Assembly: GCA_046160785.1 (NCBI GenBank)
Contig: JBJXHE010000017.1
Span: 8,038 to 72,037 of the forward strand
Origin: Planctomycetota bacterium
Lineage (GTDB): Bacteria; Planctomycetota; UBA1135; JACQFD01
Length of the DNA: 64,000 nt
Reading direction: 5' to 3'
Shown: piece by piece, positions 1-64,000 of the stretch
Position numbering within the stretch: the stretch's first letter is position 1
How the letters are laid out: every line of letters begins with the position of its first letter
Made by a program: the position numbers and the translations under genes
Notes under the pieces: generated by a model
Database searches by the model: none
The model's input: only the letters and a program-made list of their open reading frames with translations
Told to the model about the DNA's origin: nothing

Positions 1-2
1 GT

Positions 3-2183
3 AATTTTTCCGAGGAAATATTAAATCAGGCGCTGCGCGGCGAAGGCGCGCTCGTTCCCGAGCGGCTTGCAAAAGAATTAGATATATCGATTGGACAAAA
101 ATTAACGATTCTGTCACGATCGAAGCCCGTCGACGTTGCCGTTCTCGGTTTGCTGCGGCCGTCTAAATTAACAAGCGCGTGGAATCGTACGATTCTAACG
201 GATATCAACTATGCGCAGGAGATTTTTGGTAAAAACGGAAGAGTGGATCGAATTGATTTATTACCGCGCGGAAAATTAACAACCGCGCAATTGCAACAAA
301 ACGCGAAAGGTTATCTTGAGCCGGGCATGCGTCTCGAAGAGCCCCGAACGCGAGGCGAACAGGCCGCGAACATGGTGCGCGCGCTCGAATTTAATTTAAC
401 GGCGCTTTCGGGAATTTCACTGATCGTCGGCGCGGTTTTAGTAGCAACCATGCTCGCGACGTCGGTCGTGCAGCGCCGCCCGATTCTTGCATTATTGCGT
501 TCGCTCGGCGCTACAAATCGGCAGATCATTGCAGTCATTTTATTTGAAGCATTTGTCATCGGGCTGCTCGGCGGAGTGGTTGGAATCCTCGGCGGCTACG
601 GCGGAGCGCAAGCTGCGATCGCTAATATTCGCTCGACGATTTCGGTCGTCGTCCAGGGAGTTCCGTCGAGCGAAATAGAACTTCCGCCGACCGCGATCCC
701 GCTCGGGCTCGGCGTCGGAATTTTAGTATCGCTGATCGCTGCCATATTACCGTTGCGCGAAGCACTTCGAACGCCGCCGATTCAAGGGCTCAGGCGCGAG
801 CGCCCGAAATTATTAAGTTCGCGGTCGTGGATGCGCGCGTCCGCCGCCGCCGTTATATTATTAATAAGTTCGTTTGTATTTTCACAATTGCCGCCAGTCG
901 GTGACCTGCCGTACGCCGCGCTTCTATCCATTCTTGCATTGTTTGTTTGTGTTTTAGTTATATCATCTCCGGCGCTCGACGCGGCCACGCGGTTTATTGC
1001 TAAATTTGACAAATCCTTTGGATTGATTCTTCGCATGGCGTCGGCCGCGCTTTCCGCGGGGAGAACACGCGCCGCGTGGGCGGCTGGCGCCGTGGGGATG
1101 GCCGTCGCGCTCGCGATCGCAATTACAACCATGGTTGGATCATTTCGAACCACGGTGACAGATTTTCTAAATCAAACAATTCAATCGGATGTTTGGATTC
1201 GTCCCGCGACGGCGGCGACGGGCGTACACGTCGGCCGGCTTGATCCGGAAATTGTTAATATCGCATTACAACAATTCGGGCCCGACGTCGTCGATCCGTT
1301 TCATGAGACGTGGGCGTTTATTGGTAATAAGCCCGTGGCCGTCTGCGGCGGCGAATATCGCGTTGTGCTGCGCGGCGCTGGGCTGCCGTTCCGCGACGGG
1401 CGCGACCCCGCGGACGTATTTCGTGAAGCTATCAAAAATAATACAATATTAATTAACGAGCCGCTTGCAAATCGCTTTCATGTCCGCGAAGGTGATTTAT
1501 TAAAATTAACAGTTCCGGGCGGCTTTTTTGAACGGCGCGTCGAAGGCGTTTTTTATGATTATTCAAGAAGCGAGGGAATGATGGTGATGGACCGAAGCGA
1601 TTATCTTAGCGTTTTTCCCGACGACGGCCCGAAAGATATGTCACTATTCTTGAATCCTGGCGAAAGCCCGGAAGCGGCGCGAGCGAAAATGATTGAACTG
1701 CTCGGCGGCCGGTTTCGTGTAGATATTCTATTAAATCGTGAAATCCGTAGCGAGGGAATGCGCGCGTTTGAACGAACGTTTGAAATTACACGCGTTCTGG
1801 AATTAGTATCGAGAATTGTATCCATTGTCGCCGTTATAACAGTTCTTTCCGCGCTCGTCGACGAACGCAGACATGATTTTGCGCTTGTGCGTGCCGTCGG
1901 CGGCGCAAAACTACAAATCATTGGAACCGTCGTTTGGCAGGGGGCGATCCTTGGTTTTGTAAGTATTGCCGGCGGAATTCTTTTTGGCATCCTCGGCGGA
2001 ATAGTATTAGTGAAAGTTGTAAACTTACAATCCTTCGGCTGGACGATGCGGTTCGCGTTGCCGTGGGGCGACATTGCGAGCGTCGCCAGCGCAGTAATCA
2101 CGACGTGCGTCGGCGCGGCTCTCGTGCCCGCGTGGCTGGCGTCTCGCGGCACCCCGCGCGAACTGCTTCGCGAGGATTCGTAG
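3..2183 (+). CDS. FtsX-family ABC transporter permease (MacB/YbbP-like, two FtsX modules); 5' end outside window
   Basis: The frame is open from nt 3 (NFSEEILNQALRGEGALVPERLAKELDISIGQKLTIL..., a MacB-type periplasmic segment), so the listed start at 150 is internal. There are two multi-helix FtsX-like TM blocks, near aa 85-215 and 555-677 of the listed ORF. Stop TAG is at 2181-2183, 1 nt before the next gene. Confidence 0.8.
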   Translation, partial: NFSEEILNQALRGEGALVPERLAKELDISIGQKLTILSRSKPVDVAVLGLLRPSKLTSAWNRTILTDINYAQEIFGKNGRVDRIDLLPRGKLTTAQLQQNAKGYLEPGMRLEEPRTRGEQAANMVRALEFNLTALSGISLIVGAVLVATMLATSVVQRRPILALLRSLGATNRQIIAVILFEAFVIGLLGGVVGILGGYGGAQAAIANIRSTISVVVQGVPSSEIELPPTAIPLGLGVGILVSLIAAILPLREALRTPPIQGLRRERPKLLSSRSWMRASAAAVILLISSFVFSQLPPVGDLPYAALLSILALFVCVLVISSPALDAATRFIAKFDKSFGLILRMASAALSAGRTRAAWAAGAVGMAVALAIAITTMVGSFRTTVTDFLNQTIQSDVWIRPATAATGVHVGRLDPEIVNIALQQFGPDVVDPFHETWAFIGNKPVAVCGGEYRVVLRGAGLPFRDGRDPADVFREAIKNNTILINEPLANRFHVREGDLLKLTVPGGFFERRVEGVFYDYSRSEGMMVMDRSDYLSVFPDDGPKDMSLFLNPGESPEAARAKMIELLGGRFRVDILLNREIRSEGMRAFERTFEITRVLELVSRIVSIVAVITVLSALVDERRHDFALVRAVGGAKLQIIGTVVWQGAILGFVSIAGGILFGILGGIVLVKVVNLQSFGWTMRFALPWGDIASVASAVITTCVGAALVPAWLASRGTPRELLREDS

Positions 2184-2184
2184 T

Positions 2185-3291
2185 ATGTTTAAATTATTCA
2201 TATTAATGGCTTTTTGTTACGTTTGCGCCGCGCCCAGCGGATGGGAGCGAATTTCGCCGTCGCTAACGATGTCGTTTCCACGCGACCACGGTGCACATCT
2301 ACAATTCCAGACAGAATGGTGGTACGTCACGGGCGAAGTCGAGGACGCGTCGGGGTCGCAGTTCGGTTATCAATTAACTATTTTCCGGCGCGGTCTTTCG
2401 CCGGGAAATGTAACAACGGGTGAAAAACCGTTGCATGTGCTCGCCGCGCACTTCGCGGTTGTCGATCTATCGAAAAAGAAATTTAACCACACAAGCCGCC
2501 TGCGGCGTCTCGACGGAAACTTAGCATTCGCGAGTGAACAGAAGTTGCATTGTTTTCTTGAAGATTGGGAAATACAACAATTGCAGGACGGCACGATCGA
2601 CGTTCGCGCATCGGACGCCGCCTCCGAAACGTCAATACAATTTCAACTGAATATAAAGAAAGACGCCGTGCTGCACGGGAAGAATGGATATTCACAAAAA
2701 GGCCCCGACCCCGGGAACGCGTCTGCGTACCTGAGCTGGACTCGCCTCGCAACGCGCGGAACGTTACAAATTCAGGGCAAGAATCTTAATATTACAGGTG
2801 AAAGCTGGTTCGATCACGAGTGGGGGACGAGCCAGCTCGCGAGCGGCGTCGTGGGCTGGGATTGGTTTGGCCTCCGCTTCGACGACGGGCGCGAATTGAT
2901 GCTTTACGGCCTTCGCCGCCCCGACGGAACCTATCTAAAACAATCTGGCGGAACGCTGATTGATACAGTTAATATAGGTAATACAGTTGATAAAGATGGA
3001 AACGGCGGAAAAGCTCGAAGTTTAACGTTTGACGATTTTGAAATGAAACCGCTTGCGCACTGGACGAGCCCCGCAACGAAAGGTAAATATCCAATTCGCT
3101 GGCGCATTCGAATTCCCGGTGAAAAGATAGAATTAGACGTGACTGCGAAAATTAACAATTCCGAATTGGATACGAGCGATTCAACAGGAGTTATCTATTG
3201 GGAAGGGCCGGTGCGCGTTGAGGGCACTCATCGCGGCACCGGCTACATGGAACTTACAGGATATGCGGGCACGCTCGGCGGCCGCTTTTAG
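2185..3291 (+). CDS. AttH-like lipocalin-domain protein (CrtC/hydroxyneurosporene-synthase-like fold)
   Basis: The N-terminus is signal-like (MFKLFILMAFCYVCAA). The FPRDHGAH...TEWWYVTG motif is typical of the AttH/CrtC-like family. The ATG lies 1 nt after the FtsX permease stop, which is the usual permease + AttH pairing. Confidence 0.75.
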   Translation: MFKLFILMAFCYVCAAPSGWERISPSLTMSFPRDHGAHLQFQTEWWYVTGEVEDASGSQFGYQLTIFRRGLSPGNVTTGEKPLHVLAAHFAVVDLSKKKFNHTSRLRRLDGNLAFASEQKLHCFLEDWEIQQLQDGTIDVRASDAASETSIQFQLNIKKDAVLHGKNGYSQKGPDPGNASAYLSWTRLATRGTLQIQGKNLNITGESWFDHEWGTSQLASGVVGWDWFGLRFDDGRELMLYGLRRPDGTYLKQSGGTLIDTVNIGNTVDKDGNGGKARSLTFDDFEMKPLAHWTSPATKGKYPIRWRIRIPGEKIELDVTAKINNSELDTSDSTGVIYWEGPVRVEGTHRGTGYMELTGYAGTLGGRF

Positions 3292-3305
3292 TATACTCTG
3301 TAATA

Positions 3306-5582
3306 TTAAGATTCAACTTCATAGAACGCACCCTTGAACTGAACGACAACATTCTTGCCGAGCGCGACACACGACGCGAGTTCCGGTTCCTTTGCGATCA
3401 GCGCGAAGTAGTCGTCCGAAAGAAACTTAATTTTAACAATATTGGTTTTGTCACGATCGGTAAACGTGTTTTCAACCCAGACATTGTTAACGTTCTGAAA
3501 AACGCGCTTTCCAACATTTCGCGTATTGGCGCGAATCGCGTCGGCGAGTTTTCCGCCGTCGCGCCGCTCCAATGATAGTATTACTTTTCCAGCAGCAGGC
3601 GGAGCGGTATTCGGTGCGGCGGCCGACGTCGAAGCTAAGTCTGACGCATTCTTACTATCTTCGACCGCGACTTCTCCAGAGGCTTTCTTTTCTAATGTTT
3701 CGAGCCTTCGTACGGAATCACGAACTTCATCTTCGAACGCGTCGCGGTCGCCGGCGAGGCCGCCGCCAAACGTTTCGCCCCATCCCGGACGTGGATTTGA
3801 TATACCGCGCGCGCTCGACAATCGTTGATTCTCTTCGACGACCAGAAATGATGTATACGGCGTAATAATATTATATTCTTTTCCGAGGCGCTTTATTTCA
3901 TCTATCAATTCGGGGTTGCTGCCGCGCAGGCGAATCTCATCCAAGAGGAATCCTACTTTTCGACCGGCCCAGAGCGCGGCTGTTGTATCATATTTTTCCT
4001 CGACTCTCGGAAAGTAAACTTCATAGGTAAATTCACGTTTCGATTCGCCGAACCGTCCGGAGAGTTTTAGTATCTTCTTTCCGTCGCCGCGATACCGGCC
4101 CGTCACCACGAGCTGGCTTCCGCGAAACAAATCGGGAAGCTGCCGCGGATATACATCAAAAAACTCGGCGTCGCCGCCGTCGATCGCAACGTCGGAAAGC
4201 ACGGGATTCGCTACTTTATCAAATAACGCGGAAACTTTTATTTCAACGTCTTCCTGCGGATGTACATATTCGCGAGCTGCCTTCGATTCGTTTGCGAGCG
4301 CGTCGAGTAATTGTGTATTAACGTCGAAGCCAACGCCAAATGTAAAGATTCGAAGGCCTTTTGTATTCTTTCCGCGGACTTTATTAAGTAATTGATTTTT
4401 ATCTGTAATTCCGACTGTCGGCAAACCGTCGGTTAAGAAAAATATCATTTGCATGCGTCCGGGCGCGGGTTCGTGGCGCAGCGCCGTGGAGAGCGCTTCA
4501 TCAATATTAGTGCCTCCGCGCGCTTCGAGTTTTTGGACCCACGCGCGAGCGCCTTCAATATTATCTTTTGTTGTTTCACAAATTTCCGGGCGAAACGCTT
4601 CGGCCTCGGTCGAAAATCGTATCATTGCAAAACGGTCATTGGCTGTCAGCCTTCCTAAACATTGCGCAAGCGCCTTCTTAGCTTGTTCCATCTTTTCGCC
4701 CGCCATGCTTCCCGATGTATCAAATACAAAAATAACATCTTTCGGCAATATTTGCGACGGCGCGAGATCGAAACGCGGCGTTAGCGATAACGTAAAGAAT
4801 CCGGGAGAGCCCACCGCGCGATGCACGAGAACGAGCGCGCCGAAGTCGCTTTGCGGCGAAACGAAAGTTAATATAAAGTTTTTGATTTGCGACGCGCCAG
4901 CGCCTTCATACGAAAAACGCGCAGCCTTTGAATTGATTTGTTTAACATCGAGCGCGTGCGTTGGCGAGTAGATACTTGCGATCGCGCGCTGCGAATCGAT
5001 CGTGCCTTCAATAATAAAAGACCGGATTCCCGCAGGAGAAAGCGCCGCGAGGCGCAAAGGTAATATATATTCTGAGAAACCTGCGGAGTCGCCGAGCAAA
5101 GTTGTATATTTTAATTGTACACGCGCCTGTCCGCGCGCGGGCACCGGGAATACCGACGCGCGCACGCAGCCGAGCCCGGCCCATTCGAGAATCGCGGGGT
5201 CGCGCTGCGATCGAACAATTCCTTCGTAGATCGAGCGCGCCTTATCTTTATCTAACAATTCCGCTTTTTGTGCTTTGCCGTCGATCCACAATTGAAAATC
5301 CGATACGGTCGCGCCCTCCGGAAGCGGCCAAATATAAGATTCTTCCGCGGGGGCGTTAGACGGATTATTAAATATCTGTTCGAGTTCCGTCGTTGCAGTC
5401 GTGTCATTGATGCGGATCGTCGCTCGTAGCGTGTCGAGATGCAAAACGCGCTGCGAAACCGATTGAATTGTAAATTCACGGTCGCGCGGAAGCGGCGCGA
5501 GTTGCCGCAGCGGCGTTGAGAATAATGGTATTGATAATGATAACGATAAAAGTGTAACTGTAGCGAGTCCCATTGATAGCAT
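3306..5582 (-). CDS. Secreted VIT + von Willebrand factor A domain protein (paralog B)
   Basis: The N-terminus is hydrophobic. A VIT-like region reads TIRINDTTATTELEQIF..YIWPLPEGATVSDFQLWIDGK. The VWA MIDAS motif is DVIFVFDTSGSMAGEK ... FLTDGLPT. The C-terminal ~65 aa are shared with the upstream paralog. Confidence 0.8.
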   Translation of the reverse strand: MLSMGLATVTLLSLSLSIPLFSTPLRQLAPLPRDREFTIQSVSQRVLHLDTLRATIRINDTTATTELEQIFNNPSNAPAEESYIWPLPEGATVSDFQLWIDGKAQKAELLDKDKARSIYEGIVRSQRDPAILEWAGLGCVRASVFPVPARGQARVQLKYTTLLGDSAGFSEYILPLRLAALSPAGIRSFIIEGTIDSQRAIASIYSPTHALDVKQINSKAARFSYEGAGASQIKNFILTFVSPQSDFGALVLVHRAVGSPGFFTLSLTPRFDLAPSQILPKDVIFVFDTSGSMAGEKMEQAKKALAQCLGRLTANDRFAMIRFSTEAEAFRPEICETTKDNIEGARAWVQKLEARGGTNIDEALSTALRHEPAPGRMQMIFFLTDGLPTVGITDKNQLLNKVRGKNTKGLRIFTFGVGFDVNTQLLDALANESKAAREYVHPQEDVEIKVSALFDKVANPVLSDVAIDGGDAEFFDVYPRQLPDLFRGSQLVVTGRYRGDGKKILKLSGRFGESKREFTYEVYFPRVEEKYDTTAALWAGRKVGFLLDEIRLRGSNPELIDEIKRLGKEYNIITPYTSFLVVEENQRLSSARGISNPRPGWGETFGGGLAGDRDAFEDEVRDSVRRLETLEKKASGEVAVEDSKNASDLASTSAAAPNTAPPAAGKVILSLERRDGGKLADAIRANTRNVGKRVFQNVNNVWVENTFTDRDKTNIVKIKFLSDDYFALIAKEPELASCVALGKNVVVQFKGAFYEVES

Positions 5583-5699
5583 TCCGGCCGGCCGACTTTC
5601 GCCTCCGATCCAAGCCCCGGCAACTGCGCGGATCGCTGACGGCGCGCTACCTCGTGGTATCGCCCGCCGAATCCATCACGAATCCCCGCGTTTTTTCTT

Positions 5700-5747
5700 A
5701 GGGACAGGTTAGGGGACAGGTTTGTACCTGTCCCCGGGACTGTCCCT
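5700..5747 (-). other. Two-tier GC-rich hairpin overlapping the stop codon of the upstream VIT-VWA gene
   Basis: The structure is AGGGACAG-gtta-GGGGACAGG-tttgta-CCTGTCCCC-ggga-CTGTCCCT, with a 9-bp inner and an 8-bp outer stem. Stop TAG (5746-5748) sits in the outer stem. No U-run follows on the coding (minus) strand, so it is not a canonical intrinsic terminator. Confidence 0.6.
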
Positions 5748-8031
5748 AGTCATGAATTTCATAAAAGACGTCGCCGACCTTAACGACGACGCGTTTGCCG
5801 AGCGCGAAACACGCGGCGAGCGAGGGCTCTTTCTTAAGGAGACTAAAATATTCGTTCGACAGGAATTGTATTTTTACAATTTTCTCTTTGTAGCTTTCGG
5901 TAAACGCCGATTCCACCCAAACGGTATCTATCAATTGGAACACGCGCGCGCCAACGGTCCGCGTCGTTTTTTGTAATGTCGGTATTGTAGGCGTGCGAAT
6001 TATAGTATCGGCGGGTCCGGGATACGTTGGACCGCCCGCGGCCGGAGTCGTCGGGCCGCCGGGTGCTGGCGTCGCCGGGCTACTTCCACCGGTAGGCGGC
6101 GAGGGAACTCCGGGCCGGCGGCCGGGACGCGCTGAAGGCGGATCCGGAGAGCTAAATCCGCCCGTTTGTTTACTTAACAAATCCGCTGCTTCGCTAGCAT
6201 CCACGGACGATGCGCCGGTTGTATTTGTAGCTAATGTTTCAAACCTCTTGCGCGCCGCGGCCGCTTCGCCGCGTTCCGAATTTGTTAATGTTCCGTCGCC
6301 GCGAAGGCGCGATGCGTCGACGCCGCGCGCGGCCGCGAGCCGTTCGCCGTCTTCAACAACTAAAAATGATGTGTAGGGAGTGATGATATGATATTTCCGC
6401 CCGACGCTCTTAATCTCATCGACGAGTTCCGGATTGTTACCATTCTTGCGGATTTCGTCGAGGAGGAATCCAACTTTTCGCGCCGCCCATAATTTACGAA
6501 TAGAATCATAACGTTCCTCTTTCGCTGGAAAATTAAAACTACAATTCCACTCTCGCGTCTCGCCAGCGACGTTGCCGAGCACTCGAATGGTTGTTATTCC
6601 GGCTCCTTGATAGCGGCCCGCGACGACGAGCCGGCCTCCGCGGAAAAGATCGGGCAGGCGTTTTGGATATATTTCAGATACGGCGAGGCCGTCCAAAAGA
6701 ATTGTTGTATCTGTTACGACTGGGCTCGACACTTTATCAAAGAGGGCGGAAATCTTAATTTCAATATTCTCTTCCGGACGCGCGTATTCCGTAATTCCGC
6801 GCGTCGTGTCGGCGAGTGAATCGAGCAGAACTGTATTCACGTTGACGCCGACGCCAAATGTAAAGATTCGAGTTTTGCGCCGGTTCATCGACTCGACCGA
6901 TCGCAAAATTTCTTTAACATCTGTGGATCCCACGGTCGGGATTCCGTCTGTTATGAAAAGAATCATGGCAAGGCGGTTTTCATTAGCTACTAATCGCAGC
7001 GCGGCGCTCAAAGCATCATGTATATTCGTTCCTCCGGCAGCTTCAATATTACGAATACAATTCGAAGCCTCCTCGACGTTTTCATTGGTTTTATCCAATA
7101 ATTTTTCGCTCTGGATCGAAACCTCCGAGCCGAAACGAATGAGAGCGAAGCGGTCGTGTGCTTCGAGGTGGCGAATACAATAATCGAGAGCGAGCTTGGC
7201 TTGCTCGATTTTCTCGCCGCGCATGCTGCCCGAAGTATCGCATACAAATATAACATCTTTTGGAATGGTGCGATTTGCATCAATGTTAGGATTGAAAACT
7301 AATGAAAAGAAACCGTCTTCGCCGGGCGTTCGATGCGCGACGGCCATCGATCCGAGCTCGTTGCCCGGATTTGCGTAAAGCAGCGAAAAATCTTTAACTT
7401 GAGATGGATCGTTCGTCTCAAACGAGAATTTTGATATCTTGTCTGTTGTTATAAATGCGGTGGTGTGCGTCGGCGAATAGGCCGTTAATATTTGTTTGTC
7501 CGACTCGACTGAACCGTCAATCACAAATGATCTGACGCCGCGCGGAGCGAGCGCGGCGAGCCGCAGCGGAAGCACATATTCATGAAACGGCCCCGTGGAA
7601 TGTATCAAATGAGAATATTGTAATTTAACTTTGGCGGTTCCACGCGCGGGCACCGGAAAAATCGACGCGCGCACGCACCCCTGGCCCGCCCATTCGAGAA
7701 GTCCGGGATCGCGCCGGCTCATAACAATTCGTTCGTAAACTCCTCGCGCCGTTTCTTTATCAAGCACCTCCGCGCTCATGGGTTTTCCGTCCATCCATAA
7801 TTGAAATTGCGTTACGGATGCGCCCTCCGGAATCGGCCAAAGATACTGTTCTTCGACGGGCGAATTCCGTTCATTACGAAACGTTTGCTCGATTTCGGTC
7901 GTCGCGACGTTATTAACAATTCGGACGTTCGCCGATATCGACTCTAAATGTAGCGTCAGAGCCTGATCGTTGGATGTCGCGCCCTGAACGGCGGCAAGAC
8001 TAAAAATGAATAATAGTAGTGTATTCAGCAC
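5746..8031 (-). CDS. Secreted VIT + von Willebrand factor A domain protein (paralog A)
   Basis: A signal peptide is present (MLNTLLLFIFSLAAVQGA). The VIT-like N-terminus and MIDAS motif (DVIFVCDTSGSMRGEK ... FITDGIPT) match paralog B. There is a Pro/Gly-rich linker, and the conserved C-terminal domain is shared with 3306-5582. Confidence 0.8.
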   Translation of the reverse strand: MLNTLLLFIFSLAAVQGATSNDQALTLHLESISANVRIVNNVATTEIEQTFRNERNSPVEEQYLWPIPEGASVTQFQLWMDGKPMSAEVLDKETARGVYERIVMSRRDPGLLEWAGQGCVRASIFPVPARGTAKVKLQYSHLIHSTGPFHEYVLPLRLAALAPRGVRSFVIDGSVESDKQILTAYSPTHTTAFITTDKISKFSFETNDPSQVKDFSLLYANPGNELGSMAVAHRTPGEDGFFSLVFNPNIDANRTIPKDVIFVCDTSGSMRGEKIEQAKLALDYCIRHLEAHDRFALIRFGSEVSIQSEKLLDKTNENVEEASNCIRNIEAAGGTNIHDALSAALRLVANENRLAMILFITDGIPTVGSTDVKEILRSVESMNRRKTRIFTFGVGVNVNTVLLDSLADTTRGITEYARPEENIEIKISALFDKVSSPVVTDTTILLDGLAVSEIYPKRLPDLFRGGRLVVAGRYQGAGITTIRVLGNVAGETREWNCSFNFPAKEERYDSIRKLWAARKVGFLLDEIRKNGNNPELVDEIKSVGRKYHIITPYTSFLVVEDGERLAAARGVDASRLRGDGTLTNSERGEAAAARKRFETLATNTTGASSVDASEAADLLSKQTGGFSSPDPPSARPGRRPGVPSPPTGGSSPATPAPGGPTTPAAGGPTYPGPADTIIRTPTIPTLQKTTRTVGARVFQLIDTVWVESAFTESYKEKIVKIQFLSNEYFSLLKKEPSLAACFALGKRVVVKVGDVFYEIHD

Positions 8032-8107
8032 GGCGAACCTCAGCGTGCTGTAGCGAACGACCGTGGAAATGTCACATCGTGATCATTTCTTCTGCAATGA
8101 GAATTCT

Positions 8108-9169
8108 CTATTTCTTAGCTTTCTTCGGCGGCAGAAGCGAATCACCCGTGGGCTTCGGCGTTTCGGCACCTGATGCAATCAGCGAAGAGCCGAGATACAC
8201 ACCGCGCACCAGTTTCTCCATATTATCAAATTCAATCTTATCAACTTCGTCGTTCGGAGTATGATAATCTTCGTGCGTCGATCCGGCGCTGACGGTTTGT
8301 CCAATGATACCTTTTAGGATAAAAGCAACATTGTCGGATCTCATATAATACCGCTGTTCGGGATACGGATCTTGATAAATCTCGACGCCCGCCGCTTTTC
8401 CTCCAATCGCGAGAATGGGCCCTAATGTTGAATATTCCCATCCCGTGACCCACGCCTTGTTTTTGCCAATGCCGTGGCTGCGTCCTAACATTTCCAAATT
8501 GATATTACACAGTGTTTTTTCGAGCGGAACTGCAGGATTTGTAACATAACCTTTCGAGCCGAACCCGCCCATTTCCTCGCCCGTGAAGCACGCGAATACA
8601 AGCGTGTGTTTCGGAGCCTTCGCGCGGGATTTGTAAGCTTTCGCCAACGCTAAGACTGCGACGGTTCCCGAGCCATCGTCGTCGGCTCCATTATTAATAT
8701 CGTCGCCTTCCTTGTTCGGTTTGCCTCGTCCGATATGATCATAATGCGCGGAGAATACAATTGCCTTCGCGTCGGGATCGGTGCCTTTGATAACGCCGAT
8801 AACATTATAAATCTCGGTTTTCGGCTCGCCTTCCTTTTTGTTATGATCCAATCTTCCGGCGTCAACTTGCTGAAGATAAGACTTCTTTTCGCCGCTTTTG
8901 TCTAATTTTAATTCTTCAAACCGCTTTGCAAGATATTCCGCGGCTTTCTTTTCGCCCGGGCTTCCCGTCAGGCGCCCTTCGAGTTCGTCGGATGCTAAGA
9001 ATGTGAGATCGCGTTTCAATTCGTCCGCGAGAATTTGTTTTGCCGCTTCGAGGTCGGCGGCGTCGGGCTTTTTCTCGTTGCGAAGGACAGACGGCGCGAA
9101 CGCGGCGGTGAATGCAATGATCGAAAAAAGGAATGTGATAGTTCGGGGCATGGCGCGGGATGTTAACAT
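8108..9169 (-). CDS. M28-family zinc aminopeptidase, secreted
   Basis: M28 metal-ligand context: [40 protein letters not shown] signal-like [19 protein letters not shown] follows the alternative ATG at 9151. Confidence 0.8.
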
Positions 9170-9176
9170 CAGAGAG

Positions 9177-10811
9177 ATGACAGATTCGTCGCCCGAGCGA
9201 AATCGTTGGTTTGAAAATATCTACCGTCCCGCCGTCGAGAAATCGGCCGAACGGGAAATATCATTTGCAACGCCATCCGGAATTCCACTCGAGCCGCTCT
9301 ACGGCGCCGGCGACGGGATGCCCGGCGAATATCCGTATACTCGCGGCATCCGGCCGTCGATGTACCGCGGGCGGTTTTGGACAATGCGACAATACGCGGG
9401 CTTCGGCTCGGCGCGCGAGACGAATCGGCGATTCCAGTTTTTGTTAGAAAACGGGCAGACGGGACTTTCGACCGCGTTCGATCTGCCGACGCAGATTGGT
9501 TATGACCCGGATCATCCGCTCGCGGCGGCGGAAGTCGGGAAAGTGGGCGTGCCGATTCCGTCGCTCGCAGATTTTGAGCGTTTATTTGATAATATACCGT
9601 TAGGAAAAGTATCAACGTCGATGACCATCAATTCGACGGCGCCGATATTATTATCAATGTACGTGGCGCTCGCGCGGCGGCAGAATGTACCAAAAGAGAA
9701 GATCGACGGAACTGTACAAAACGACTTATTAAAAGAATTCACCTCGCGCGGAACGTATCGGTTTCCGGTGCGGCCGTCGATGCGTCTTGTTATTGATACA
9801 ATTGCGTGGGCGAATGAAAACGCGCCGAACTTCAATCCAATTAGCATTTCGGGCTACCACATGCGCGAGGCCGGGTGTACCGCGCCGCAGGAGCTCGCGT
9901 TTACATTATCAAACGGGATTGCTTACGTTCGCGCTGCGCTCGAACGCGGATTAGATATTGATAAATTCGGCGCGCGACTGTCGTTTTTCTTTAATTCACA
10001 CAATAACCTATTCGAAGAGATTGCTAAATTTCGCGCGGCGCGGCGCATGTGGGCTAAAATTATGAAAGAGCGGTTCGGAGCAAAAAACCCGAACGCGTGG
10101 CAACTGCGTTTTCATACACAAACCGCGGGCTCCATGTTAACAAGCCAGCAACCGGATAATAACGTTGCGCGCGTTACCATTCAGGCGCTTGCGGCGGTTC
10201 TCGGAGGAACGCAATCATTACATACTAATTCCAAAGATGAAGCGTTATCATTGCCAAGCGAAGTTTCTGCGCGAACGGCGCTGCGGACGCAGCAGATATT
10301 AGCATTAGAATCGGGAGCCGCCGACGTCGTCGATCCGCTCGGCGGCGCGCCTTTTATTGAAAACCTCACTGACGACGTCGAATCGCGCGCATTACAATTA
10401 ATACAACAAATCGACGAAATGGGCGGCGCGGCGCCGGCGATCGAAAATGGATTTGTACAAAGAGAAATTCACAGATCCGCGCTCGCGTGGCAGCGCGACG
10501 TTGAATCTTCGAAGCGAAAAATTGTTGGTGTTAATTGTTATACTGTCGACGAGCCGGACCCGCCCGCGATCTTTAAGATTGATCCGAACGCGGTCGCGGA
10601 AGTGCTGGAGTCAGTCGATCGCGTACGAAAGACGCGCGATGCGGCGAAAGTTAATGATTGTCTCGACGCGCTTCAAGGCGCGGCGCGCGACGAGAAACTT
10701 AACTTAGTATCGTATTTGTATGATTGCGTTGAGGCGTACGCGACGGTGGGGGAGATGTGCGAGAGGATGGAGAGGGTTTTCGGTAAGTATCGCGCGCCAT
10801 CGATTTTTTAA
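9177..10811 (+). CDS. Methylmalonyl-CoA mutase family, large (substrate-binding TIM-barrel) subunit without a B12-binding domain
   Basis: The sequence contains [24 protein letters not shown] and [18 protein letters not shown], the Tyr/Arg pattern of MCM rather than ICM. It ends at ~544 aa with no DxHxxG B12 domain. The listed ORF start at 8898 is antisense to the peptidase, so ATG 9177 is chosen. Confidence 0.8.
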
Positions 10812-11018
10812 GTTATAATTAGCAGTAGTTATTTATTGTTAATGACTCCAGGGGACTTGATCGCGTCGTGTCACGCGTGCTCGCGCGCATAACCGTGGCG
10901 CCGGAGTATTAGTAAATACAGACGCGCCTGGACCACTGCCGCGGACGGCGATACGTAGCGGACCAAGGTCCGCTCCTTCATACGCGCCGTCATTAGATAT
11001 ATTAATAATGATGACGAC

Positions 11019-11054
11019 GGGGTCAGGCATTTCAATTAGGGGTGCCTGGCACCC
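11019..11054. repeat. Hairpin H1 (degenerate copy) at the inner end of the left palindrome arm
   Basis: GGGGTCAGGCAtttcaattaggggTGCCTGGCACCC. It has a 6-bp perfect core stem plus imperfect extension, and it is homologous to H2. Confidence 0.6.
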
Positions 11055-11117
11055 AATGGGACATAACTGTCGCTTTGCAGCCACAACTTCTTTATTAACA
11101 ACATTCTCAAATTTAGA

Positions 11118-11152
11118 GGGGTCAGGCACTCCTAATTAGGGTGCCTGACCCC
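11118..11152. repeat. Hairpin H2 (perfect 12-bp stem, 11-nt loop) at the inner end of the right palindrome arm
   Basis: GGGGTCAGGCAC-tcctaattagg-GTGCCTGACCCC. Confidence 0.8.
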
Positions 11153-11377
11153 AGGCTCCCGTTACTTAATCCGTCATTATTAATATTCCCGGTGGTGTAT
11201 CGCGAGCGCAGCGCGCCGTGGTGCGCGGAAGAAGGCGCTACGTATCGCCGAGCGCGGCAGTGGTCCAGGCGCGTTTGTAACAATTACTACATTTGCGCCG
11301 CGGTTTAGGCGCGCGAGCACGCGATACACACCGGGCCCTCGCGGGAGCGAGCTACTCACCGGGCCCCGGCGGGAGCC

Positions 11378-13750
11378 TTAGTTTTTCTTAGTTTTCGCAG
11401 ACGCGGTTTTATCTGTTGTAGATGTGTATATTACAGTTTCGGTCGCGAGTTTTGACACTGCCTGAAATTGGACCGCAACGGGAATATCAATTTCGAGGCC
11501 TGGTTTTGCGATGGATTCATTAAGCATTCCGTCGTCGCGGAAGTAGCCGCTGAGAGGTTTATTTTTTATAGTTACTGTAAAGGGCGCGGGCCCCGCTTGA
11601 ATGACGCCGTTTACTTTCTTAAATGTAAATTTGAAACTGTTATTTTTGTTGACAGGAGTGGCGACGCCGTTTGCGTCGAGAGTGTACACGAGTCCGAGGC
11701 CGCCAATATTAATAATGACGGTTTGGCCTTCCGGGTTAAATCCTTCCGGGACGTCGAGAGTGCCCTTTAACGTTAGTGAATCTTTAAGAGCTTTATGAGG
11801 ATCGTGGTTCAATTTGATGGAAAGAGATGTAATATCAAATCCCATGAACGTCGGAGGCGCTTCGAATCTACGGAGTGCGATTGGGATGACCACAGGATCA
11901 TTGAACGCGTCGGCGCTCGTAACGGTAATATGTACAATTGTGGTTTCCGGCGCGACCGCGATATTTCCGCCATTAAATGTAATATCAATAAAATCGCCGG
12001 GGCCGCCCGTCGGGTTTACAAGATTAATCGCGTTCGAATCAATCGAAGCTCCCCATGAAACGTCGCTCGGGAAGTTATTAATAAAACCCTGCGGATCGAA
12101 CGAGGTTGAAAACGTTCCAAATAGATCCGAAGTTGAGGTGGTTCCGAAACACGGCGGCTGCGACTGAAGCCAGCGCTGCGCCGGCTTCGGGCTTTTGTTA
12201 AATATGCGGTTCGCGCTTGGATCGACTACAAAAAATTCGGATTGAAACGTGCCGAGGTCAAAAAACGATCCGTTAAAAACTTTCTTATTTGTATTTTGAT
12301 CGGTAATCGAAACCTTTGCCGATTTTGCATCTTTATTAATCAGGAAATTGCCGGGCCCGTTGGGATTCACAATGAGCGGAAACGAAATCGATCCCGTCGG
12401 CGGAAGATTCTTAATATTAACGTTATTGATCTGCGGATTGCCGGGCGACAGTTGCGTAGTGCCGTTGGCGACATATTGTACATTCGTCGGGTTGATACTC
12501 GACCGGAAGTAATCGGCGGCTTGCTGCGGGAACATTTGTAATCCGGAGCCGGGTCCGCCCGTCTGGGTGCCAGGTCCGCCTTCGTTGATTAGTAAATTTC
12601 CCGCTCCGTGCGTCATTTGTGGCAATGCGCTCTTTTCTTTAAAAGTAAAGATACCTGTAGACCAAGTTACTTTTGTTGAACCGCCCGTAGAAACTGCATC
12701 TGTAGTTTCGCAGAGAGGCGACTTGCCCGGCATCGGTCCGGCGAGGAGCGCCGTTCCCGCGCATCCGAGGATCGGATCGCCATCGCCAAAGAAACCAGAC
12801 GCTGTAATTAATTGTTCGCTACAACTGCCGTCCGCGCACATTTCATAACTTCGAATAATAGTTGGAATCACGGCGACGCCGAACGGAGGCAGCGCGATAT
12901 TTGTAGTGATATCGTGATCCGACACGATGTGCGGATCGCCGGGCGGCAGCAGCAGGCCCGTCGGAAACTCGTCGCCGAATTGATGCGGAAAATTATCTTC
13001 GCCGGCGTTGGGCGACGAAAGCGCAAATATAACAGATGGGTCGCCGCTTGCGGGCGTGCGCGCGGACTGTTTCGTGGTGCCGGTTAATGTTACAAATGCG
13101 TAATTGTCAGGATCATTGTTCTCTAATAAATAAAACGTAAACGCCTGGTCGCCGCGGCGGCACACTTGGAATTCACCCATGCCCGCGGTCAAGTGTTCCA
13201 AATTCAATCGTGGAATTGTAGTATCCGACGGCGACGGCTCGACGATACAAATTGTAGTGTCGCCGACGCCGGTGATGGTTCCCGCTCCGACTCCGCCCGC
13301 GAATGTTACAGAATACGTTCCGGAAACAATACAAATGGCGCCGGCAGCCGCGATCGCGCCGCCCGGAATTGGAAAAGGAAACGCGCCGCCCGCAATCGGC
13401 TGGGGGCCCGGAATTGTAGGAACCGCGACGGGCACCGCGACCGGGCCGATCACCACCGGCGCTCCGCCGCCCATCGGTGCGCACGTTAATGTTAATTCAA
13501 GCGACGCGGCGCTCGGCTGCGCGCACAGAATATTAGGATTCCATGTTACAAATGGAAGCAGCCCGATCGGAACCGTGAATCCAATCCCAGCTCCCGGGAA
13601 AACTACAGTTCGTCGCGGAAATTTTGCTAAAAATATGCTTTGCCCGCAGTTGGGCCTCGGCGTTCCCTGGCACGCGAGGATGTAGGCGACGCCCGCGGTC
13701 GCAAAAACCATAGTGACTAATAAAACACGAAGGACGATTTTTTGTAACAT
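11378..13750 (-). CDS. Orphan secreted protein, ~790 aa, no recognisable domain
   Basis: The ORF is long and uninterrupted. The ATG at 13750 gives a signal-like MLQKIVLRVLLVTMVFATAGVAYILA. The protein is rich in Gly/Pro/Thr/Asn, has several Cys pairs, and its C-terminal third looks beta-rich. I recognise no catalytic motif. Confidence 0.6.
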   Translation of the reverse strand: MLQKIVLRVLLVTMVFATAGVAYILACQGTPRPNCGQSIFLAKFPRRTVVFPGAGIGFTVPIGLLPFVTWNPNILCAQPSAASLELTLTCAPMGGGAPVVIGPVAVPVAVPTIPGPQPIAGGAFPFPIPGGAIAAAGAICIVSGTYSVTFAGGVGAGTITGVGDTTICIVEPSPSDTTIPRLNLEHLTAGMGEFQVCRRGDQAFTFYLLENNDPDNYAFVTLTGTTKQSARTPASGDPSVIFALSSPNAGEDNFPHQFGDEFPTGLLLPPGDPHIVSDHDITTNIALPPFGVAVIPTIIRSYEMCADGSCSEQLITASGFFGDGDPILGCAGTALLAGPMPGKSPLCETTDAVSTGGSTKVTWSTGIFTFKEKSALPQMTHGAGNLLINEGGPGTQTGGPGSGLQMFPQQAADYFRSSINPTNVQYVANGTTQLSPGNPQINNVNIKNLPPTGSISFPLIVNPNGPGNFLINKDAKSAKVSITDQNTNKKVFNGSFFDLGTFQSEFFVVDPSANRIFNKSPKPAQRWLQSQPPCFGTTSTSDLFGTFSTSFDPQGFINNFPSDVSWGASIDSNAINLVNPTGGPGDFIDITFNGGNIAVAPETTIVHITVTSADAFNDPVVIPIALRRFEAPPTFMGFDITSLSIKLNHDPHKALKDSLTLKGTLDVPEGFNPEGQTVIINIGGLGLVYTLDANGVATPVNKNNSFKFTFKKVNGVIQAGPAPFTVTIKNKPLSGYFRDDGMLNESIAKPGLEIDIPVAVQFQAVSKLATETVIYTSTTDKTASAKTKKN

Positions 13751-13805
13751 GGCATCCCTGCAAATTGTAAACATCCGTGGGAGACATCGAAGGGCCGGCC
13801 ACAAC

Positions 13806-13842
13806 GCTACAACTGCGCACGCTACAACTGCGCACGCTACAA
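13806..13842. repeat. Tandem 15-bp repeat, ~2.5 copies (GCTACAACTGCGCAC)
   Basis: 13806-13820 and 13821-13835 are identical. A third partial copy runs into the duplicated tRNA trailer. Confidence 0.85.
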
Positions 13843-13866
13843 ATGGTGGGCGGCACAGGAGTTGAA
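13828..13866 (-). repeat. Exact 39-bp duplicate of the tRNA-Val 3' end (T-loop to CCA, 23 nt) plus 16 nt of trailer
   Basis: CTGCGCACGCTACAAATGGTGGGCGGCACAGGAGTTGAA occurs at 13828-13866 and again at 13910-13948. The second copy is part of the intact tRNA. Confidence 0.9.
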
Positions 13867-13925
13867 AATTAGCAGTCGCTAGAATTAACTAGCGGTGCGG
13901 CAATTCGTCCTGCGCACGCTACAAA

Positions 13926-14002
13926 TGGTGGGCGGCACAGGAGTTGAACCTGTGACCTCTACAATGTGAGCGTAGCGCTCTAACCAACTGAGCTAGCCGC
14001 CC
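13926..14002 (-). tRNA. tRNA-Val (anticodon CAC), CCA encoded
   Basis: Manual cloverleaf: acceptor GGGCGGC/GCCGCCC, D-arm GCTC-AGTTGGTTA-GAGC, anticodon arm CTACG-CTCACAT-TGTAG, variable loop AGGTC, T-arm ACAGG-TTCAACT-CCTGT, discriminator A, CCA. Confidence 0.9.
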
Positions 14003-14017
14003 TAAGTTAAACGTTAA

Positions 14018-14048
14018 TATAAAGAACCGGCTGTCTTCGAACAGCCGG
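14018..14048 (-). terminator. Candidate intrinsic terminator downstream of etfA
   Basis: The hairpin is CCGGCTGT-cttcga-ACAGCCGG (14027-14048). On the minus strand it is followed by TTCTTTAT. Confidence 0.5.
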
Positions 14049-14154
14049 AGAGTACCCGATTCGGGGGGTACGTGCTACGGGGTATGAGTGCTAACCACGA
14101 ATCCGCGAAGACTCGTACGCATGCGGTATGGCGTGCGCACCACCGCAACCCGGC

Positions 14155-15135
14155 CTACCCCGCCGCCGTGAGAGCTTTTACGGCTTCCGTCAGCACCGGC
14201 AATACTTCAAATACGTCGCCGACAATACCATAATCCGCAACTTTAAAGATCGGCGCTTCCGGGTCTTTATTGATAGCTACAATTACTCGCGACGACGACA
14301 TTCCGGCTAAATGTTGTATTGCGCCCGAAATTCCGCAGGCAATGTAAAGAGTCGGCGCGACGGTTTTTCCGGTCTGGCCGACCTGCTCGTCGTGCGGCCG
14401 CCATCCCGCGTCGACGACCGCGCGCGTCGCGCCGATCGCCGCGTTACCGCCAAACGCTTTTGCTAAGTTATCAATTAAACCCCAGTGTTCTGGGCCTTTG
14501 AGCCCGCGTCCGCCTGAAATCACAACGGGCGCTTCTGTTACATCCAGTTTCGCGGCAACCGCAGACAAGACTTCTTTAACAATAGCGAGAACGTCTCCAG
14601 TGCTCGAATTTTTGTTAACTACAGTTACAGGCGAACCCGTCTCGGAGTGCGCGAATACGTTGGGGCGGAGCGTCGCAGCGAGAATTCCCGACGCGGCCTC
14701 AACTGTAATATATGCTTTTCCGGCGTAGACGGGCCGCTTCGCGCGAATCTTACCATTCTCGACCGAGAACCCAATGCAATCGCTCGCGAGTCCGGAATTT
14801 GCTAAGACTGCGACGCGCGGCGCCAAATCTTTACCCTGCGGCGTCGCAGCAAAGAAAATCGCTGCCGGCTGTTTTTCGCCCACGATGCGATGGAGCGCGA
14901 CGGCGAAACCGTCGCCGGAATAGTTATTTAACTTTTCGTCTTGAATTGTAATAACTTCATTTGCACCCGCTTTTCCGAGCACCGCGCCAGCGTCGCCGAT
15001 CGCTGTTCCTACAGTTACCGCGGTGACCGACCCGCCAAGATTCTTAGCAAGTCGCGAAGCTTCCGAAACCGCTTCAAGCGAACTTTTGCGGATCGCGCCA
15101 GACTTTAATTCTACAAATACGAGAATGTTTGACAT
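14155..15135 (-). CDS. etfA: Electron transfer flavoprotein, alpha subunit
   Basis: The length is typical (326 aa) and the C-terminal FAD-binding region reads PTLYIACGISGAIQHLAGM. It overlaps etfB by 1 nt. Confidence 0.9.
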   Translation of the reverse strand: MSNILVFVELKSGAIRKSSLEAVSEASRLAKNLGGSVTAVTVGTAIGDAGAVLGKAGANEVITIQDEKLNNYSGDGFAVALHRIVGEKQPAAIFFAATPQGKDLAPRVAVLANSGLASDCIGFSVENGKIRAKRPVYAGKAYITVEAASGILAATLRPNVFAHSETGSPVTVVNKNSSTGDVLAIVKEVLSAVAAKLDVTEAPVVISGGRGLKGPEHWGLIDNLAKAFGGNAAIGATRAVVDAGWRPHDEQVGQTGKTVAPTLYIACGISGAIQHLAGMSSSRVIVAINKDPEAPIFKVADYGIVGDVFEVLPVLTEAVKALTAAG

Positions 15136-15893
15136 TAAAGCACCTTTGCTTCTTCGCGGAGTCTTTTGATAAGTTCGTCCACGGCCTCGGGGCCTTTACC
15201 CATGAAACGCCCTGCCTGGCGCGCGGCCGGCAGCGACATATCAATAATATTTAATTTCGACGCGCTCGCGGCGGCCGGCAATTCTTCCAGCGGCTTTTTC
15301 TTAGCAGCCATGATTCCCTGCAATTTTACATATCGCGGTTCGTTAAGACCTTTTTGAGTTGTTAAGACTACTGGCAATTTTGCTTCCACGACTTCGCGCG
15401 CGCCGCCCTCGATCTCGCGCTCGCAGCGCGCGACGTCGCCGTTGATTTCAACTTTAACAACTTCCGTAATGCAAGAATAACCAAGAATAGTAGCAATCAT
15501 GGTTCCGACGTGCCCGTTGTCGCGATCGACGGACTGCTTGCCGGTCATAACAATTCTCGGATTAATTTTCTTTATCTGCTCCGCAAGAACTGTAGCGATC
15601 GAAAACGCGTCGCGCGAATCGGACTGGTCGTCTTTTAGTAATATTGCTTTGTCGGCTCCGCGCGCGAGCTCGTTGCGCAATTCTTTCTGCGCGTCACCCG
15701 GCCCGAGGCAAAGAACTGTTACATTTCCGCCTCCGGATTTTTCTTTAATTCGCAGCGCTTCCTCGACGGCAAATTCGTCGAACGGATTCAGTTCATATTG
15801 AATACCGGCGGGGTCGATCGATTTACCGCTCGGCCCAACCTTCACGCGCGTGTCGGTCGACGGCACACGCTTCACGCAGGCAACGATGTCCAT
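15135..15893 (-). CDS. etfB: Electron transfer flavoprotein, beta subunit
   Basis: The N-terminus MDIVACVKRVPSTDTRVKV and the NPFDEFAVEEALRIKE motif fit EtfB. It lies directly upstream of etfA. Confidence 0.9.
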   Translation of the reverse strand: MDIVACVKRVPSTDTRVKVGPSGKSIDPAGIQYELNPFDEFAVEEALRIKEKSGGGNVTVLCLGPGDAQKELRNELARGADKAILLKDDQSDSRDAFSIATVLAEQIKKINPRIVMTGKQSVDRDNGHVGTMIATILGYSCITEVVKVEINGDVARCEREIEGGAREVVEAKLPVVLTTQKGLNEPRYVKLQGIMAAKKKPLEELPAAASASKLNIIDMSLPAARQAGRFMGKGPEAVDELIKRLREEAKVL

Positions 15894-15954
15894 AACTACA
15901 ATTAGGTGTTCGGGGAAAAAACGGGCGAAGAGCTTAACAGCCCGAGCGGGCCGG

Positions 15955-16680
15955 TTATATGCGGAAGTTGTCGCCGAGGTAAACGCGGCGGACTTCGGGG
16001 TCGTTTTCGAGTTCGGCCGTGCGACCGTGCCGAAAAATTTTGCCGTCGACCAGAATGTAAGAGCGATCTGTTATTTGTAGCGTTTCGCGAACATTATGAT
16101 CCGTTAACAATATGCCAATCCCCTGTTGCCGCAATTCCTTAAGAATCCCTTGAATGTCTTGAACCGCGATCGGATCGACGCCTGCGAACGGTTCGTCCAA
16201 AAGTAGTAATTTGGGATTCTTAGTAAGCGCACGAGCGACCTCGAGGCGGCGGCGCTCGCCGCCGGAAAGCGTTTCGGCGATTCGCGTACGCAGTTTTTCG
16301 ATATGTAATTGTTCTAAAACTTCGTCGAGACGTTTGCGTCGCTCGGCTCGCGACAGATCGGTGGTCTCCAGAATCGCAAGAAGATTGTCACGAACCGACA
16401 TTCTTCTAAAAACGGACGATTCCTGGGGAAGGTATCCCATTCCCAAACGCGCCCGTTTGAACATCGGGAGGTCGGTGACATCCGCGCCGTCGAATCTAAC
16501 ATTTCCCGACGTTGCTACAATTAGACCGACCGTCATCCTAAAAGATGTTGTCTTTCCCGCTCCGTTCGGACCAAGAAGTCCTACAATCTCGCTTTGTGTA
16601 ACATTAAAAGAAACGCCGTTGACGACCGCGCGTCCGCGATAAACCTTTCGTAGCTCTTCGGTTTCGAGAAGCGCCGGCAT
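15955..16680 (-). CDS. lptB: LPS export ABC transporter ATP-binding protein
   Basis: Walker A GPNGAGKTT, signature LSGGERRRLEVARAL and Walker B LLLLDEPFAGVDP are all present. At 241 aa the protein has an LptB-like N- and C-terminus. Confidence 0.85.
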   Translation of the reverse strand: MPALLETEELRKVYRGRAVVNGVSFNVTQSEIVGLLGPNGAGKTTSFRMTVGLIVATSGNVRFDGADVTDLPMFKRARLGMGYLPQESSVFRRMSVRDNLLAILETTDLSRAERRKRLDEVLEQLHIEKLRTRIAETLSGGERRRLEVARALTKNPKLLLLDEPFAGVDPIAVQDIQGILKELRQQGIGILLTDHNVRETLQITDRSYILVDGKIFRHGRTAELENDPEVRRVYLGDNFRI

Positions 16681-16955
16681 TTGTGGAAGAAGTGTGGATA
16701 GTTCTTTGTTAGTGCTTCGCAGAGCGAGATGCGCCGCAAGAGTGGCGTAAGTTTACAAAAACTTAACGCCGAATGAAGTTCTACATGCGAACCAAATTTG
16801 TTTGTGTAACATCTTATAACAAAAGAGATTGGGCGTTGTGGAAAACGTGTTGATTCGTGTCAGGAAGCTGTTGAAGATTTTTATTGTAGTAATGTGCGGG
16901 TTGCCCATGACGCATGTCAATCGTGCCGCACCCGGCTCGGATCGCGTGTGGATAA

Positions 16956-18371
16956 CTAACGAACGACGCCGATTCGAACGGCTGGAGAGAACGGCGGCCA
17001 CGGCCAAAAGACAAAAAACGCGCGGCCAAGGAAGTGGTCGGCCGGTACGAAATACCGCGCGATGTCGACGCGGCGCGTCGATTCCCCAATTCGATATTCC
17101 TCGCCGAATTCGTCGCGAAAGATATCAATTCCAGGCTGGCCCGGCATGTTAAATCTACGCGGATTCCAATCCGAGGATGCGCCCGACGTTCGCGTTCCGC
17201 CGACGAGCTTCGACATTCCATCAACTGGCGAATTTAGATATATCGTTTTTTCCATCCACGCGCGGCCGTCGGCGCTCGCGAGAGAATTATCACCTAACAT
17301 AAAATAATTGCCTTCGGGAATTGTAGCCGACCGAAATCCTTGCATGTTTGTGTAGTAAACGTCGCGGTCGAGTTCGATCGAATGGATCGTTAATGTTCCG
17401 CCTTCCGTCGCGAGCGACACGGAATTCTCGCCCGGAGTATTGGTGCTTTCAAATTCGCTTCGCGCGACCGATTCTCCATTGATAAAAACTTCGGCCGCCT
17501 CGTCTGCGCGCGCGAAAGATATTAAATTTTCCTGGCCGAATTTTAGCTTTACTTCTTTCGATGCAATCTCGCGGTCATTAAAAGTAATTTTTAATTTTCC
17601 TTCGCCCGCCGATGGTCCCGGGATTTCAACGCGCAAGGCGTCGCCGCCCCAGCCGAGCCGCATCGATAGTTGTTGGTGTTCCGCGGAAGGCGTGGTTCGG
17701 ATTGTTAGCCGGAGGTCGCGCACTCGATTGTGATCGGGCTCGTGCTGCGATGTAACCAATAACGGCTTTACCTTTTCCGGGTAGCCGTCTTCGTATGTAT
17801 CAAAAATGGTTTTTTTTGTTGCAAACTTCGCGGAGCCCGCCGCAGAAATAGTATGATTCTGTTCGGTGAAATTTGTTAGATCGAAATAGGCGGAAGGCTT
17901 TCGATCATCATCGTTATTCCAAACGTTGAGCCACATGGATTCTTGAATACGCGGCGGCTTTCGCGCGACGCGAAATTCCTCGGCCGCGGATTTCCGAACT
18001 TTAATATCGCCGTGTTCAATTTTTAATTCTTCGCCGGGAAGTCCGACGACTCTTTTGATATATCGATTCGCGCGATCGAGAGGATACAAAAACACCCAGA
18101 TTTCCCAGCGGTTTGGCCCGCGCACGAACGGAATTAATTTATCAACTAAAATGCGGTCAAAGATTTTTGTAGATACCGGCACTTGCCGCCCGTTCGAAAT
18201 CTGCGTGACGCGCGCGTCGAGGCCCATGAGCGTCGGCTGCATCGAGCCGGTCGGGATTTGAAAAGCTTCGAGCGTGAAATACTTCAATATCAGCGCCATT
18301 ACAATTGCAATGGCCGCCGTTTCTAAATTTTCGCGCCACGGGTGGGCGGTCGCGGAAGTGGGTTGTGTCAC
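16956..18371 (-). CDS. lepB: Signal peptidase I (long form)
   Basis: The S26 catalytic boxes are GSMQPTL (Ser), YIKRVVGLPGE (Lys) and GDNSLASADGR. It lies immediately downstream of lepA. A ~200-aa insertion lies between the boxes. Confidence 0.85.
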   Translation of the reverse strand: MTQPTSATAHPWRENLETAAIAIVMALILKYFTLEAFQIPTGSMQPTLMGLDARVTQISNGRQVPVSTKIFDRILVDKLIPFVRGPNRWEIWVFLYPLDRANRYIKRVVGLPGEELKIEHGDIKVRKSAAEEFRVARKPPRIQESMWLNVWNNDDDRKPSAYFDLTNFTEQNHTISAAGSAKFATKKTIFDTYEDGYPEKVKPLLVTSQHEPDHNRVRDLRLTIRTTPSAEHQQLSMRLGWGGDALRVEIPGPSAGEGKLKITFNDREIASKEVKLKFGQENLISFARADEAAEVFINGESVARSEFESTNTPGENSVSLATEGGTLTIHSIELDRDVYYTNMQGFRSATIPEGNYFMLGDNSLASADGRAWMEKTIYLNSPVDGMSKLVGGTRTSGASSDWNPRRFNMPGQPGIDIFRDEFGEEYRIGESTRRVDIARYFVPADHFLGRAFFVFWPWPPFSPAVRIGVVR

Positions 18372-18410
18372 GTTCGGGTTCCAGTTTGATTGATATATTG
18401 ATATAAATAA

Positions 18411-20210
18411 CTACTCGTCGTCAGTCTGAAGAACCGCGAGGAACGCGTCCTGCGGAATTTCAACATTGCCGACCGACTTCATGCGCTTCTTTCCTTCTTT
18501 TTGTTTATCTAACAATTTGCGCTTTCGCGACACGTCGCCGCCGTAGCACTTTGCAATAACATTCTTGAGCATCGGTTTGATCGTTTCGCGCGCGACGATC
18601 TTTCCGCCGATGGCGACCTGCAGCGCAATTTCAAACAAATGACGCGGTATCTCTTTTCTTAATTTTAACAATATCGCGCGGCCGCGGCGTTCCGCGTATT
18701 GCCGTTCGACAATGGTGGAAAGCGCGTCGACTTCCTGCCCGCTCACTAAGATTCGACATTTTACTAAATCGGCGTCGCGATAGCCGGCGACTTCATAATC
18801 CATCGTTCCGTAGCCGCGCGTCGCGCTTTTTAATTTATCATAAAAATCAAACAATATTTCCGCGAGTGGCATTTCAAATACAACAAGCGCGCGCGTCGGC
18901 GAAAGATACTCCGTTTTTTTGTAAGCACCGCGCCGGTCATTGCATAATTTCATCATCGTGCCGATCGACTCCGATGGCACGAGCAGCGATAAATTAACAA
19001 TTGGTTCGCGGAATTCTTTGAATACCGACGGATCCGGCACGTCCGCGGCGCTCTTGATTCTTTTAACAGAACCGTCGTTCATAACAATTTCGTAACCGAC
19101 CGACGGCGCCGTCGTCACAATATCAATATTGCTTTCTCGTTCGATGCGCTCCTGGATCACTTCCATATGCAATAATCCGAGGAACCCGCAGCGGAAACCG
19201 AAACCGAGCGCTTCCGACGTCTCCGGTTCGTAAGTAAACGACGCGTCGTTTAATGATAATTTATCTAATGCCAGCCGCAGCGCTTCGTAGTCGGCGTGAT
19301 TTGTAGGATACATGCCGCAGAACACCATCGGCTTCGGCTCGACATAACCCGGAAGCGCAGCGCCGCGCTCGCCTTTTTCAGATGTAACAGTATCGCCGAT
19401 GCGGACGTCCTGAAGACGCTTAATACCCGCGACGATGTATCCGACTTCGCCTGCTTCGAGGCCTTCGCCGGGCGTGCGCTTCGGGCGGAAAACGCCAATT
19501 TCGATCACTTCATATCCGCGGCCGGTTCCTAACATTACAATTCGGTCGCGTCTCTTAATTTTTCCATCAATTAAGCGAACGTATATAATAACGCCCATGT
19601 AATCGTCGAAGACAGAATCGAATATGAGGGCGCGCAACGGTTTTGTAGCATCTCCCGACGGCGGGGGAATTCTCTCAATAATCGCTGCTAATAATCCGTC
19701 GACGTTCTGGCCCGTCTTCGCCGACACGCGCACGCACTCTTCCTTCGGCAATGCTAATGAATTTTCAATTTCTATATCCACTTCCTCCGGGCGCGCGTGC
19801 GGAAGATCAATTTTATTTTGAACGGGGATTATTGTTAGCCCCGCGTTAATGGCTAAATGTGCGTTTGCTACAGTTTGCGCCTCGACGCCCTGCGACGAAT
19901 CTACTAATAAAAGCGCGCCCTCGCACGCTTGCAAACTCTTCATCACTTCATACGAAAAATCGACGTGCCCCGGCGTGTCGATCATGTTCAGCCGGTATTC
20001 CTTGCCGCGAAATTTATATTGCATTGCGACGGCCTTCGCTTTGATCGTGATGCCGCGCTCGCGCTCGAGGTCCATTCCGTCGAGCGTTTGCTCGCGCATG
20101 TCGCGGCGTTCGATCGTTCCGGTCGTTTCAAGGAATCGGTCGGCCAGAGTCGACTTGCCGTGGTCGATGTGCGCAACGATACAAAAATTGCGAATTACAG
20201 AGTCGGCCAA
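18411..20210 (-). CDS. lepA: Translation elongation factor 4
   Basis: The G-domain motifs are AHIDHGKST, DTPGH and NKID. The 599-aa protein has a LepA-specific C-terminus, and gene order is the classic lepA-lepB. Confidence 0.95.
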   Translation of the reverse strand: MADSVIRNFCIVAHIDHGKSTLADRFLETTGTIERRDMREQTLDGMDLERERGITIKAKAVAMQYKFRGKEYRLNMIDTPGHVDFSYEVMKSLQACEGALLLVDSSQGVEAQTVANAHLAINAGLTIIPVQNKIDLPHARPEEVDIEIENSLALPKEECVRVSAKTGQNVDGLLAAIIERIPPPSGDATKPLRALIFDSVFDDYMGVIIYVRLIDGKIKRRDRIVMLGTGRGYEVIEIGVFRPKRTPGEGLEAGEVGYIVAGIKRLQDVRIGDTVTSEKGERGAALPGYVEPKPMVFCGMYPTNHADYEALRLALDKLSLNDASFTYEPETSEALGFGFRCGFLGLLHMEVIQERIERESNIDIVTTAPSVGYEIVMNDGSVKRIKSAADVPDPSVFKEFREPIVNLSLLVPSESIGTMMKLCNDRRGAYKKTEYLSPTRALVVFEMPLAEILFDFYDKLKSATRGYGTMDYEVAGYRDADLVKCRILVSGQEVDALSTIVERQYAERRGRAILLKLRKEIPRHLFEIALQVAIGGKIVARETIKPMLKNVIAKCYGGDVSRKRKLLDKQKEGKKRMKSVGNVEIPQDAFLAVLQTDDE

Positions 20211-20314
20211 GGTCAGGTGATATTTGTGAAAAGGGCGGTGGCGGTGAAAGCGATCAGTGTAAGCGTAATGATCGCCAAAGCGACAGAGTGAGCGGCCCCC
20301 GCGGCGTGCCGCCG

Positions 20315-23300
20315 CTATTTCAAACCGGCCAAATACTCCAATAAATCCCGCATCTCGCGGCGATTGATAAACTTCCCGAGGCCTTCGGGCATCGACGAAA
20401 TATCGGGGCGGCGTTCGAGAATTTCGGCGGCGGGGACGTCCGCGAGCGTGTTGTCGGGTTTGCGAAGTTTAACAATCGTCGCGTCTTCGGATTCGATGCG
20501 CCCCGAAATAACTGTATGATCCTTCAATTCGAGAACGGTGGAATGATAACCATTTGTAATCTTACGATTCGGGTCGACGATCGCTTCTAATATATGCATT
20601 CGCGTCGAACGCGCGGAGAGACCGCGCAGGTCGGGGCCGACGACGCCCGCGTCGTCGTTGCTCGTTTTGTGGCACCGCAGACACGACAGTGAATTGTTAT
20701 TTCTAAAGATTAACTTTCCGCGTTCCGCGTCGCCGCCGTAAAGGCTGTCGAGCCACGGCGCGATCAGCGGATCCGTTTCCATTGCTAATTTTCGGCGCGG
20801 CATGCGGCCCGGAATTGTATCTTTCCATTTTTTCTCCGCCGCTTCGAGAATTTCAAGAGAGGCTTCCGCGGGCGCGAGCGACGCGTCGAGTTTTGTTAAC
20901 CAATTGGCAAGAATACCCTCCGCTTCAGGATTTGTACTTTTTAGTAATGAATCGGCCGTTAAAATATCTGTAATAATATCAAATGCCGCCCGCATCTCGG
21001 GCGCGCTGCCCTGCGTCAGCGCCGCTTGCGCCGCGGCGAGCGCATTGTTAGGAATGACTTTTCGGATGGTCTCTAGCGCCGCGACGCGCACTTCGAGCGC
21101 GCGATCCGACAGCGCGCCTGTTAATGATGAGGCGAGGTCGGGCGGATGGAGTTCTACTAACGTTCGCAGCGCCTCGCCGCGGAGTTTCGCGGAGAGATTC
21201 TGATCCTGGAGCCACTTTTTGATACGTTCGCCCTCCGCGTTAATTTTATATTTCGCGACGAGCTTCGCCCATTGTAACAAAAAGGCCTCGGGCGCTTTTT
21301 CAAAACCGTCCGCGGCCATTTCGTGAATCACAACAGATAAAACGCGCTTCGCATCGTTAGCTTCTGCTTCGCTTCGTACGATCGGCCGCCACTCGCCGGT
21401 CACCGCGTCGCGCGAGCCGGGCGCGGGGAAATTGTTTAAATGAGACAATGCTTCGAGTCGCAGCGCTTCGGAAACGTCGGCGCGCATCGCGAATTGTGCA
21501 ATCGCGCGAATGTTGGCTTCGCCTCCGATCCGCAGCGCCGCCGCCAGCGCGCGCCGCAGCGCGGGCGCTTCTTTAAGATTCGTATTTTGTAGTTGTAATG
21601 TTAAATCTCCGAGCGACGCCTCGATCGGAACATCATAAATCGCGCGCGCCGCTTCATTCACAACGCGCGCATCGGCGTCGTTTAAGTAAATAGATGCCGC
21701 CGGATCCTCTCGCCGTCTTAATGCTACAACTGCGCCGGTGCGCACGTCGGCCGACGCGTGTTTTGCTGCCGATTGTAATTGTTCATTCGTCGCGCATGCG
21801 GCGAGCGCCATCGCCGCCGCGTGGCGCAGCGCACGGTCGTTTTGCCCGGCGTCAATTAACAATTGAAATAACGCTTCTGTTACATTCGACGTTCCCACCT
21901 TTGAGAGCGCGATTGCAGCTTGAAGCCGCACGGGCGCGCTCGAATCGCTCAAACCTTTTATTAATGATTCCGCGGAATTCTTAACTTTTAGATTTCCGCA
22001 CGCGCGCGCGGCCTGCGCGCGAACCTCGTGCGCACGATCCGCAAGAAAATTAATAAACAGTTTGTCGTTCTTAATTTGATATTCACGTTGCGCGATCTCC
22101 AGACCCCAAAGTGCATGAACGCGCGCGAAAATATTCTTCGATTTTAACAAAACGTCGTGGAGTGCTTCCCCGCCCTTTTCACCGCGCGCAGCGAGTTCAA
22201 AATGAGCTTCCTGCCGCACGCGCTGGTCGCTGTGTTCCAATAGTAATGCTAATTCTTCGACGGCGCGGCCAGCCATTCCTTCCGATAACAATTTCGCGGT
22301 ATTTGTAGCTAATGCAATATTCTCAGCCGTCGCGCCCGGAAACGTTGCTTTGTAAATTCTGCCCTTGCCTGTCATTTCCCACCCCTGCACCCAATCTGTA
22401 AAATATAACGATCCGTCGGGCGCAAAATCGCAGTCGGTCACGAGCGTATTCCAAATAAACTTTTCCGACGGGCCCAAATCAAACGTCGCGCCTTTGGGTT
22501 TTAATGTAAATGATAGAATTCCGCTCCACGCCGGATCGCCTTCAAATTCACACAGAAAAAAGTGATTCTTATATTCCGGAGAAAGGCCCGTGCCGGGATA
22601 ATAAGTAAGTCCGGAGGGGCCGTTCGCGAACCATTGAATCGGTGGAATAATATACGCCGCCTGTCCCTCCCACTGCGGATGCCACAATTTTTCTTCGTTC
22701 CACGGCCCGCGCAAATGCGGATCGCCGAGCCATTGATAACCATAACGCCAGCCGCTGTCGCCGCCCTCGACGACATGCACAAATCGAGCGCGGTCGCCGC
22801 CGTCGGAATTGTTATCTCCGGTAAATAAATTTCCGAATTCATCAAATACTAATTCTTGCGGATTGCGCAGCCCGCGCGCGAATACTTCCAAATCGGAGCC
22901 GTCGAGATTGCATCGAAGCACCGCGCCTGTATCGTGATTTTCCACGCGCCCGCCAGGAATTTTAACATTCAGTCCGCGGTCGCCGCACGAAAAGTAAAGT
23001 TTACGATCGGGGCCGATGCGCAGCCCGTGCAGATCGTGTCCGATCATAGCAATATGAACGCCGTATCCGTAATGCAACGATTTTCGCTCGTCCGCGACGC
23101 CGTCGGAATTGTTATCGCGTAACATCCACAAATCCGGGATGCACGTATAATAAACATTACCTTTGTATGATAGTAATCCTGATCCGACTCCGGACGCCGC
23201 TTCATTAAATCCATCGGCGAAAACTTTATCGATATCCGCGATCCCGTCGCCGTCGGTGTCCTTCAGCCAGCGCACGCGATCCGGCGCTTTGCTATAATCA

Positions 23301-23683
23301 TCAAAATTATCTTTATCGTGTTTTTTATGAAGAGCGACGCGATCCTCGACCGTCTTCGCGGCCAGGTCATCGTCGCACCAATCCATATGAAGGCGAATAT
23401 CTGTAACGCCTTTGTGAAGGCGGAACGTCTCGGCAACGTAAAAGTTATTTTGATAATCTATACAAAACGAAACCGGATTTGCTAATTGTGGCTCCGCCGC
23501 AAAAAGAGTTATTTGCATTCCCTGTTTCAGTTGCATCTTGGCGATCGCGGCCTTTCCTTCATTTGACGCCGACTCGACGCGAGGCGCGAAATCCTTATCA
23601 TCTCCGGGAATTATCAATACGGCCGAGAGCGCGGCCGCCAGAGCGAAACGCGAAAATTTATGAGTGGAGTCGTGGTGCATCAC
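20315..23683 (-). CDS. PVC-type membrane-bound dehydrogenase-like beta-propeller / HEAT-repeat / CxxCH heme-binding protein
   Basis: The N-terminal half resembles glucose/sorbosone dehydrogenase. The centre carries HEAT-like repeats. A C-terminal cytochrome c motif is CLRCH. As I recall it, this architecture defines Pirellula/Verrucomicrobium-type families. Confidence 0.75.
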   Translation of the reverse strand: MMHHDSTHKFSRFALAAALSAVLIIPGDDKDFAPRVESASNEGKAAIAKMQLKQGMQITLFAAEPQLANPVSFCIDYQNNFYVAETFRLHKGVTDIRLHMDWCDDDLAAKTVEDRVALHKKHDKDNFDDYSKAPDRVRWLKDTDGDGIADIDKVFADGFNEAASGVGSGLLSYKGNVYYTCIPDLWMLRDNNSDGVADERKSLHYGYGVHIAMIGHDLHGLRIGPDRKLYFSCGDRGLNVKIPGGRVENHDTGAVLRCNLDGSDLEVFARGLRNPQELVFDEFGNLFTGDNNSDGGDRARFVHVVEGGDSGWRYGYQWLGDPHLRGPWNEEKLWHPQWEGQAAYIIPPIQWFANGPSGLTYYPGTGLSPEYKNHFFLCEFEGDPAWSGILSFTLKPKGATFDLGPSEKFIWNTLVTDCDFAPDGSLYFTDWVQGWEMTGKGRIYKATFPGATAENIALATNTAKLLSEGMAGRAVEELALLLEHSDQRVRQEAHFELAARGEKGGEALHDVLLKSKNIFARVHALWGLEIAQREYQIKNDKLFINFLADRAHEVRAQAARACGNLKVKNSAESLIKGLSDSSAPVRLQAAIALSKVGTSNVTEALFQLLIDAGQNDRALRHAAAMALAACATNEQLQSAAKHASADVRTGAVVALRRREDPAASIYLNDADARVVNEAARAIYDVPIEASLGDLTLQLQNTNLKEAPALRRALAAALRIGGEANIRAIAQFAMRADVSEALRLEALSHLNNFPAPGSRDAVTGEWRPIVRSEAEANDAKRVLSVVIHEMAADGFEKAPEAFLLQWAKLVAKYKINAEGERIKKWLQDQNLSAKLRGEALRTLVELHPPDLASSLTGALSDRALEVRVAALETIRKVIPNNALAAAQAALTQGSAPEMRAAFDIITDILTADSLLKSTNPEAEGILANWLTKLDASLAPAEASLEILEAAEKKWKDTIPGRMPRRKLAMETDPLIAPWLDSLYGGDAERGKLIFRNNNSLSCLRCHKTSNDDAGVVGPDLRGLSARSTRMHILEAIVDPNRKITNGYHSTVLELKDHTVISGRIESEDATIVKLRKPDNTLADVPAAEILERRPDISSMPEGLGKFINRREMRDLLEYLAGLK

Positions 23684-23748
23684 GCGGAGCGCAAAGATAC
23701 ACGAAAGATCTGGTATGCTCCCGTGCTTGGCCTCTCACCTTCTCATCT

Positions 23749-26700
23749 ATGCCGACTGCAACTTCCGAAACTTCGCGCGATTTTGACCTGGGCATCGCCG
23801 GTTTTCGCTACTCCGACTTATACAAACCCGGCCGCCTGCGCGAACTACAGATAGCGTTTGACCGAATTGTTGCATCTGCCGATCCTGAACTCGCGCGCGA
23901 GTGGGCTGAATTTGCCGCCGCCGGGGCGGTTGGAATTGATGCTAAGAAAACTTCGGATTTGTATATTCGCCGCGGGCGATACCTCGGACCATTTGTAGCA
24001 AAACTGTTTCATTGCGAAAGTGAGTGGGAGGCGCTCGGCGCGCAATCGGCGGCCGACACGCCGATTTTTCGTTTCAAGCGCGATTATGTAAAAAGGCGCG
24101 TTTTATCAAAATTCAAACCTAACGATTCGGCGGGCGATGCGCTGGAATTGCGAGCGGCCGTCGAGGCGATTTACCGCGCTCTCGGCGGTATTGTTCATCA
24201 TGTTAATGATGCGGAAATGGATATTGACGAAGAGCGCACAGCCGCCGTCGGCGCGCTCGAATTGTTAGATTTGCGCGCGCAGCTCGCGGGCGCGAAGTCG
24301 GCGGCCGCGCTCAAATCCGAAGGTGAAGCCGCGCGCGTGAAAGCTGAAATTCGCGCGCGGGAATTACAAACAAAACTCGCCGTCACGCGCCCCGAATATA
24401 AAGATCTCGAAATTGTAAAGTTCCTCGACGCCGCGCTCGACGTGATCGATCGCTGGATCCACGCGCGTTATTATGATTCGCGGACGCGAGCGAAAGCTAA
24501 GAATTGGTTATCGTATAAACAGCCGAAGAATCTCGACTATCAAAATCTGGTCGAAATTGTAAGAACGCAGAGTCATTTCCCCGAATTGTTTGAAGGCCCG
24601 GAGCATCATCGCCGCGAGCGCGACGGATTTCATTTAACGGATTCGCGCTGGAATTCGCGGCAAGTGCTCGGCGAAACGCACTATTGTTTGCTTTGCCACG
24701 ATCGCGACAAAGATTCGTGCTCGAAGGGATTTGTAAACGATAAGAAAGGTTATAATATAAATCCGCTGGGTGTGCCGCTCTCGGGCTGTCCGCTCGACGA
24801 GAAGATATCGGAGATGCATGTGCTGCGGCGCGAAGGCGATTCGATCGGCGCGCTCGCGATTATTATTGTTGATAATCCGATGTGTCCGGGCACCGGACAC
24901 CGCATTTGTAATGATTGCATGAAGGGTTGCATTTTTCAGAAGCAGGAGCCCGTTAATATTCCGCAAATTGAAACGGGCGTGTTAACGGATGTATTAAATC
25001 TTCCGTACGGATTTGAGATTTACGGATTATTAACACGCTGGAATCCGCTCGACGTGCGCCGGCCGCATCTGCTTCCATATAATGGTAAGAATGTGCTGAT
25101 CGTCGGCCTCGGCCCCGCGGGTTACACGCTCGCGCAATATTTGTTAAAAGAGGGATTCGGCGTCGCGGGTGTCGACGGGCTCAAGATCGAGCCGCTTCCC
25201 GCGGATCTCACGGGCGCCGATGGCAATATTCCGCGCGCGGTCAAGAATTATAAAGAACTCGAAGTGGACTTGGCCGGCCGTCCGCTGATCGGTTTTGGCG
25301 GCGTGAGCGAATATGGCATCACCGTTCGATGGGACAAGAACTTTTTAACTGTTATATATTTAACGCTCGCGCGAAACCGGCATTTTAAGATTTACGGAGG
25401 CGTGCGCTTCGGCGGAACACTAACAATCGACGACGCGTGGAAACTCGGATTCGATCACATCGCCATAGCCGCGGGCGCGGGCAAGCCTACTATTGTTGAA
25501 TTTGAAAATAACTTAATTCGCGGAATTCGAAAAGCCTCCGACTTTTTGATGGCATTACAATTAACGGGCGCGTTTCGCAAGGATTCGCTCGCAAATTTAC
25601 AAGTGAGGCTTCCCGCAATTGTTATCGGCGGAGGGCTTACCGCAATCGACACCGCGACGGAATTATTAGCCTATTACGTCGTGCAGGTGGAAAAAGTTAT
25701 CGAGAGGTTTGAATCGATTTGTAGTGAGATTGGCGAGCCGAGCGTTTGGCAAATGTATGATTCCGAAGAAAAGGAAATTCTGCGCGAGGCGGTCGAACAC
25801 GGGCGCGCCGTTCGTAATGAAAGGCTCGCGGCGGAAAAAGAAAACCGCGCGCCACGATTTCAACATTTATTAAATTCGTGGGGCGGCGTTTCTATCGTTT
25901 ACAGAAAAACAGTTCAGGAATCACCGGCCTATCGTTTAAATCACGAGGAGGTTGAGAAATGTCTTGAAGAGGGAGTTCGTTTTATTGAAAAGCTCTCGCC
26001 GAAGCGGGCGATCGCGGACGCAACGGGCGCGCTTTCCGAGATGGAGTTTACAAAAACGGACTCGCCCGAAGAAATTGTAAAATTAACTGTTCGGACGTGC
26101 TGCGTCGCGGCGGGAACGAGCCCGAATACGACGTATGAGCGCGAACTGCCGGGTTCATTTCAAGTGGATGCAAGAAAAGGTTTCTTCAAGCCGAACCGCG
26201 TTGTTAACAATTCGACTGGGATGTTAACGTTAGAATCGTGCGATTCAGGAGCGACCGGCGCGTTCTTTACTTCCTATCAAAACGACGGGCGCTTTATAAG
26301 TTATTACGGCGATAATCATCCGAAGTACGCAGGCTCCGTCGTGCGCGCCATGGCGTCGGCGCGTGACGGCGCTCCATTTGTAATCAAACTATTCGAATCG
26401 GAATTATCACAATTAAATCCGAGCGAGCAATCCGCGCGCAACGCACGATGGAACGATTTCACAACTCGCCTCGACGATGAATTATTAGCAACCGTCGTGC
26501 GTGTGGATCGTTTAACTCCAACGATTGTTGACGTTGTTGTTCACGCACCCCTTGCTGCTCGCGGTTTTCGTCCCGGACAATTTTATCGTTTGCAAAATTA
26601 TGAATCCTATTCGCGGAGCGGGAGCGTTCAGTCGTCGAGTGCCGTGTTAACGATGGAGGGTATCGCTCTGACGGGCGCATCGAATGATGTCGAGCGCGGA

Positions 26701-27465
26701 TTATTATCATTAATTATCCTTGAGATGGGAGTGAGCTCGCGGCTCTGCGGATTGTTGAAACCCGGCGAACCCATTGTTGTCATGGGCCCGACCGGCGCGC
26801 CCACCGAAATACCCAAGAACGAAACTGTAGTATTGTGTGGCGGCGGCCTCGGCAACGCCGTGCTGTTTTCGATTGCACGCGCACTCAAAGACAACGGATG
26901 CAAAGTTATCTATTTCGCAGGATACAAAAAACCCGAAGATTTGTTTAAACGCGACGAGATCGAAGCGGGAACACATCAAATCATTTGGTCAACGGACACG
27001 GCTCCCGCGATCGCGCCTCGCCGGCCGCAGGATCGCGCATTTGTTGGAAACATCGTTCAAGCAATGTTAAGTTTCGCGAAAGGCGAACTCGGCGAGGTCG
27101 TCGCTCCGCTCTCGGATGCATCGCGTTTGATTGTGATTGGTAGTGATCGGATGATGGCAGCCGTTTCGCGCGCACGGCATGAATTGTTAAAACCGTATTT
27201 GAATGAAGCGCACGTCGGAATTGGTAGTATTAACTCTCCGATGCAATGTATGATGAAAGAGGTTTGCGCCCAGTGTTTGCAGCGCCACGTGGATCCCGTT
27301 ACTAAGAAAGAGAAATTTGTATTTTCATGTTTCAACCAGGATCAACCGTTAGATTGCGTCGATTGGTCTCATTTGGCGGCGCGGCTGCGCCAGAATAGCG
27401 TTCATGAGAAACTAACCAATCTTTGGCTCACGCGAGCGCTCAATCGCATTTCCGATAAGTCATAA
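23749..27465 (+). CDS. Large fusion oxidoreductase: unknown N-domain + GltD/NfnB-like (Fe-S + FAD/NAD(P)H) + PyrK/NfnA-like (FNR fold + 2Fe-2S)
   Basis: ATG 23749 is chosen because the upstream part of the listed ORF overlaps the divergent gene. Cys clusters are YCLLCHDRDKDSC..GCPL and NPMCPGTGHRICNDCMKGC. The Rossmann motif is LIVGLGPAGYTLA. The FNR-like region is RFRPGQFYRLQN. The C-terminal pattern is CMMKEVCAQC...C. Confidence 0.65.
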   Translation: MPTATSETSRDFDLGIAGFRYSDLYKPGRLRELQIAFDRIVASADPELAREWAEFAAAGAVGIDAKKTSDLYIRRGRYLGPFVAKLFHCESEWEALGAQSAADTPIFRFKRDYVKRRVLSKFKPNDSAGDALELRAAVEAIYRALGGIVHHVNDAEMDIDEERTAAVGALELLDLRAQLAGAKSAAALKSEGEAARVKAEIRARELQTKLAVTRPEYKDLEIVKFLDAALDVIDRWIHARYYDSRTRAKAKNWLSYKQPKNLDYQNLVEIVRTQSHFPELFEGPEHHRRERDGFHLTDSRWNSRQVLGETHYCLLCHDRDKDSCSKGFVNDKKGYNINPLGVPLSGCPLDEKISEMHVLRREGDSIGALAIIIVDNPMCPGTGHRICNDCMKGCIFQKQEPVNIPQIETGVLTDVLNLPYGFEIYGLLTRWNPLDVRRPHLLPYNGKNVLIVGLGPAGYTLAQYLLKEGFGVAGVDGLKIEPLPADLTGADGNIPRAVKNYKELEVDLAGRPLIGFGGVSEYGITVRWDKNFLTVIYLTLARNRHFKIYGGVRFGGTLTIDDAWKLGFDHIAIAAGAGKPTIVEFENNLIRGIRKASDFLMALQLTGAFRKDSLANLQVRLPAIVIGGGLTAIDTATELLAYYVVQVEKVIERFESICSEIGEPSVWQMYDSEEKEILREAVEHGRAVRNERLAAEKENRAPRFQHLLNSWGGVSIVYRKTVQESPAYRLNHEEVEKCLEEGVRFIEKLSPKRAIADATGALSEMEFTKTDSPEEIVKLTVRTCCVAAGTSPNTTYERELPGSFQVDARKGFFKPNRVVNNSTGMLTLESCDSGATGAFFTSYQNDGRFISYYGDNHPKYAGSVVRAMASARDGAPFVIKLFESELSQLNPSEQSARNARWNDFTTRLDDELLATVVRVDRLTPTIVDVVVHAPLAARGFRPGQFYRLQNYESYSRSGSVQSSSAVLTMEGIALTGASNDVERGLLSLIILEMGVSSRLCGLLKPGEPIVVMGPTGAPTEIPKNETVVLCGGGLGNAVLFSIARALKDNGCKVIYFAGYKKPEDLFKRDEIEAGTHQIIWSTDTAPAIAPRRPQDRAFVGNIVQAMLSFAKGELGEVVAPLSDASRLIVIGSDRMMAAVSRARHELLKPYLNEAHVGIGSINSPMQCMMKEVCAQCLQRHVDPVTKKEKFVFSCFNQDQPLDCVDWSHLAARLRQNSVHEKLTNLWLTRALNRISDKS

Positions 27466-27471
27466 ACGGCT

Positions 27472-27897
27472 ATGGTTCGGGATTTATTATTAATCCACGG
27501 GCTCCGGATTCCGGGCTCCGAAGTAACTTTAACATTCGCGCGCTCGGGAGGGCCGGGCGGTCAGAACGTTAATAAAGTCGCGTCGAAGGCCGTGCTGCGC
27601 TGGAGCCTCGGCGCGTCGTCTCTTTCCGAAGATGTAAAATCGCGCCTCGCGGCCAAGCTCGCGGCCCAGATTACAAATACGGGCGATATTGTTATTTCAG
27701 CCTCGGAATACCGCGACGCGCCGCGAAACGCCGAGGCCGCGGTTTCGCGGCTGGAATTGATGTTAAACAATGCGCTTCGCGTCGCGAAAAAACGAAAAGC
27801 TACAAAACCAAAATACGGATCTGTTGTAAAGCGCCTCGAACACAAACGAGCGCACGGCAATCTTAAGAAGTCGCGGCGGGTTTCGGGCGACGAGTAA
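27472..27897 (+). CDS. arfB: Alternative ribosome-rescue factor / peptidyl-tRNA hydrolase ArfB
   Basis: The protein is 141 aa with a GGQ motif (GGPGGQNVNKV) and a basic C-terminal tail (KKRKATKPKYG...KKSRR). Confidence 0.8.
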   Translation: MVRDLLLIHGLRIPGSEVTLTFARSGGPGGQNVNKVASKAVLRWSLGASSLSEDVKSRLAAKLAAQITNTGDIVISASEYRDAPRNAEAAVSRLELMLNNALRVAKKRKATKPKYGSVVKRLEHKRAHGNLKKSRRVSGDE

Positions 27898-27899
27898 GA

Positions 27900-29606
27900 T
27901 TACCCGCGAAGTTTTTTCTTAACTTTATCCATAAGACTTTTTCCGAGCACCGACTCCGCGGCGCGCCGGGCGGAGTGTTTGATTTTTATAGTCTTCACGC
28001 CTGGCGGATCGCCGAGCGGAACTTCTATGAGCGCCGGAGCGGGAGCATTTAATATCGTTTGGAGCCGGGCTTCCGCGCCGCTTTCCATTTGTAAATAATC
28101 GATTCCGATCGACTCCGCGAAGAGTTCAAAATTCGGATTTGTTATTTCGGTGGCGTGCGCGGCGCCGTACTCCTGGATTTGTTTGATTCGGATGAGCCCG
28201 AGCTGGCGGTCATTAAATACAATCACTTTCACGGGAATCCGCTCGCGGGCGAGCATTAACATATCGAATCCCATCATGGCGAAGCCGCCGTCTCCCATGA
28301 GCGCGACGGTTGCGGAATTGTTATTTCCAACGAACACGCCCGCGGCGGCCGGAAGCGCGAAACCCATCGATTGAAAATCAGCGGGGACGATCAGTGTTCG
28401 CGGCTCCAACACTTGATAATATTTTCGCGCGAGCAACTGATGGAGTCCGGAATCTGTTACAATCGCCGCCGAGCGTGGAAGCGCGTTTCGTAATATATCA
28501 AAAAAGCGCGCGGCGGTCGGCGGCGACATCGTTGTAAATCGTGGCTCAAGTGCTTCAGGCGGTTCCGGAGTTAATAATTCTGATTTCAATTGTAATAATT
28601 CATCGGTCGCGAAGCCCGGCGCGCGCGGCGCGGATCCCGCGTTGACGGACGATAGGCGCCGGAGCAGTTCTGGCGCGTCCATTACAAATGCGTCGCGCGC
28701 CGGAATATTTGCATTGAGCACTTCGGCCGACGCGTCGACGTGGATGAATTTGTCTCTCGGAATTCGCAGGCGAAATCCGCCGGTGCCGTTATGTGTAAAT
28801 TTAACACCAAGACCAAGAACGAGATCGCACGACGCCAGAAAAGAGTTTAACTTATCAAAACGGCTTCCAATCTTATCAATCGGAAACGAGAACGGCGAAT
28901 CTTCGGGAACCGCGCCGCGCGCGGACGTTGTTAAGAAAACGGGACATGGATAATAACGCGCCGCTTCGGCGAGCTCCTTCGACGCGCCGCGCGCCCCCTG
29001 GCCGGCGTAGATTGCAATTCTCTTTGCGGCACCGAGCGCCGCGCGAATTTTAGCAAAGTCCGATTCATTACATTTAGCGGCGGCCGGCGCCGCGAAGGCA
29101 ACATCTGTTGCTTCAGCCGTCAAGAAAGATCTCGGAATTTCAACAATAACGGGACCCGGCTCGCCCTCGCACGCCAGCGCAAACGCGGCGTCGATGGAAT
29201 GTATTAAATCTGCGCGGCTGGCCACTTGTATAAACCGCTTGACGAGCGAAGACGCCATCTCTCGCTGCGGAATATCTTGTAACTGATATCGCGGCGTATC
29301 CAACTCGGTGGGCCGCCCGAGCAAATGTACAATTGCGAGCGAATCGAGCCTCGCCTCTGCGAGCGCCGGAATCGAATATGTAAATCCAGGGCCGGGGATT
29401 GTTATTAAAACGCCCGGCCGTCCCGTCGCGTGAAAATAACCATTCGCCATGAATCCCGCGGCAAGTTCGTGTGGCGCGGCGACCGTTCGAATCGTTGAAT
29501 TTCGCAAGGCTTCAAATAATTCCACATTCTGCGTGCCCGCGACGCCGAAAACGGCGCCCACGCCGCGGCTCTCAAGATATTTACAAATCGCGCGTGCGCC
29601 GATCAT
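27900..29606 (-). CDS. Thiamine-diphosphate-dependent enzyme, acetolactate-synthase-like
   Basis: The N-terminal TPP-Pyr domain reads GVGAVFGVAGTQNVELFEAL. The C-terminal TPP-binding motif is GDGGFAMMG...N. The protein is 568 aa. Confidence 0.75.
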   Translation of the reverse strand: MIGARAICKYLESRGVGAVFGVAGTQNVELFEALRNSTIRTVAAPHELAAGFMANGYFHATGRPGVLITIPGPGFTYSIPALAEARLDSLAIVHLLGRPTELDTPRYQLQDIPQREMASSLVKRFIQVASRADLIHSIDAAFALACEGEPGPVIVEIPRSFLTAEATDVAFAAPAAAKCNESDFAKIRAALGAAKRIAIYAGQGARGASKELAEAARYYPCPVFLTTSARGAVPEDSPFSFPIDKIGSRFDKLNSFLASCDLVLGLGVKFTHNGTGGFRLRIPRDKFIHVDASAEVLNANIPARDAFVMDAPELLRRLSSVNAGSAPRAPGFATDELLQLKSELLTPEPPEALEPRFTTMSPPTAARFFDILRNALPRSAAIVTDSGLHQLLARKYYQVLEPRTLIVPADFQSMGFALPAAAGVFVGNNNSATVALMGDGGFAMMGFDMLMLARERIPVKVIVFNDRQLGLIRIKQIQEYGAAHATEITNPNFELFAESIGIDYLQMESGAEARLQTILNAPAPALIEVPLGDPPGVKTIKIKHSARRAAESVLGKSLMDKVKKKLRG

Positions 29607-29610
29607 TTAA

Positions 29611-30639
29611 TTAGCGCTTCAACCTCGAGAGAGTATTTGTTATGAATCGGCCCGCGCGGAATTTCGCCGACTCGGCGCTCGACAACACCCAGCACATTTC
29701 TAACGTTCCGCCGAATTGGCTTTTGAAGTGTGTCACGGGGTTCAGCGACGCGTCGGTCAGATCATTAGCTTTGTATCCAAGCGCCGACAATGCTTCAAAT
29801 GTTTTCCATCGCACAAATGCGCTCGCGCCGATCTTTAAGAATTCAGGATCGGCTCCGGCGCCGACCGTATGCGACACCGGGTGCGGACCTAACAAAACGA
29901 GCTGCGCGGCGATGGAGCGGCCGTCAGGCGTTCGCGCGTGAAAGAGTTTACAAAAATGGATCGCACTGAGCCGCCGAAAATATTGTAAAAATTGCGGCTT
30001 GGGTAAATAGATCGGCGCGCCCTTTCGCTCGTGCGTTTGCGCGTGCATATTGTAAAAACTATCAAAATCGTCGTCGGACGTAATATTAATATTATGATCG
30101 GCGCAGCGATCGACGAGGCGGCGAAGGTTTTGCTCGACACGCTCCCATTGTTGCTTCAAATCGACGGTCGGCACAACATAAGTAAACGCAGGCGACGCCG
30201 ACCAGCCGCGGTCAATCCACAATCGCGGATCAGCGAATGCGCCGCGCGATTTGATACGTACGCTCGCGAGCCCGAGCGAAGCAACAAATCGTTCAAGCTC
30301 GCCTGCGATTTCTAAATGCTTTGAAGTTCGGATCGACGGATACTTTGTATCGTAATCGCGGAGCACGAGTCCGTTATAATATAATAATCTTCGATCCGAT
30401 ACAAATGTTCCAAAACGCGACGCTTCTTGATATATTGCAATTCCGCCGAGGATTTCGTCGCCCTTCAAGACGGCAGCGATCTGAAACGTCCCGCCCGTGG
30501 CGCCGCAGAGAATATCTAAATATTCCGGCGTCGAGTAAACACTTCCCGTCGACGACGCCGCGACGAATTTATTCCATTTGGGATACTCGACATCCTTAAG
30601 AATCCGCGCCGAAACGCCGCTAGTGGGAGTGGGATTCAC
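29611..30639 (-). CDS. FemAB-like / GNAT (Acetyltransf_6-type) acyl- or aminoacyl-transferase
   Basis: The size and the C-terminal NPVTHFKSQFGG motif resemble FemAB-family proteins of polysaccharide clusters. The stop is 4 nt from the downstream gene, and the start overlaps the upstream gene by 4 nt. Confidence 0.55.
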   Translation of the reverse strand: MNPTPTSGVSARILKDVEYPKWNKFVAASSTGSVYSTPEYLDILCGATGGTFQIAAVLKGDEILGGIAIYQEASRFGTFVSDRRLLYYNGLVLRDYDTKYPSIRTSKHLEIAGELERFVASLGLASVRIKSRGAFADPRLWIDRGWSASPAFTYVVPTVDLKQQWERVEQNLRRLVDRCADHNINITSDDDFDSFYNMHAQTHERKGAPIYLPKPQFLQYFRRLSAIHFCKLFHARTPDGRSIAAQLVLLGPHPVSHTVGAGADPEFLKIGASAFVRWKTFEALSALGYKANDLTDASLNPVTHFKSQFGGTLEMCWVLSSAESAKFRAGRFITNTLSRLKR

Positions 30640-31937
30640 TTGGTGCGAGGCATCAGATGATTTTTCAAGAATCGTTTAACTAAGAATCGAAAATTACTAA
30701 TCACCGGCCCGGTGTCGTTCCACGCGAATATGGGTTGTTTTGAACGCACCCACGACGCGACGCACGATGCTAACGATACGCGTTTCGCCGCGAGCGCCGC
30801 CAGGTTGCCATGTTTACGCTCGCGTTGATACCAAAAATAACCTTCGAGGTCAAAGTAAGGATACGCGCAGCCGACGTTTGTTTTGTAGTCATTCATTTTC
30901 GGAAGTTCGATTCCGAGCGCGTCGGCGTACGCCATTTCGCAGACGGGCGCGCCGCAATACTCTGCAAATTCAACGTACCACCATGGCCGGACATTTACTT
31001 CTAATAAACAAAAATTACCGTTGCGCGGATCGCGCTTGAATTCCGCGCTGAAGATTCCGCGATAGTTTAAATATGCAAACAATATCTTGAGATTGTTCAT
31101 CGCGGGCTCGACGAGATCCATCGCAATACTTTTCATATATGTACTATTTCCGAAATCGGCCGGGTACATGCGCAGGCGCTGCCGCGCGAACTGCGCGCGG
31201 ACGGCTCCGGTTCTATCAATAAAACCGTCAATGAAATAATGTTCGGTCGGCGGCCCCGGAATATACTCTTGCAGCAAAACATGAAATCCGGCTTTTTGTA
31301 GCTCGTTAAACTTTAAGATTGCTTCCGCTTTTGTTGATACATGCAATGCCTTTACTTTATATTGCTCGATGAAACGCGCCGAAGATCGCGGCTTCAAGAA
31401 CGCGCCGTGAAAACGCTTCTCATCCATTTCGTGCAACAATCCGGGGTCGTCGCTCACCACGGTCATTGGATGCGGCAATCCGAGCTGCGACATGACAGAC
31501 GCTAATTTTCCTTTGTCTAATAATATGGAAATCGTTTCGGGCGGCGCAAGAGATGTTAAAAATCTCTTTTTAAGATATTCGGGAATCGCGGCCGCCGCTT
31601 CCGTCCATGTGTCTGTACACGGAAAAAGAACTGCTCGTTCAAATGATAACGATCTCACTATGCTAATAAAACGATCAGTCGAAGCGCCCGGACTTTGAAA
31701 CTCCGCCGGGACGATCAGCGGTTTATAATACTTTGATTGGGTTACAAGATCGTTTGGATTTGTATAAACAAGTGTTTGTATTCCGCGGCGCGAAAGCGTT
31801 CGCAGCACTCCGAGCGCGGTGATACTTGTTCCAAATACAATGGCAGGAATATCGCAGCGTGAGGCGGCATTTGATCCCGAATTGTGAATTTGCGATTGCA
31901 AATGATCAAATTCTTTTCGCGACGATGACATAACCAT
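30636..31937 (-). CDS. ATP-grasp superfamily ligase (COG3919-like)
   Basis: LLQEYIPGPPTEHYFIDGF and FSAEFKRDPRNGNFCLLEVNVRPWW are typical of the ATP-grasp fold. The N-terminus has a Rossmann-like AIVFGTSITALGVLRTL. Confidence 0.65.
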   Translation of the reverse strand: MVMSSSRKEFDHLQSQIHNSGSNAASRCDIPAIVFGTSITALGVLRTLSRRGIQTLVYTNPNDLVTQSKYYKPLIVPAEFQSPGASTDRFISIVRSLSFERAVLFPCTDTWTEAAAAIPEYLKKRFLTSLAPPETISILLDKGKLASVMSQLGLPHPMTVVSDDPGLLHEMDEKRFHGAFLKPRSSARFIEQYKVKALHVSTKAEAILKFNELQKAGFHVLLQEYIPGPPTEHYFIDGFIDRTGAVRAQFARQRLRMYPADFGNSTYMKSIAMDLVEPAMNNLKILFAYLNYRGIFSAEFKRDPRNGNFCLLEVNVRPWWYVEFAEYCGAPVCEMAYADALGIELPKMNDYKTNVGCAYPYFDLEGYFWYQRERKHGNLAALAAKRVSLASCVASWVRSKQPIFAWNDTGPVISNFRFLVKRFLKNHLMPRTK

Positions 31938-32709
31938 TCACGAATCCATCGTCTTTCGAGAACGACCCAATAAACTTAGCAATTCCCTGAGTTGCGGCGC
32001 ATCCAATCCAAACAAAAGGCTTCGCAAACCAATGTAAAGAAACCGCGCCGTCGCGGCGAATTTCGCGTGCTCCGAGCCGGTAAATGGCGCGCGATGCGAT
32101 CGCGCCCGCGACCGTCGGAAAATTTCCGCGAGGCGAAATGCGTTCAACTTCAAAACCGGCCGACTTGAAAAGTTGTTGTAATCCGAACGGTGTAAATCTC
32201 CAAAAGTCATAGGGCGTTTGATGCAATTCAACCGCGAACGGAACAGTTAACAATACACGGCCGCCCGGTTTTAGTATTCTTCTGATCTCTTTTAATACAA
32301 CCATCGGCTCTGGAACGTGCTCGAGCACTTCGGTGCAAAGACAACTATCAAATATTTCATTAGCAAACGGAATTTCCTGCGCGTCGCCGAATGCATCAAC
32401 AATACCATTCAATCTTTTAAAGGAAACGCGCAGCGCATCTTCAACATTCATCACCGCGCCGGGATGTTCCACTCCATAATAATGTTCAATTGATGTAAAT
32501 AATGAAGCGTAAGGCCGGTCGCCGCAGCCGACGTCGAGCATCTTCCCTCGCATTGCGGGAGCTTCCGCCGCGATGCCTTTCCACAATAGTTGATGATCTA
32601 GAAAATAAGGATTAAATAAAGAATGTTTCCAAACAGCGCGAAGGCGCTTGCGGAAAGTTTTTCTAGGTGCGAGGGAGATTTCGTCGGGCACAGGGGGAGC
32701 ATAACTCAA
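31906..32709 (-). CDS. Class I SAM-dependent methyltransferase
   Basis: Motif I is MLDVGCGDRPY and post-I is FDSCLCTEVLEHV. It is the first gene of the 4-gene minus-strand operon and overlaps the ATP-grasp ORF by up to 32 nt. Confidence 0.75.
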   Translation of the reverse strand: MSYAPPVPDEISLAPRKTFRKRLRAVWKHSLFNPYFLDHQLLWKGIAAEAPAMRGKMLDVGCGDRPYASLFTSIEHYYGVEHPGAVMNVEDALRVSFKRLNGIVDAFGDAQEIPFANEIFDSCLCTEVLEHVPEPMVVLKEIRRILKPGGRVLLTVPFAVELHQTPYDFWRFTPFGLQQLFKSAGFEVERISPRGNFPTVAGAIASRAIYRLGAREIRRDGAVSLHWFAKPFVWIGCAATQGIAKFIGSFSKDDGFVNGYVIVAKRI

Positions 32710-32839
32710 AATTGTCGATTCCGCGCACGCATGATCATTAAAAGTCTTTAGATGCTTTGCCTGTTTCCCCGATTAACGCAAATAATCCTTGGAACGAGGC
32801 GGCTCATTCCGCGCGAGCGACGTTCGATCTTAGCGAGAT

Positions 32840-33865
32840 TTGTTACTGATGACATCATTACCATCCAATTCAAAAGCATCCGTTGCGGATCCCTCTACGA
32901 TGCCGCCGACACCGGCGGATGCCGCCACGTTGCGCGCGTCGATTCTTAAGATTACGACCGGTGCAAAAATTGTGGAAGCAGCCGTCGATTGGATTCAAAA
33001 TGTATTAGTTAAGATTCCATCTGGAGACGCCGCTGCGGTGCGCGTCGTCGCAGGATTTCGCGTCCAGCGTCCGTCGGGATCATTAAAGAGTATTAAAGTA
33101 TATTCACGCGGCAACGCTGTAGAAACTACATTTAGTATTGAACGCGTCGGTTTGTTTGGGGGAAACAACCCCGTGCTGCAGGTGCTCGCGCACGAGAAGC
33201 CCCACGATCCATTTGTTACATCCTTTCAAAAGGCGTTGAGCCAGGAATTAACTATAGCTTCAGTTCCCATCATGAATCTCAAGGGAATCTGGGGCTCGAT
33301 TTGCATTGGATTTAAACAATCCGATCTTACATTTGAGTCTGCGGAAAGAATTCTGCGAGTCGTGGTACGCGTTGTTAACGATCAACTTTCGAAGCACGAG
33401 ATCCCGCAGGCTCAAGCAATATTAAATACGGCTCCGCGTTCCATTCTTCCGGTCGACGAGTTTTTGGGCAATCTGGATTTGTTATTAGCGTGTTCACCGA
33501 AAGGCGCACCTGGTGCCGGTATTATTGCATTTTCGCTTAAAGCTAAAACAAGCGACGACGCGGCCGCGATCAAGCGCATGATTCGCCAGGTTGCGCAGCG
33601 GGCAATTGATATTTCGCGAAGCCTGGATACTGTTACAATCGTCGGAGACGACACCGTTCTTCTCGTATTGCCGCGCGCCGACCAGGCTGTTTGCGCAAAT
33701 GTAATTTCTCGATTGCAGAATAAACTAAAAGCTACAATTCCGGCGGCTGCGAGCGGCGGGTTCACTTCGACGACACTGGACGCCACCGCGAATTCCTCGA
33801 TGGAATTGTTTGAATCTCTCGCGTCCAAGTCGCGAGCGGCCGCGGCTCCGATTTCGATTTATTAA
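32840..33865 (+). CDS. Hypothetical regulator-like protein: GAF-like domain + degenerate GGDEF-like domain (inference)
   Basis: The central region ends in a GAF-like ASVPIMNLKGIWGSICIGF. The C-terminal region is spaced like a GGDEF domain, but IVGDDTV replaces the RxGGDEF signature. The start is TTG 32840 or ATG 32849. Confidence 0.4.
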   Translation: MLLMTSLPSNSKASVADPSTMPPTPADAATLRASILKITTGAKIVEAAVDWIQNVLVKIPSGDAAAVRVVAGFRVQRPSGSLKSIKVYSRGNAVETTFSIERVGLFGGNNPVLQVLAHEKPHDPFVTSFQKALSQELTIASVPIMNLKGIWGSICIGFKQSDLTFESAERILRVVVRVVNDQLSKHEIPQAQAILNTAPRSILPVDEFLGNLDLLLACSPKGAPGAGIIAFSLKAKTSDDAAAIKRMIRQVAQRAIDISRSLDTVTIVGDDTVLLVLPRADQAVCANVISRLQNKLKATIPAAASGGFTSTTLDATANSSMELFESLASKSRAAAAPISIY

Positions 33866-33870
33866 AATAA

Positions 33871-35250
33871 CTAATATCTGCCGAGCTCGAACCGGAGGGC
33901 GTCTTCGAGGTTCGGATACTCAAATCGGAAACGCGCGTTTTGTAAGACTTCGGGAATTACCCGCTGACTTCCTAGTAATAATGTTTCCCCGAGTTCTCCG
34001 AATGCTAACGATACTATCGGGGCGGGAAGCGGGGCGATCGTGGGGCGGCGAAGTACGCGCCCGAGGGTTTTTGTAAATTCACTATTCGTGACGGCGCCCG
34101 GCGCGACGGCATTCGCAGCGCCCGAAATTTGATCATTCATGATCGCGTAATGAATCGCAGCGACGGCATCGTACAACGAAATCCAACTCATCCATTGATC
34201 GCCTGATCCGACGCGACCACCGGCTCCTAACAAAAACGGAATTAACATTTTCTTGAGAGCGCCGTCGCGCGCGGCGAGAATCACGCCGAATCGTAAATTT
34301 ACAGTTCGAACGCCGCGGTCGCGCGCAGGTTGAGCGGCCGCTTCCCATTCCTGGCACACTTTTGATAGAAAGTCGAGCCCCGGTGCGCTCGTTTCTGTAA
34401 GAATCTCATCGCCGCGATTCGCGTAAATTCCGATTGCGGACGCACTCACGAACACGCGCGGCGGATTCTTTAATTTTATAATTTCAGAAGTTAAGAATCG
34501 CGTGCCCTCGACGCGCGACCGGCGAATCTCTTCCTTCTGTTTCGTGCTCCAGCGCCGCGATGCAATATTCTCGCCGGCTAAATGTATAATCGCGTCGAAG
34601 CCTTCCAGTTTTGTAGATTCGATTTTTCCGGCTTTGGGATCCCACTCGATGCGTTCGGAAAGATAATTATATTTCTGCCGGCCCGGCCGCGTGATCGGAA
34701 TCACGGTGTGGCCGCCCGTTGTTAAGAATGCGGCGAGCGACGATCCGACGAGGCCGTTCGCGCCCGTGATTCCAATTCGAAGTGATTCGTTGGGATACTC
34801 ACAATGTCGCCGGACGTCGCTTTTTAGTATTTGGTGGCGATACCGAAACGCGCGGTCAAGGTCAGCGCGCATTTTAAAATTTATGATTGGGCCTAGTCCG
34901 AACGGTAATTGGTAACGAAGGTGATCCGAGAGGACGCACGCACCCGAGTTGTCTGGCAAAACGGAATGATAGTGTTCCCATTGAAACGGCCCGCCTTTCG
35001 TTTCATCAACAAATGATAATTGTGCCCGGTTGAAATCTTTATGTTGCGAGATCCATTTCATTGCAAAAGGGCCGATTCGCATTTTTGTTATAACGCGCCC
35101 GTTTGTTTCGACGTTTCCGTGGCGCTCCAATACTTCCAATGGCTGAAACCCTGGCATCAGGCGCTCGAGGGCGCCGGGCCTCAAATGCCAATCGAATACT
35201 ACTTTTGCAGGCGCGTCGACGCGGCTCTGTAATCGAAATTCGTATTTCAA
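33871..35250 (-). CDS. SRPBCC-domain + YfcH/SDR39U1-like NAD-dependent epimerase family protein (DUF1731 C-terminus)
   Basis: The Rossmann motif is IGITGANGLVGSSL. The TIGR01777-like tail is ...LGSQRVIPEVLQNARFRFEYPNLEDAL. A ~150-aa cyclase/START-like domain sits at the N-terminus. Confidence 0.7.
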   Translation of the reverse strand: MKYEFRLQSRVDAPAKVVFDWHLRPGALERLMPGFQPLEVLERHGNVETNGRVITKMRIGPFAMKWISQHKDFNRAQLSFVDETKGGPFQWEHYHSVLPDNSGACVLSDHLRYQLPFGLGPIINFKMRADLDRAFRYRHQILKSDVRRHCEYPNESLRIGITGANGLVGSSLAAFLTTGGHTVIPITRPGRQKYNYLSERIEWDPKAGKIESTKLEGFDAIIHLAGENIASRRWSTKQKEEIRRSRVEGTRFLTSEIIKLKNPPRVFVSASAIGIYANRGDEILTETSAPGLDFLSKVCQEWEAAAQPARDRGVRTVNLRFGVILAARDGALKKMLIPFLLGAGGRVGSGDQWMSWISLYDAVAAIHYAIMNDQISGAANAVAPGAVTNSEFTKTLGRVLRRPTIAPLPAPIVSLAFGELGETLLLGSQRVIPEVLQNARFRFEYPNLEDALRFELGRY

Positions 35251-35259
35251 GTAATTACT

Positions 35260-36312
35260 TTATTTTAGCTTTGATTTGAGATCGTCAAGTTCTTTCTTTA
35301 GTTTCTTGAATTCCTGTAACAAATCAGGAAGCCGCTTGGAAGCGGCCCATTCGCGGTTGCGCCGCGCGTTTTCACGCGCGGGATATCCGATAATTTTCAT
35401 TCCGGGAGTTGTAAACGATCGAAGCACCGCGGATTTTGATAATACAGATACGTCGTCGGCAATTTCGATGTGCCCCGCGGCTCCGGATTGGCCGGCGAAG
35501 ACAACGCGCTTTCCTATTTTTGTACTTCCGGCGATGCCGACGCCCGCGGCAAATGCACAATTTTCTCCAATATTACAATTGTGCGCGATGTGAACATGTG
35601 CGTCGAACTTGCATCCTTTTTGTATTCTCGTTGCGCCGATGGCGCCGCGCGCAATCGTACTATTGGGGCCGACTTCCACGTCGTCTTCAATGACAACATT
35701 TCCGACCTGCGGAAATTTTTCGTAACGGCCGTCGGATGTTTTCGCAAATCCAAAACCATCCATTCCGATCACGCTGCCAGAATGTAATATAACACGGTTG
35801 CCGATTACAATTTCGTGAAAGACAACGGCGTTCGGGAAAAGTATACAGTTATCTCCGATCGTGGTCGACGCTCCAATCTTAACTCCCGGCATCACGAGCG
35901 TGTCCTTGCCAATTTTAACATTATTACCAATCACAACGTGGGCGCCGATGCTCACGCCGGAAGCTAATTGTAGGTTTTCGCCAACGACAGCCGTTTTATG
36001 TATTCCCGGAGATTGATCAAAAGGAATGAGCGGCGGGCGAAAGAATGCAATACAACGAATAAATGCAATGTAAGGATCGTCGACGCGGATCCAGGCTGTT
36101 TCCGCCTTGCGCGCCGCTTTGAATTCTTTATCTCGTGCAACGAGCACAGCGCCCGCGCGAGTCGATTCTAAGTATTTTTCAAATTTTATATTTCCGAGAA
36201 AGACAAGTGTTTCCGGCCCGCCTTCTTCAATTTTAGCAACACCCGAAATTGCAATATTCGGGTTGCCTTCGACGTCGCCGCGGACGAGGGCCGCTATATC
36301 GCTAACGTTCAT
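35260..36312 (-). CDS. lpxD: UDP-3-O-acylglucosamine N-acyltransferase
   Basis: The N-terminal LpxD domain (MNVSDIAALVRGDVEGNPNIAISGVAKIEEG) is followed by long left-handed beta-helix hexapeptide repeats and a C-terminal helix. Confidence 0.9.
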   Translation of the reverse strand: MNVSDIAALVRGDVEGNPNIAISGVAKIEEGGPETLVFLGNIKFEKYLESTRAGAVLVARDKEFKAARKAETAWIRVDDPYIAFIRCIAFFRPPLIPFDQSPGIHKTAVVGENLQLASGVSIGAHVVIGNNVKIGKDTLVMPGVKIGASTTIGDNCILFPNAVVFHEIVIGNRVILHSGSVIGMDGFGFAKTSDGRYEKFPQVGNVVIEDDVEVGPNSTIARGAIGATRIQKGCKFDAHVHIAHNCNIGENCAFAAGVGIAGSTKIGKRVVFAGQSGAAGHIEIADDVSVLSKSAVLRSFTTPGMKIIGYPARENARRNREWAASKRLPDLLQEFKKLKKELDDLKSKLK

Positions 36313-36410
36313 TATTATAATTTACAGAAATGGAGTTGGGCGGAAACTCGTTTTTGTTGGATTCGCTTTGGGTTTTTGTGCATGTCACTCTACCGGCGTG
36401 CACCGGGAAT

Positions 36411-38189
36411 TCACAGTCCGATCGTCTTGCAAAAACTGGGGTCGACGCTGGCCACTACGCGATTTCGAGCTTCCTTCAGACGCGGAGTATCTAATTCTTC
36501 TTTGATGCCGCCTTCGAGGGCCGCTGCGAGATGAAGCCTCGCCTCGTCGGCTTTTCCGAGCGCCGCTAACAAATGTGAATATACAAAACGCATTCGCGCG
36601 CCGCCTCGGCCCGTCTTCACAAGATCGTCTAACACAACAATTCCGAACGGCGCGCGTTTTTGATTTAATAATACAATTGAGTAATCGATTAACAATCGCC
36701 CCGTCGGGTTCAGCCGCGATGCAATTTGAATTTCAACAAGAGCGTCTTCATAACGTTCGAGTCGCGCAAGCAAATCCGCGGCGTCGAGGTGCGAGGCGGC
36801 GTTGTCAGGATCGAGTTGTATCGTTTCGCGCCGCGTCGCGAGCGCTTCTTCATAACGATTCCGATAAGCTAATAAACCCGATTTGATACCTAATGCTTCG
36901 ACGCAACGGGCGTCTTTTTCGAGCGCCTGGTTTGCTAATGATTCCGCTTCGGGTACGCGGCCGTATTCGAGATGCCACGACGCGACGCGCGCGAGCACGC
37001 GTGGATCGCCATTACAATTCCGCAGCGCTTCCAAATACCAACGTTCCGCTTCCTTCAATTCATTAAAATGTAACAATACGTCGGCGTACGCGAGCGCGAC
37101 CGTCGAATCCGACGGCGCTCGCTGCGCGGCAAGAGCGAGCGCGCTTCGAGCGGAATCATAACGATTTGCTTCGGCGAGCCGGCCCGCGCAAATGCACAAT
37201 ACGCGGCCCGACGCTGCGGGATGCGCGGCCGCCTTTTCTACAATTCGCACGGCATCGTCGTGCCGCTGGTCGCGATCATAAACTTTGAGAATGCCAAGAA
37301 TCGACGCCTCGTGGCCCGGGTCGATCGCAAGCGCGTAACGAAAGTAAGTTTCGCCTTCTGTTGCATTCCCGCGTGTTAATAATGATCCAATGGTAGCAAG
37401 CGTCAGCGGATCGGCCGGATCAATTTCGAGAGCCTTTCGTAACAATTCTTCGGCTTCCTTGGCGGCGCCTTGCTCGGCGAGAAACCGCGCGTAGTCACCG
37501 AGAAGGCGCGTCGAACGCGGATACTTCTCAATTCCTTTTCTTAGTATTTCAACCGCGTTCTTGCGGTCGCCTCGATCCACATAATATTTCGCGTGCCAGC
37601 CGAAAACGCGGTCGCTCGGAGAGCCCACTAAAAATGCTTGCTTAAATTCACGCTCGGCGGCTTCCGCGTTTCCAAGTTTATGTTGTAAATATCCGTAGTA
37701 TCCGCGCAGTTCGGGATCGTTCGGTAATTGTTGTAATACGATTTCGGCTTGAAGCGCCGCGTCCGCGAGCCGGCCGCACGCGCCGAGCACAATAGATAGT
37801 TCGAGCCGCGCGTCTATTGCATCGCGTGCATTACTTGTATTTGTTTTAGTATTTGTATTAGTATTATTAACGCTGTCGCTTGCTAATAAATTTTCAAGCA
37901 TCCGCAGAGCGTCGCTCGCGCGGCCAGTTCTTGTATAAATCGAAGCGAGCGCGACGGTGAGTCTAGGATGTTCATGATGCGCGGCGAGCGATCGCGCCAG
38001 GCGTTCTTCGGCCTCTTGTAAATTTCCGCGATCACGGTCGCGCTCTGCAAGCGCAATCACTACAGATGGCTCATCCGATGCTAATTTTTCGGCCCATCGC
38101 AGCGCGCGCTGGCCCGCGTGCGGCTCCGCCCGCGCGGCGCGCGTTGCGTCGGCATAACGAATCAGGAATTTTGCAATTGAGGTGCGCAC
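36411..38189 (-). CDS. Tetratricopeptide-repeat protein
   Basis: There are more than 12 TPR-like units (A..Y..AL..DP patterns) along 592 aa. An internal low-complexity stretch reads NNTNTNTKTNTSN. Confidence 0.8.
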   Translation of the reverse strand: MRTSIAKFLIRYADATRAARAEPHAGQRALRWAEKLASDEPSVVIALAERDRDRGNLQEAEERLARSLAAHHEHPRLTVALASIYTRTGRASDALRMLENLLASDSVNNTNTNTKTNTSNARDAIDARLELSIVLGACGRLADAALQAEIVLQQLPNDPELRGYYGYLQHKLGNAEAAEREFKQAFLVGSPSDRVFGWHAKYYVDRGDRKNAVEILRKGIEKYPRSTRLLGDYARFLAEQGAAKEAEELLRKALEIDPADPLTLATIGSLLTRGNATEGETYFRYALAIDPGHEASILGILKVYDRDQRHDDAVRIVEKAAAHPAASGRVLCICAGRLAEANRYDSARSALALAAQRAPSDSTVALAYADVLLHFNELKEAERWYLEALRNCNGDPRVLARVASWHLEYGRVPEAESLANQALEKDARCVEALGIKSGLLAYRNRYEEALATRRETIQLDPDNAASHLDAADLLARLERYEDALVEIQIASRLNPTGRLLIDYSIVLLNQKRAPFGIVVLDDLVKTGRGGARMRFVYSHLLAALGKADEARLHLAAALEGGIKEELDTPRLKEARNRVVASVDPSFCKTIGL

Positions 38190-38248
38190 GAAAAGTTTTC
38201 CGCGGCAATCTTATAACTTGCGAAATCTTCCTGTTCTCGCCGCGTCTC

Positions 38249-38276
38249 TCAACTCTATGGGGTTCGCGGTCGATGA
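38249..38276 (+). promoter_or_regulatory. Candidate sigma-28 (FliA)-type promoter upstream of motA
   Basis: TCAAC-N15-GTCGATGA is compared with the enterobacterial/Bacillus consensus TAAA-N15-GCCGATAA. It lies ~60 nt upstream of the motA ATG. The consensus for this phylum is unknown. Confidence 0.25.
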
Positions 38277-38334
38277 TCGGGTGCGCCAGCGGTTTCCGCG
38301 GGCGCAAACTCCGCCCTGCGTTATTGGAGAGACA

Positions 38335-39123
38335 ATGGACCTTGCGTCGATTCTGGGAATAATTGTAGCAATCGGAATGATCCTGCTCGGGCAGATCCTC
38401 GAAGGAGGACACCCTGGATCATTAATGCAAATAACAGCTTTTATTATTGTTATGGGCGGCACGGTCGGGGCCGTCATGGTGCATTGCACACTCGCCGATT
38501 TCTTGCGCGGACTCAAAATGGCGAAGGGCGTCTTTTTTGATAAGAAAATTCATATAGCACATACGCTCGAAGAATTAGTTAATTTAGCATCGCTCTCGCG
38601 CCGCGAAGGATTGATAGCGCTCGAATCTAAGATTTCCGAAATTAAAGATCCATTCTTAGCAAGAACGCTGGAGCACGCGGTCGACGGCGTTTCAGCTGTA
38701 GATTTGCGCAATTTGATGGAATCGGATTTGGAAATGGAAGACCGCCAATTGTTAAGTGGCGCTTCCGTATTTGAAACGGCCGGCGGATATGCGCCGTGCG
38801 TCGGAATTTTGGGCGCGGTGCTCGGACTTATTCACGTCATGGAAAACCTCGACGATCCGAGCAAGCTCGGCCCCGGCATCGCGGTCGCATTTGTTGCTAC
38901 AATTTACGGCGTCGGCGCGGCAAATTTATTTTTCTTGCCGATGGGAAGTAAACTAAAACGAAAGATACAAATAGAAGCTCTCGAAAAGCAAATGATCATC
39001 GAGGGCGTGTGCGCGATTATTGAAGGCGTGAACGCGAGCGTGATGAAAAAACGCTTACATTCGTTCGTGGCGCAGCTCGACCCGAAGGCGGCCGCCGAAC
39101 ACGCAAAGGAAGGGAAGAAGTAG
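38335..39123 (+). CDS. motA: Flagellar stator protein MotA
   Basis: ATG 38335 is preceded by GGAGAGA. The sequence MDLASILGIIVAIGMILLGQILEGG and the C-terminal TM3-TM4 plug region (GPGIAVAFVATIYGVGAANLFFLP) fit MotA. Confidence 0.85.
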   Translation: MDLASILGIIVAIGMILLGQILEGGHPGSLMQITAFIIVMGGTVGAVMVHCTLADFLRGLKMAKGVFFDKKIHIAHTLEELVNLASLSRREGLIALESKISEIKDPFLARTLEHAVDGVSAVDLRNLMESDLEMEDRQLLSGASVFETAGGYAPCVGILGAVLGLIHVMENLDDPSKLGPGIAVAFVATIYGVGAANLFFLPMGSKLKRKIQIEALEKQMIIEGVCAIIEGVNASVMKKRLHSFVAQLDPKAAAEHAKEGKK

Positions 39124-39154
39124 TCTTCACCGCGCGTGAATTAATAATAATATA

Positions 39155-39889
39155 ATGGGTAAGAAGAAGGGTCATAGCGAGGGACACGTGAACCACGAGC
39201 GATGGCTCGTTTCCTACGCCGATTTTATTACACTACTATTCGCGTTTTTTGTTGTTATGTACGCGATCTCAGACTTAAACTCACGCAAAGCGAAGCAAGT
39301 GTCTCAATCTGTAAAATTCGCAATGCACTTCGCGGGATCGGGCGGCACAAACGAAATTGGCATTTTCGGGGGAAAATCAATGGATAAGACTGCGCCTCAG
39401 AGCGGCGGCCAAGTGGGTTCGATGGAACAGTGGGTGCGCGAGTCGACGACGGTTTACGAATTCTTAGCAAAAGAATTAAAAGATGAATTAACAAAAACTG
39501 AGGAAACATCGCGAAAACTCGACGAACGCGGAGTTGTTATATCTCTTCCGGCGCGCTGGCTCTTCGAAACGGGTTCGACGCGAACGACGGAGAAAGCGGA
39601 AAAGTATCTAAAAACCATGCTCGAAGGTGCGAAAAAGTATCATAAAGACGTGATGATCGCGGGGCTCACGTCGCGCGTTCAATTCCCGGCAGGCTCCAAG
39701 TTTACAGATAGCACGTCGTTACAATTGGGAAGATTAGCGACATTGGAGCGAATGGTAGTGGATCAGCTACAATTCCCGGCGGACCGCGTGAAGGTAATGT
39801 CGGAAACTAACAAAAAGGCAGCGGGCGGATACGCGTCGCCGGCCCAGGTGGAGCGGGCAGCGTTGATTGAATTGATAATATTGAGATAG
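39155..39889 (+). CDS. motB: Flagellar stator protein MotB (divergent OmpA-like C-domain)
   Basis: RWLVSYADFITLLFAFFVVMYAIS contains the conserved Asp in the TM helix. The gene follows motA by 31 nt. Confidence 0.75.
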   Translation: MGKKKGHSEGHVNHERWLVSYADFITLLFAFFVVMYAISDLNSRKAKQVSQSVKFAMHFAGSGGTNEIGIFGGKSMDKTAPQSGGQVGSMEQWVRESTTVYEFLAKELKDELTKTEETSRKLDERGVVISLPARWLFETGSTRTTEKAEKYLKTMLEGAKKYHKDVMIAGLTSRVQFPAGSKFTDSTSLQLGRLATLERMVVDQLQFPADRVKVMSETNKKAAGGYASPAQVERAALIELIILR

Positions 39890-39971
39890 AGATTGCGGGT
39901 TGGGTTACATGGCGCGAGAAAGAGGCGCGGTCTCACTTCTTATAGCGAACGGAATTATGCTGATGTTAATG

Positions 39972-40098
39972 AACGCTCCCGCATAGCGCCGCTTCGGCGT
40001 AAATCCCCATGCTCGCTAAAACAAAACGCGACGCAAAGCGTCGCGTTTTATTTTGATGCTGCGCGGGAGACGCCTCCGCGGCGCTACGCGGGAGCGTT
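39972..40098 (+). repeat. Structured repeat element E1 (127 nt): long closing stem, two conserved 29-nt blocks, apical terminator hairpin
   Basis: The closing stem is AACGCTCCCGCaTAGCGCCGC / GCGGCGCTAcGCGGGAGCGTT, 21 bp with one A-C mismatch. Blocks 39995-40023 and 40051-40079 are identical to the E2 blocks. The apical hairpin AAAACGCGACGC-aaa-GCGTCGCGTTTT+ATTTT spans 40023-40054. Confidence 0.8.
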
Positions 40099-40134
40099 AG
40101 TTTACAGTTAGCCACACAGTGCGTGAATGAGAGA

Positions 40135-40164
40135 AACGGGGACAATCCCCGTTATTTTTTATTT
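40135..40164 (+). terminator. Intrinsic-terminator-like hairpin T1 facing rightward transcription
   Basis: AACGGGG-acaat-CCCCGTT is followed by ATTTTTTATTT. The T-run overlaps stop TAA (40159-40161) of the minus-strand orphan gene. Confidence 0.5.
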
Positions 40165-40929
40165 AAACCACGAAATATCATGTCGAAGGTCGCTGTTATA
40201 AATCTTCTGGTAGGCGTCAGCGATGCGCTGTTGCGACATTGAATCGTTAGTCCACTCGTATTCGCGTATTAGATACTCTCTCGGAACAATATACTTAAAG
40301 CACTGAATCGTTTGTGAATACTCGTCTCGAGCGTTCGCATCTTCGCTAGTAACGTGATCGATACAATTCTTTATCCAAAACAAGATCAATAAATTCACGA
40401 TTAATGATATAATGAATGTGAGGGTCGCACTCAACGCCAGAATTCGAATCCAACGAGTCCGTTGCGTATCAACTAAATTCTTGAATCTCCTCACCGCATT
40501 TACAAGAAGAACAATGATCACTATCATAACGACGCAGACGAGTGCGAGAGGTACGATAAACAACAAAGGGGAATTCGCGGTGCCGCCCAGCACAAATAGA
40601 TATCCAATTATTAAGATTGGCAGATAGGGGAGGGCCGCTAACAAAACTAGACACTCAACGGATAACAGGAAGCAATCACACGCGAGGCTCATCAACGCAT
40701 ATCTTCCGTTTGCAATGAAAGACAGCATCGATAACGCCGGATACAAAATTATCAAAAAATATAATCCAGGTCGAATATCTAACATCACCCGAAAATCGAT
40801 GGAACCTTGTTTTATTAATATAGGATCCAGGAACAACAAGACCGAAGAAACAAAGCAAGCGGCCAGGCACTGAAGTAATAACTTATTTTTAACAGCAAAG
40901 AAGTGCAACTTCTCAGTGAGTCGTTGCAT
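40159..40929 (-). CDS. Orphan polytopic membrane protein (about 6 TM helices + ~70-aa soluble C-terminus), AT-richer than its neighbours
   Basis: The ORF is 256 aa with an ATG start. Six hydrophobic segments can be read by eye. I recognise no family. The DNA is visibly AT-richer than the flanking genes, but this was judged by eye and not computed. Confidence 0.55.
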   Translation of the reverse strand: MQRLTEKLHFFAVKNKLLLQCLAACFVSSVLLFLDPILIKQGSIDFRVMLDIRPGLYFLIILYPALSMLSFIANGRYALMSLACDCFLLSVECLVLLAALPYLPILIIGYLFVLGGTANSPLLFIVPLALVCVVMIVIIVLLVNAVRRFKNLVDTQRTRWIRILALSATLTFIISLIVNLLILFWIKNCIDHVTSEDANARDEYSQTIQCFKYIVPREYLIREYEWTNDSMSQQRIADAYQKIYNSDLRHDISWFK

Positions 40930-40960
40930 TGGCGTTACTCGCGACTGTTAGTTAACAGAA

Positions 40961-40988
40961 CGATAAAAGAACGGGGACAGTCCCCGTT
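40961..40988 (-). terminator. Terminator-like hairpin T2 facing leftward transcription, upstream of the orphan gene
   Basis: The plus strand reads AACGGGG-acagt-CCCCGTT (40970-40988). On the minus strand the hairpin is followed by CTTTTATCG. T2 is 18/19 identical to T1. Confidence 0.45.
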
Positions 40989-41027
40989 CTTCCTGGTGTC
41001 ACCTTCTTCACTCATAATTGCTATTAA

Positions 41028-41151
41028 AGCTCGGGGCGTCGCGCTGCGGAGGCGTCTCCCGCGCAGCATCAAAACAACAGATTGCGCGTAGCGCGATCTG
41101 TTGTTTTAGCGAGCATGGGGATTTACGCCGTAGCAGCGCGATGCCCGAGCT
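41028..41151 (-). repeat. Structured repeat element E2 (124 nt), an inverted copy of E1
   Basis: Read on the minus strand, the stems are AGCTCGGGCaTCGCGCTGC ... GCAGCGCGAcGCCCCGAGCT. They pair but differ in sequence from E1. Blocks 41102-41130 and 41046-41074 are exact reverse complements of the E1 blocks. The 17-bp apical hairpin is at 41071-41107. E2 overlaps the stop codon at 41150-41152. Confidence 0.8.
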
Positions 41152-42130
41152 ATCCTTCGTCATCCGTCATCGCTCTTCCCGCCGCCGCGACCACCGGATC
41201 TGGATAATTACCATAACGGCGTTCCATGCGGGCGTCCATGTCGGTTTCGGCCAGCGCGACGAGGCCGCCGAAGCGGCCGGCTCGTAAACATTCGCGAACG
41301 ATAACGATCAGTTGAGTTAACAAAAACAGAACTGTTATATTAAGATACGTCGCTTCGCCGGCGCTTGCGAGTTCGACGCACCACGCGAGTCCGTAAAGTA
41401 ATATTAATTCCAGCGCGAACGGGATGATTCCGGCGGTAAGCGCGGAGAGCGGGCGGCGGAAGAATAAGGATGTTCCGTGAAGCGCCGCCATGAACGCGCT
41501 GCGGCCTCCGCGAACGGCGATCGACGCGCGGCCGAGGTCGGATACTAAAATAATAAATGCAACGCTCAGCGCGAAGCCGGCCGTTTGTATATTTACAAAT
41601 AAATTAGCGGAGCCTTCCGTGGCAAATTCGCGGAGTTCGGTGGAATCGGAATCGGTCAGAAATTTTTGTAGTGATTCAAAGGGCAGGCCGTAAAAAATCC
41701 AGCGTGCCGCGCCGATGGCCGCGAGCGATAATATTGCAAGCCGCAGAAAGCGTACAAAACGCGCTCCGCCGCCCGAACAGAATGCTTTTAATCCCGCGCG
41801 CGCGTTGCGTTCGTGGCGGTGTACTAATATTTCGAGCCACCCGCCCGTTGAAAACAATCCTAACAAAAACGCGCCCAGGATCGACGCGAGCAGCGCCGGT
41901 TCCGCCGTTTGTAACTTATCGCGCAAGTCGAAGAAAATTGTATATTCCAACTCCGGGCCGAGAATGGAGGGGTCGGCGCGGTGCAGGGTGCTCGCCCCGA
42001 AGGCGCGGCCAAACGTTAGCGCCGCCGGAAGCGCGAGCGCAAAATAACCTAAACACAACGCTAATAAAATTCGGCCGCGAACCGATGCATACAATATTGA
42101 GCCGAAGACGCCTTCAAGCACGCGCTTCAT
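41150..42130 (-). CDS. Polytopic membrane protein of unknown function, translationally coupled to the M1 peptidase
   Basis: The 326-aa protein has several long hydrophobic segments. Its start overlaps the peptidase stop by 4 nt (42127-42130). Confidence 0.6.
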   Translation of the reverse strand: MKRVLEGVFGSILYASVRGRILLALCLGYFALALPAALTFGRAFGASTLHRADPSILGPELEYTIFFDLRDKLQTAEPALLASILGAFLLGLFSTGGWLEILVHRHERNARAGLKAFCSGGGARFVRFLRLAILSLAAIGAARWIFYGLPFESLQKFLTDSDSTELREFATEGSANLFVNIQTAGFALSVAFIILVSDLGRASIAVRGGRSAFMAALHGTSLFFRRPLSALTAGIIPFALELILLYGLAWCVELASAGEATYLNITVLFLLTQLIVIVRECLRAGRFGGLVALAETDMDARMERRYGNYPDPVVAAAGRAMTDDEG

Positions 42131-44463
42131 CGCAGGCTCCCGAAGAATTGCAATTGCGTTTCGGCGTGCAGGAGCGCGCGCAGCGTCCAGCGGAGAGTCG
42201 GCCGGCCGTCGCCTTCGACGAAATAGTTATTATTAAGAAAATTCGAGTCGATTAGTAATTTTCGTTCGGGGTCGACTTTCACCCATTCGAGTTTCGGCCC
42301 GGGCGGCAGCGCCTTGCGCCACCAGCGTTCTTTACCATTCCAAATCTCGAATTGTGATGATTCGCCCTCGCGTTTCCATTCCACTTTCACGGGCCATTCG
42401 ATTTCTCCGAATCTCTTAACAATAAAATCGGATTCATACAGTTTCTTCTCCGCCGCGCCTGGCGCCACGGGATCTTTATCTTTCGAAGTCACGCGGCGGC
42501 GCGCGTCGCCGCGGCCGAAATAACCCATCGGTTTTTGTAGTTCCCGGTTGCGGACGCCCTCGACTCCATAATCAAGAATATTCGATCCGCCGAATGTTTG
42601 TTTAATAAAACTGTCGAGTAGTTCAACGTCGGCGTCCGGGCCCGCGAACTTGCGAATTGTATTAAAAAAATCCTCGGGGCGCGGATGCTCGAATCGATAC
42701 ATTGCGCAGTACGCCCGCATCACGCGCGCCCAGGCGTCGGGGCCGACGATGCGTTCTAATGTATGCAAAACGGTTGCCGGTTTTTGATATGAATTCGTCC
42801 CGGTCGTCTGGCTGTCAAGGAATGTATACGATGCGCGATCGGTGCGATCCGCCTTCGGTCCGCGCGAGAGATACGTTGAGCGGTCGCGCAGAATTTCATT
42901 TTCACGCTCCGGAATAAAATTAAGAAACGGGAGCTGCCGATACCAGCGGAGCGCGGGGTCGTTCGGAAGAATATTAAAGATTTCGGATTCGCCTGGCGTC
43001 GGGTACGCGACACTTCTCAACGTTAATAACCTTTCAATTCCTGAAGCGGGTTCCGCGATATTTAATAATGGGCGGCCGTCGAAATGTTGTGTTCCGATCG
43101 CCGTTTCGGTCGATTGGCCACCGTACGCCATCGTTAACGTTCGCCCCTCGGCATAGGTATTCAATCCTTCATCGAGCCATGCGTGCTCGAATTCATTACT
43201 ACCAATCAAACCATAAAAATGCTGGTGGCCGAATTCGTGAATTGTAACACCCTCGGGCGTGAACACGTTCGCCGACGGATTGCGCCGCGTGCCAGCTGTA
43301 AAAAGCGTTGGATACTCCATTCCCGACGCGCCGCTCGAGTAACGCGGATCCACAACTGTTAATACTTCATACGGATATCTTCCATACCAAAGGCCATACC
43401 AGCGAAGACCTTCGTACGTCGCGCGAAAATGCCGGTCGGCCTGGTTCGCGTGCTCGGGCTGCAAAAGAATTGTTACATCGACATTTGTTAATTTTAACTC
43501 TTCCGCGGTGAGGCCCGTTGCCTTTGCGATGCGGTCGCGTTCGGCCGCGTATTTCGGATCGCGCTCGGCCTCCTCCGCTACAAATTTCCTTTTTACAATA
43601 ATGTATTCGGGGTCGGCCGTCCACGCAAAGTTATGAACGTCGTTTTGTACAAAACGGTAACGAACTGTATCATTTGTGCGGAACGGCCCGTCGACCATCT
43701 TGCCCGTCGCGCCCACTTTCCCTTCGTACCGAAGCGGCAGCACAATGGTTACATCGTAATTTGAATATTCATGAAAAAATTCAGTGTTCGCGTGGAATTG
43801 ATGTGTGTTCCATCCCCACGTTCCGCCGGCGCGCTTTTCGTAAACACCGATTTTCGGATACCAATGTGCAATAAAAACAAAATCATCTTTTCGCCCGGTG
43901 CGCGCGATGGTGCGCGGAATGATATTATCAAATGCGACGTCGAGCGCGACCGACTCGCCCTTTTGCAGGGGAACCGGCAGCGGCACTCTTAATACAGTTT
44001 CGTCGTCGAGATTCTGGTCGTCCGGCGCCACGAATTTTGAATTCGTTAATACATCAATTGAAGACGCGACCGCCGGAATCTTATCATCCGCGCGCTCGCC
44101 CTGCGCCACTAATCTTAATGTTTGTATTTCGGTAGTCGCGAAACTGTCGTCGCGAACTTTTCGCCCTGGCCTTGCGAGCCCGCGATCCGCTTCGCGAAGC
44201 CACGTCGCGCTCGTGTTTTTCCAACCATTCCAATATAAATGAAATTCAAGTTCGGTAATCGCGGCGGGCGAAGGATTATCAAATTCAATTCTGCCAGTTG
44301 TTTGAATGCGCGTCGCGTCTTCGTGCAGCTGCGCCGTAAATGTATAATGTTGAATTCGCGCGCTTTTTGTAGGAATCGCGGGAATCTTTAGATTCTGCGC
44401 GCTAGGGTCTTGCACCGCAGCGGCGAGTGCGGCCAACAGGGTTGAAATTGTGAAAACCCGCAT
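42127..44463 (-). CDS. M1-family (gluzincin) metallopeptidase, secreted
   Basis: HEFGHQHFYGLIGSNEFEHAWLDEGLNTY gives HExxH plus the distal Glu. ATG 44463 yields the signal-like MRVFTISTLLAALAAAVQ. Confidence 0.8.
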   Translation of the reverse strand: MRVFTISTLLAALAAAVQDPSAQNLKIPAIPTKSARIQHYTFTAQLHEDATRIQTTGRIEFDNPSPAAITELEFHLYWNGWKNTSATWLREADRGLARPGRKVRDDSFATTEIQTLRLVAQGERADDKIPAVASSIDVLTNSKFVAPDDQNLDDETVLRVPLPVPLQKGESVALDVAFDNIIPRTIARTGRKDDFVFIAHWYPKIGVYEKRAGGTWGWNTHQFHANTEFFHEYSNYDVTIVLPLRYEGKVGATGKMVDGPFRTNDTVRYRFVQNDVHNFAWTADPEYIIVKRKFVAEEAERDPKYAAERDRIAKATGLTAEELKLTNVDVTILLQPEHANQADRHFRATYEGLRWYGLWYGRYPYEVLTVVDPRYSSGASGMEYPTLFTAGTRRNPSANVFTPEGVTIHEFGHQHFYGLIGSNEFEHAWLDEGLNTYAEGRTLTMAYGGQSTETAIGTQHFDGRPLLNIAEPASGIERLLTLRSVAYPTPGESEIFNILPNDPALRWYRQLPFLNFIPERENEILRDRSTYLSRGPKADRTDRASYTFLDSQTTGTNSYQKPATVLHTLERIVGPDAWARVMRAYCAMYRFEHPRPEDFFNTIRKFAGPDADVELLDSFIKQTFGGSNILDYGVEGVRNRELQKPMGYFGRGDARRRVTSKDKDPVAPGAAEKKLYESDFIVKRFGEIEWPVKVEWKREGESSQFEIWNGKERWWRKALPPGPKLEWVKVDPERKLLIDSNFLNNNYFVEGDGRPTLRWTLRALLHAETQLQFFGSLR

Positions 44464-44628
44464 ATTTAAGGTTCGCGATTCTCGCGGCACGCGTGCCTCT
44501 CGCAAGCGCGCGCCGCGCGTCACTATGAAAATCTTTCCCAAAGCTAAAGCGCTTGCCTGTTTCGACCGACCATTCTTTCGTGGCTGCCATTTCATTCTGT
44601 GATTTCTAGGCCGCCACTGGAGTCTGCT

Positions 44629-44949
44629 ATGGGTCTCGAATCTTTAAATCGTGTCGGTGCGAGTTCTCGCAATGTCGACGGTCCGTCTGCGCGACCGAAC
44701 GGTGCCAGCGAGCCTGCGCGGCCATCGTTACAAAACGGCGGACGCGACGCCGACGTTATTGATATTAATACTGTTCATAATGTTGCGAGCACGTTCTCGC
44801 GCCATCAGGAGCGGCTTGAGCGCGCGATTGAAAGCCGGCGAAAGCTCGTCGAGGCGCTGCGAGAAGTTATGAACAGCGGAGGACTGGATACGCCGGAAGC
44901 GGCAGGCCGTGCCGCCGACGGGATCCTGCGCCGAGGGTCGGTTGGCTAA
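44629..44949 (+). CDS. Possible anti-sigma-28 factor FlgM-like protein
   Basis: The protein is 106 aa. Its ATG is preceded by GGAG at a 6-nt spacing. The N-half is disordered, and the C-terminal helical segment RRKLVEALREVMNSGGLDTPEAAGRAADGIL resembles the FlgM sigma-binding region. The neighbourhood is flagellar. Confidence 0.35.
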   Translation: MGLESLNRVGASSRNVDGPSARPNGASEPARPSLQNGGRDADVIDINTVHNVASTFSRHQERLERAIESRRKLVEALREVMNSGGLDTPEAAGRAADGILRRGSVG

Positions 44950-44988
44950 AACTAATTATCCGCGAACGGACGGTTATAAACGAAAATG

Positions 44989-45019
44989 AGGAGCGCCTGG
45001 TGCGCTCCTTGTTTTTTTT
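44989..45019 (+). terminator. Intrinsic terminator between convergent genes
   Basis: AGGAGCGC-ctggt-GCGCTCCT is followed by TGTTTTTTTT. An A-rich run (CGAAAATG) lies upstream, so it may act in both directions. Confidence 0.7.
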
Positions 45020-45028
45020 ATTATTAAG

Positions 45029-45697
45029 TTACTTCTTAACTTTCACGCTCTTTAGCATTTCTTCAAAAATGGGTTTCGCGTCCGTAACAGTTCTCGCGGG
45101 GCCGGTAAGTTTAAAGAAGTATCCGCCGTCGGCCTGATCCAGCATTGCAACAATCATTTTTGCACCTGCGATCTTGCCTTTTACTTCGCCGGTGGGCGTC
45201 GTATCTGTAAAATTGCCGTCGCCCTCGAAGATCTTTGCGGTCGCGGCGCCGAGCTGCAATTCCCGAATTGTAGCTTTATCGCGCGTGAGCGGTGTTCCGT
45301 CGGGAAGCGAGAGCTGGCTCGCCCAGCGATCGACGTTCTGATCGAAATTCCCAGCGCCGCCTTTAAAGAAGAATACAATAATTCCCGCGTCGGCGGAGTC
45401 GCCGCCCGAACTTGGAACTAACAATTCCGCCACGCGCATCGTCGAAGCCGGTTTTGTATATTTCCATCCCTTTGGAACTTCGAATTCAATTCCAGCAGCT
45501 GTTACTTTACCCGCGTTCTCAACACCGGCAGCGTGTGGATTTGGAGTATTCGGTTTCACCGGCCCCGGCGTGCGCGCCTGTTCGCTCGGCAACGGAGGAA
45601 GTTTGCGTGAAGACTTGTCGTCGGGCCGGCACGCGGCGGCCAGCGAAATAACTAATACTAACGGAACGCACAGCGACGAGCGGCGGATGTGTTGCAT
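45029..45697 (-). CDS. Lipoprotein of unknown function (operon gene D)
   Basis: The lipobox is VISLAAAC. The 222-aa protein has a Pro-rich linker followed by an alpha/beta-looking domain. Confidence 0.65.
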   Translation of the reverse strand: MQHIRRSSLCVPLVLVISLAAACRPDDKSSRKLPPLPSEQARTPGPVKPNTPNPHAAGVENAGKVTAAGIEFEVPKGWKYTKPASTMRVAELLVPSSGGDSADAGIIVFFFKGGAGNFDQNVDRWASQLSLPDGTPLTRDKATIRELQLGAATAKIFEGDGNFTDTTPTGEVKGKIAGAKMIVAMLDQADGGYFFKLTGPARTVTDAKPIFEEMLKSVKVKK

Positions 45698-45777
45698 TTC
45701 CCAATTATGCGGCGTTTCAAATCAAAACGCGATGCTCATATTCAATCTCTTCAGCGAGTGCGCGGGGCGCGCAATCG

Positions 45778-46404
45778 TCATTTGCCGTTTCTTATTGTTG
45801 CGACCGCTTGCGCCGCGACGAGCCCCGCGAATCGCGCGGGAGAAACCTGCGTGAGCGTCCAATTGTAAGAATCGACGGAGCGGGCCGAATAGTTAGCATA
45901 TGCACTTTCGACTGCGTTCGCCGCATCGCGGTCGGCCATGTCGAAATGGGCATTGCAACTCCATAACGTTAATCCGGAATTCGCCGAGATCATATCTAAT
46001 CTCAATCCTAAATTCTGCGGCGGATACGCGCGGAAAGCGGTCACGGCTCCGAACAGAACGGCGTCGGCGCCGTGGCGAATTGCTAATTCTAGAATCGTTT
46101 CTAACTTATATTTTCCCGTGCGCCGCGGATTATCATTATTAGCGAAGCGGTCGTCGCTCAGGTCGAGACTTATCATTTCAATCGACGTTCCCTTCTCGAA
46201 TTCTTCGACAAACGCGCGCTCGACCGCGACGACGTCGGCGCCGCCGGCCGTCTCGTCCGCGAGCGGCACAAACACAACGCGCCGCAAGTTTAAATTTACA
46301 AATTCTTCGGAGCGAAATGCGGGCACTGTTCGCATCGTGTCCGACACCGCGGAACACGCGCCGGCGCAACACGCAAGAACTGTTATAAAGGTAATTCGTA
46401 ACAT
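45778..46404 (-). CDS. Lipoprotein, possibly LpoB/CsgG/LPP20-like fold (operon gene C)
   Basis: The lipobox region is TVLACCAGAC. The motif ADAVLFGAVTAFRAYPPQNLGLRLDMISANSGLTLW resembles the strand-loop-strand signature of that lipoprotein superfamily. This rests on my memory of the motif only. Confidence 0.55.
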   Translation of the reverse strand: MLRITFITVLACCAGACSAVSDTMRTVPAFRSEEFVNLNLRRVVFVPLADETAGGADVVAVERAFVEEFEKGTSIEMISLDLSDDRFANNDNPRRTGKYKLETILELAIRHGADAVLFGAVTAFRAYPPQNLGLRLDMISANSGLTLWSCNAHFDMADRDAANAVESAYANYSARSVDSYNWTLTQVSPARFAGLVAAQAVATIRNGK

Positions 46405-46409
46405 TGCGT

Positions 46410-47084
46410 TTACTTATGATCCGCCGCGCGGTCGGCCGGTTTTTGTTCATTTGCCGGACGCGACTCGGCATTCGCTACAACTTTCGCGGCTGGCGCCGGG
46501 GGCGGGTCAACCGCGGGATCAATAACAAGTCCGTTGTCGGCTGCGATCTTTAATGATCGCTCCAGCAGAATTTTAGTTTCGATCGATTCCTTTTCGGATT
46601 CGGCGACGCGCAGCGCCGCCGTCACGAGCCGTTCCTGGAGATCGCGAATTTTACTTTGCATTCGATCGCGTTCAGAGCGCGTCGTCTCAAGTTCATTTTG
46701 TAATGATTTCATTTCCTTTTGAATATCTTCGAGCTGCTTTTGCGTTTTTGTATAGTTCTCCTCGAACTTTACAGCTTTCTCTTTCTCCACTTTTAGTTCA
46801 TTTCGCGTTCTGTTAAGAATCTGCGGAATGCTTTCTTCGCCGACGCTTTCAGACGCGCGCCTCGACGAGAGCATCGGGTCGTTCGCCCCGCGCGGTTTCG
46901 GATTATTATTATCCTGAGTCGCGGAGGCGTCGACGGCCACGCCGCCGGAATTGATATCATTTGTGAGATCGGCTCCCAAACCGGCATTCTGAGGTTCCCC
47001 GGTCTGCGAACCTCGGCCCGTATTGCACGCGGCAAAAGTTAATATAACAAATAAAAAAACGAGACTTTGGGTGAAGCGATTCAT
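46410..47084 (-). CDS. Coiled-coil lipoprotein (operon gene B)
   Basis: The lipobox is ILTFAAC. A ~110-aa heptad-rich segment reads EKEKAVKFEENYTKTQKQLEDIQKEMKSLQNELETTRSERDRMQSKIRDLQERL. The start overlaps gene A by 4 nt. Confidence 0.65.
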   Translation of the reverse strand: MNRFTQSLVFLFVILTFAACNTGRGSQTGEPQNAGLGADLTNDINSGGVAVDASATQDNNNPKPRGANDPMLSSRRASESVGEESIPQILNRTRNELKVEKEKAVKFEENYTKTQKQLEDIQKEMKSLQNELETTRSERDRMQSKIRDLQERLVTAALRVAESEKESIETKILLERSLKIAADNGLVIDPAVDPPPAPAAKVVANAESRPANEQKPADRAADHK

Positions 47085-47374
47085 ATTCCGGCCTCCGTTG
47101 CAATTTTAGTTGTTGCCGCTTTAGTAATTGCCGCATTCATTGTTGCCGCATTCATTGTTGGGTCCGCGTCGCGGTCTAAAACGAGTTCGATCTCCATCGC
47201 GCGTCCGCAAACGCAATCGATTCGGACGGCGCGGACGGCGCCGTCGGCACGAATTAATTGTAAGTTAGGTGCCGGATGGACGGTGTGCTCTCCATTCACG
47301 GCCGGAGTGGTTTCGTGAATCTTGAGTTGATCGCGTTTGATGATACGCGCGGGAGCTGGGGAGGTTGTGCGCAT
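47081..47374 (-). CDS. Small protein of unknown function (operon gene A)
   Basis: The 97-aa protein has an ATG start and no signal peptide. An in-frame tandem 15-bp duplication at 47130-47159 encodes TMNAA twice. It is coupled to gene B. Confidence 0.5.
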   Translation of the reverse strand: MRTTSPAPARIIKRDQLKIHETTPAVNGEHTVHPAPNLQLIRADGAVRAVRIDCVCGRAMEIELVLDRDADPTMNAATMNAAITKAATTKIATEAGI

Positions 47375-47408
47375 CTGTAAACTACTAGTATAAACTACAA
47401 ATCGATGG

Positions 47409-47436
47409 ACTATAAAAATGGGGGGGGAAATGTAAA
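47409..47436 (-). promoter_or_regulatory. Candidate sigma70-type promoter with a homopolymeric C8 tract in the spacer
   Basis: The minus strand reads TTTACA-TTTCCCCCCCCATTTT-TATAGT, with a 16-nt spacer. It lies 35 nt upstream of the gene A ATG and directly after the stop of the preceding ORF. Confidence 0.4.
47420..47427. repeat. Homopolymeric G8 (C8 on the minus strand) tract
   Basis: Read directly from the sequence: ...AAAAATGGGGGGGGAAATG... Confidence 0.95.
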
Positions 47437-47700
47437 TTATGCAGTACGGTCTACGATTTGTCCCGTTTCCGGCGGCGGCGGAACAGCTTCGCCAGCTGTA
47501 GCATCCGGGTCTTCTGTATCGTTTGCGGCTTTTGTATCATCTTCATTTTCTGAGGCGTCTTCGTTTTGTTGTGATTCTTCTGCGTCCTCATCCAGGGTGA
47601 ATTTTTGTTGTCGATCTCGAGGACGTTCGCCCAGCCGTGGTATCGACTCCGGAGGTCCCGGGCCGACCATCGGAGGAACGCGTTGAATCGGGAGCTCCAC
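47437..47700 (-). CDS. Small acidic, probably disordered protein downstream of fliA
   Basis: GTG 47700 is preceded by GGAGG at a 6-nt spacing, and lies 1 nt after the fliA stop. The 87-aa protein has a D/E-rich centre (DEDAEESQQNEDASENEDD). Confidence 0.4.
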   Translation of the reverse strand: MELPIQRVPPMVGPGPPESIPRLGERPRDRQQKFTLDEDAEESQQNEDASENEDDTKAANDTEDPDATAGEAVPPPPETGQIVDRTA

Positions 47701-47701
47701 T

Positions 47702-48451
47702 TCATACCTCCGCCGCCTCTGCGGCCTGCGCCGGCTCCATGATGGATCGTAAGTGTACAATTGCGCGCGCGTGAATTTGCGATGCGCGGGATTCTGAGAA
47801 TCCCATCACTTCCCCGATCTCTTTTAATAGTAAACTCTCCGCGTAATATAAAGTTATCACCTGCCGCTCAACTTTCGGTAATTGTGCAATTGCTTGGGCC
47901 AGTTTTGCTCGCAGTTCATTTTGCGCGGCGATGTTCGACGGATCGGCCTCTTTTGATGATTTTAACAATGCGCCGATTCCCGAATCGTCCGATGGATTAT
48001 CATCAATCGAGACGACCTGCGCGGTGTGATGTGCTAATAATGCTTCGTCGAGTTCTTCTGTAGTAAGTCCCGTTTCCTCAGCGAGTTCTTCAGGGCTTGG
48101 CGGCCGCCCTTCGCGCTGTTCAATTTTCCGGCGCGCGTTCTCAATTAAACGATAACGATCGCGGCGCGTGCGCGGCAGGAAATCTAATCTTCGCAATTCA
48201 TCAAGAATAGAACCGCGAATATGAATATAAGCATGCGTCGAAAACGCGGTTCCGCGAGAAACATCATACGTTTGAACCGCGCGCCACAGTCCGATCGCGC
48301 CCCACGCGCACAGATCATCGCGGTCGAGCGTCGGCGGCAGATCGATTGCTAATCTTCCGACGACAAATTTTACTAACAAAAGAGAATCTTCAAATCGCTT
48401 TTGCATCTGCTCCGGAGTTGTCATTTCCGCGTAGGCGTCCGCGCGTGCCAT
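47702..48451 (-). CDS. fliA: Flagellar sigma factor sigma-28
   Basis: The 249-aa protein has sigma-70 regions 2, 3 and 4 (DDLCAWGAIGLWRAVQTYD..., region 4 ESLLLKEIGEVMGFSESRASQIHARAI). It follows flhF-flhG. Confidence 0.9.
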   Translation of the reverse strand: MARADAYAEMTTPEQMQKRFEDSLLLVKFVVGRLAIDLPPTLDRDDLCAWGAIGLWRAVQTYDVSRGTAFSTHAYIHIRGSILDELRRLDFLPRTRRDRYRLIENARRKIEQREGRPPSPEELAEETGLTTEELDEALLAHHTAQVVSIDDNPSDDSGIGALLKSSKEADPSNIAAQNELRAKLAQAIAQLPKVERQVITLYYAESLLLKEIGEVMGFSESRASQIHARAIVHLRSIMEPAQAAEAAEV

Positions 48452-48735
48452 CAGATGTTTCCTCCGGGCTTTGTTATCTTAACAGAAGCGGCCGGCGCCT
48501 CGGGCGTCGCGCTTTGTGTAGTATCCAGCGCGCGTTCTAATAAATTATATAATATTGGCACAATGCACACGATTGCTAATGCTGAGATGAGTCCGCGAAA
48601 AGCCGCGGTCCACTCGGTGGTTCCGTTGAGTAGTGAAAGCCCGGCCGCGAGGGCGAAGGCGCCCGCCGACGTCCTGGCAACGACTACTTGGCGCGGCGGT
48701 AACATCGCTGGCCAATTTCGTCGCTTTAGATCCAT
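48451..48735 (-). CDS. Small membrane protein between flhG and fliA
   Basis: The 94-aa protein has two hydrophobic segments. Its stop overlaps the fliA ATG (TGATG, 1-nt overlap) and its start overlaps the flhG end by 10 nt. Confidence 0.5.
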   Translation of the reverse strand: MDLKRRNWPAMLPPRQVVVARTSAGAFALAAGLSLLNGTTEWTAAFRGLISALAIVCIVPILYNLLERALDTTQSATPEAPAASVKITKPGGNI

Positions 48736-49616
48736 TCGCTTGAGGACGCGGGCGCGGCTAATTGAATTGTTGTAACCGCATTTGTAACTCTTCCTGCGAG
48801 CAGCCTTAACGCGGCGGCCGCGGATGAACCCGGCTCCGCAAGGACGAGGGGCTTGCGGGCGGCGGTCGCTCGCGTCACGGCCGCGTCGCGCGGAATCCAG
48901 CCAAAAGATTCAATTTGCGAACCGAGAAAGCGCCCGACAACTGCTACAAATCGCTCGGCGAGCTGGCGCGCTTCGACCGGGCCCGGAGCTTCATTAACAA
49001 TAAGTCCGATTTTTGTTAATGGCGCGCGTGTGTGCGCAATCTTAACAACTGCGTACGCGTCCGCGATCGACGCGGGGTCGGGCGTCGCGACGACAAGTAA
49101 TAAATCCGCGGTGTGCGCGATCGCGAGTCCGTCCTGATGAATTCCGGCCGGAAGATCAAATATAGCAATATCGCGCGACTCGGCGCCTTTGTTAATCATC
49201 GAAAGAATCGCAGAACGTTTTGTTACATCGAGCTGCGCGTAGTTTTCAATTCCGCGCGGCGCGAGAAGCACGTCCACGCCCGATGGGCCGCGCACGACGA
49301 GTTGTTCCACGCTGCGATTAGAAGTGATGCCGTGGCTTAAATTATAATTTCGCGGGAGATTTAATATTGCATCGAGCGAGGAAAGCCCAAAATCACAATC
49401 AACTAATAATATTTTAGGAGCGATGCCGCGGCGCACGCCGCGCGCGAGCGCGACTGCAAGATTCGCCGCAATGGTTGATTTCCCGACGCCGCCCTTTCCG
49501 CCCGTCACACCGATTCGGGGCGTCCGGCGCGAGCGCGCCGGTTGATACATTTGAATGGTATCAACAGGATTGTTAATTAATAATAGTGAATCGGCTTGCG
49601 TGGGCATGTTAAACAT
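48726..49616 (-). CDS. flhG: MinD/ParA-type flagellar number regulator FlhG
   Basis: The deviant Walker A is GVTGGKGGVGKST. It lies downstream of flhF. Confidence 0.85.
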   Translation of the reverse strand: MFNMPTQADSLLLINNPVDTIQMYQPARSRRTPRIGVTGGKGGVGKSTIAANLAVALARGVRRGIAPKILLVDCDFGLSSLDAILNLPRNYNLSHGITSNRSVEQLVVRGPSGVDVLLAPRGIENYAQLDVTKRSAILSMINKGAESRDIAIFDLPAGIHQDGLAIAHTADLLLVVATPDPASIADAYAVVKIAHTRAPLTKIGLIVNEAPGPVEARQLAERFVAVVGRFLGSQIESFGWIPRDAAVTRATAARKPLVLAEPGSSAAAALRLLAGRVTNAVTTIQLAAPASSSEWI

Positions 49617-50625
49617 TCGCTCGAGCCGCTTCCGCGCTCGCCTTTAAGATAAAATGAGCCGCGCGCTCGCCGGTCGCGCGTTCGAGATCGCCAGGCACTT
49701 CCTGCCCTGTACACAAAAACGCTAAAGGTAATTTTTGTTCGAATGCAACAGTTATCGCGGGCCCGCAATGTTCTGTTTCATCGAGTTTTGTAATCACCAA
49801 ACCCGTGGGCTTCGTTGCCTGGAATTCACGCGCCGCGGAGCGGACGGATTCGAGCGATTGCGTCGCGGATAATACTAATAATGTTTCGAGCCGCTCCGCG
49901 TGTCCGAGCGTTGACGCGAGCTCGGCCAGGCGCTCGGCGTCGTTCGGGCTGCGGCCCGTTGTATCAATTAAGATAATATCACAATCCCGATACTTCTCCG
50001 GCGCTCGTATCAAATCCGCGGGTGTAAATAATACACCAAACGGCGCGGCGAGCATGTCGGCGTACGCCCTCAGCTGCTCGACCGCGCCGATTCGATATGT
50101 ATCAAATGTGAGCAATGCAACTTTACGTTTCGACTGGCGCGTGAGCCGCCCGGCGAGTTTAGCAATCGTCGTCGTCTTTCCGACGCCGGTCGGCCCCACC
50201 AATGCAACTAATCGCGGGCCGCTGGCGTGCGGCGGGCGCGATGGCAAGATTGGAATCTGGTTTGCTAATGTTAGTGATGCAGCGTCGAAGGCTAATGTTC
50301 CTCCGTGCGGAGCGGCCGCGGCGAGTGCAAGACTGCGCAGGTCGCCCGTGATTCCCGCGCTGCGCAGCCGTTCGTTCAAGTCCTGCAGGCCCGCGGGCGC
50401 ATTCGACTCAAAATTAGCAATTCGCGCGCGCAGCAATTTTAACTCTTGCTGTATCGCTAATGATTCTCCGCCGGAGCCCGTTCGCGCGAAATTGTTAACA
50501 ACGACAAGCTCGACGCCGTCCGCCGTCGCGCGCGTTGTTAATATTCGAGCCTGGTCGCCCAGCTCTTCACGCGCGAGCAGCAGCGCCTCGCGAGCGGACG
50601 GAGCAAAAAAGCTGCGCACTCTCAT
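49609..50625 (-). CDS. flhF: SRP-type GTPase FlhF
   Basis: The G-domain motifs are VALVGPTGVGKTTTIAKLA, DTTGRS and ITKLDE. The N-terminus is FlhF-like (MRVRSFFAPSAREALLLAREELG). Confidence 0.85.
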   Translation of the reverse strand: MRVRSFFAPSAREALLLAREELGDQARILTTRATADGVELVVVNNFARTGSGGESLAIQQELKLLRARIANFESNAPAGLQDLNERLRSAGITGDLRSLALAAAAPHGGTLAFDAASLTLANQIPILPSRPPHASGPRLVALVGPTGVGKTTTIAKLAGRLTRQSKRKVALLTFDTYRIGAVEQLRAYADMLAAPFGVLFTPADLIRAPEKYRDCDIILIDTTGRSPNDAERLAELASTLGHAERLETLLVLSATQSLESVRSAAREFQATKPTGLVITKLDETEHCGPAITVAFEQKLPLAFLCTGQEVPGDLERATGERAAHFILKASAEAARANV

Positions 50626-52766
50626 TAGTTAACTCCCACCATCGCTAACGATTCGACGGATTTCGCGGACTGCGCTTCTTGATACGAAAGCACTGGAACG
50701 CGCGGCGCGCTTGGAATTAATAGATCGCGCACGAATTTACGAATATTTCCGCGCACGAGCACGACGGGTTCGCGACCCGATTTGGAAGATGCAGAAGCAG
50801 AATTAACAATTTGATCGACGACGCGCTTGAGTTCGGTCGCCGTCGGAGCGTCGGCGTTTGGATTTGTTAACATCGATGAAATGCGGGCTTCCACCGCAGG
50901 GTCGAGCGTAATGGCAAAGATCTTTCCGTCGCCGCCCGCGACGCGCTCGCAAATTCCGCGGCCAAGCGCCGTTCTTACAATTTCGGTGAGGCGGTCTGTA
51001 TCTTTAGTTTGCGCGCCGTGGTCGGCGAGCGTTTCTAATATTTGCGGCAGATGTTTAATAGAAATGCGCTCGCGCAGCAGATTCTTCAATACTTTTTGGA
51101 TCTCGCCGATTGTTAATATTCCCGGCACAAGTTCTTCGACGACAGCGGGGGATTTCTTTTTAATAGTTTCGAGGAGATGCTTCACGTCGTCGCGGGTGAT
51201 CACTTCGTGCGCGTGGCGGCGCAGCAGTTCTGTAACGTGTGTCACCAGCACAGAGACCGGCTCAATTAATGTATATCCTAACAATTCCGCGTCCTGGCGC
51301 TGGGCCGCTGGAATCCATTTCGCGGGAAGCCCGAAGACGGGCTCTGTTGTAGCAATTCCCTGAATGGGCTTTGCGCGTCCCGACGGATCCATCGCTAATA
51401 AATGGCCAACCATCAATCGGCCCGCGCCGACTTCCTCGCCGTTGACTAAGATTCGATACGCGTTCGGGTCGAGCCGCATATTATCTAATATTCGAACGGG
51501 CGGTACTACAAATCCTTCGGTCGAGGCAAACTGCCTTCTTAACATTGCAATATGATCTAATATTCCCGCGCCATTGCCGGGGTCGACGAGTGGAATTAAA
51601 CGATAACCGACCTCCGCGCTGAGACGGTCGACTTGTAACAGATCGTCAACCTTCTTCGGATCGGCGTGTTCCGCCTCGGCTCCCTTTGCGTTAGCATTCG
51701 CGTCGGCTCCGTGGCCTTTCTTGCCTTTCGCGGTGCCTTTCGCATGTGTAGTATTCGCGGCGCCTTCATTTTCATACAATTGTTCGACGCTGCGCGTTTG
51801 ATTATAAAATATATAACAAACCGCTGCGAGCGCGACGAACGGTAACATGGGTATTCCGGGCAGCAGAGCGATGCCGCAGAGAACCGCCGCAGTTGTTAAG
51901 ATCGCGCGAGGATGGCTGAGAAAGGGCAAAGCCATTTCCTTCGAGAGCCGGGCTTCCATCGCTGTTTTTGTTACAATGACGCCCGACGCAGTGGAAATTA
52001 ACAATGCGGGAATCTGGCTCACGAGGCCGTCGCCAACGCTAAGAACCGCGTAACGCTGAACGGCTTCTCCGAGCGGGCGGCCGTCCATCAGCACACCTAT
52101 CAATACTCCGCCGACGAGATTAATTATTGTAATTAACAATCCCGCGATCGCGTCTCCGCGAACAAATTTGCCGGCGCCGTCCATCGCGCCGTAGAACTCG
52201 GCTTCTCTACCAATAATTTCTCGCCTCGAGCGCGCTTCTTCGCCTGTGATCAATCCGGCATTCATGTCGGCGTCGATCGCCATTTGTTTTCCGGGCATGG
52301 CGTCGAGAGTGAATCGCGCCGCAACTTCGCTGATTCGATTGCTACCTTTCGTAATAACTACAAATTGAATGACGAGCAGAATTGCAAATACAACAAGTCC
52401 AATAATAATATTCCCGCCGACGACAATTTTACCAAACGCGTCGATGAGGTCGCCCGCATGGCCGGTCGACAGGATGCTGCGCGTCGATGCGACGTTGATG
52501 CCGAGGCGCGCCAAAGTTGTAAAAAGAAGCAGCGTTGGAAATGTTGCAAACTCGAGTGCTTTGCGCGTATTTAATGAAATGAGCAATATGCCGACGCTGA
52601 GCGCAATATTGCATGCAATCGCGAAATCTAATATGAGCGGCGGCAGCGCCGCGACGAGTACGACGAGAATGGATATAACAAATCCGCCGAGCAGCCAATC
52701 GCCGTGCTTCAGCACTCCGCGCGCGAGCGGCTTCAGCGACGATTCGATTTGAAGCGAGGTCATCAT
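50625..52766 (-). CDS. flhA: Flagellar type III export gate protein FlhA
   Basis: The 713-aa protein has the conserved TM domain, the FHIPEP-like region (FVRGDAIAGLLITIINLVGG) and a cytoplasmic C-domain. Confidence 0.95.
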   Translation of the reverse strand: MMTSLQIESSLKPLARGVLKHGDWLLGGFVISILVVLVAALPPLILDFAIACNIALSVGILLISLNTRKALEFATFPTLLLFTTLARLGINVASTRSILSTGHAGDLIDAFGKIVVGGNIIIGLVVFAILLVIQFVVITKGSNRISEVAARFTLDAMPGKQMAIDADMNAGLITGEEARSRREIIGREAEFYGAMDGAGKFVRGDAIAGLLITIINLVGGVLIGVLMDGRPLGEAVQRYAVLSVGDGLVSQIPALLISTASGVIVTKTAMEARLSKEMALPFLSHPRAILTTAAVLCGIALLPGIPMLPFVALAAVCYIFYNQTRSVEQLYENEGAANTTHAKGTAKGKKGHGADANANAKGAEAEHADPKKVDDLLQVDRLSAEVGYRLIPLVDPGNGAGILDHIAMLRRQFASTEGFVVPPVRILDNMRLDPNAYRILVNGEEVGAGRLMVGHLLAMDPSGRAKPIQGIATTEPVFGLPAKWIPAAQRQDAELLGYTLIEPVSVLVTHVTELLRRHAHEVITRDDVKHLLETIKKKSPAVVEELVPGILTIGEIQKVLKNLLRERISIKHLPQILETLADHGAQTKDTDRLTEIVRTALGRGICERVAGGDGKIFAITLDPAVEARISSMLTNPNADAPTATELKRVVDQIVNSASASSKSGREPVVLVRGNIRKFVRDLLIPSAPRVPVLSYQEAQSAKSVESLAMVGVN

Positions 52767-52786
52767 TTGTTATTTCTTCGCTGCTT

Positions 52787-53869
52787 TTATCGGCGAACGC
52801 CCCGGCGCAACCGGAATATAAATGCCAAAACTTCCGCGACGGCTTTATACAAATCCATCGGGATCGCGATTCCAACTTCGGCGGATTTGTAAAGTGCGCG
52901 CGCGAGCGGGGGATTTTCAACAATCGGGACGCCCGCTTCCGTTGCGATTTCGCGAATTTTCTTAGCTATCAAATCCTGGCCTTTCGCAACGACGATCGGC
53001 GCGTCGTCCGCGGGTTCGAGCCCGCCCGGCCTTCTGTAACGAAGCGCGACGGCGAAGTGCGTTGGATTTGTTATAACTACAGTTGCGGTTGGAACGTCGG
53101 CGAGCATTTTCCGCTGCGCCGCGGCGCGTTGCGCTTTCCGGATGCGCGCTTTAATCGCGGGGTCGCCCTGCGCTTGTTTATTTTCATCTTTTACTTCTTC
53201 TTTAGTCATGCGCATGTCGCGGCTGAACTGCCAGCGTTGATACAAAAAATCGAGCCCGCCGACGAGCAGCGTTGCCATCGCGATTCTAAATAATAATGAA
53301 AACGCGAGCGACGCGCCGGTTCCAAAACTTGCGCGCAGCGGCGCGCGCCCGAGCGTTAGCATCTGTCCTATCAAATCACCGCTCGCCGCATATACAATTC
53401 CAATAATGAACGCTAATTTCAAAAGTGCGGTTGAAAGCTGCACCAGCGACCGCGGCGAGAAGAGGCGCTTCATGCCAGTCGCCGGATCCATGCGCTCAAA
53501 CTTTAAATCTAACGTTTCCGTGCGCAGCCGGAAGCCCACTTGAAGATATGCAATAATCGCAGCGGAGCCGACCAGCCCCGCAAGCATCGGAAGCGCCGCG
53601 GGAGCGATTCGATTTGCGATTTGTACTAAATGACTACTGATCATGCTGAGGTCGACGTCGCCGCGCGGCACGCCCGCGAGAGTGTCGCGCAGGAAGTCTT
53701 GTAATACTAAGAATATCGGAGCTCCGGAAAGTCCGACAAGCCCGAGCCCGATCAATAACAAAACGGATTGTGATAATTCGGAACTGTATGCAACTTGCCC
53801 TTTGTTGGCCGCATCATCGAGCCGTTTGCCAGAGGCCTCCTCGGTACGTTGATCTTGATCGCCTGCCAT
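52787..53869 (-). CDS. flhB: Flagellar export switch protein FlhB
   Basis: The N-terminus reads QDQRTEEASGKRLDDAANKGQV. The NPTH autocleavage site is present (VVITNPTHFAVAL). Confidence 0.95.
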   Translation of the reverse strand: MAGDQDQRTEEASGKRLDDAANKGQVAYSSELSQSVLLLIGLGLVGLSGAPIFLVLQDFLRDTLAGVPRGDVDLSMISSHLVQIANRIAPAALPMLAGLVGSAAIIAYLQVGFRLRTETLDLKFERMDPATGMKRLFSPRSLVQLSTALLKLAFIIGIVYAASGDLIGQMLTLGRAPLRASFGTGASLAFSLLFRIAMATLLVGGLDFLYQRWQFSRDMRMTKEEVKDENKQAQGDPAIKARIRKAQRAAAQRKMLADVPTATVVITNPTHFAVALRYRRPGGLEPADDAPIVVAKGQDLIAKKIREIATEAGVPIVENPPLARALYKSAEVGIAIPMDLYKAVAEVLAFIFRLRRGVRR

Positions 53870-53896
53870 TGAATTATTATATTATCAACAAAAATA

Positions 53897-54682
53897 TTAT
53901 TGAATGCCCGGCAATGCTTCAAAAAGCGCGCTTCGCATCAATTCAAATAACGATTCGAGCCCGATGCGCAGCGCCGGTAACAATAACGCAAGTGCGCCGA
54001 GTGCCGCGGCGACTCGGAGCGCGTAGCCCGAGTCGAGAATGTTTAATTGTGGAACCGCGCGCGAAACGACTCCCAACAGAACTGTTACAACAAACATTGC
54101 AATCATAATCGGCGCAGCGAGCGCAACGCCCGCCTCGATGAATCGCGTTAATATTTGTATTAGTCCCGCGATCGGATCGGGCCCGAAATCAAATGTTCCG
54201 ACGGGAATCTTATGAAATGAATGGGCGAGGCCGGCGACGATCCACTCGTGCGCGCCAAGTGTAATAAAAATGAGCCCCGCGATGGTTTGATAAAGAGTTG
54301 TTATAACCGGCGAACTCGTTCCGCTGACCGGGTCGAGCGTCGCCGAAAGGTTAAGACCCATTTCTGTTGTAACTAATTCGCCGGCGACGCGCACGCCCGC
54401 GAAGGCGCATGCAATGATCCACCCGAGCAGCGCTCCTACTAAAAACTCGCGCGCGACGAATGGTATGATTGCCAATCCTAACGATGGGCCCGTCCACTCG
54501 GGCGCCTTCACCGCGGGCATTAATACTATTGTGATCGCCACGCCGAGCGCCATTTTGTAGCGATTGAATCCGCCCGAGCCCGTGAAGAGCGGCGCCGTGG
54601 AAATGAGGGCGAGCACGCGTGTTAAGAATAACACGGCGTATTCAATCTTGACGGGAAATATATAAGTTAAAAATTCGTACAC
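53897..54682 (-). CDS. fliR: Flagellar export gate protein FliR
   Basis: The 261-aa polytopic protein sits between fliQ and flhB. Confidence 0.9.
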   Translation of the reverse strand: MYEFLTYIFPVKIEYAVLFLTRVLALISTAPLFTGSGGFNRYKMALGVAITIVLMPAVKAPEWTGPSLGLAIIPFVAREFLVGALLGWIIACAFAGVRVAGELVTTEMGLNLSATLDPVSGTSSPVITTLYQTIAGLIFITLGAHEWIVAGLAHSFHKIPVGTFDFGPDPIAGLIQILTRFIEAGVALAAPIMIAMFVVTVLLGVVSRAVPQLNILDSGYALRVAAALGALALLLPALRIGLESLFELMRSALFEALPGIQ

Positions 54683-54700
54683 GGATTTCGCTTCGATTGA

Positions 54701-54976
54701 TTATTTTACAGATGCGTAGCGCGGCAGCTCCCGAAGCAGGTGGGCCGTATAATTAACAACCTTTCCCATGCCCCACGGAAATACGAGCAACGTCACTGCG
54801 AGCACCGCGATCATTTTCGGAACGCTCGCGAGCGTTTGTTCATGAACGGCGGTGACGGTTTGCAGGATTGCTACAATTAAGCCGACGACGAGCGCGGTCG
54901 CGAGCATGGGTAGACTTACCAATAACGCGAGAATGAGAAGTTCGCGGCCGAGGTCGAGAACGAGCGTTGAATTCAT
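54701..54976 (-). CDS. fliQ: Flagellar export gate protein FliQ
   Basis: The 91-aa protein has two TM helices and a typical FliQ sequence (LLVGLIVAILQTVTAVHEQTL). Confidence 0.9.
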   Translation of the reverse strand: MNSTLVLDLGRELLILALLVSLPMLATALVVGLIVAILQTVTAVHEQTLASVPKMIAVLAVTLLVFPWGMGKVVNYTAHLLRELPRYASVK

Positions 54977-55006
54977 CAGATTAATTATGTTATACTTGTG
55001 GTTTAT

Positions 55007-55717
55007 TTATACTTGAACCGATTCGACGAGGGAGCGAATGACGAGATTCCATCCGTCGACGAGAACAAATAACAATACTTTGAGCGGCGTCGAGATCATC
55101 GTCGGCGGCAACATAAACATTCCCATGGATAGCAATACCGCTGAGACGACGAGGTCGATTAGAATAAACGGCAGGAAAATTAAGAATCCCATCGTGAACG
55201 CCGTCTTGATTTCGCTCATTAAGAACGCGGGAACTACAATTCGAAGTTCGAGGTCTTGTTTATTATTAGGCTTTGCTGTTCCGGAAATATCAACAAAAAG
55301 CTGCAGATCCGAGTCGCGCGTATGGTGCAGCAGAAATCCTTTAATAATCGTGCTGCCTTCCATGCCCGCTTCCTTGAGCGAGACCTTCCCTTCCGAATAC
55401 GGCACGATCGCTTTATCATAAACCTGCGACGCCGTCGGATACATAATAAATAATGTTAAGAATAGCGACAGCCCCATGAGCACTTGATTCGGCGGCAATT
55501 CTTGAATCGCGATGGCGCGGCGCACGAACGAAAGAACAATGATGATTCTCGTAAAGCATGTAACAGATACGAGAATTGCCGGCAGCAGCGAAAGTAATGT
55601 TAATACGGCCGCCATCTCGAGCGGCGCGGGAAGCCGTCCGGGCTGGGCGAGCGCATCGCCGGCTTTTGCCATCGCGTCGACAGCGGGGTTTTGTAAAATG
55701 CTCAATAACGCAATCAT
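55007..55717 (-). CDS. fliP: Flagellar export gate protein FliP
   Basis: The sequence shows conserved FliP motifs (FTRIIIVLSFVRRAIAIQELPPNQVLMGLSLFLTLFIM; PFILIDLVV). Confidence 0.95.
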   Translation of the reverse strand: MIALLSILQNPAVDAMAKAGDALAQPGRLPAPLEMAAVLTLLSLLPAILVSVTCFTRIIIVLSFVRRAIAIQELPPNQVLMGLSLFLTLFIMYPTASQVYDKAIVPYSEGKVSLKEAGMEGSTIIKGFLLHHTRDSDLQLFVDISGTAKPNNKQDLELRIVVPAFLMSEIKTAFTMGFLIFLPFILIDLVVSAVLLSMGMFMLPPTMISTPLKVLLFVLVDGWNLVIRSLVESVQV

Positions 55718-56469
55718 TACAATAAGTCCTCGTCAACGCTCGCGCCCACTGTTACATTTAGTCTTGCATTCTCCATTTCTTGCAATTCCGCGATCGTGCG
55801 CCGCGGCGCCGGCTGCGTTCTGCGGGGCATCGCGGAAATCTCAACGTCGCGATCTGTATCATTTGTTAACGGACGCGATCCCGCATCGGCAGACGGAGCC
55901 GCGCGCGGCTTCGATCGTTGCAAGAGATTATTGATAAGTCCGCGAAACGCGGGAACCGCGTCGCGGCGGCCATCATGATTCAATTCCAATTCGCGCGCCG
56001 CGATTTCGGCGGGAGCGAGCCCGGCTTCTTCTTCCTTGAGTTCTGTAATAAACGACACGGGGCCTTCGCCGATCCCGAGCACGACGACGCGGTCGTAAAT
56101 GCGCGCGACGGCAATCGACTTCTTGTTGCCAAGATTTAATACATCAATAACTTCGAGCCGTTTTTTTTGTCCGCGTTTGCGGAACGATAACGTTTTTGTA
56201 TGTTTAATGATCCACAGCGACGCGAACCCCGTCGCGGCGATTCCTAAGATTGCGATTCCTAACTTTGCGAGCGCTTCTTCATCGGCCGTCGCCGCTTTGC
56301 TTATGGTTTCATGAGTCTTTGCCTCGTTGGAAGAAACTACAATTTTCGCCGGCCGCGTCGCGCCGCCGTTGGCGTTCGTCGGGAATAGTAGTGGTGTTGC
56401 TAAGATTGCGGCGAGCACGCCGACGAGGGCGATGGCGATCGGAATGAAGCGATTCGAGAGCTTGTTCAC
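55717..56469 (-). CDS. fliO: FliO-like protein (long form)
   Basis: It starts at GTG and has one N-terminal and one central TM helix. A FliO-like core reads LEVIDVLNLGNKKSIAVARIYDRVVVLGIGEGPVSFITEL. It lies directly upstream of fliP with a 1-nt overlap. Confidence 0.6.
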   Translation of the reverse strand: MNKLSNRFIPIAIALVGVLAAILATPLLFPTNANGGATRPAKIVVSSNEAKTHETISKAATADEEALAKLGIAILGIAATGFASLWIIKHTKTLSFRKRGQKKRLEVIDVLNLGNKKSIAVARIYDRVVVLGIGEGPVSFITELKEEEAGLAPAEIAARELELNHDGRRDAVPAFRGLINNLLQRSKPRAAPSADAGSRPLTNDTDRDVEISAMPRRTQPAPRRTIAELQEMENARLNVTVGASVDEDLL

Positions 56470-56630
56470 AACCGAATTGGACGCACGCGCGTTGCCACGC
56501 TCGAATCGCGAGAGGCCAGACGTTTACGTATTTCCCGACTGTCGCAGCCTGCAACACTCATCGCGAATCGCGACAGTTCCGGCGCCGCGTTTGTGCCGGA
56601 CGCGCGCGGCCTGTATACAACAACACAATC

Positions 56631-57608
56631 ATGATCATCGTTACCGGCGCCGCAGGATTTATTGGTAGTGTTGTCGTCCGCGAACTCAACGCCGGCGGCT
56701 CATTGGATTTGTTAGTTTCCGACCGGCTCTCTGTCGCGGAGAAATGGAGAAACCTCCTCGGCAAGCATTATTTAGAATATATCGATCACGAAGATTTGTT
56801 AATGCGTCTTGAGAACGGCGATCTGAAGAATGCTAAGATTAGCGCAATCGTACATATCGGCGCGCGCACGGACACGACGGAGCGCGACTCGGCGTTGCTC
56901 ATGAAACTGAATTACGATTATACAATTCGTATTTGTAAATGGGCGTTGCAGAAAGGCGTTCGATTTATTTATGCATCGTCGGCGGCGGTGTACGGCGACG
57001 GGTCTCTCGGTTTTTCCGACGCGGACTCTCTCACGCCGAAGCTGCAGCCGCTCAACGCGTACGCGTTCACGAAATGGTTATTTGATAATTGGGCGATCAC
57101 AAACGGCGTTGCTAAAGATATTGCCGGCCTGCGCTTCTTTAACGTTTACGGGCCGAACGAATATCATAAAGGACGCATGGCGAGCGTCGTATTTAATGCC
57201 TTTCCGCGGGCGGTGAAGGAAGGAACCGTACAACTATTTGAATCCGACCGTTCCGAAATTCCGCACGGCGACCAGAAGCGCGATTTTGTTTACGTCCGCG
57301 ACGTGGCGCAAATTATTAAGTTCTTCTTAAAGAATGATAAACAAAACGGAATCTTTAACGTTGGCAGCGGCGCCGCGCGCACGTTTAACGATCTCGCGAG
57401 CGCGCTGCTCCAGTCGTGCGAGCGGCCGGTCTCCGGTATTCGATATATTCCGATGCCGGCCGACCTGAAAGGTAAATATCAATATTTTACGGAGGCCGAC
57501 CTTTCCCGCCTGCGCGCGGCTGGTTTTCAAGAGAAGACGACGGCGCTCGAAGCGGGAATCGGAGAATATGTTAAAAACTACCTTCGTAAGGATTGGGAGC
57601 GAATGTAG
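56631..57608 (+). CDS. hldD: ADP-L-glycero-D-manno-heptose 6-epimerase
   Basis: MIIVTGAAGFIGSVVVRELN and the catalytic YAFTKWLFD (YxxxK) are present. The 325-aa protein resembles HldD/RfaD along its whole length. Confidence 0.85.
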   Translation: MIIVTGAAGFIGSVVVRELNAGGSLDLLVSDRLSVAEKWRNLLGKHYLEYIDHEDLLMRLENGDLKNAKISAIVHIGARTDTTERDSALLMKLNYDYTIRICKWALQKGVRFIYASSAAVYGDGSLGFSDADSLTPKLQPLNAYAFTKWLFDNWAITNGVAKDIAGLRFFNVYGPNEYHKGRMASVVFNAFPRAVKEGTVQLFESDRSEIPHGDQKRDFVYVRDVAQIIKFFLKNDKQNGIFNVGSGAARTFNDLASALLQSCERPVSGIRYIPMPADLKGKYQYFTEADLSRLRAAGFQEKTTALEAGIGEYVKNYLRKDWERM

Positions 57609-57660
57609 CCGTTTTTAGCAAAAGCGTATTATTAGTAAATATAAAGAAGGAGCCGTTTGA

Positions 57661-59814
57661 ATGGAAACGCCGCCCAAGCCCGCCGTCTTTTGGAAACATA
57701 TCCTTTTCGCGGAAGAAACGCCGCTCACACCCGCCGGATGGCTCGGAAACCAGCCGGCCGCATCATTATCAAAAGCGATCGAGGCTGTCGCGGCGCGACG
57801 CAAAGTTAAAGAATCCCGCGACGCTGTTTTCTTAGTGATTCGATCCGGAACGGCTGCCGAAGCGCAGTGGTGGATTTATGAATTTGTCGAGGACCGAATC
57901 CTAGATGTAGCGATCGGCGACATTGCGATTCACGACCTTCCGCTCGCGGCCGACCCCGATGCGCCGCAAACGTATCTCATCGACGCGTTTGGCGCCGTTG
58001 GAAAGTTAGTTATCGAAAATGCACAGTTCGCAATTCGGAAAATGGCGATCCGCGCAGACGCCGGGAGCGCTGCCGCAATACTTCAATTAGAAGAACCCGC
58101 GGTCGCGCGCGCGGTCGTCGACGGATTTGTAGTTCCGCGCGAAATGTCAAATCACGCCCAGAATATTCGTTGGACGCCAAAATATGCATTTAAGCCCGGC
58201 GCTTCTCTCGCAACGTTAGCGAACGGACTCGCGTGGATGTCTGCAAATCTCCCAAAGGATATAAACATTCGCGCGGTGGGATCGCGGCACTCGTGGTCGC
58301 CGATCGCGCGCTGCGACGGCGTCACGGTTCTTCCCGGCGGTTGGACGGGAATATCACAATTGAACGCGGCCGGCGTTGCGCCAAATATAACAGATCCGGA
58401 TAGTTTATTTCGCGTTCTCGCGGGCGTCCGTATTCGAGAATTGAATTCTGGATTGCAACGATTCGGGCGGGCGATTCCGTATCTCGGCGGTTTCGATGGA
58501 CAAACAATCGGCGGCGTGCTGCCGACGGGCACGCACGGGTCCGTTCTCGCGCACGGCCCGCTCGCCGATCTGATTCGTAGTATCGATTTAGTTTGTTTTG
58601 ATGGCCAAATACTACGAATCGAGCCTGCGCGCGAGCCGGTCACAAATGTAAATATTCTTCCGCCGTTAATTGCAAATGAAAAAGTAAAAATAACACTTCG
58701 ACTCGACGACGATCTGTTCGACGCGGTGCGCGTGGGGCTTGGCGCATTCGGAGTGATTCATTCACTCGTGATCAAGACGGTTCCGAAGTTTTGGTTAAAA
58801 GAGGTTCGGACCGTCGCATTGTTTTCAGATATATCCAATCGGCTCGCCGGCGAAAATATATCCAATGTATTTGAAACAAAAGAAACCGTGCTCGCGAAAG
58901 CGGAGAATCCTGCGCTGCCGGTTGTCGCTGCGCCCGGCGGGCTCGGGTTCGACGGGCATCCGAAGCGCGCGTTTCATTTTGAACTTCTCTGGAATCCTTA
59001 TACTGGAAAAACGCTTATAACAACTCGCCACTGGGTCGACGAACCTATACGAAAGGAACTCGAGAAACGGGAGCCGCGCTTTTTTGATAATCCACCGATT
59101 CGTAATATTTTTCGAATACTCGGACTCGACCCGATGCCCGACGAATTCAGCCGCCCGGACGCCGTTGAAATATTAACAGAACACGCAGGTCCGGCCTCGA
59201 TTGGGCTCGTCGAACAGATCGCGAAAGACAATCCGGGCGCAATGATAAAATTAATCGACACGGCGATCGACGGTCTCGCCGACCGGAAAGGATATATTCA
59301 ACGAAGTTATAATGTATTTAATATTGGAAAGGCCGCGAATCTGCTGCCGTCGCTGTCGGCGACCATTTCCGTTCCGCTCAAAAACGATCTTTGGCTTCGC
59401 GCCGCGGAATTGATGGCATCCGTTGTGAATGAAAAACTAAGAAGCGGCCTCGTGCTCACGGCGCCAACCTCTCTGCGTTTTGTTAGAGAATCGAATGCGT
59501 GGATGGCCGATCCCGCGGACGTTTGCAAATTTGAAATTATCTTCGGAGGCAATAGTAAATTTTTGCAAACAACGTCGAACGAACTCGTGGGCGCGATCTA
59601 TCACGCGCTCTGCGGCGCGCTCGGAATTGATCATATTCGCTTTCATTGGGGCCAGCTCATTCCGAACGGTACGCTCGACGTGGCCGGCATTAATAATAAA
59701 CGGCCGGTGCCGGCGGCGTTTCCTAATTATATCAAATGGAGAAAGTTGCGCGACGAGCTCGATCCCGATCATCGCGGCATGACACCGTGGCTCGAATCCA
59801 TCCTTCCGAAATAA
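57661..59814 (+). CDS. FAD-linked oxidase (sugar-1,4-lactone oxidase / VAO-like) with an N-terminal extension
   Basis: The FAD-binding PCMH-type region reads IRAVGSRHSWSP ... GQTIGGVLPTGTHGS. The C-terminal ALO-like part ends IRFHWGQ. The first ~170 aa carry no recognisable motif. Confidence 0.7.
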   Translation: METPPKPAVFWKHILFAEETPLTPAGWLGNQPAASLSKAIEAVAARRKVKESRDAVFLVIRSGTAAEAQWWIYEFVEDRILDVAIGDIAIHDLPLAADPDAPQTYLIDAFGAVGKLVIENAQFAIRKMAIRADAGSAAAILQLEEPAVARAVVDGFVVPREMSNHAQNIRWTPKYAFKPGASLATLANGLAWMSANLPKDINIRAVGSRHSWSPIARCDGVTVLPGGWTGISQLNAAGVAPNITDPDSLFRVLAGVRIRELNSGLQRFGRAIPYLGGFDGQTIGGVLPTGTHGSVLAHGPLADLIRSIDLVCFDGQILRIEPAREPVTNVNILPPLIANEKVKITLRLDDDLFDAVRVGLGAFGVIHSLVIKTVPKFWLKEVRTVALFSDISNRLAGENISNVFETKETVLAKAENPALPVVAAPGGLGFDGHPKRAFHFELLWNPYTGKTLITTRHWVDEPIRKELEKREPRFFDNPPIRNIFRILGLDPMPDEFSRPDAVEILTEHAGPASIGLVEQIAKDNPGAMIKLIDTAIDGLADRKGYIQRSYNVFNIGKAANLLPSLSATISVPLKNDLWLRAAELMASVVNEKLRSGLVLTAPTSLRFVRESNAWMADPADVCKFEIIFGGNSKFLQTTSNELVGAIYHALCGALGIDHIRFHWGQLIPNGTLDVAGINNKRPVPAAFPNYIKWRKLRDELDPDHRGMTPWLESILPK

Positions 59815-60002
59815 ACCAACTTTTCGCAAACGATAAAAACTTCAAAAACAAACTGTTGAATATCAACTTCACAAATAGCAATATCAGGATCATTCGCAAG
59901 CGGAACGAATCCGCGGCTGGCTGGCAGTGTGCTACTATTCCGTGCTGTATAATCCGTGCACAGTAGATTCATATTTATAACAATAGGAACAATAGGTGAC
60001 CC

Positions 60003-62039
60003 GTGAAGTTACTATCGATGCCGCGCGCCTTTGACGAAATCGCGACGCGTTACATTGCGTTTCTCGCGGCGCTCCTCGCCGTATTCTTAGGAACCTCGCT
60101 TGCGTGCCACGAGATGGGAATGCGCGGAATCCCGTCGATGCGAGACTTTTTTATTATTCGCGGAGTTGGAAGTCTCGAGAACGCCGTCGGATTTATTCCG
60201 GGCCTCGTCGCGATGTTTTTATTGTTGGTTGCCGCGACAGCCGCTTTGGTAACGAATGCATCATTCAAATCATTTGCAATTCGCGCGTTTGAATCGATCG
60301 TCGCCGGATTTTTACTATCCGTAATGTTAGGAACGATCCGCGACAACGAAGGCGGCACGATTGGTTATTTTCTGGGAAGCCGGCTCGCCGCAACGATGTC
60401 GACGCCGATCGCCGTCTCGCTTTGCGCGGTGACGTCGCTGCTCGCGTTATGGTTAGTATTCGAAGGAAATCTTCGCGATCTCGCGAGCGTCGAGATAAGT
60501 AAAAAGGCTCCGCGCCCGGCTCCGGCCCCGGCTTTTGAAATACAACGGGAAATACAACATTCAATACAACAGACAACACAACAAAAGGAAGAACCCGCCG
60601 ATTCGAAGAATGTTGCATTTGACCTTTCTGTAGCAAAGGCCGTGGAAGCGAATCCACCGGTTCATGAAAAAATCACAATTGCGCCGCAGGTCTCCGAGTT
60701 CCAGCCAGTCGATCTTGCGGATCTAAATGACCCTCTTGTCCGCGTTCGCCCCCGCAAGAGTGTGGTGCCCGTTGAAGGATCCCCGCGGCGGCGTGTCCCC
60801 GAACCCGCTCGCGAGCCGTATCCCGTTTCAGACCCAGACTCAGACTCACATCAAATTCACAATTCTGCCGAAGGAACAGAACCTAAGCTTGATGTTGATG
60901 CGTCAAATGGCGTATTAAATATTGTCGGCGACGCGCCTCCCTCGTTCGCCCAACCGACGATTCATCAAGAGCTAACGGCTGCAGGTGTCCCCGAATCCTC
61001 GCAATCGCAAACTCTAGAATTAGAATTAGTAAATTACGTCCCAACGGTTGGGTTTATTAATAATGAGACAAAACAAGATGAAATCTATGAAAGCGTTGAC
61101 GCCGATCGAGGTCCATTGTTTGACGAGTTCGGACGGATTCGAACTCTGGAACAACACGTGGAACCTCCCGTCGAAATGGTTGGACCGGCCGAAGCCGGCG
61201 AAGGCCCGGCAGGACTGTCTGCCCTCTCCGCAACCGTTATCGAATACGACAATTATTCCCGTAGCGAAGCCAAACCCGCGAAAGAAGCAGGACACGAAGA
61301 AGCGAACGGCGACTCGCGGCGAACGTTAAGTCTTTCCCGATTAAAGGGGCCGCAATATCAAGAAACGGAATTGATAGATTGGGATCTTCCGCGAACGATT
61401 CCCGACGCGCCGGCGCCGAAAGCGAAAACACCCCAGCTCGAATTGTTTGATACCGGATTTGATACAACAGAATCGGGAATTGCGGCGACGGTCATAGCTC
61501 CCGCCGTGGAAGAGCTGTCCGTCGATAAAACGGCCGTGAATGTTAGTGAAGCCGCTCCCGCCGAAACGAAGAAACGCGGACGGCGCAAGCAGCAAAATAA
61601 AGAATCGGAAGCCGCGCCTCATGTTACAGAAAATATTTCAGAGAGCGTTCCAGCAGTTGTTTCAGACAGCGTTGCAGCGAGTGCGATCGTTAGTGATCTG
61701 CCGGATGTTAAGATTGAGGCGCCCGTTGAAATTGTTGCCGTAGCCGTGCCTGCAGCCGCGATCGTTCCACCTTCTGAACAGCCGGCCGCGCAAACATCAA
61801 CTGGACAGGCAACATCTGAACAATCGCCCGACCTGTTCCTCGATCGCGCCGCGCGCGTTGTGATTTCGCAGGGCCGCGCATCGATATCATTTCTCCAACG
61901 AAAACTGAGTATTTCACTCGGAGACGCGCAGCACATCATGGCCGCGCTCGAAGCGGCGGGTGTCGTCGGACCCTACCGGGGCACTCCGTCGAGAGATATT
62001 CTAATCGATCTTGCAGAGTGGGACGCTCGCCGATTGTAA
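60003..62039 (+). CDS. FtsK-like protein with 4TM N-domain and gamma (winged-helix) C-domain but no motor ATPase
   Basis: The start is GTG. Four TM segments include NEGGTIGYFLGSRL (FtsK_4TM-like). A ~400-aa acidic/Pro-rich linker follows. The C-terminus LFLDRAARVVISQGRASISFLQRKLSISLGDAQHIMAALEAAGVVGP aligns by eye to FtsK-gamma. I saw no Walker A motif. Confidence 0.65.
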   Translation: MKLLSMPRAFDEIATRYIAFLAALLAVFLGTSLACHEMGMRGIPSMRDFFIIRGVGSLENAVGFIPGLVAMFLLLVAATAALVTNASFKSFAIRAFESIVAGFLLSVMLGTIRDNEGGTIGYFLGSRLAATMSTPIAVSLCAVTSLLALWLVFEGNLRDLASVEISKKAPRPAPAPAFEIQREIQHSIQQTTQQKEEPADSKNVAFDLSVAKAVEANPPVHEKITIAPQVSEFQPVDLADLNDPLVRVRPRKSVVPVEGSPRRRVPEPAREPYPVSDPDSDSHQIHNSAEGTEPKLDVDASNGVLNIVGDAPPSFAQPTIHQELTAAGVPESSQSQTLELELVNYVPTVGFINNETKQDEIYESVDADRGPLFDEFGRIRTLEQHVEPPVEMVGPAEAGEGPAGLSALSATVIEYDNYSRSEAKPAKEAGHEEANGDSRRTLSLSRLKGPQYQETELIDWDLPRTIPDAPAPKAKTPQLELFDTGFDTTESGIAATVIAPAVEELSVDKTAVNVSEAAPAETKKRGRRKQQNKESEAAPHVTENISESVPAVVSDSVAASAIVSDLPDVKIEAPVEIVAVAVPAAAIVPPSEQPAAQTSTGQATSEQSPDLFLDRAARVVISQGRASISFLQRKLSISLGDAQHIMAALEAAGVVGPYRGTPSRDILIDLAEWDARRL

Positions 62040-62072
62040 CATTTAATTGTTAACGGCGGGGTCTCTCCCCAC

Positions 62073-63482
62073 ATGACCGCTCCGCCCAACAAAAAAACAA
62101 CTCGCGTTAGTCTTGTCCATCTTGGTTGCGCCAAAAACCAGGTCGACTCGGAAGTATTGTTAGGTCGCCTCGCCAGCGACGGCGCTGTTATTTGTAATGA
62201 TGTCGCCGATTCTGAGGTTGCCGTTTTAAACACTTGTGCGTTCATCGGCCCGGCTCGCGAAGAGTCGATGTCGGCGATCCGAGAATTAGTTAACAAAAAA
62301 CGCGCGGGCGAATTGCGCGGCGTGATCGTCGCGGGATGCTTAACACAACTATTCCGCCCCGACTTGGAAGCCGATCCCGAGCTCGCTGACGTTGACGCAT
62401 TTATAGGTTTGAGCGACTACACCGGAATTTCGGAGGTCGTACGCGCAATCGACGACGGCCGCAACGCGCGTGCGCTGACAGGCGGTGCCGTTCGCGGTTT
62501 ACCGATCGACACGGTTCGATTGTTAACAGGTCCCGCGTCTTTTGCATATTTAAGAATCTCGGAAGGCTGCGACCACGATTGCGCCTTTTGTATCATTCCG
62601 CGGATTCGCGGAAAACACCGCAGCAAATCATTACAACAATTACGCTCCGAGACGGAGGCGCTCGCGGCGCAGGGCGTTCGCGAAATTGTTATGGTTGCCG
62701 AAGACTCGACGTGGTTTGGTCGCGACACCGACGGACCGCAGCGCCTGCCCGATGCAATACAAACAATCGCGGACGTGCCCGGAATTCGATGGGTGCGCGC
62801 CATGTACGCGTATCCGAACGGGCTTCCGAAGGGATTAACTACAGTTCTGCGCGATCACGAAAACGTCGTCGAATATTTAGATATTCCAATTCAACACATC
62901 GCGGGAAATGTATTAAAAGCGATGCGTCGCGCGTCGTCGGGCGATCGCGTGCGTGAAACATTAAATATGTTGCGCGCGGAAGTGCCGGGCATCGCGCTCC
63001 GCACGACGGTTATTGTTGGTTTTCCCGGAGAGACCGAAGCCGATTTTATTGAATTGCTCGAATTTGTTAGATCATTCCGGTTCGAGCGGCTCGGCGCGTT
63101 TCGCTACTCGCCCGAGAAGAATACGGCCGCGAACGCGCTCGCGGGCGCCGTTCCGCCCGAGGAAATCGAAAAACGTTATGATTCGATCATGCGCGCGCAG
63201 CGCGAAATTGTTATCGAACGTAACAAATCGCTGATCGGTAAAGAACTCGAAATATTAATTGATTCGGTTGACGCGCGCGGAACCGCGACGGGGCGCACGC
63301 GAGCCGACGCGCCCGAGATTGATTGTAGTATTCGCTTAATTGGCAAAGGATTTCCCGGGCAAATTCTCGACGCAAAAGTGCTGTCGATTGAAAACGACGG
63401 TTATGACTTAGTCGTGAAACCTATCAAAAACACCGTTGCGCGCCGCGGGCCTGCCGGCGGATCCGCGAAGCTTCAATGTTAA
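62073..63482 (+). CDS. rimO: Ribosomal protein S12 methylthiotransferase
   Basis: The UPF0004 N-domain is VSLVHLGCAKNQVDSE. The radical-SAM motif is CDHDCAFC. A TRAM-like C-terminus is present. The protein is 469 aa. Confidence 0.9.
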   Translation: MTAPPNKKTTRVSLVHLGCAKNQVDSEVLLGRLASDGAVICNDVADSEVAVLNTCAFIGPAREESMSAIRELVNKKRAGELRGVIVAGCLTQLFRPDLEADPELADVDAFIGLSDYTGISEVVRAIDDGRNARALTGGAVRGLPIDTVRLLTGPASFAYLRISEGCDHDCAFCIIPRIRGKHRSKSLQQLRSETEALAAQGVREIVMVAEDSTWFGRDTDGPQRLPDAIQTIADVPGIRWVRAMYAYPNGLPKGLTTVLRDHENVVEYLDIPIQHIAGNVLKAMRRASSGDRVRETLNMLRAEVPGIALRTTVIVGFPGETEADFIELLEFVRSFRFERLGAFRYSPEKNTAANALAGAVPPEEIEKRYDSIMRAQREIVIERNKSLIGKELEILIDSVDARGTATGRTRADAPEIDCSIRLIGKGFPGQILDAKVLSIENDGYDLVVKPIKNTVARRGPAGGSAKLQC

Positions 63483-64000
63483 AGACTGTTGCCGACTGGA
63501 TCACGGCGGCTCGATTTATATTATCGATTGTTTTATTCTATTTCCTTTGGGCGGCAGAAGTAACAAATCCGGCGGAACGCTCGGCGATTGCGTGGACGTG
63601 TTTTGTATTATTCGTCGTCGCGGCGATCACGGATCTGCTCGACGGCGCCGTCGCGCGCGCGACGAAATTGAGCGAGTTCGGCAGAGTCGCTGATCCGTTT
63701 GTAGATAAAGTTCTGGTCGTCGGAACGTTAGTATTCCTTGCTGCAATTCCCGAAACGAGAAAATATATACAAACGTGGGCTGTGGTTACGATTGTCGCGC
63801 GCGAGTTTTTTGTAACCGGCGTGCGCGGATTCGCCGAAGCGAAGGGAATGGCGTTTCCGGCCGACGCGTTTGGAAAGCTAAAGATGGTTTTGCAATGCAT
63901 GTCGGCGGGCGGCGGATTGTTATGTTTGGCAGGCGCGGGCGCGAAAGGCGACGGCGGAATTATCAGTATATTCTGGGAATACGTGCCCGAGATCACCGTC
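63476..64000 (+). CDS. pgsA: CDP-diacylglycerol--glycerol-3-phosphate 3-phosphatidyltransferase, 3' end outside window
   Basis: The ATG overlaps the rimO stop. The CDP-alcohol phosphatidyltransferase motif is DLLDGAVARATKLSEFGRVADPFVDK. The frame is open to nt 64000. It is absent from the ORF track because it has no stop in the window. Confidence 0.85.
   Translation, partial: MLKTVADWITAARFILSIVLFYFLWAAEVTNPAERSAIAWTCFVLFVVAAITDLLDGAVARATKLSEFGRVADPFVDKVLVVGTLVFLAAIPETRKYIQTWAVVTIVAREFFVTGVRGFAEAKGMAFPADAFGKLKMVLQCMSAGGGLLCLAGAGAKGDGGIISIFWEYVPEITV

Follow-up and report, generated by a model that had tools for sequence, protein, structure and literature searches.

The feature described here lies in a 64-kb window (the whole stretch of DNA that was analysed) from a Planctomycetota bacterium, in a gap between two convergent genes, as a first-pass annotation of the sequence had it and as the neighbouring gene calls bear out. 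The left neighbour, a methylmalonyl-CoA mutase gene (9177-10811, + strand; PF01642, E 2.5e-210), ends with its stop codon 56 nt before the palindrome, and its protein is 100% identical to the NCBI protein P0001 from a Planctomycetota MAG. The right neighbour (11378-13750, - strand) converges on the mutase gene and encodes a predicted secreted or surface protein of 790 aa. It had been called an orphan gene; it indeed has no Pfam or NCBIfam match, but 20 homologues at 34-44% identity were found, some of them carrying TSP3 or T9SS domains. The annotated neighbours comprise FtsX, CrtC, two VIT/VWA genes, an M28 peptidase, the mutase, the surface protein, a tRNA, ETF-alpha, an ABC gene and an S26 peptidase. 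An integrated island bounded by the tRNA-Val duplication was considered and rejected, the two 39-nt copies lying 82 bp apart and not enclosing the palindrome.

The palindrome occupies 10868-11332. Its two halves had been described as reverse complements interrupted by indels, and an inverted-repeat search, folding and alignment against shuffled sequences all agree: the left arm aligns locally to the reverse complement of the right arm with a score of 102 (shuffles: mean 17.4, sd 2.1, max 28), and in the RNA fold 147 base pairs join the two arms, the outermost being 10851:11339 and the innermost 11054:11118. The proposed ends do hold inverted repeats, although pairing reaches slightly beyond them, to ~10851 and ~11339. 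Folding of 10850-11350 as RNA gives -285.2 kcal/mol, compared with -180 ± 5.6 kcal/mol for shuffles (z = -18.7; 0/100 shuffles equal), and both strands are predicted to fold into extremely stable structures.

The arms contain three inverted repeats, namely 10868-10892 / 11305-11329 (25 nt, 88%), 10891-10960 / 11236-11305 (70 nt, 81% complementary) and 10999-11011 / 11174-11186 (13 nt, 100%). Exact blocks of 15 nt (CGCGTGCTCGCGCGC), 22 nt (ACGCGCCTGGACCACTGCCGCG, 10922-10943 / 11253-11274) and 13 nt (the AT-rich ATATTAATAATGA) stand as first listed, while a block listed at 14 nt is a second one of 15 nt (CGGCGATACGTAGCG). Homology between the arms is confined to the outer ~93 nt (79/97 aligned columns identical), the 13-mer and the hairpins discussed below. 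The well-conserved part of the left outer arm (10868-10960) contains the exact 15-, 22- and 15-nt blocks together with local stem-loops, and the right outer arm (11236-11329) is its inverted copy. The arm middles (~40-50 nt; 10961-10998 vs 11187-11235) are unrelated to each other; the left one, which has no right-arm counterpart, overlaps a hairpin, GCGGACC/GGTCCGC, at 10957-10974. The 13-mer ATATTAATAATGA (10999-11011) is the exact complement of its right-arm copy (11174-11186), and a third copy falls within the neighbouring gene (11706-11718). Indels of 11 and 14 nt separate the arms. Each arm also folds locally, with a few stem-loops common to both, and a 30-nt inverted repeat (11188-11217 / 11308-11335, 87%), created by the 11-nt insertion missing from the left arm, closes the outer part of the right arm (11188-11335) on itself. 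From the right terminus of the palindrome to the stop codon of the neighbouring gene runs an imperfect tandem of ~2.4 copies of a 28-nt unit (11312-11377), in which 11312-11339 and 11340-11367 are 75% identical, below the TRF threshold. A 20-nt direct repeat noted earlier at 11329-11348 / 11357-11376 is present at 18/20 positions and forms part of this tandem.

Arms that are only ~80% alike and differ by indels, intact genes on both flanks, and support from an independently assembled contig (relative L001, 95% identity), whose sequence includes the same flank and 19 nt from the start of the left arm, rule out an assembly artefact. The palindrome is real, is non-coding and turned up in no other lineage. 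The arms contain stops and frame-breaking indels, and only noise came from translating the region in six frames and from a tblastn comparison with the neighbouring protein. At gathering thresholds, a scan of the whole window with Rfam returned only the tRNA-Val; at E <= 10, the region 10700-11500 returned two noise matches (E 1.6 and 4.3). Coding or known RNA signals are thus absent from the palindrome. A mutase 3′-end origin of the arms was also rejected, since Smith-Waterman scores were at chance (12/500 and 62/500 shuffles as good).

Comparison with relatives shows that the presence of the palindrome is lineage-specific. In a relative with 84% mutase identity (L004/L005), the mutase, tRNA-Val, ETF-alpha, ETF-beta and ABC genes are arranged as here; the syntenic site has no palindrome, and the 790-aa gene is absent (L004). 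This answers in part the proposal that the mutase 3′ flank be checked for an empty site: the palindrome is absent, but the site is not clean, because the whole intergenic region differs and the 2.4-kb gene is missing as well. The so-called orphan gene and the palindrome are, in this comparison, recent additions beside the tRNA-Val gene.

The core of the palindrome, 11019-11152, is a dimer of self-complementary hairpins with the stem GGGGTCAGGCAC, of the type associated with TIRYT/RAYT-class Y1 (HUH) enzymes, and a stem-loop-rich flank of ~150 nt lies in inverted orientation on both sides of it, giving a nested palindrome of 465-490 bp. H2 (11118-11152) is a near-perfect palindrome of 35 nt, GGGGTCAGGCAC-TCCTAATTAGG-GTGCCTGACCCC (DNA fold -17.4 kcal/mol, z = -7.2), and the perfect 12-bp stem attributed to it is present at 11118-11129 / 11141-11152. 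H1 (11019-11053), of the GGGGTCAGGCA type and with a GGGGWSAS foot, is a degenerate self-complementary hairpin (DNA fold -8 kcal/mol, z = -2.4); its description as a degenerate copy of H2 was correct, the two being 77% identical as direct repeats and 80% as inverted repeats, figures that assign no relative orientation because each repeat is itself palindromic. The two hairpins start 99 nt apart, and 11015-11156 folds into a single hairpin (DNA, -32.5 kcal/mol, z = -6.3). Between them lies a centre that is non-palindromic, as claimed, with a length of 64 nt (11054-11117) rather than the 63 nt first given, and with no similarity to any sequence fetched for comparison.

Hairpins of this type are widespread. 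Species-representative genomes (one per GTDB species) of many phyla yielded more than 106 stretches in an exact-match scan for the pattern GGGGTCAGGCAN{11,15}TGCCTGRCMCC, where ~1 would be expected by chance according to our rough estimate. At least 10 unrelated genomes carry multiple copies of the same 12-nt stem, with at least 20 loci in the Actinomycetes MAG MFD01213, at least 12 in the gammaproteobacterial MFD00962, at least 11 in the Solirubrobacteraceae genome MFD04944 and at least 10 in Ilumatobacter SS_bin_52. Copies of the GGGGTCAGGCAC type elsewhere are mostly intergenic and often occur as dimers, and their loops and flanks are genome-specific. Among the 106 listed loci, long inverted repeats around the same hairpin were not found, only short extensions plus one unrelated palindrome (L120). 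A literature search on the hairpin sequence itself returned only unrelated primers.

Among the matches listed, an H2-type hairpin flanks a gene for an IS200-like Y1 transposase on both sides in three loci (L078, L084, L097). The L078 protein matches PF01797 (E 1.2e-7) and NF047646 (E 3e-20, 72.5 bits, below the 80-bit cutoff), and the L078 and L084 proteins carry the motifs NHFH/NHYH and YLPLNP/YVELNP, which match those listed for subclass 2.1 (Table 1 of PMC6006769). The inverted repeats flanking TIRYT genes are reported to contain GGGG[AT][CG]A[CG] (GGGGWSAS), and self-complementary, closely spaced repeat families have also been reported (PMC6006769, PMC3733652). For subclass 2.1, a systematic survey found no REP-like sequences (PMC6006769), and only an 8-nt motif has been noted (PMC3733652). 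At the present locus, GGGGTCAG stands at the GGGGWSAS positions 11019 (+), 11118 (+) and 11145-11152 (-). H1 and H2 belong to a widespread, transposase-linked repeat class, an assignment that rests on the multi-copy genomes and the three transposase-flanking loci, because hairpins are common and single matches may be coincidental.

Two further intergenic loci in the window bear the same motif (5699-5750 and 40970-40988), making three with 11019-11152, although the stems differ. The word GGGGWCAGG occurs 5 times in the window where 0.16 would be expected, always within two intergenic hairpin loci, and 6/9 matches to GGGGWSAS fall inside the three hairpin loci. The repeat at 5699-5750, with GGGGACAGG words and a doubled stem (DNA fold -20.5 kcal/mol, z = -6.8), lies immediately downstream of a VIT/VWA stop codon. 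Relative L006 has, in the corresponding place, a TIRYT-like gene that adjoins the orthologous VIT gene and is flanked by repeats of GGGGAC words. The third locus belongs to a sibling structure (39964-41157), which also lies between convergent genes and has the same layout as the palindrome, 29 kb away. Its inverted repeats of ~122-190 nt (80%) end in inner hairpins of the form AACGGGGACA(A/G)TCCCCGTT and enclose a low-GC gene for a membrane protein of 256 aa. The sibling site is empty (20-bp gap) in one relative (L126/L127) and holds a different ORF in another (L128). The arms of the palindrome show no similarity to those of the sibling.

Searches for further copies of the arms returned nothing. 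No second copy exists in the 64-kb window, and the 22-mer at the core of the arms had 0 matches in 185,579 species-representative genomes and in IMG/VR. A 20-mer from the same core had 11 matches in JGI metagenomes, all of them chance matches of 20-29 nt, and blastn against plasmid and phage collections found none; for the outer arms (~93-150 nt), no relative appeared in any collection searched. The flanks, ...GATCGCGTC| and |ACCGGGCCCT, share no direct repeat, in line with the earlier remark that no target-site duplication could be identified, and the only direct repeat near the ends is the 28-nt tandem that includes the right terminus. Y1/HUH elements make no target-site duplication, so its absence fits elements of that kind. 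No parent IS or recombinase was found in the window or among the neighbouring annotated genes, and the window encodes no Y1 or other transposase.

On these data, we give about even weight to a reading in which an inverted duplication encloses a cluster of REP/TIR-type repeats that probably stands in the way of read-through transcription; most likely the palindrome is a group of selfish or tolerated repeats rather than a system of a new kind. What follows on its mode of origin, any present-day mobility and any terminator or insulator effect is inferred. The hairpin repeats may have been seeded by processing of single-stranded DNA, with the Y1 transposase encoded elsewhere in the genome or since lost. 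The long arms would then have come from inverted duplication at the hairpins, by strand switching at the palindrome or by transposase-mediated rejoining, and would have drifted since to ~80% identity. Persistence could be explained by the tolerance of a 3′-to-3′ gene gap for insertions. A transcript entering from either gene would be expected to fold into a very stable long hairpin, which, in the manner of REP/BIME elements, might block read-through in both directions and hold off 3′ exonucleases. We infer this read-through barrier purely, because no U-tract follows H1 (CAATGGG) or, on the minus strand, H2 (TCTAAATTTG), and a scan for intrinsic terminators across 10600-11600 returned 0 terminator-like sites. 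The locus resembles bidirectional intrinsic terminators in its position between convergent genes and in having a strong hairpin on both strands, but it differs from them in the missing U-tract and in being an order of magnitude larger.

Among the closest known systems are repeats mobilised by, or found beside, Y1 enzymes. The TIRtron/TIRYT repeats (Di Nocera et al., 2013, PMC3733652; Quentin et al., 2018, PMC6006769) share several features with H1 and H2: both hairpins begin with GGGGTCAG, fitting GGGGWSAS; like some TIR families they are self-complementary, extragenic and arranged as a closely spaced dimer; and the H2 stem is identical to the stem that flanks the subclass-2.1-like Y1 genes. 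Unlike in those systems, no TIRYT gene is present in the window, and the outer arms of ~150 nt, the bulk of the palindrome, do not feature in descriptions of TIR or REP repeats; both points count against the TIRYT reading, as do the degenerate state of H1 (z = -2.4) and the NF047646 match that falls short of its curated cutoff. REPINs and BIMEs are doublets or clusters of REP sequences mobilised by RAYT transposases (Bertels and Rainey, 2011, PMC3116915). Shared with them are two hairpin repeats, here of no assignable relative orientation, with a short spacer that jointly fold into a larger hairpin, an intergenic position between convergent genes, the lack of a target-site duplication and the IS200-like Y1 enzyme family. 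In contrast to REP sequences, H1 and H2 have no GT[AG]G foot, being preceded by GACGAC and TTTAGA, and their stem starts with GGGG. REPINs are roughly 100 bp in size, whereas the palindrome is ~465 bp; its repeats sit at the inner ends of the paired region and not, as they would in REPINs or IS, at the outer ends, which also counts against the TIRYT reading, and the searches revealed no population of copies.

A simpler history, possible but unlikely, is an accidental inverted duplication in place, by strand-switching at a pre-existing palindromic terminator and with no transposase involved; the hairpins would be ordinary gene-end hairpins sharing a common stem by coincidence, and the structure would be neutral and decaying. 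Such an accident fits a locus that is single-copy in every search, in a 64-kb window with no transposase nearby; arms that are ~80% alike, carry indels and have unrelated middles are what drift would leave, and the terminal 28-nt tandem suggests slippage. Coincidence is nevertheless hard to credit for a 12-nt stem that has multiple copies in each of at least 10 unrelated genomes and stands on both sides of Y1 genes in three loci. The element 29 kb away with the same layout, which is an insertion relative to a close relative, and the enrichment of GGGGWCAGG in hairpin loci only also argue against an accident.

Rather improbable is a classical MITE, a foldback element or an internally deleted IS that has long terminal inverted repeats and depends for its movement on a DDE transposase gene in another part of the genome. 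MITE and foldback repeats include the Correia and ERIC elements, and the palindrome resembles these in being imperfect and non-coding, in the hairpin that its transcript would form and in its variable presence among relatives. Its terminal inverted repeats are long and imperfect and enclose a short centre that is non-palindromic, and the syntenic site of a relative lacks it; the contigs of relatives break at the element edge, as they would at repeats; and the sibling, in which long inverted repeats enclose a passenger gene, is reminiscent of mobile insertion cassettes. The searches described above are unfavourable to this reading, since they revealed no target-site duplication, no second copy in the window, no match for the arm core in GTDB representatives, JGI metagenomes, IMG/VR, plasmids or phages, and no parent IS or DDE transposase, and the supposed empty site, with its altered intergenic region and its missing 2.4-kb gene, is not clean. 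Of the first-pass suggestion of a MITE or deleted IS, there survive the transposase link of the inner hairpins and the absence of the structure from the 84% relative, but not the copies, the parent or the duplication.

The sibling also raises the idea, quite improbable in our view, that the two structures represent an undescribed class of long foldback cassettes with TIRYT-type inner hairpins, in which subclass 2.1 Y1 enzymes would insert empty foldbacks and passenger genes into the convergent-gene gaps of Planctomycetota. Subclass 2.1 Y1 transposases are usually regarded as domesticated and immobile.

A functional RNA is very improbable, whether as convergent sRNA genes ending in H1 and H2 or as a long double-stranded 3′-UTR or antisense RNA, processed by RNase III and controlling both neighbours. 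The very stable fold lends substance to the long structured or antisense RNA envisaged at first, as do the local folding of the arms with their few shared stem-loops and a 25-nt segment of the right arm that is 88% complementary to codons inside the neighbouring gene. Against this stand the failure to match any Rfam family at E <= 10, the presence of only 2 compensatory pairs between the arms, the lack of conservation in relatives at 84% identity or below, and the lack of a terminator tail or a convincing promoter, the two promoter-like matches in 10600-11600 being at chance level and the one that lies inside the palindrome weak. Finally, an invertible DNA switch that flips ~310 bp through the exact 22-bp inverted repeats at 10922-10943 / 11253-11274, another early suggestion, is barely credible: both neighbours point their 3′ ends at the segment, so that inversion of a promoter would give sense transcription of neither, the weak match just mentioned is the only promoter-like one inside, no recombinase is found among the annotated neighbours, and the 22-mers are no more than the stretch in which the much longer arms are best preserved.

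With the repeat-cluster reading, annotation of the locus moves from an anonymous palindrome to a recognisable dimer of transposase-type hairpin repeats inside an inverted duplication. The stem GGGGTCAGGCAC is conserved across phyla, can reach at least 20 copies per genome and brackets subclass 2.1 Y1 genes; should these repeats prove to be mobilised, the process could well be studied in Planctomycetota and in several MAGs of soil Actinomycetota. Palindromes of this sort also coincide with contig breaks in related assemblies. As minor observations, CGGTnnGTATCGCG is common to the arms and the 3′ end of the mutase gene, 3/4 of the CGCGATAC 8-mers in the window occur in this region, and the same hairpin is preceded by an A-run and followed by a T-run in four of the loci found elsewhere (L047, L060, L098, L116).

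At 10868-11332 of the window, the first-pass annotation had described two near-complementary halves, and a repeat search of the window recovered the inverted arms as an outer pair of 70 nt at 81% (10891-10960/11236-11305), a terminal pair of 25 nt at 88% (10868-10892/11305-11329) and an exact 13-mer pair (10999-11011/11174-11186). Local alignment of the left arm with the reverse complement of the right scored 102, against 17.4 ± 2.1 (maximum 28) for shuffles. As RNA, 10850-11350 has a predicted folding energy of -285.2 kcal/mol, where dinucleotide shuffles give -180 ± 5.6 (z = -18.7), and 147 base pairs connect the halves (10851:11339 to 11054:11118). The arms had been taken as reverse complements with indels (these are of 11 and 14 nt); this holds for the hairpins, the 13-mer and ~93 nt at the outside of each arm, to which the homology is confined, but the two middle stretches of ~40-50 nt are unrelated. 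The same search recovered the perfect 12-bp stem of the inner hairpin H2 (11118-11129/11141-11152) and agreed that H1 (11019-11053), 77-80% like H2, is a degenerate copy, while the centre measured 64 nt instead of 63. At the right edge, the 20-nt direct repeat is confirmed and forms part of a 28-nt imperfect tandem starting within the right terminus. Derivation of the arm termini from the last codons of the upstream mutase was considered and rejected, the resemblance being at chance level. Separately, right-arm positions 11168-11192 are 88% complementary over 25 nt (17 nt exact) to 11700-11724, codons TVIINIGG of the neighboring 790-aa gene, and the ATATTAATAATGA core is found once more, as a third copy, in the left arm; the match could be chance, a trace of the duplication's formation, or an internal pairing site of the mRNA.

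H1 and H2 are members of a described repeat class. Genes for TIRYT proteins, a type of IS200-like Y1 transposase (Di Nocera et al.) that Quentin et al. equate with their subclass 2.1, are flanked by inverted repeats with GGGG[AT][CG]A[CG] in common, which can make up families of moderate abundance, in some cases with self-complementary members lying close together (PMC3733652; PMC6006769), while one survey reported no REP-like sequences for subclass 2.1 (PMC6006769). Both hairpins start with GGGGTCAG and fit the published description. The word GGGGWCAGG has five occurrences in the window where 0.16 would be expected, always in H1, H2 or a doubled hairpin of GGGGACAGG words directly past a VIT/VWA gene stop codon (5699-5750), and six of the nine GGGGWSAS matches fall within three intergenic hairpin loci. 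At the place equivalent to 5699-5750, the relative L006 carries a TIRYT-like Y1 transposase gene amid GGGGAC-word repeats (84-668). The VIT/VWA genes here are tandem paralogs (3306-5582 and 5746-8031; ~71% identical over 300-nt stretches), and three relatives (L002, L006, L007) have a single such gene at the corresponding place within the contig stretch fetched.

An exact-pattern scan of species-representative genomes for GGGGTCAGGCA-N11-15-TGCCTGRCMCC returned at least 106 stretches, against about one by our rough expectation for unrelated sequence, so that the stem GGGGTCAGGCAC/GTGCCTGACCCC recurs in at least 106 loci across many phyla. The matches listed include Actinomycetota, Gamma- and Betaproteobacteria, Binatia, Bacillota, Nitrospirota, Acidobacteriota, Chloroflexota, Planctomycetota and others; among them, four MAGs hold at least 20, 12, 11 and 10 loci, loops and flanks differ genome by genome, and copies mostly lie just past gene ends, often in pairs. 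In an Actinomycetes MAG (L078), Pseudoduganella (L084) and Telluria (L097), the hairpin brackets an IS200-like Y1 transposase gene. In searches with the L078 protein, PF01797 was hit at E 1.2e-7, and the NCBIfam model "REP-associated tyrosine transposase" at E 3e-20 with 72.5 bits, under the 80-bit cutoff. NHFH/NHYH and YLPLNP/YVELNP motifs in the L078 and L084 proteins, together with protein length and a weak C-terminal HTH, correspond to subclass 2.1 (PMC6006769, Table 1). A 12-nt stem conserved across phyla, multi-copy and bracketing subclass 2.1 Y1 genes is perhaps worth specialist attention. Tandem-plus-inverted arrangements of the words were seen in one Gammaproteobacteria MAG and in Ilumatobacter, and an Actinomycetes MAG (L120, 7193-7679) has a ~490-bp nested imperfect palindrome with 114-nt arms at 82%, ~70 nt from a GGGGTCAGGCAC hairpin and unrelated in sequence to the one described here.

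The palindrome separates a methylmalonyl-CoA mutase gene (9177-10811, forward strand; PF01642) from the 790-aa gene (11378-13750, reverse strand); both proteins are 100% identical to NCBI proteins named as Planctomycetota MAG. The 790-aa protein has no match in Pfam or NCBIfam, but the label "orphan" has to be dropped, as 20 homologs at 34-44% identity were found, some with TSP3 or T9SS domains, and the product is a predicted surface or secreted protein. In the Logan contig L001 (mutase 95% identical), the mutase 3′ flank is ~90% identical at the nucleotide level and runs into the left arm, of which the contig covers the first 19 nt before it ends (2518). In the JGI metagenome contigs L004 and L005 (mutase 84% identical), the window's genes recur to either side, with M28 peptidase and mutase to the left and, to the right, tRNA-Val, ETF-alpha, ETF-beta and ABC. 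The palindrome is absent between these shared neighbors, as an empty site would have it, but the 790-aa gene is absent too, and the mutase stop and the tRNA are separated by only 511 bp of unrelated sequence, with no GGGGWSAS hairpin. Five further relatives (≤84% identity) have other genes downstream of the mutase and no palindrome. Given this absence at ≤84% identity and the partial presence in L001, both the palindrome and the gene next to it are additions in this lineage, at least partly common to the 95% relative.

A second long inverted repeat of the window (39964-41157; 122 nt at 80%, arms reaching ~190 nt) has no sequence similarity to the 465-bp palindrome. Between its arms lies a low-GC gene whose product is a 256-aa membrane protein, the left arm alone forms a 143-nt imperfect palindrome, and a terminator-like hairpin of differing sequence occupies matching positions in both arms. 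At its inner ends stand GGGGACA-type hairpins, AACGGGGACA(A/G)TCCCCGTT, one of which fits GGGGWSAS. It fills the gap between convergent genes for MotB and a 326-aa protein, a gap of 20 bp in a 79-84% relative (L126/L127) and filled by a different 384-aa ORF in L128. This layout and the relatives' gaps make long inverted repeats with inner GGGG-hairpins a recurrent, insertion-like feature of convergent-gene gaps in this genome. Two further contigs of relatives, L129 (6817) and L130 (3146), end 79 nt past the MotB gene; repeats or palindromes at the ends of L001, L129 and L130 may break short-read assemblies.

We give about an even chance to the palindrome being a REP/TIR-type repeat cluster, in which a TIRYT-class hairpin dimer (11019-11152) sits within an inverted duplication of stem-loop-rich flanks. 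Y1/HUH enzymes process hairpins in single-stranded DNA without generating a target-site duplication (IS200/IS605, RAYT; PMC6006769), which fits its absence here. Palindromic hairpins are natural strand-switching sites, at which flanks could have been duplicated in inverted orientation, and a 3′-to-3′ gap would tolerate such DNA. A transcript from either side would form a long hairpin that, by analogy with REP/BIME elements, would be expected to impede read-through and 3′ exonucleases. As a whole the palindrome resembles composite REP clusters; its long outer arms and the inner-end position of its hairpins are undescribed features, although a single locus does not justify a new category.

An accidental inverted duplication with no link to a transposase is possible but unlikely; in its favor, no Y1 gene lies within the 64-kb window, but the hairpin is of the kind that brackets such genes elsewhere. 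A classical MITE or IS remnant, as proposed initially, is less probable still. No second arm copy was found within the window, the 22-mer exact in both arms had no match in 185,579 species (one genome each) or IMG/VR, and blastn of plasmid and phage collections found nothing for the arms; a 20-mer arm core had 11 matches in JGI metagenomes, which, being confined to 20-29 nt each, are ascribed to chance. The arms do not code for protein. That the element is a functional RNA is improbable: the predicted fold is very stable, but Rfam gave no family match, comparing the arms yielded only two compensatory pairs, and neither a convincing promoter nor an intrinsic-terminator tail was found at the palindrome. 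The suggested inverton is highly improbable, since both neighbors present their 3′ ends to the palindrome and none of the annotated genes nearby is a recombinase, making an invertible promoter switch implausible.

Beyond the 790-aa gene lie tRNA-Val(cac) (13926-14002, reverse strand), an ETF-alpha gene, a 252-aa ORF (at the position of ETF-beta in L004) and an ABC ATPase gene. An exact 39-nt duplication (13828-13866 and 13910-13948) comprises the final 23 nt of the tRNA and 16 nt downstream, with an additional 15-nt tandem copy, CTGCGCACGCTACAA, at 13813-13827. It looks like an integrase-type insertion scar at a tRNA; its copies are just 82 bp apart and so do not enclose the 790-aa gene or the palindrome. 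In the palindrome-free L004, 37 nt of the tRNA-Val 5′ half are duplicated at 89% (4482-4518 and 4618-4654), with the copy placed at a distance of 136 bp toward the ETF genes, a further sign that this locus is prone to rearrangement in the lineage.

Follow-up and report, generated by a model that had tools for sequence, protein, structure and literature searches.

A lineage-specific orphan gene block with structured inverted arms at a variable convergent junction in Planctomycetota

Two operons converge in this Planctomycetota genome, and between the stop codon of motB on one side and that of a 326-aa membrane-protein gene on the other lies about 1.2 kb of DNA. A single orphan gene occupies it, enclosed by inverted repeats. 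Did this block arrive as a unit, or is it an ordinary gene between two terminators? The original prediction had likened it to a delivered or invertible cassette. We examined the locus within the window, the whole 64-kb stretch of DNA that was analysed, and alongside the same junction in relatives. Its features are as follows.

39155-39889, plus strand: motB, left neighbour, full length (Pfam MotB_plug, 1.1e-20; NCBI MFN0205079.1)
39890-39963, no strand: 74-nt spacer from the motB stop codon to E1, which may belong to the insert
39968-40166, plus strand: left inverted arm (E1, spacer and T1), from gapped local alignment with the reverse complement of 40952-41157
39972-40098, plus strand: E1, 125-nt rod hairpin (covariance model R1, 148 bits; fold energy -84.5 kcal/mol, z -10)
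40018-40054, no strand: E1 apical hairpin (-21.4 kcal/mol), with an A-tract before it, a T-tract after it and terminator-like matches on both strands
40135-40164, plus strand: T1, predicted intrinsic terminator facing rightward transcription, made up of a hairpin (40135-40153) and a T-run
40159-40929, minus strand: cargo gene for a predicted 256-aa protein, from its ORF, homologs and hydropathy
40945-40958, no strand: near-palindrome CTGTTAGTTAACAG (CTGTTA and TAACAG around GT), 15 nt upstream of the cargo ATG and overlapping the inner end of the right arm
40952-41157, minus strand: right inverted arm (T2, spacer and E2), from gapped local alignment
40961-40988, minus strand: T2, terminator-like hairpin (40970-40988) facing leftward transcription, between the peptidase operon and the start of the cargo gene
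41026-41153, minus strand: E2, inverted copy of E1 (R1, 149 bits; fold energy -75.4 kcal/mol, z -7)
41071-41107, no strand: E2 apical hairpin, unlike the E1 apex in sequence, alike in shape and A/T flanks
41150-42130, minus strand: 326-aa membrane-protein gene, right neighbour and last gene of the M1-peptidase operon (NCBI MFN0205080.1)

A lineage-specific insertion between converging operons

The order peptidase, 32x-aa gene, motB and motA is common to all relatives compared, and orthologs of the 326-aa gene, 318-324 aa long, occupy the same position in all of them. Both gene ends that border the block are conserved. The C-terminus of motB reads IELIILR before the stop codon, against IDLIILR in the relative L001, and that of the 326-aa gene (GRAMTDDEG before the stop codon) is identical in relatives. 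In five related lineages the junction is empty, with only 6-37 bp separating the converging stop codons (20 bp in L001 and L002, 29 bp in L003, 6 bp in L012 and 37 bp in L014). Two other lineages fill the same junction differently, L010 with a 1.98-kb insert and L011 with a 0.9-kb insert, which are unrelated to each other and to the insert in the window. Neither of these contains long inverted repeats, which at this junction are seen in the window insert alone.

A search of relatives for an empty site had been suggested along with the original prediction, and such sites were found. The empty junctions in five lineages, together with the unrelated inserts in two, indicate that the block is added DNA. 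The whole block of about 1.2 kb is thus a lineage-specific insertion at a recurrently variable junction. The closest relative shares 69% identity in the peptidase, a distance that limits how well the time and manner of arrival can be resolved. A weak hairpin (39922-39934) lies in the spacer between motB and E1.

Of the 785 nt between the arms, 771 are filled by the cargo ORF. As originally described, it is predicted to encode 256 aa with about six hydrophobic segments (some six TM helices), followed by a charged helical tail of about 65 aa, and no known family matches it. Among 1.84 billion proteins searched, three distant homologs of 255-261 aa share its hydropathy layout (P0121, E 2.6e-13; P0122; P0123). 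The family therefore has four members, and a profile search returned no further ones. Judged from these homologs of the same length and architecture, the ORF is a real gene. It is missing from the NCBI annotation, in which the accessions of its neighbours are consecutive, and its exact sequence is not in the protein collection.

Searches of the cargo against Pfam, NCBIfam, PADLOC, PHROGs, PDB profiles and, by tblastn, plasmids were negative or far below cut-offs. An AlphaFold2 model built from the four sequences was poor (pLDDT 57.6), and Foldseek matched it to nothing in the PDB below E 0.2. The role in immunity, abortive infection or the envelope that had been suggested for the protein thus gained no support from any of the defence, phage, domain, family, structure-profile or fold searches. 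In L005, the locus of the best cargo homolog, that homolog also follows a metallopeptidase gene and a gene of about 290 aa. This apparent shared context was rejected, as the L005 neighbours are not homologous to those in the window, and no E-like repeats surround the L005 homolog.

The gene had also been described as AT-richer than its neighbours. At 0.414 its GC content is indeed below that of every other gene among the 42, the window as a whole having 0.525, but codon-usage simulation weakened the case for foreign origin that composition might make. From its amino acids and the codon usage of the window a GC of 0.442 is expected (z -2.3), and its GC3 is 0.484 against an expected 0.530 (z -1.5); native syntenic genes deviate further, to z -3.75. 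Most of the AT-richness is therefore attributable to amino-acid composition, with no strong foreign signature. Codon-level composition this close to native suggests that the insertion is old or came from a similar genome.

Anatomy of the inverted arms

The core of the inverted repeat is formed by arms of 122 nt (39968-40089 and 41036-41157) that are 80% complementary, confirming that E1 and E2 are inverted copies of one another. With gaps allowed, the alignment also takes in the spacer and the T hairpin, so that the imperfect arms span 39968-40166 and 40952-41157, about 200 nt each. Read from the outside inwards, an arm consists of the 125-nt E rod and, about 30-40 nt further on, a short GC-rich T hairpin with a U-tail. 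The stem of E1 reaches 39964-40106, closed by a local inverted repeat of 37 nt (39964-40000 with 40070-40106), and E2 directly adjoins the TAG stop codon of the 326-aa gene. The outermost arm bases resemble the last codons of that gene, a likeness we put down to chance because these codons are conserved in relatives.

E1 and E2 share two exact blocks, as had been noted, although these measure 30 nt and 29 nt, not 29 nt each. Two 26-mers tested from the blocks occur in the window only at E1 and E2, where 0 are expected by chance, and the covariance-model search with R1 likewise found E only twice in the 64 kb. Within the window, E elements thus do not follow other operons, a pattern that would have made the bracketing coincidental. 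All 28 of the 128 positions at which E1 and E2 differ fall outside the two invariant cores (P about 1e-9); identity is 59% outside the cores and 100% inside them. Both bases have been replaced in nine of the 47 consensus pairs, all 47 remain paired, and the two apical palindromes are unrelated in sequence. The hairpin structure of E has therefore been maintained whilst its sequence has changed.

The T hairpins are identical at 18 of 19 positions and are the only two of their kind in the window. T1 is followed by AUUUUUUAUUU (-15.2 kcal/mol) and is placed 5 nt past the stop codon of the orphan gene; on the minus strand, T2 scores -19.6 kcal/mol with the tail UUAUCGUUCU. Sequence and terminator predictions agree with the earlier proposal that near-identical, inward-facing terminators bracket the gene. 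Upstream of the cargo gene no promoter was recognised, T2 lying only about 30 nt before the ATG. The near-palindrome once taken for a possible operator is present, but its spacing from the ATG is 15 nt, one less than proposed, and its significance is marginal.

Origin of the block: known systems and alternatives

We give a probability of roughly 50% to the reading that the block is a gene cassette, or the relic of one, that is non-autonomous, lacks a transposase and is bounded by inverted repeats, with arms that would terminate incoming transcription. In its favour are the insertion at a variable junction, arms that correspond over E, spacer and T, the preserved hairpins, their terminator-like features, the reality of the gene, the lack of an enzyme encoded nearby and a second, cargo-less element of like architecture in the window. 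Direct signs of movement are absent. Among all plausible pairs of ends none showed a target-site duplication; the longest direct match at the flanks was 4 bp, as expected by chance, and the left end can be placed only to within about 75 nt. Pfam searches detected no transposase or recombinase inside the cassette or within 20.3-54.7 kb, and no Y1/RAYT gene or integrase over the same range. A third copy of E was lacking in the window, 14 loci, GTDB representative genomes, JGI metagenomes and IMG/VR, which counts against a cassette. In these searches a 21-mer from core 1 had one chance match among GTDB genomes, in Fructilactobacillus and without the E structure, a 19-mer had two chance matches inside coding sequence in JGI metagenomes, and both cores found nothing in IMG/VR; phage and plasmid searches gave no match to E either. 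Applied to the window and L001-L012, R1 returned only E1, E2 and a mostly structural 29-bit match to a rod hairpin in the L010 insert. That hairpin has no cores, and we take it as an analogue and not as a member of the E family. The idea of a delivered or invertible cassette thus holds insofar as the block is added DNA, as the five empty lineages show; its mobility was not borne out, there being neither a target-site duplication nor a second copy.

Mobile insertion cassettes are the nearest known counterpart. They are bracketed by inverted repeats, carry a passenger gene without a transposase and usually duplicate their target (PMC3913671). Like MIC231 of Bacillus cereus, mic-qnrD and mic-qnrS2, the block has inverted repeats, no transposase and one passenger gene in otherwise conserved DNA, and it is of similar size (about 1.2-1.5 kb). 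Its arms, however, are structured hairpins of about 200 nt, whereas the ends of these cassettes are IS-type repeats of about 24-50 bp. It also differs in having no target duplication and no known parent IS or second copy, and its arm ends are less conserved than the middle. Both the weaker conservation of the outermost bases and the length and structure of the arms, far beyond those of classical IS ends, count against the cassette reading.

In MITE-bracketed composites, two non-coding inverted-repeat copies flank a gene or integron and could be moved together in trans; these have 5-bp target duplications and known parent IS families. The flanking by two copies is alike, but neither a 5-bp duplication nor a parent IS family was found here. 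An integron cassette was rejected, since the attC core sites RYYYAAC and GTTRRRY are absent from the borders of E1 and E2, the two elements are inverted, and no integrase lies in 20.3-54.7 kb.

The alternative that fares best is local: the gene would have entered by illegitimate or homologous recombination after horizontal transfer, E and T would then have been duplicated in inverted orientation, and the arms would be host terminators that keep both operons terminated. We consider this unlikely, if deserving of serious weight. It accounts for the missing target duplication, for the lack of another E copy in any search, for incoming transcription seeing the same module in sense orientation at both arms, and for the inserts of two other lineages that lack long inverted repeats; where the site is empty, relatives leave hardly any intergenic space in which terminators could fit. 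Bidirectional intrinsic terminators at convergent genes are hairpins with an A-tract and a U-tract, and known examples are single and short. The E apices resemble them in their A/U tracts, their place at a convergent junction and their scores on both strands, but the window has duplicated 200-nt modules that enclose a gene. Duplication followed by neutral drift does not predict the confinement of all differences to positions outside the cores, nor two unrelated apical palindromes, and we know of no mechanism that would place an inverted copy exactly beyond a gene. A second nested inverted repeat elsewhere in the window (10868-11329) also tells against it: it carries no cargo, has the same architecture in unrelated sequence, and lies at another convergent junction.

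Could E instead belong to a dispersed REPIN- or MITE-like family, two members of which landed independently around an unrelated gene inserted there, as wide gaps between convergent genes tolerate such repeats? E1 and E2 each form a separate hairpin of about 125-143 nt, closed by a 37-nt terminal inverted repeat, and they resemble distinct family members more than a fresh duplicate. REPIN spacers are described in like terms, with an arm core that is conserved and a tip that varies but always pairs (PMC3337134), and with the REPIN and REP doublets mobilised by RAYT, E shares the form of an imperfect extragenic hairpin of about 125 nt with conserved arm blocks and a varying paired tip (PMC3337134, PMC3733652); it is also found between convergent genes and is terminator-like. 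REPs, however, bear an unpaired GTAG or CGTC head next to a palindrome of 20-40 bp (PMC3733652), and E has no such tagged palindrome. It forms a long hairpin whose arm blocks are asymmetric and only loosely complementary, unlike a pair of near-identical inverted REPs, with asymmetric bulges conserved exactly. REPINs do not bracket genes as mirror pairs with a second hairpin, whereas here T1, T2 and the spacers are duplicated too, in the same mirror order. E has two copies only in 64 kb, with no Y1/RAYT gene in the interval searched, and by our own estimate the chance of both falling in one 1.26-kb gap is about 2% with some 45 intergenic gaps. Independent landing is accordingly improbable.

Equally doubtful is the proposal that E and T together form small-RNA genes or 3'-UTR regulatory RNAs, that is, two paralogs of a rod RNA of about 190 nt ending at T, with cores for protein binding or base pairing. 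The nine compensatory pairs with none broken, the invariant cores, the strong folding (z -10 and -7) and the intrinsic terminator that closes each module in sense orientation would all suit an RNA. In an Rfam search of the window only a tRNA passes; within the region no match exceeds 23.7 bits, where the gathering cut-off is 270. No promoter was found, GTDB genomes and JGI metagenomes yielded no homologs, and with two sequences only, maintenance of a palindrome at the DNA level explains the covariation equally well.

Recombination at the arms might also invert the segment and so turn the gene from the motAB sense to the peptidase sense and back, a possibility compatible with the other explanations. 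Inverted repeats do flank the segment, as in an inverton, and the whole gene lies between arms that are about 200 nt long and contain two identical stretches, each of 29-30 nt. We hold this very improbable: neither an invertase nor a recombinase is encoded within about 20 kb, arms that are 80% identical are a poor substrate for homologous recombination, and because the cassette is mirror-symmetric a flipped gene would again follow the same kind of terminator, so that its regulation would change little. That the block is a chimera or an artefact of assembly is scarcely credible, for although the source is a metagenome-assembled contig and the ORF is uncalled in the public annotation, both junctions are clean and join intact conserved gene ends, the exact repeats, at most 30 nt long, would probably not confuse an assembler whose final k-mers are of typical size, and the ORF has real homologs.

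A possible cassette and its implications

Under the preferred reading, an inverted-repeat-bounded cassette or its relic, transcription from either the motAB or the peptidase operon would meet the same module, E and then T, in the same orientation and would stop there. The arms would thus terminate both neighbouring operons and insulate the cargo; the E apices are themselves shaped like terminators. Two invariant cores in the middle of the rod, combined with outer and apical stems that vary freely yet always pair would point to a partner specific for both sequence and shape. We infer that this could be a protein binding DNA or RNA, possibly an enzyme that once moved the cassette in trans. What the comparisons show is the insertion, the anatomy of the arms, the preservation of the hairpins and the reality of the gene, whereas termination, mobility and the part played by the cores are inferred.

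A bolder and unlikely extension is that units bounded by E and T represent an undescribed class of hairpin-ended, transposase-less cassettes in Planctomycetota, delivered into convergent-gene junctions by a structure-specific trans-acting enzyme that recognises the 30-nt cores. The nested repeat at 10868-11329 would then be another product of the same process, as may be the unrelated inserts at the motB junction of two lineages.

If the arms are true element ends, a single gene would have moved without a transposase, short IS-type ends or a target duplication. Since the usual marks are absent, annotation pipelines and mobile-element finders would miss such cassettes. The E rod, with invariant cores and freely varying paired stems, offers a clean test case of a recognition site specific for sequence and shape. 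If the arms are only duplicated terminators, the locus is unremarkable, an orphan gene of this lineage in an intergenic gap that tolerates insertions. Five lineages leave the site between motB and the 32x-aa gene empty and three others each fill it differently, which makes it well suited to comparing how small orphan genes enter Planctomycetota genomes.

The motB junction and its added DNA

The original prediction had placed a 256-aa membrane-protein gene between inward-facing terminators (T1 and T2) and inverted copies of a 125-nt repeat (E1 and E2), a layout borne out exactly by the sequence at 39700-41500. A repeat search recovered inverted arms at 39968-40089 and 41036-41157 (122 nt, 80% complementary), along with local inverted repeats within each E and the T1/T2 pair. 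In a gapped alignment, mirror similarity ran beyond E through the spacer and T hairpin, and the arms are therefore approximately 200 nt each. The unit is thus made up as follows.

39968-40166: left arm, with E1 and T1
40159-40929, minus strand: 771-nt cargo ORF, nearly filling the 785-nt interval between the arms
40945-40958: 14-nt near-palindrome
40952-41157: right arm, with T2 and E2

This junction was compared with contigs carrying peptidase orthologs at 55-69% identity. Gene order was kept in all of them: peptidase, a 318-324-aa gene, convergent motB and motA, a TPR gene and lpxD. The converging stop codons were nearly adjacent in five lineages (20 bp in L001/L002, 29 bp in L003, 6 bp in L012 and 37 bp in L014), and both flanking proteins keep their conserved C-termini in the window. 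Therefore, at least ~1,220 of the 1,260 nt at the window's junction is added DNA.

Two further lineages (L010 and L011; peptidase 63% identical) held other inserts at the same junction. On its minus strand (11682-12836), the 1.98 kb insert of L010 (11303-13282; GCA_016200225.1, JACQFD010000039.1) has an AT-rich ORF for a 384-aa protein that belongs to no known family; the insert also has two long hairpins. One is a 113-nt rod (11413-11525) oriented to the peptidase operon like E2, whose 29 bits against R1, the covariance model built from E1 and E2, are mostly structural; the other is GC-rich, ~175 nt long and located near 13055-13230. In the 0.9 kb insert of L011 (11276-12176; Logan SRR14271370), the ORFs are 99, 94 and 54 aa long, and 11658-11675 and 11972-11989 form an inverted repeat of 18 nt (94%). 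No DNA or protein similarity was found among the window, L010 and L011 inserts. The junction between motB and the 326-aa gene is thus a place where content varies recurrently, and its ancestral state would most simply be empty.

The surroundings covered by Pfam scans (20.3-54.7 kb) are a flagellar and housekeeping neighbourhood. Its flagellar/motility cluster (47702-56469 and 38182-39889) includes a MinD/ParA-type ATPase, an SRP54-type GTPase (FlhF-like), FlhA (FHIPEP), FlhB, FliR and MotAB, whilst Sigma70 domain matches suggest that its sigma factor is probably FliA.

Structure of the arms

Terminator-shaped elements in both arms face incoming transcription. T1 is a good intrinsic terminator toward rightward transcription (-15.2 kcal/mol, tail AUUUUUUAUUU), and T2, on the minus strand, has a 13-bp stem (-19.6 kcal/mol) and a U-rich tail. 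At their tips, E1 and E2 form hairpins with A and T tracts on either side, the E1 tip being terminator-like by score on both strands.

E1 and E2 fold into the same unbranched rod, at -84.5 kcal/mol (z -10) and -75.4 kcal/mol (z -7) respectively. The hairpin has been maintained between the two copies: both partners differ in nine of the 47 consensus pairs, and every pair is kept. All 28 differences between E1 and E2 lie in the outer stem and tip, and the tips are palindromes unrelated to each other. The bulged middle of the rod consists of cores of 30 and 29 nt that are identical in both copies (P ~1e-9 if differences were spread evenly; 59% identity outside the cores). A recent duplicate decaying uniformly does not give such a pattern, which indicates either constraint on both shape and core sequence or arms drawn from different family members. 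As only two sequences are compared, the paired changes would fit DNA-level palindrome maintenance and RNA-level selection alike.

Two core 26-mers and the T hairpin occur at these two sites only in the 64-kb window, with approximately none in shuffled sequence. The covariance model found no further E copy in the window (next score 16 bits) and no family member in 14 loci comprising relatives and chance hits. Rfam gave no match for E, searches for the exact cores in GTDB representative genomes, JGI metagenomes and IMG/VR returned chance matches only, and blastn against plasmids and phages found nothing. Short ORFs of 72 aa (39893-40111, plus strand) and 51 aa (41008-41163, minus strand) run through E1 and E2 and have LRRKSPCSLKQ...FDAARETPP in common. 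They were rejected as genes, the common stretch being the invariant cores translated.

The cargo gene and its product

Three proteins matched the cargo protein, at 2.6e-13, 4e-5 and 5e-4, in a complete HMMER search across 1.84 billion representative proteins. These homologs (255-261 aa) share its hydrophobic layout and a conserved stretch at the C-terminus. The calculated chance probability of a 256-codon ORF in 41% GC DNA is ~1e-7 per frame position. The cargo ORF is therefore a real gene; its family is very small, and a profile search added no more members to it. An NCBI protein encoded on a 114,412-bp contig of a Planctomycetota MAG matches the window's M1 peptidase at 100% identity. The public NCBI record lacks a protein annotation for the ORF, since MotB, the 326-aa protein and the peptidase are numbered consecutively (MFN0205079.1, MFN0205080.1 and MFN0205081.1) and a 15-billion-protein collection does not contain the exact cargo sequence.

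The product combines approximately six TM segments with a charged, helical tail (~65 aa), the sole part modelled with fair confidence. No more is claimed for it than an inner-membrane location, with the helical tail on either the cytoplasmic or the periplasmic side. Searches against Pfam, NCBIfam, PADLOC, PHROGs, PDB sequences and PDB folds gave no match, leaving the suggestion of an immunity or abortive-infection factor without support.

Genomic contexts of the homologs were unrelated. The gene for the best, P0121 (24% identity; L005 5065-5850, GCA_016200225.1, JACQFD010000015.1), is in the same MAG as L010 on a separate contig. It comes after genes for a Reprolysin-like protein (1051 aa) and a 288-aa protein, neither homologous to the window's neighbours, and no E-like repeats were found around it. 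A Transposase_20 gene lies ~9.5 kb away. P0123 (L013 126-1581; Logan SRR24270834) is divergent from an ECF sigma-factor gene, with 77 nt between them, a hint that sigma-linked membrane proteins might occur in the family. On the cargo strand, T2 lies ~30 nt upstream of the ATG, and the promoter search gave no sigma-70-type promoter. The 14-nt near-palindrome could be an operator, although its chance expectation is not negligible.

As predicted, the cargo gene is AT-richer than its surroundings (GC 0.414-0.415 vs 0.525 for the window), the lowest of 42 genes. When the protein was re-coded using the codon frequencies of the window, expected GC was 0.442 (observed z -2.3) and expected GC3 0.530 (observed 0.484, z -1.5), and native genes syntenic in relatives showed larger deviations (e.g. 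31906-32709, z -3.75). Therefore, about three quarters of the GC deficit reflects hydrophobic amino-acid content, and composition says little about foreign origin.

Origin and possible action of the unit

The window has only one other long, well-matched inverted repeat, a nested one at 10868-11329, in the convergent gap of two ORFs.

8898-10811, plus strand: left ORF
10868-10960 / 11236-11329: outer arms, ~95 nt, 81-88% identity/complementarity
11019-11053 and 11118-11152: two 35-nt palindromic hairpins, GGGGTCAGGCA...TGCCTGACCCC
11378-13804, minus strand: right ORF

Its architecture is that of the E/T cassette; it has a sequence unrelated to E and T, a single-stranded DNA fold of -155 kcal/mol (z -15) and no ORF within it. 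The two widest of the window's seven convergent junctions are the two with such structures. This modestly supports the existence of long-armed foldback elements in the source genome. A near-perfect 50-nt palindrome at 5699-5748 (TAGGGACAGGTTAGGGGACAGGT ... ACCTGTCCCCGGGACTGTCCCTA), between two co-directional genes of ~760 aa, is probably a terminator.

The unit had been likened to a delivered cassette. Insertion is supported by the relatives' junctions of 6-37 bp. Closest in logic are mobile insertion cassettes, as defined in PMC3913671, and MITE-bracketed composites, with which the unit has in common its inverted repeats, its passenger gene and the lack of a transposase; Pfam scans (20.3-54.7 kb) found no transposase or recombinase gene near it. 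Unlike them, it has no target duplication, the longest flanking match of 4 bp being at chance level. This counts against mobility, as do the absence of a second copy in anything searched, arm ends less conserved than arm middles, and near-native codon usage; with neither duplication nor second copy, a mobile element is not proven. A single E resembles a REPIN in being a long hairpin in extragenic DNA, its arm blocks conserved and its tip variable yet paired (PMC3337134), but lacks GTAG or CGTC-tagged palindromes (PMC3733652), high copy number and, within the regions searched, a RAYT gene. That the segment is invertible is possible in principle. An integron cassette was rejected, as attC core sites are absent, E1 and E2 are inverted relative to each other and no integrase was found (20.3-54.7 kb).

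We suggest that, in the way of mobile insertion cassettes, the unit came in as a transposase-less cassette bounded by inverted repeats, and that its invariant cores would be the recognition site for a trans-acting protein. The motAB and peptidase-operon transcripts would both meet the same module in sense, E and then T, and end there. Termination at the arms would stop the neighbours' transcription and shield the cargo.

Follow-up and report, generated by a model that had tools for sequence, protein, structure and literature searches.

An orphan hairpin motif brackets a lineage-specific insertion between two convergent operons of an uncultured Planctomycetota bacterium

Genes and features of the insertion

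Two convergent operons meet in the window, that is, the whole 64-kb stretch of DNA that was analysed, which comes from an uncultured Planctomycetota bacterium. On the plus strand, the motAB pair ends with motB (39155..39889), and on the minus strand a conserved 326-aa membrane-protein gene (41150..42130) lies downstream of an M1-peptidase-like gene. Comparison with relatives showed that the C-termini of both proteins are intact, that of the 326-aa protein reading ...GRAMTDDEG before the stop codon, as in the relatives. The interval from the motB stop codon to the stop codon of the 326-aa gene (39890..41149) spans 1260 bp, whereas in five syntenic relatives (L005, L006, L008, L013 and L014), which are distant at 49–58% amino-acid identity, merely 20–59 bp separate the same convergent genes, motB and the 32x-aa gene. 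Two further relatives (L007 and L012) carry unrelated insertions at this junction, and L008 has a simple hairpin of the bidirectional-terminator type there. The 1.26-kb insertion is lineage-specific, and it is bracketed by two copies of a hairpin, E1 (39972..40098, plus strand) and E2 (41028..41151, minus strand).

Between the two hairpins lies ORF256 (40159..40929, minus strand), a gene for a 256-aa all-helical membrane protein that is absent from the annotation of the source record and is recovered here; the accessions of the flanking proteins are consecutive, the source metagenome-assembled genome (MAG) holding MFN0205079.1 and MFN0205080.1. The GC content of ORF256 is 41%, compared with 52.5% for the window, and its GC3 is 0.48, compared with 0.55–0.60 for the neighbouring genes. 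Three homologues were found, all remote (best E = 2.6e-13), and none of the three is surrounded by repeats of the E type. No Pfam, NCBIfam or PADLOC assignment was obtained for ORF256, and its AlphaFold model (pLDDT 57.6) was too poor for fold comparison.

The preliminary description of this DNA had placed the element at the 3′ ends of two convergent operons. This holds in so far as both copies read in the direction of their upstream gene, E1 coming after motAB and E2 directly adjoining the stop codon of the 326-aa gene; what it overlooked is that the 256-aa open reading frame lies between the copies and that together they form the arms of a single old, imperfect inverted repeat around a gene-carrying insertion. 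The repeat has arms of 122 nt with 80% complementarity, 946 nt apart. The similarity of the arms continues past E as far as a conserved hairpin, the second in each arm (AACGGGGACARTCCCCGTT), which lies ~36–39 nt further inward, so that one arm comprises ~180 nt: the 125-nt hairpin E, a spacer of 36–39 nt and the second hairpin. Beyond the repeat, the E1 flank is unrelated to the E2 flank, and no direct repeat of at least 3 nt was found between 39969–39975 and 41149–41156 as a target-site duplication. A derivation of the left flank of E1 from a decayed copy of the 3′ end of the 326-aa gene would be proof of local inverted duplication; it was rejected, as 905 of 2000 shuffles scored as well.

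Structure and conservation of the two hairpins

E1, identified by folding, inverted-repeat detection and a covariance model, is an extended imperfect hairpin that begins 83 nt past the motB stop codon, with weaker pairing reaching 39964–40106. E2, identified by folding, alignments and the covariance model, is the same hairpin inverted, and its closing stem takes in the final two bases of the 326-aa gene's TAG stop codon. A covariance model built from the two copies scored E1 at 168 bits on the plus strand and 80 on the minus strand, and E2 at 169 bits on the minus strand and 64 on the plus strand. Each arm contains two 29-nt blocks that are identical in the two copies. Block 1 (CGGCGTAAATCCCCATGCTCGCTAAAACA) occupies 39995..40023 in E1 (plus strand) and 41102–41130 in E2 (minus strand), and block 2 (TTTTGATGCTGCGCGGGAGACGCCTCCGC) occupies 40051..40079 in E1 (plus strand) and 41046–41074 in E2 (minus strand). 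Exact matching in the window gave two occurrences of each block, one in E1 and one on the opposite strand in E2, with 0 expected by chance, which confirms the identity of the blocks as first reported. They had also been described as mostly not complementary to each other; on this point the consensus fold disagrees, since blocks 1 and 2 pair mutually at ~19 of 29 positions, with asymmetric bulges.

Between the blocks lies an apical segment of exactly 27 nt in both copies. In E1 (40024..40050, plus strand) it forms a perfect 12-bp hairpin between an A-run and a T-run and is terminator-like on both strands. In E2 (41075..41101, minus strand) it forms 15 bp with one C·A mismatch, again flanked by A and T runs. 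The two apices are unrelated in sequence (12/27 identical), as had been proposed, and the 12 bp given for E1 is correct; the 17 bp given for E2 applies to the antisense strand and not to the sense strand. The second hairpins were located by repeat detection. One of them, hpA (40135..40153; AACGGGGACAATCCCCGTT then TTATTTTTTATTT), is separated from E1 by 36 nt on the inner side and from the ORF256 stop codon by 5 nt, and is terminator-like on the plus strand. Its counterpart hpB (40970..40988; AACGGGGACAGTCCCCGTT), identical to hpA at 17 of 19 positions, is separated from E2 by 39 nt, again on the inner side, and has the ORF256 start 41 nt downstream of it; on the minus strand CTTTTAT comes next after the hairpin. 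Within the window, the second hairpin was found at these two sites only.

Folding showed that both copies are far more stable than shuffled sequences. E1 has a dG of -84.5 kcal/mol (z = -10) and E2 a dG of -75.7 kcal/mol (z = -6 to -7.5), and in neither case was any shuffle equally stable. In both copies the antisense strand folds better than the sense strand, which leaves the functional strand ambiguous. The RNAalifold consensus of E1 and E2 contains 48 base pairs, of which 10 are changed on both sides with pairing kept, 0 on one side only, and 0 are broken. Five of the 10 compensated pairs are in the two outer stems, which comprise 18 pairs. When 10 random substitutions were placed in the two outer stems by simulation, every pair remained intact in only 67 of 5,000,000 trials (~1e-5). 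The stem sequences quoted in the preliminary description, the shared A-C mismatch and the GGCGT:ACGCC helix were all present, and its claim that the differences between the stems preserve pairing is borne out by all 10 of the changed pairs. The A-C mismatch, a 3x3 internal loop and the block bulges are the same in both copies.

Identity between the arms differed sharply by segment, being complete in the blocks (29/29 and 29/29), high in the second hairpin (17/19) and low in the apex and in the spacer (14/38). The spacer has kept its length (36–39 nt) while its sequence has been randomised. This pattern rules out a recent duplication, and the presence of 58 of 58 identical block positions beside randomised spacers implies selection on the blocks. 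It is also unlikely that gene conversion acted in a single tract, since such a tract would need to skip the 27-nt apex. Folding of chimeras with a crossover inside the blocks gave hairpins ~20 kcal/mol weaker, and the outer stems are matched within each copy, which shows that each arm has evolved as a hairpin of its own. Taken as a whole, the pattern of change clearly points to selection for keeping E1 and E2 as hairpins, in agreement with the selected structure first proposed. For a signature from two copies it is unusually clear: the bulged blocks do not vary, the stems covary and the spacers are randomised.

Searches for further copies and known families

A scan for more copies had been suggested as a check, and it gave none in the sequences covered. 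With the covariance model, blastn-short and nhmmer, no third copy of E was found in the 64-kb window and no copy in the corresponding loci of 10 relatives (~170 kb). Beyond E1 and E2, every match of the covariance model was a generic GC-rich hairpin or a terminator; the highest-scoring one (L012 14911–15058, 20.5 bits) lies inside a TPR coding sequence and shows no block similarity. Larger collections were scanned with exact 20-mers of the blocks, a procedure by which diverged copies could be missed. The 20-mers of block 1, searched in the genomes of 185,579 species representatives and in IMG/VR, and those of block 2, searched in JGI metagenomes and IMG/VR, matched inside coding sequence only. 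The matches were in glgC, at the codons for 'LASMGIY', in two Planctomycetaceae MAGs (L001 and L002) and in a gene of a 135-kb viral contig (L003 and L004); they were taken as chance matches because ~1 is expected per 20-mer in 1.2e12 positions. No match to E was found in plasmids and phages with blastn in 'distant' mode, and none to the 3.2-kb locus in phages with megablast. The occurrence of merely two copies in 64 kb, adjoining each other, suggests a common origin rather than two draws from a dispersed family.

The element had been said to belong to no named family, and comparison with Rfam 15 agrees with this. At gathering thresholds the whole window gave only a tRNA at 13929–14002, and at E <= 10 the region 39800–41300 gave only weak terminator-like matches of 12–24 bits, far below gathering scores. 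ARAGORN found no tRNA or tmRNA in 39500–41500, and the search for tandem repeats gave nothing relevant. A small protein-coding gene running across E was considered and rejected; the two copies share an open frame (72 and 51 aa), but its apical part is unrelated at the protein level, and a peptide search with this frame against 5.8 billion proteins, meant to catch mis-called copies, gave no match. E is an orphan nucleic-acid motif.

As regards the suggested REP-, MITE- or attC-like recombinase substrate, the searches gave no evidence for a dispersed family, and among the open reading frames of the 64-kb window Pfam identified no transposase, RAYT, integrase, invertase or other recombinase, which was also the outcome of the check proposed for such a co-occurring enzyme. 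attC sites resemble E in length range, single-strand hairpin, paired boxes, unpaired central spacer, bulged bases, variable terminal structure and association with a promoterless single-gene cassette. In contrast, the E sites are inverted rather than direct, their inner sequence is conserved rather than structure alone, and no integrase or cassette array accompanies them. E1 has near matches to the attC boxes (AATGAAC, 5/7; GTTAGTT, 6/7), but R'' (RYYYAAC) and R' (GTTRRRY) fail in E2 (GGATAGC and CTTTAAT, with no AAC or GTT); this failure, the inverted orientation and the lack of an integrase in the window led to rejection of attC identity. An inverton was likewise rejected, given that the window holds no invertase or recombinase and that the matched outer stems show no unresolved crossover within E.

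The ERIC/IRU elements of Enterobacteriaceae are 127-bp imperfect palindromes in transcribed intergenic regions. E resembles them in size, in being an imperfect palindrome just downstream of genes, and in low-to-moderate copy number, and the role proposed for ERIC is that of an RNA hairpin affecting mRNA fate. By-eye comparison of E with published ERIC primer sequences established no sequence relationship; moreover, ERIC has no bidirectional terminator at its tip and is a dispersed family conserved across genera.

A boundary-module interpretation and its rivals

A scan for the terminator consensus flagged the E1 apex on the plus strand (40023–40049) and on the minus strand (40046–40031) as well as hpA on the plus strand, these calls being consensus matches. 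The E2 apex and hpB show the same terminator layout by eye and were not flagged, the E2 apex because of its mismatch. E1 and E2 probably act as transcription stops or insulators. The interpretation that we favour, at a probability of roughly 0.42, is that they are structured boundary modules flanking an acquired gene, each an extended hairpin with a bidirectional intrinsic terminator at its tip. RNA polymerase that enters from one or the other flanking operon, or that has transcribed ORF256, would halt at the apical hairpin and its U-run, and polymerase that passed beyond the apex would halt at the second hairpin, so that the three transcription units would be insulated from one another. Read-through RNA, or transiently single-stranded DNA, would fold into the full duplex of ~48 bp, the invariant and asymmetrically bulged middle of which (the two 29-nt blocks) may be the recognition site of a putative nuclease, RNA- or DNA-binding protein, or recombinase. 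The arms may have come with the gene or arisen by local inverted duplication.

E shares with bidirectional intrinsic terminators a GC-rich apical hairpin, an A-run and T-run, and a position between convergent units. However, an ordinary terminator lacks the ~23 bp of extra covarying outer stem per side and the two invariant bulged blocks, and the fact that a plain terminator needs no such pair of blocks counts against the boundary-module interpretation, as does the scan for a sigma-70-like promoter between hpB and the ORF256 start codon, which found none. The predicted terminators also have a consequence for the level at which selection acts. A transcript ending at a bidirectional apical terminator holds only half of the hairpin, and if apical termination is efficient, selection on the outer stems at the RNA level needs read-through, or else selection acts on DNA. 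If functional as argued, the locus would be a clean non-Proteobacteria example of an acquired gene between convergent operons that is walled off by paired modules with two terminator hairpins each.

Among the alternatives, membership of E in a dispersed, genome-specific palindromic family similar to REPIN, REP or ERIC is unlikely, though likelier than the other rivals; a trans-acting transposase (e.g., RAYT) would act on single-stranded DNA hairpins that settle downstream of genes, and E1 and E2 would be independent copies or a doublet between which ORF256 landed. REPINs, which are hairpin-forming doublets of REPs in Pseudomonas and other bacteria, consist of two invariant blocks and a less conserved hairpin-forming spacer that keeps its length, with compensatory changes common (Bertels & Rainey 2011, PMC3116915), and the conservation pattern of E fits this, as does the general likeness of a ~100-nt extragenic hairpin, often downstream of genes. 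REPs are found preferentially between convergent and unidirectional genes and often as inverted pairs (PMC3733652), in keeping with the location of E, and another large foldback lies in a convergent gap of the window (10868–11329). On the other hand, a genome that carries REPINs has tens to hundreds of them, linked to a RAYT gene, whereas E has two adjoining copies, with no RAYT, Y1 or other transposase in the 64 kb, no copy in the loci of relatives and only chance coding matches in the collections. The invariant 16-mers of REPINs are at the outer ends and mutually inverted, whereas the blocks of E are internal and ~65% complementary and its outer stems vary; the GTAG/CGTC tag is not conserved in E, and the duplication covers the entire ~180-nt arm and not just E, as is shown by the paired second hairpins and the spacers of matched length. 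Somewhat less probable is a non-autonomous mobile gene cassette (mobile insertion cassette or MITE composite) of which E1 and E2 are the functional ends, with the blocks as binding sites for an enzyme (transposase or recombinase) whose gene lies elsewhere, and the unit having inserted at a terminator between convergent genes. MIC231 in Bacillus cereus and MITE-bracketed resistance genes likewise combine one passenger gene without transposase, inverted repeats, and presence or absence at a conserved site. The single passenger gene of slightly atypical composition, the long inverted repeats, the absence of gene and repeats from syntenic relatives, the hot-spot character of the junction indicated by the unrelated insertions in L007 and L012, and exact internal blocks in a diverged remainder, as expected if recognition sites alone were constrained, are all consistent with such a cassette. 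Nevertheless, the terminal repeats of known cassettes derive from IS elements and have conserved tips, and target-site duplications accompany them; E1/E2 show neither feature, and their outermost bases vary. Each arm is a long hairpin in its own right with terminators embedded in it; there is no known cognate IS or transposase, and no second copy of the unit or its ends was found in the collections searched. The remote homologues of ORF256 are not repeat-flanked, and binding to double-stranded DNA would leave the compensated stems unexplained.

We regard it as quite improbable that E is a cis- or trans-acting regulatory RNA, whether a 3′-UTR stability or processing element, a small RNA, or a panhandle of E2 sense and E1 antisense controlling ORF256. 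Structured RNAs classically show, as E does, conserved bulged segments together with covarying stems and an apex that varies, and each strand has conserved G·U pairs. An inter-copy duplex would reach -206.8 kcal/mol compared with ~-167 kcal/mol for two separate hairpins, and perfect pairing between copies falls precisely on the invariant blocks; but the divergence of the outer stems breaks inter-copy pairing and keeps intra-copy pairing. Rfam gave no match even at permissive thresholds, no promoter-like site lies beside the elements, and the ambiguity of the strand further weakens this explanation. The predicted bidirectional terminators at the apices and the inner hairpins should bar transcripts with whole elements or both copies. 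Of the RNA option raised earlier, the structure stands; a simple 3′-UTR element would therefore need read-through transcripts or single-stranded DNA. It is more improbable again that the repeat is a functionless, decaying local inverted duplication in which intrastrand template switching produced the hairpin-preserving changes and short-patch gene conversion the identical blocks. It is well established that mutation by template switching in quasi-palindromes can produce 'compensatory' changes, and those seen here could have come about in this way; the presence of only two copies, adjoining and inverted, is moreover the arrangement in which gene conversion occurs. However, template switching should also have erased the shared A-C mismatch, the 3x3 internal loop and the block bulges, all of which are retained identically. 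Gene conversion would need two ~35-nt tracts symmetric about the unconverted 27-nt apex, and the lengths of spacer and apex as well as the second hairpin are conserved.

The wider value of the boundary modules hinges on more copies in the source genome. If they form a dispersed or mobile family, this would be a new REPIN-like system in Planctomycetota; if the pair is unique, it would be a local curiosity. One scale up, the locus itself resembles a REPIN in having two inverted palindromic units around a 'spacer', here a gene. With the slimmest chance of all the explanations given here, E1-ORF256-E2 might be a new hairpin-ended cargo cassette, a 'giant REPIN with a gene in its spacer', mobilised by a trans-acting HUH or tyrosine recombinase on single-stranded DNA hairpins. 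Were this so, the invariant bulged blocks would be what the enzyme recognises, terminators between convergent genes would be its insertion targets, and the embedded terminators would render the insertion harmless to the flanking operons.

Two hairpins in inverted orientation around ORF256

The two elements E1 (39972-40098, forward strand, left copy) and E2 (41028-41151, reverse strand, right copy) form an inverted repeat of 122 nt that is 80% complementary, with 946 nt between its arms. Each of the two 29-nt blocks said in the preliminary description to be common to both copies was found at exactly two sites of the 64-kb window, one in each copy and on opposite strands, where chance predicts none. 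Folding showed that each copy forms one long imperfect hairpin far stabler than shuffled controls (-84.5 kcal/mol, z ~ -10, for E1; -75.7 kcal/mol, z -6 to -7.5, for E2); the observation made earlier is confirmed. Both copies fold more stably on the antisense strand (-92.7 and -85.6 kcal/mol), because the A-C mismatch shared by the copies turns into G.U there. A covariance model built from the E1/E2 pair gave 168-169 bits in the 'sense' orientation compared to 64-80 bits on the opposite strand, indicating that the elements are asymmetric and truly inverted to each other. The blocks had been described as mostly not complementary; this has to be corrected, as the consensus fold pairs the two at ~65% complementarity and leaves asymmetric bulges.

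Further inward, beyond a sequence-randomised spacer (36 or 39 nt long), the arms become similar again in a second hairpin, AACGGGGACA(A/G)TCCCCGTT, which is 17/19 identical between the arms (hpA on the left, hpB on the right) and occurs at no other site within the 64-kb window. The locus thus reads motB, 82 nt, E1-spacer-hpA, ORF256 on the minus strand, hpB-spacer-E2 and the stop codon of the 326-aa gene. The left flank consists of motA and motB on the plus strand (motAB, 38182-39889, the motB stop ending at 39889), and the right flank of an M1-peptidase-like gene followed by the conserved 326-aa membrane-protein gene on the minus strand (stop codon at 41150-41152, its last two bases overlapped by the closing stem of E2). 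A flagellar export and regulation cluster at 45029-56469 (minus strand) encodes FliO, FliP, a Bac_export_1 (FliR-type) protein, FlhB and FlhA, together with an SRP54-type GTPase (FlhF-like), a ParA/MinD-like ATPase and a sigma-70-family (FliA-like) factor; with motAB, it places the E locus within a motility gene neighbourhood.

ORF256 (40159-40929, minus strand), the 256-aa ORF between E1 and E2, encodes an all-helical, five-helix membrane protein. Its GC content is 0.41 and its GC3 0.48, compared to a GC3 of 0.55-0.60 in the neighbouring genes. Three remote homologues of matching length (255-261 aa; best E = 2.6e-13) have the C-terminal helical domain in common with it, indicating that ORF256 is a real gene. 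The source NCBI record leaves it unannotated, as the accession of MotB (MFN0205079.1) is directly followed by that of the 326-aa protein (MFN0205080.1). Its product was absent from the protein collection searched and received no Pfam, NCBIfam or PADLOC assignment, and its AlphaFold model was poor.

An insertion between motB and the 326-aa gene

Homologues of the 326-aa protein show 49-58% identity, and the gene order is kept on their contigs. At five of these loci (L005, L006, L008, L013 and L014), motB and the corresponding 32x-aa gene converge and their stop codons lie only 20-59 bp apart, the gap in L008 holding a simple hairpin. Given these short gaps and the intact C-termini of both flanking genes in the window, the comparison indicates that the 1260 bp at 39890-41149 is extra DNA, an insertion relative to the five syntenic loci. 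Unrelated insertions occupy the same junction in two further Planctomycetota relatives: one of ~900 bp with three small ORFs (L007, 6969-7871), and one of ~2 kb that contains a 384-aa ORF as well as a long hairpin of 113 nt, unrelated to E, at 11080-11192 (L012, 10969-12950). The junction is a recurrent insertion hot spot. The arms may have arrived together with ORF256 or may stem from a local inverted duplication; no target-site duplication was found at the insertion borders, and a test of the flanks for local duplication was negative.

Compensated stems and conservation of the arms

RNAalifold analysis of E1 and E2 yielded 48 pairs. In ten of them both partners had changed and pairing was preserved, while no pair had a one-sided change and none was broken; the covariation suspected earlier is real. 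Half of the compensated pairs sit in the two outer stems, and apart from these changes the outer stems do not differ between the copies. When 10 random substitutions were simulated in the 18 outer-stem pairs, all pairs stayed canonical in 67 of 5,000,000 runs. The other five sit in the apical hairpin, where, as had been noted, the sequences are unrelated: the apex has been replaced wholesale (12/27 identical, 44%) with its length kept at exactly 27 nt. Block positions are identical throughout (58/58), compared to 14/38 (37%) in the spacer, and these figures indicate that the neutral parts of the arms, spacer and apex, are at or near saturation.

This saturation, beside the invariant blocks and the second hairpin, excludes a recent duplication of the arms. 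A single gene-conversion tract is unlikely, as it would need to jump over the 27-nt apex, and so is hairpin-templated 'correction' of the stems, since the shared mismatch, a 3x3 internal loop and bulges are retained in both copies. Taken together, these data support the proposal of a selected structure: block sequence, stem pairing, and the lengths of apex and spacer appear to be under selection. That the pair has no function is considered very improbable. Crossover between the copies within the blocks is predicted to give chimeric hairpins ~20 kcal/mol weaker, which, with the stems matched within each copy, argues against an inversion switch acting through E.

Possible roles of the arms

The reading we favour, at a probability of about 0.4, is that each arm is a boundary module acting as terminator and insulator. 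At the tip of E a hairpin lies between an A-run and a T-run, and in E1 this tip fits the terminator consensus on both strands. With a second terminator-like hairpin behind the tip in each arm, transcription arriving from motAB or the 326-aa operon, or coming out of ORF256, would be stopped twice per border. The complete ~48-bp duplex would arise in read-through RNA or in single-stranded DNA, and its invariant bulged core would be the natural candidate for a protein recognition site. We infer termination, insulation and a protein partner for the arms. Against the boundary-module reading, an efficient apical terminator would prevent any RNA from carrying both stem halves; a second weak point is ORF256, for which a promoter was looked for and none detected.

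No third copy of E was found in the 64-kb window (repeat search, covariance model, blastn-short and nhmmer) or, including by the covariance-model scan, in ~170 kb of relatives' loci, nor did plasmid and phage searches or a peptide search aimed at mis-called copies find any. A scan of 185,579 species-representative genomes (a set without the source MAG), JGI metagenomes and IMG/VR, which required exact 20-mers, gave only chance matches within coding sequences. Among these, two Planctomycetaceae MAGs of termite-gut type (L001, 4437-4457; L002, 4060-4080) share 21 nt of block 1, where the sequence encodes 'LASMGIY', presumably a typical glucose-1-phosphate adenylyltransferase motif, and the antisense frame of both E copies reads VLASMGIYA. 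The match is treated as coincidence, because the number of matches equals the chance prediction for a 20-mer. To see in E a family located at the 3' ends of the two operons is only partly right, 'family' being so far unsupported. Rfam gave no match, in line with E not having been recognised earlier as any named family.

Membership in a dispersed REPIN/ERIC-like family is unlikely, although REPINs show a block-spacer-block pattern with compensatory changes like that of E (Bertels and Rainey, PMC3116915) and REPs favour convergent gaps (PMC3733652): judged from the 64-kb window, E does not match in copy number or in linkage to a RAYT gene, its invariant parts are placed differently, and the duplicated unit is the whole ~180-nt arm rather than E alone. 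Somewhat less likely still, E1 and E2 would be the ends of a non-autonomous mobile cassette, which suits the presence/absence pattern and the hot spot but not the variable tips or the failure to find a target-site duplication, a transposase or another copy of the unit; transposase, integrase, invertase and RAYT domains were absent from every ORF of the window. A role as regulatory RNA, for example as a 5'-3' panhandle that spans ORF256, is improbable. The inter-copy duplex is predicted at -206.8 kcal/mol compared to ~ -167 kcal/mol for two separate hairpins, but the embedded putative terminators and the divergence of the stems between the copies speak against this role.

Among known systems, the closest match to the proposed working of the E1/E2 pair is a bidirectional terminator set within an extended, REPIN-like hairpin; at a larger scale the pair resembles a mobile insertion cassette; with REPINs it shares the pattern only. 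On the features tested, it did not fit an Rfam family, an attC site, a classical MITE or insertion cassette, an inverton or a tRNA-like gene. We place it, as a new orphan element, in the broad class of palindromic or inverted-repeat elements found between bacterial genes.

A second foldback of ~460 nt (10868-11329), unrelated to E, fills another convergent gap, between a methylmalonyl-CoA mutase gene (end 10811, plus strand) and an 808-aa ORF (end 11378, minus strand). Its outer arms of ~95 nt are 81-88% complementary, its interior holds a 35-nt hairpin, GGGGTCAGGCA...TGCCTGACCCC, twice along with AT-rich palindromes, and its DNA fold has -157 kcal/mol (z = -15.5). This is possibly a foldback element of MITE-like type, and its presence suggests an accumulation of palindromic structures at the convergent junctions of this genome. 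Tandem paralogous VIT plus von Willebrand factor A genes lie at 3306-5582 and 5746-8031 (minus strand; 758 and 761 aa), with DNA stretches ~70-80% identical at a spacing of 2518 nt. An apparent long convergent intergenic gap is filled by a 141-aa RF-1-domain ORF with a GGQ motif (27472-27897, plus strand), probably an ArfB-type peptidyl-tRNA hydrolase.
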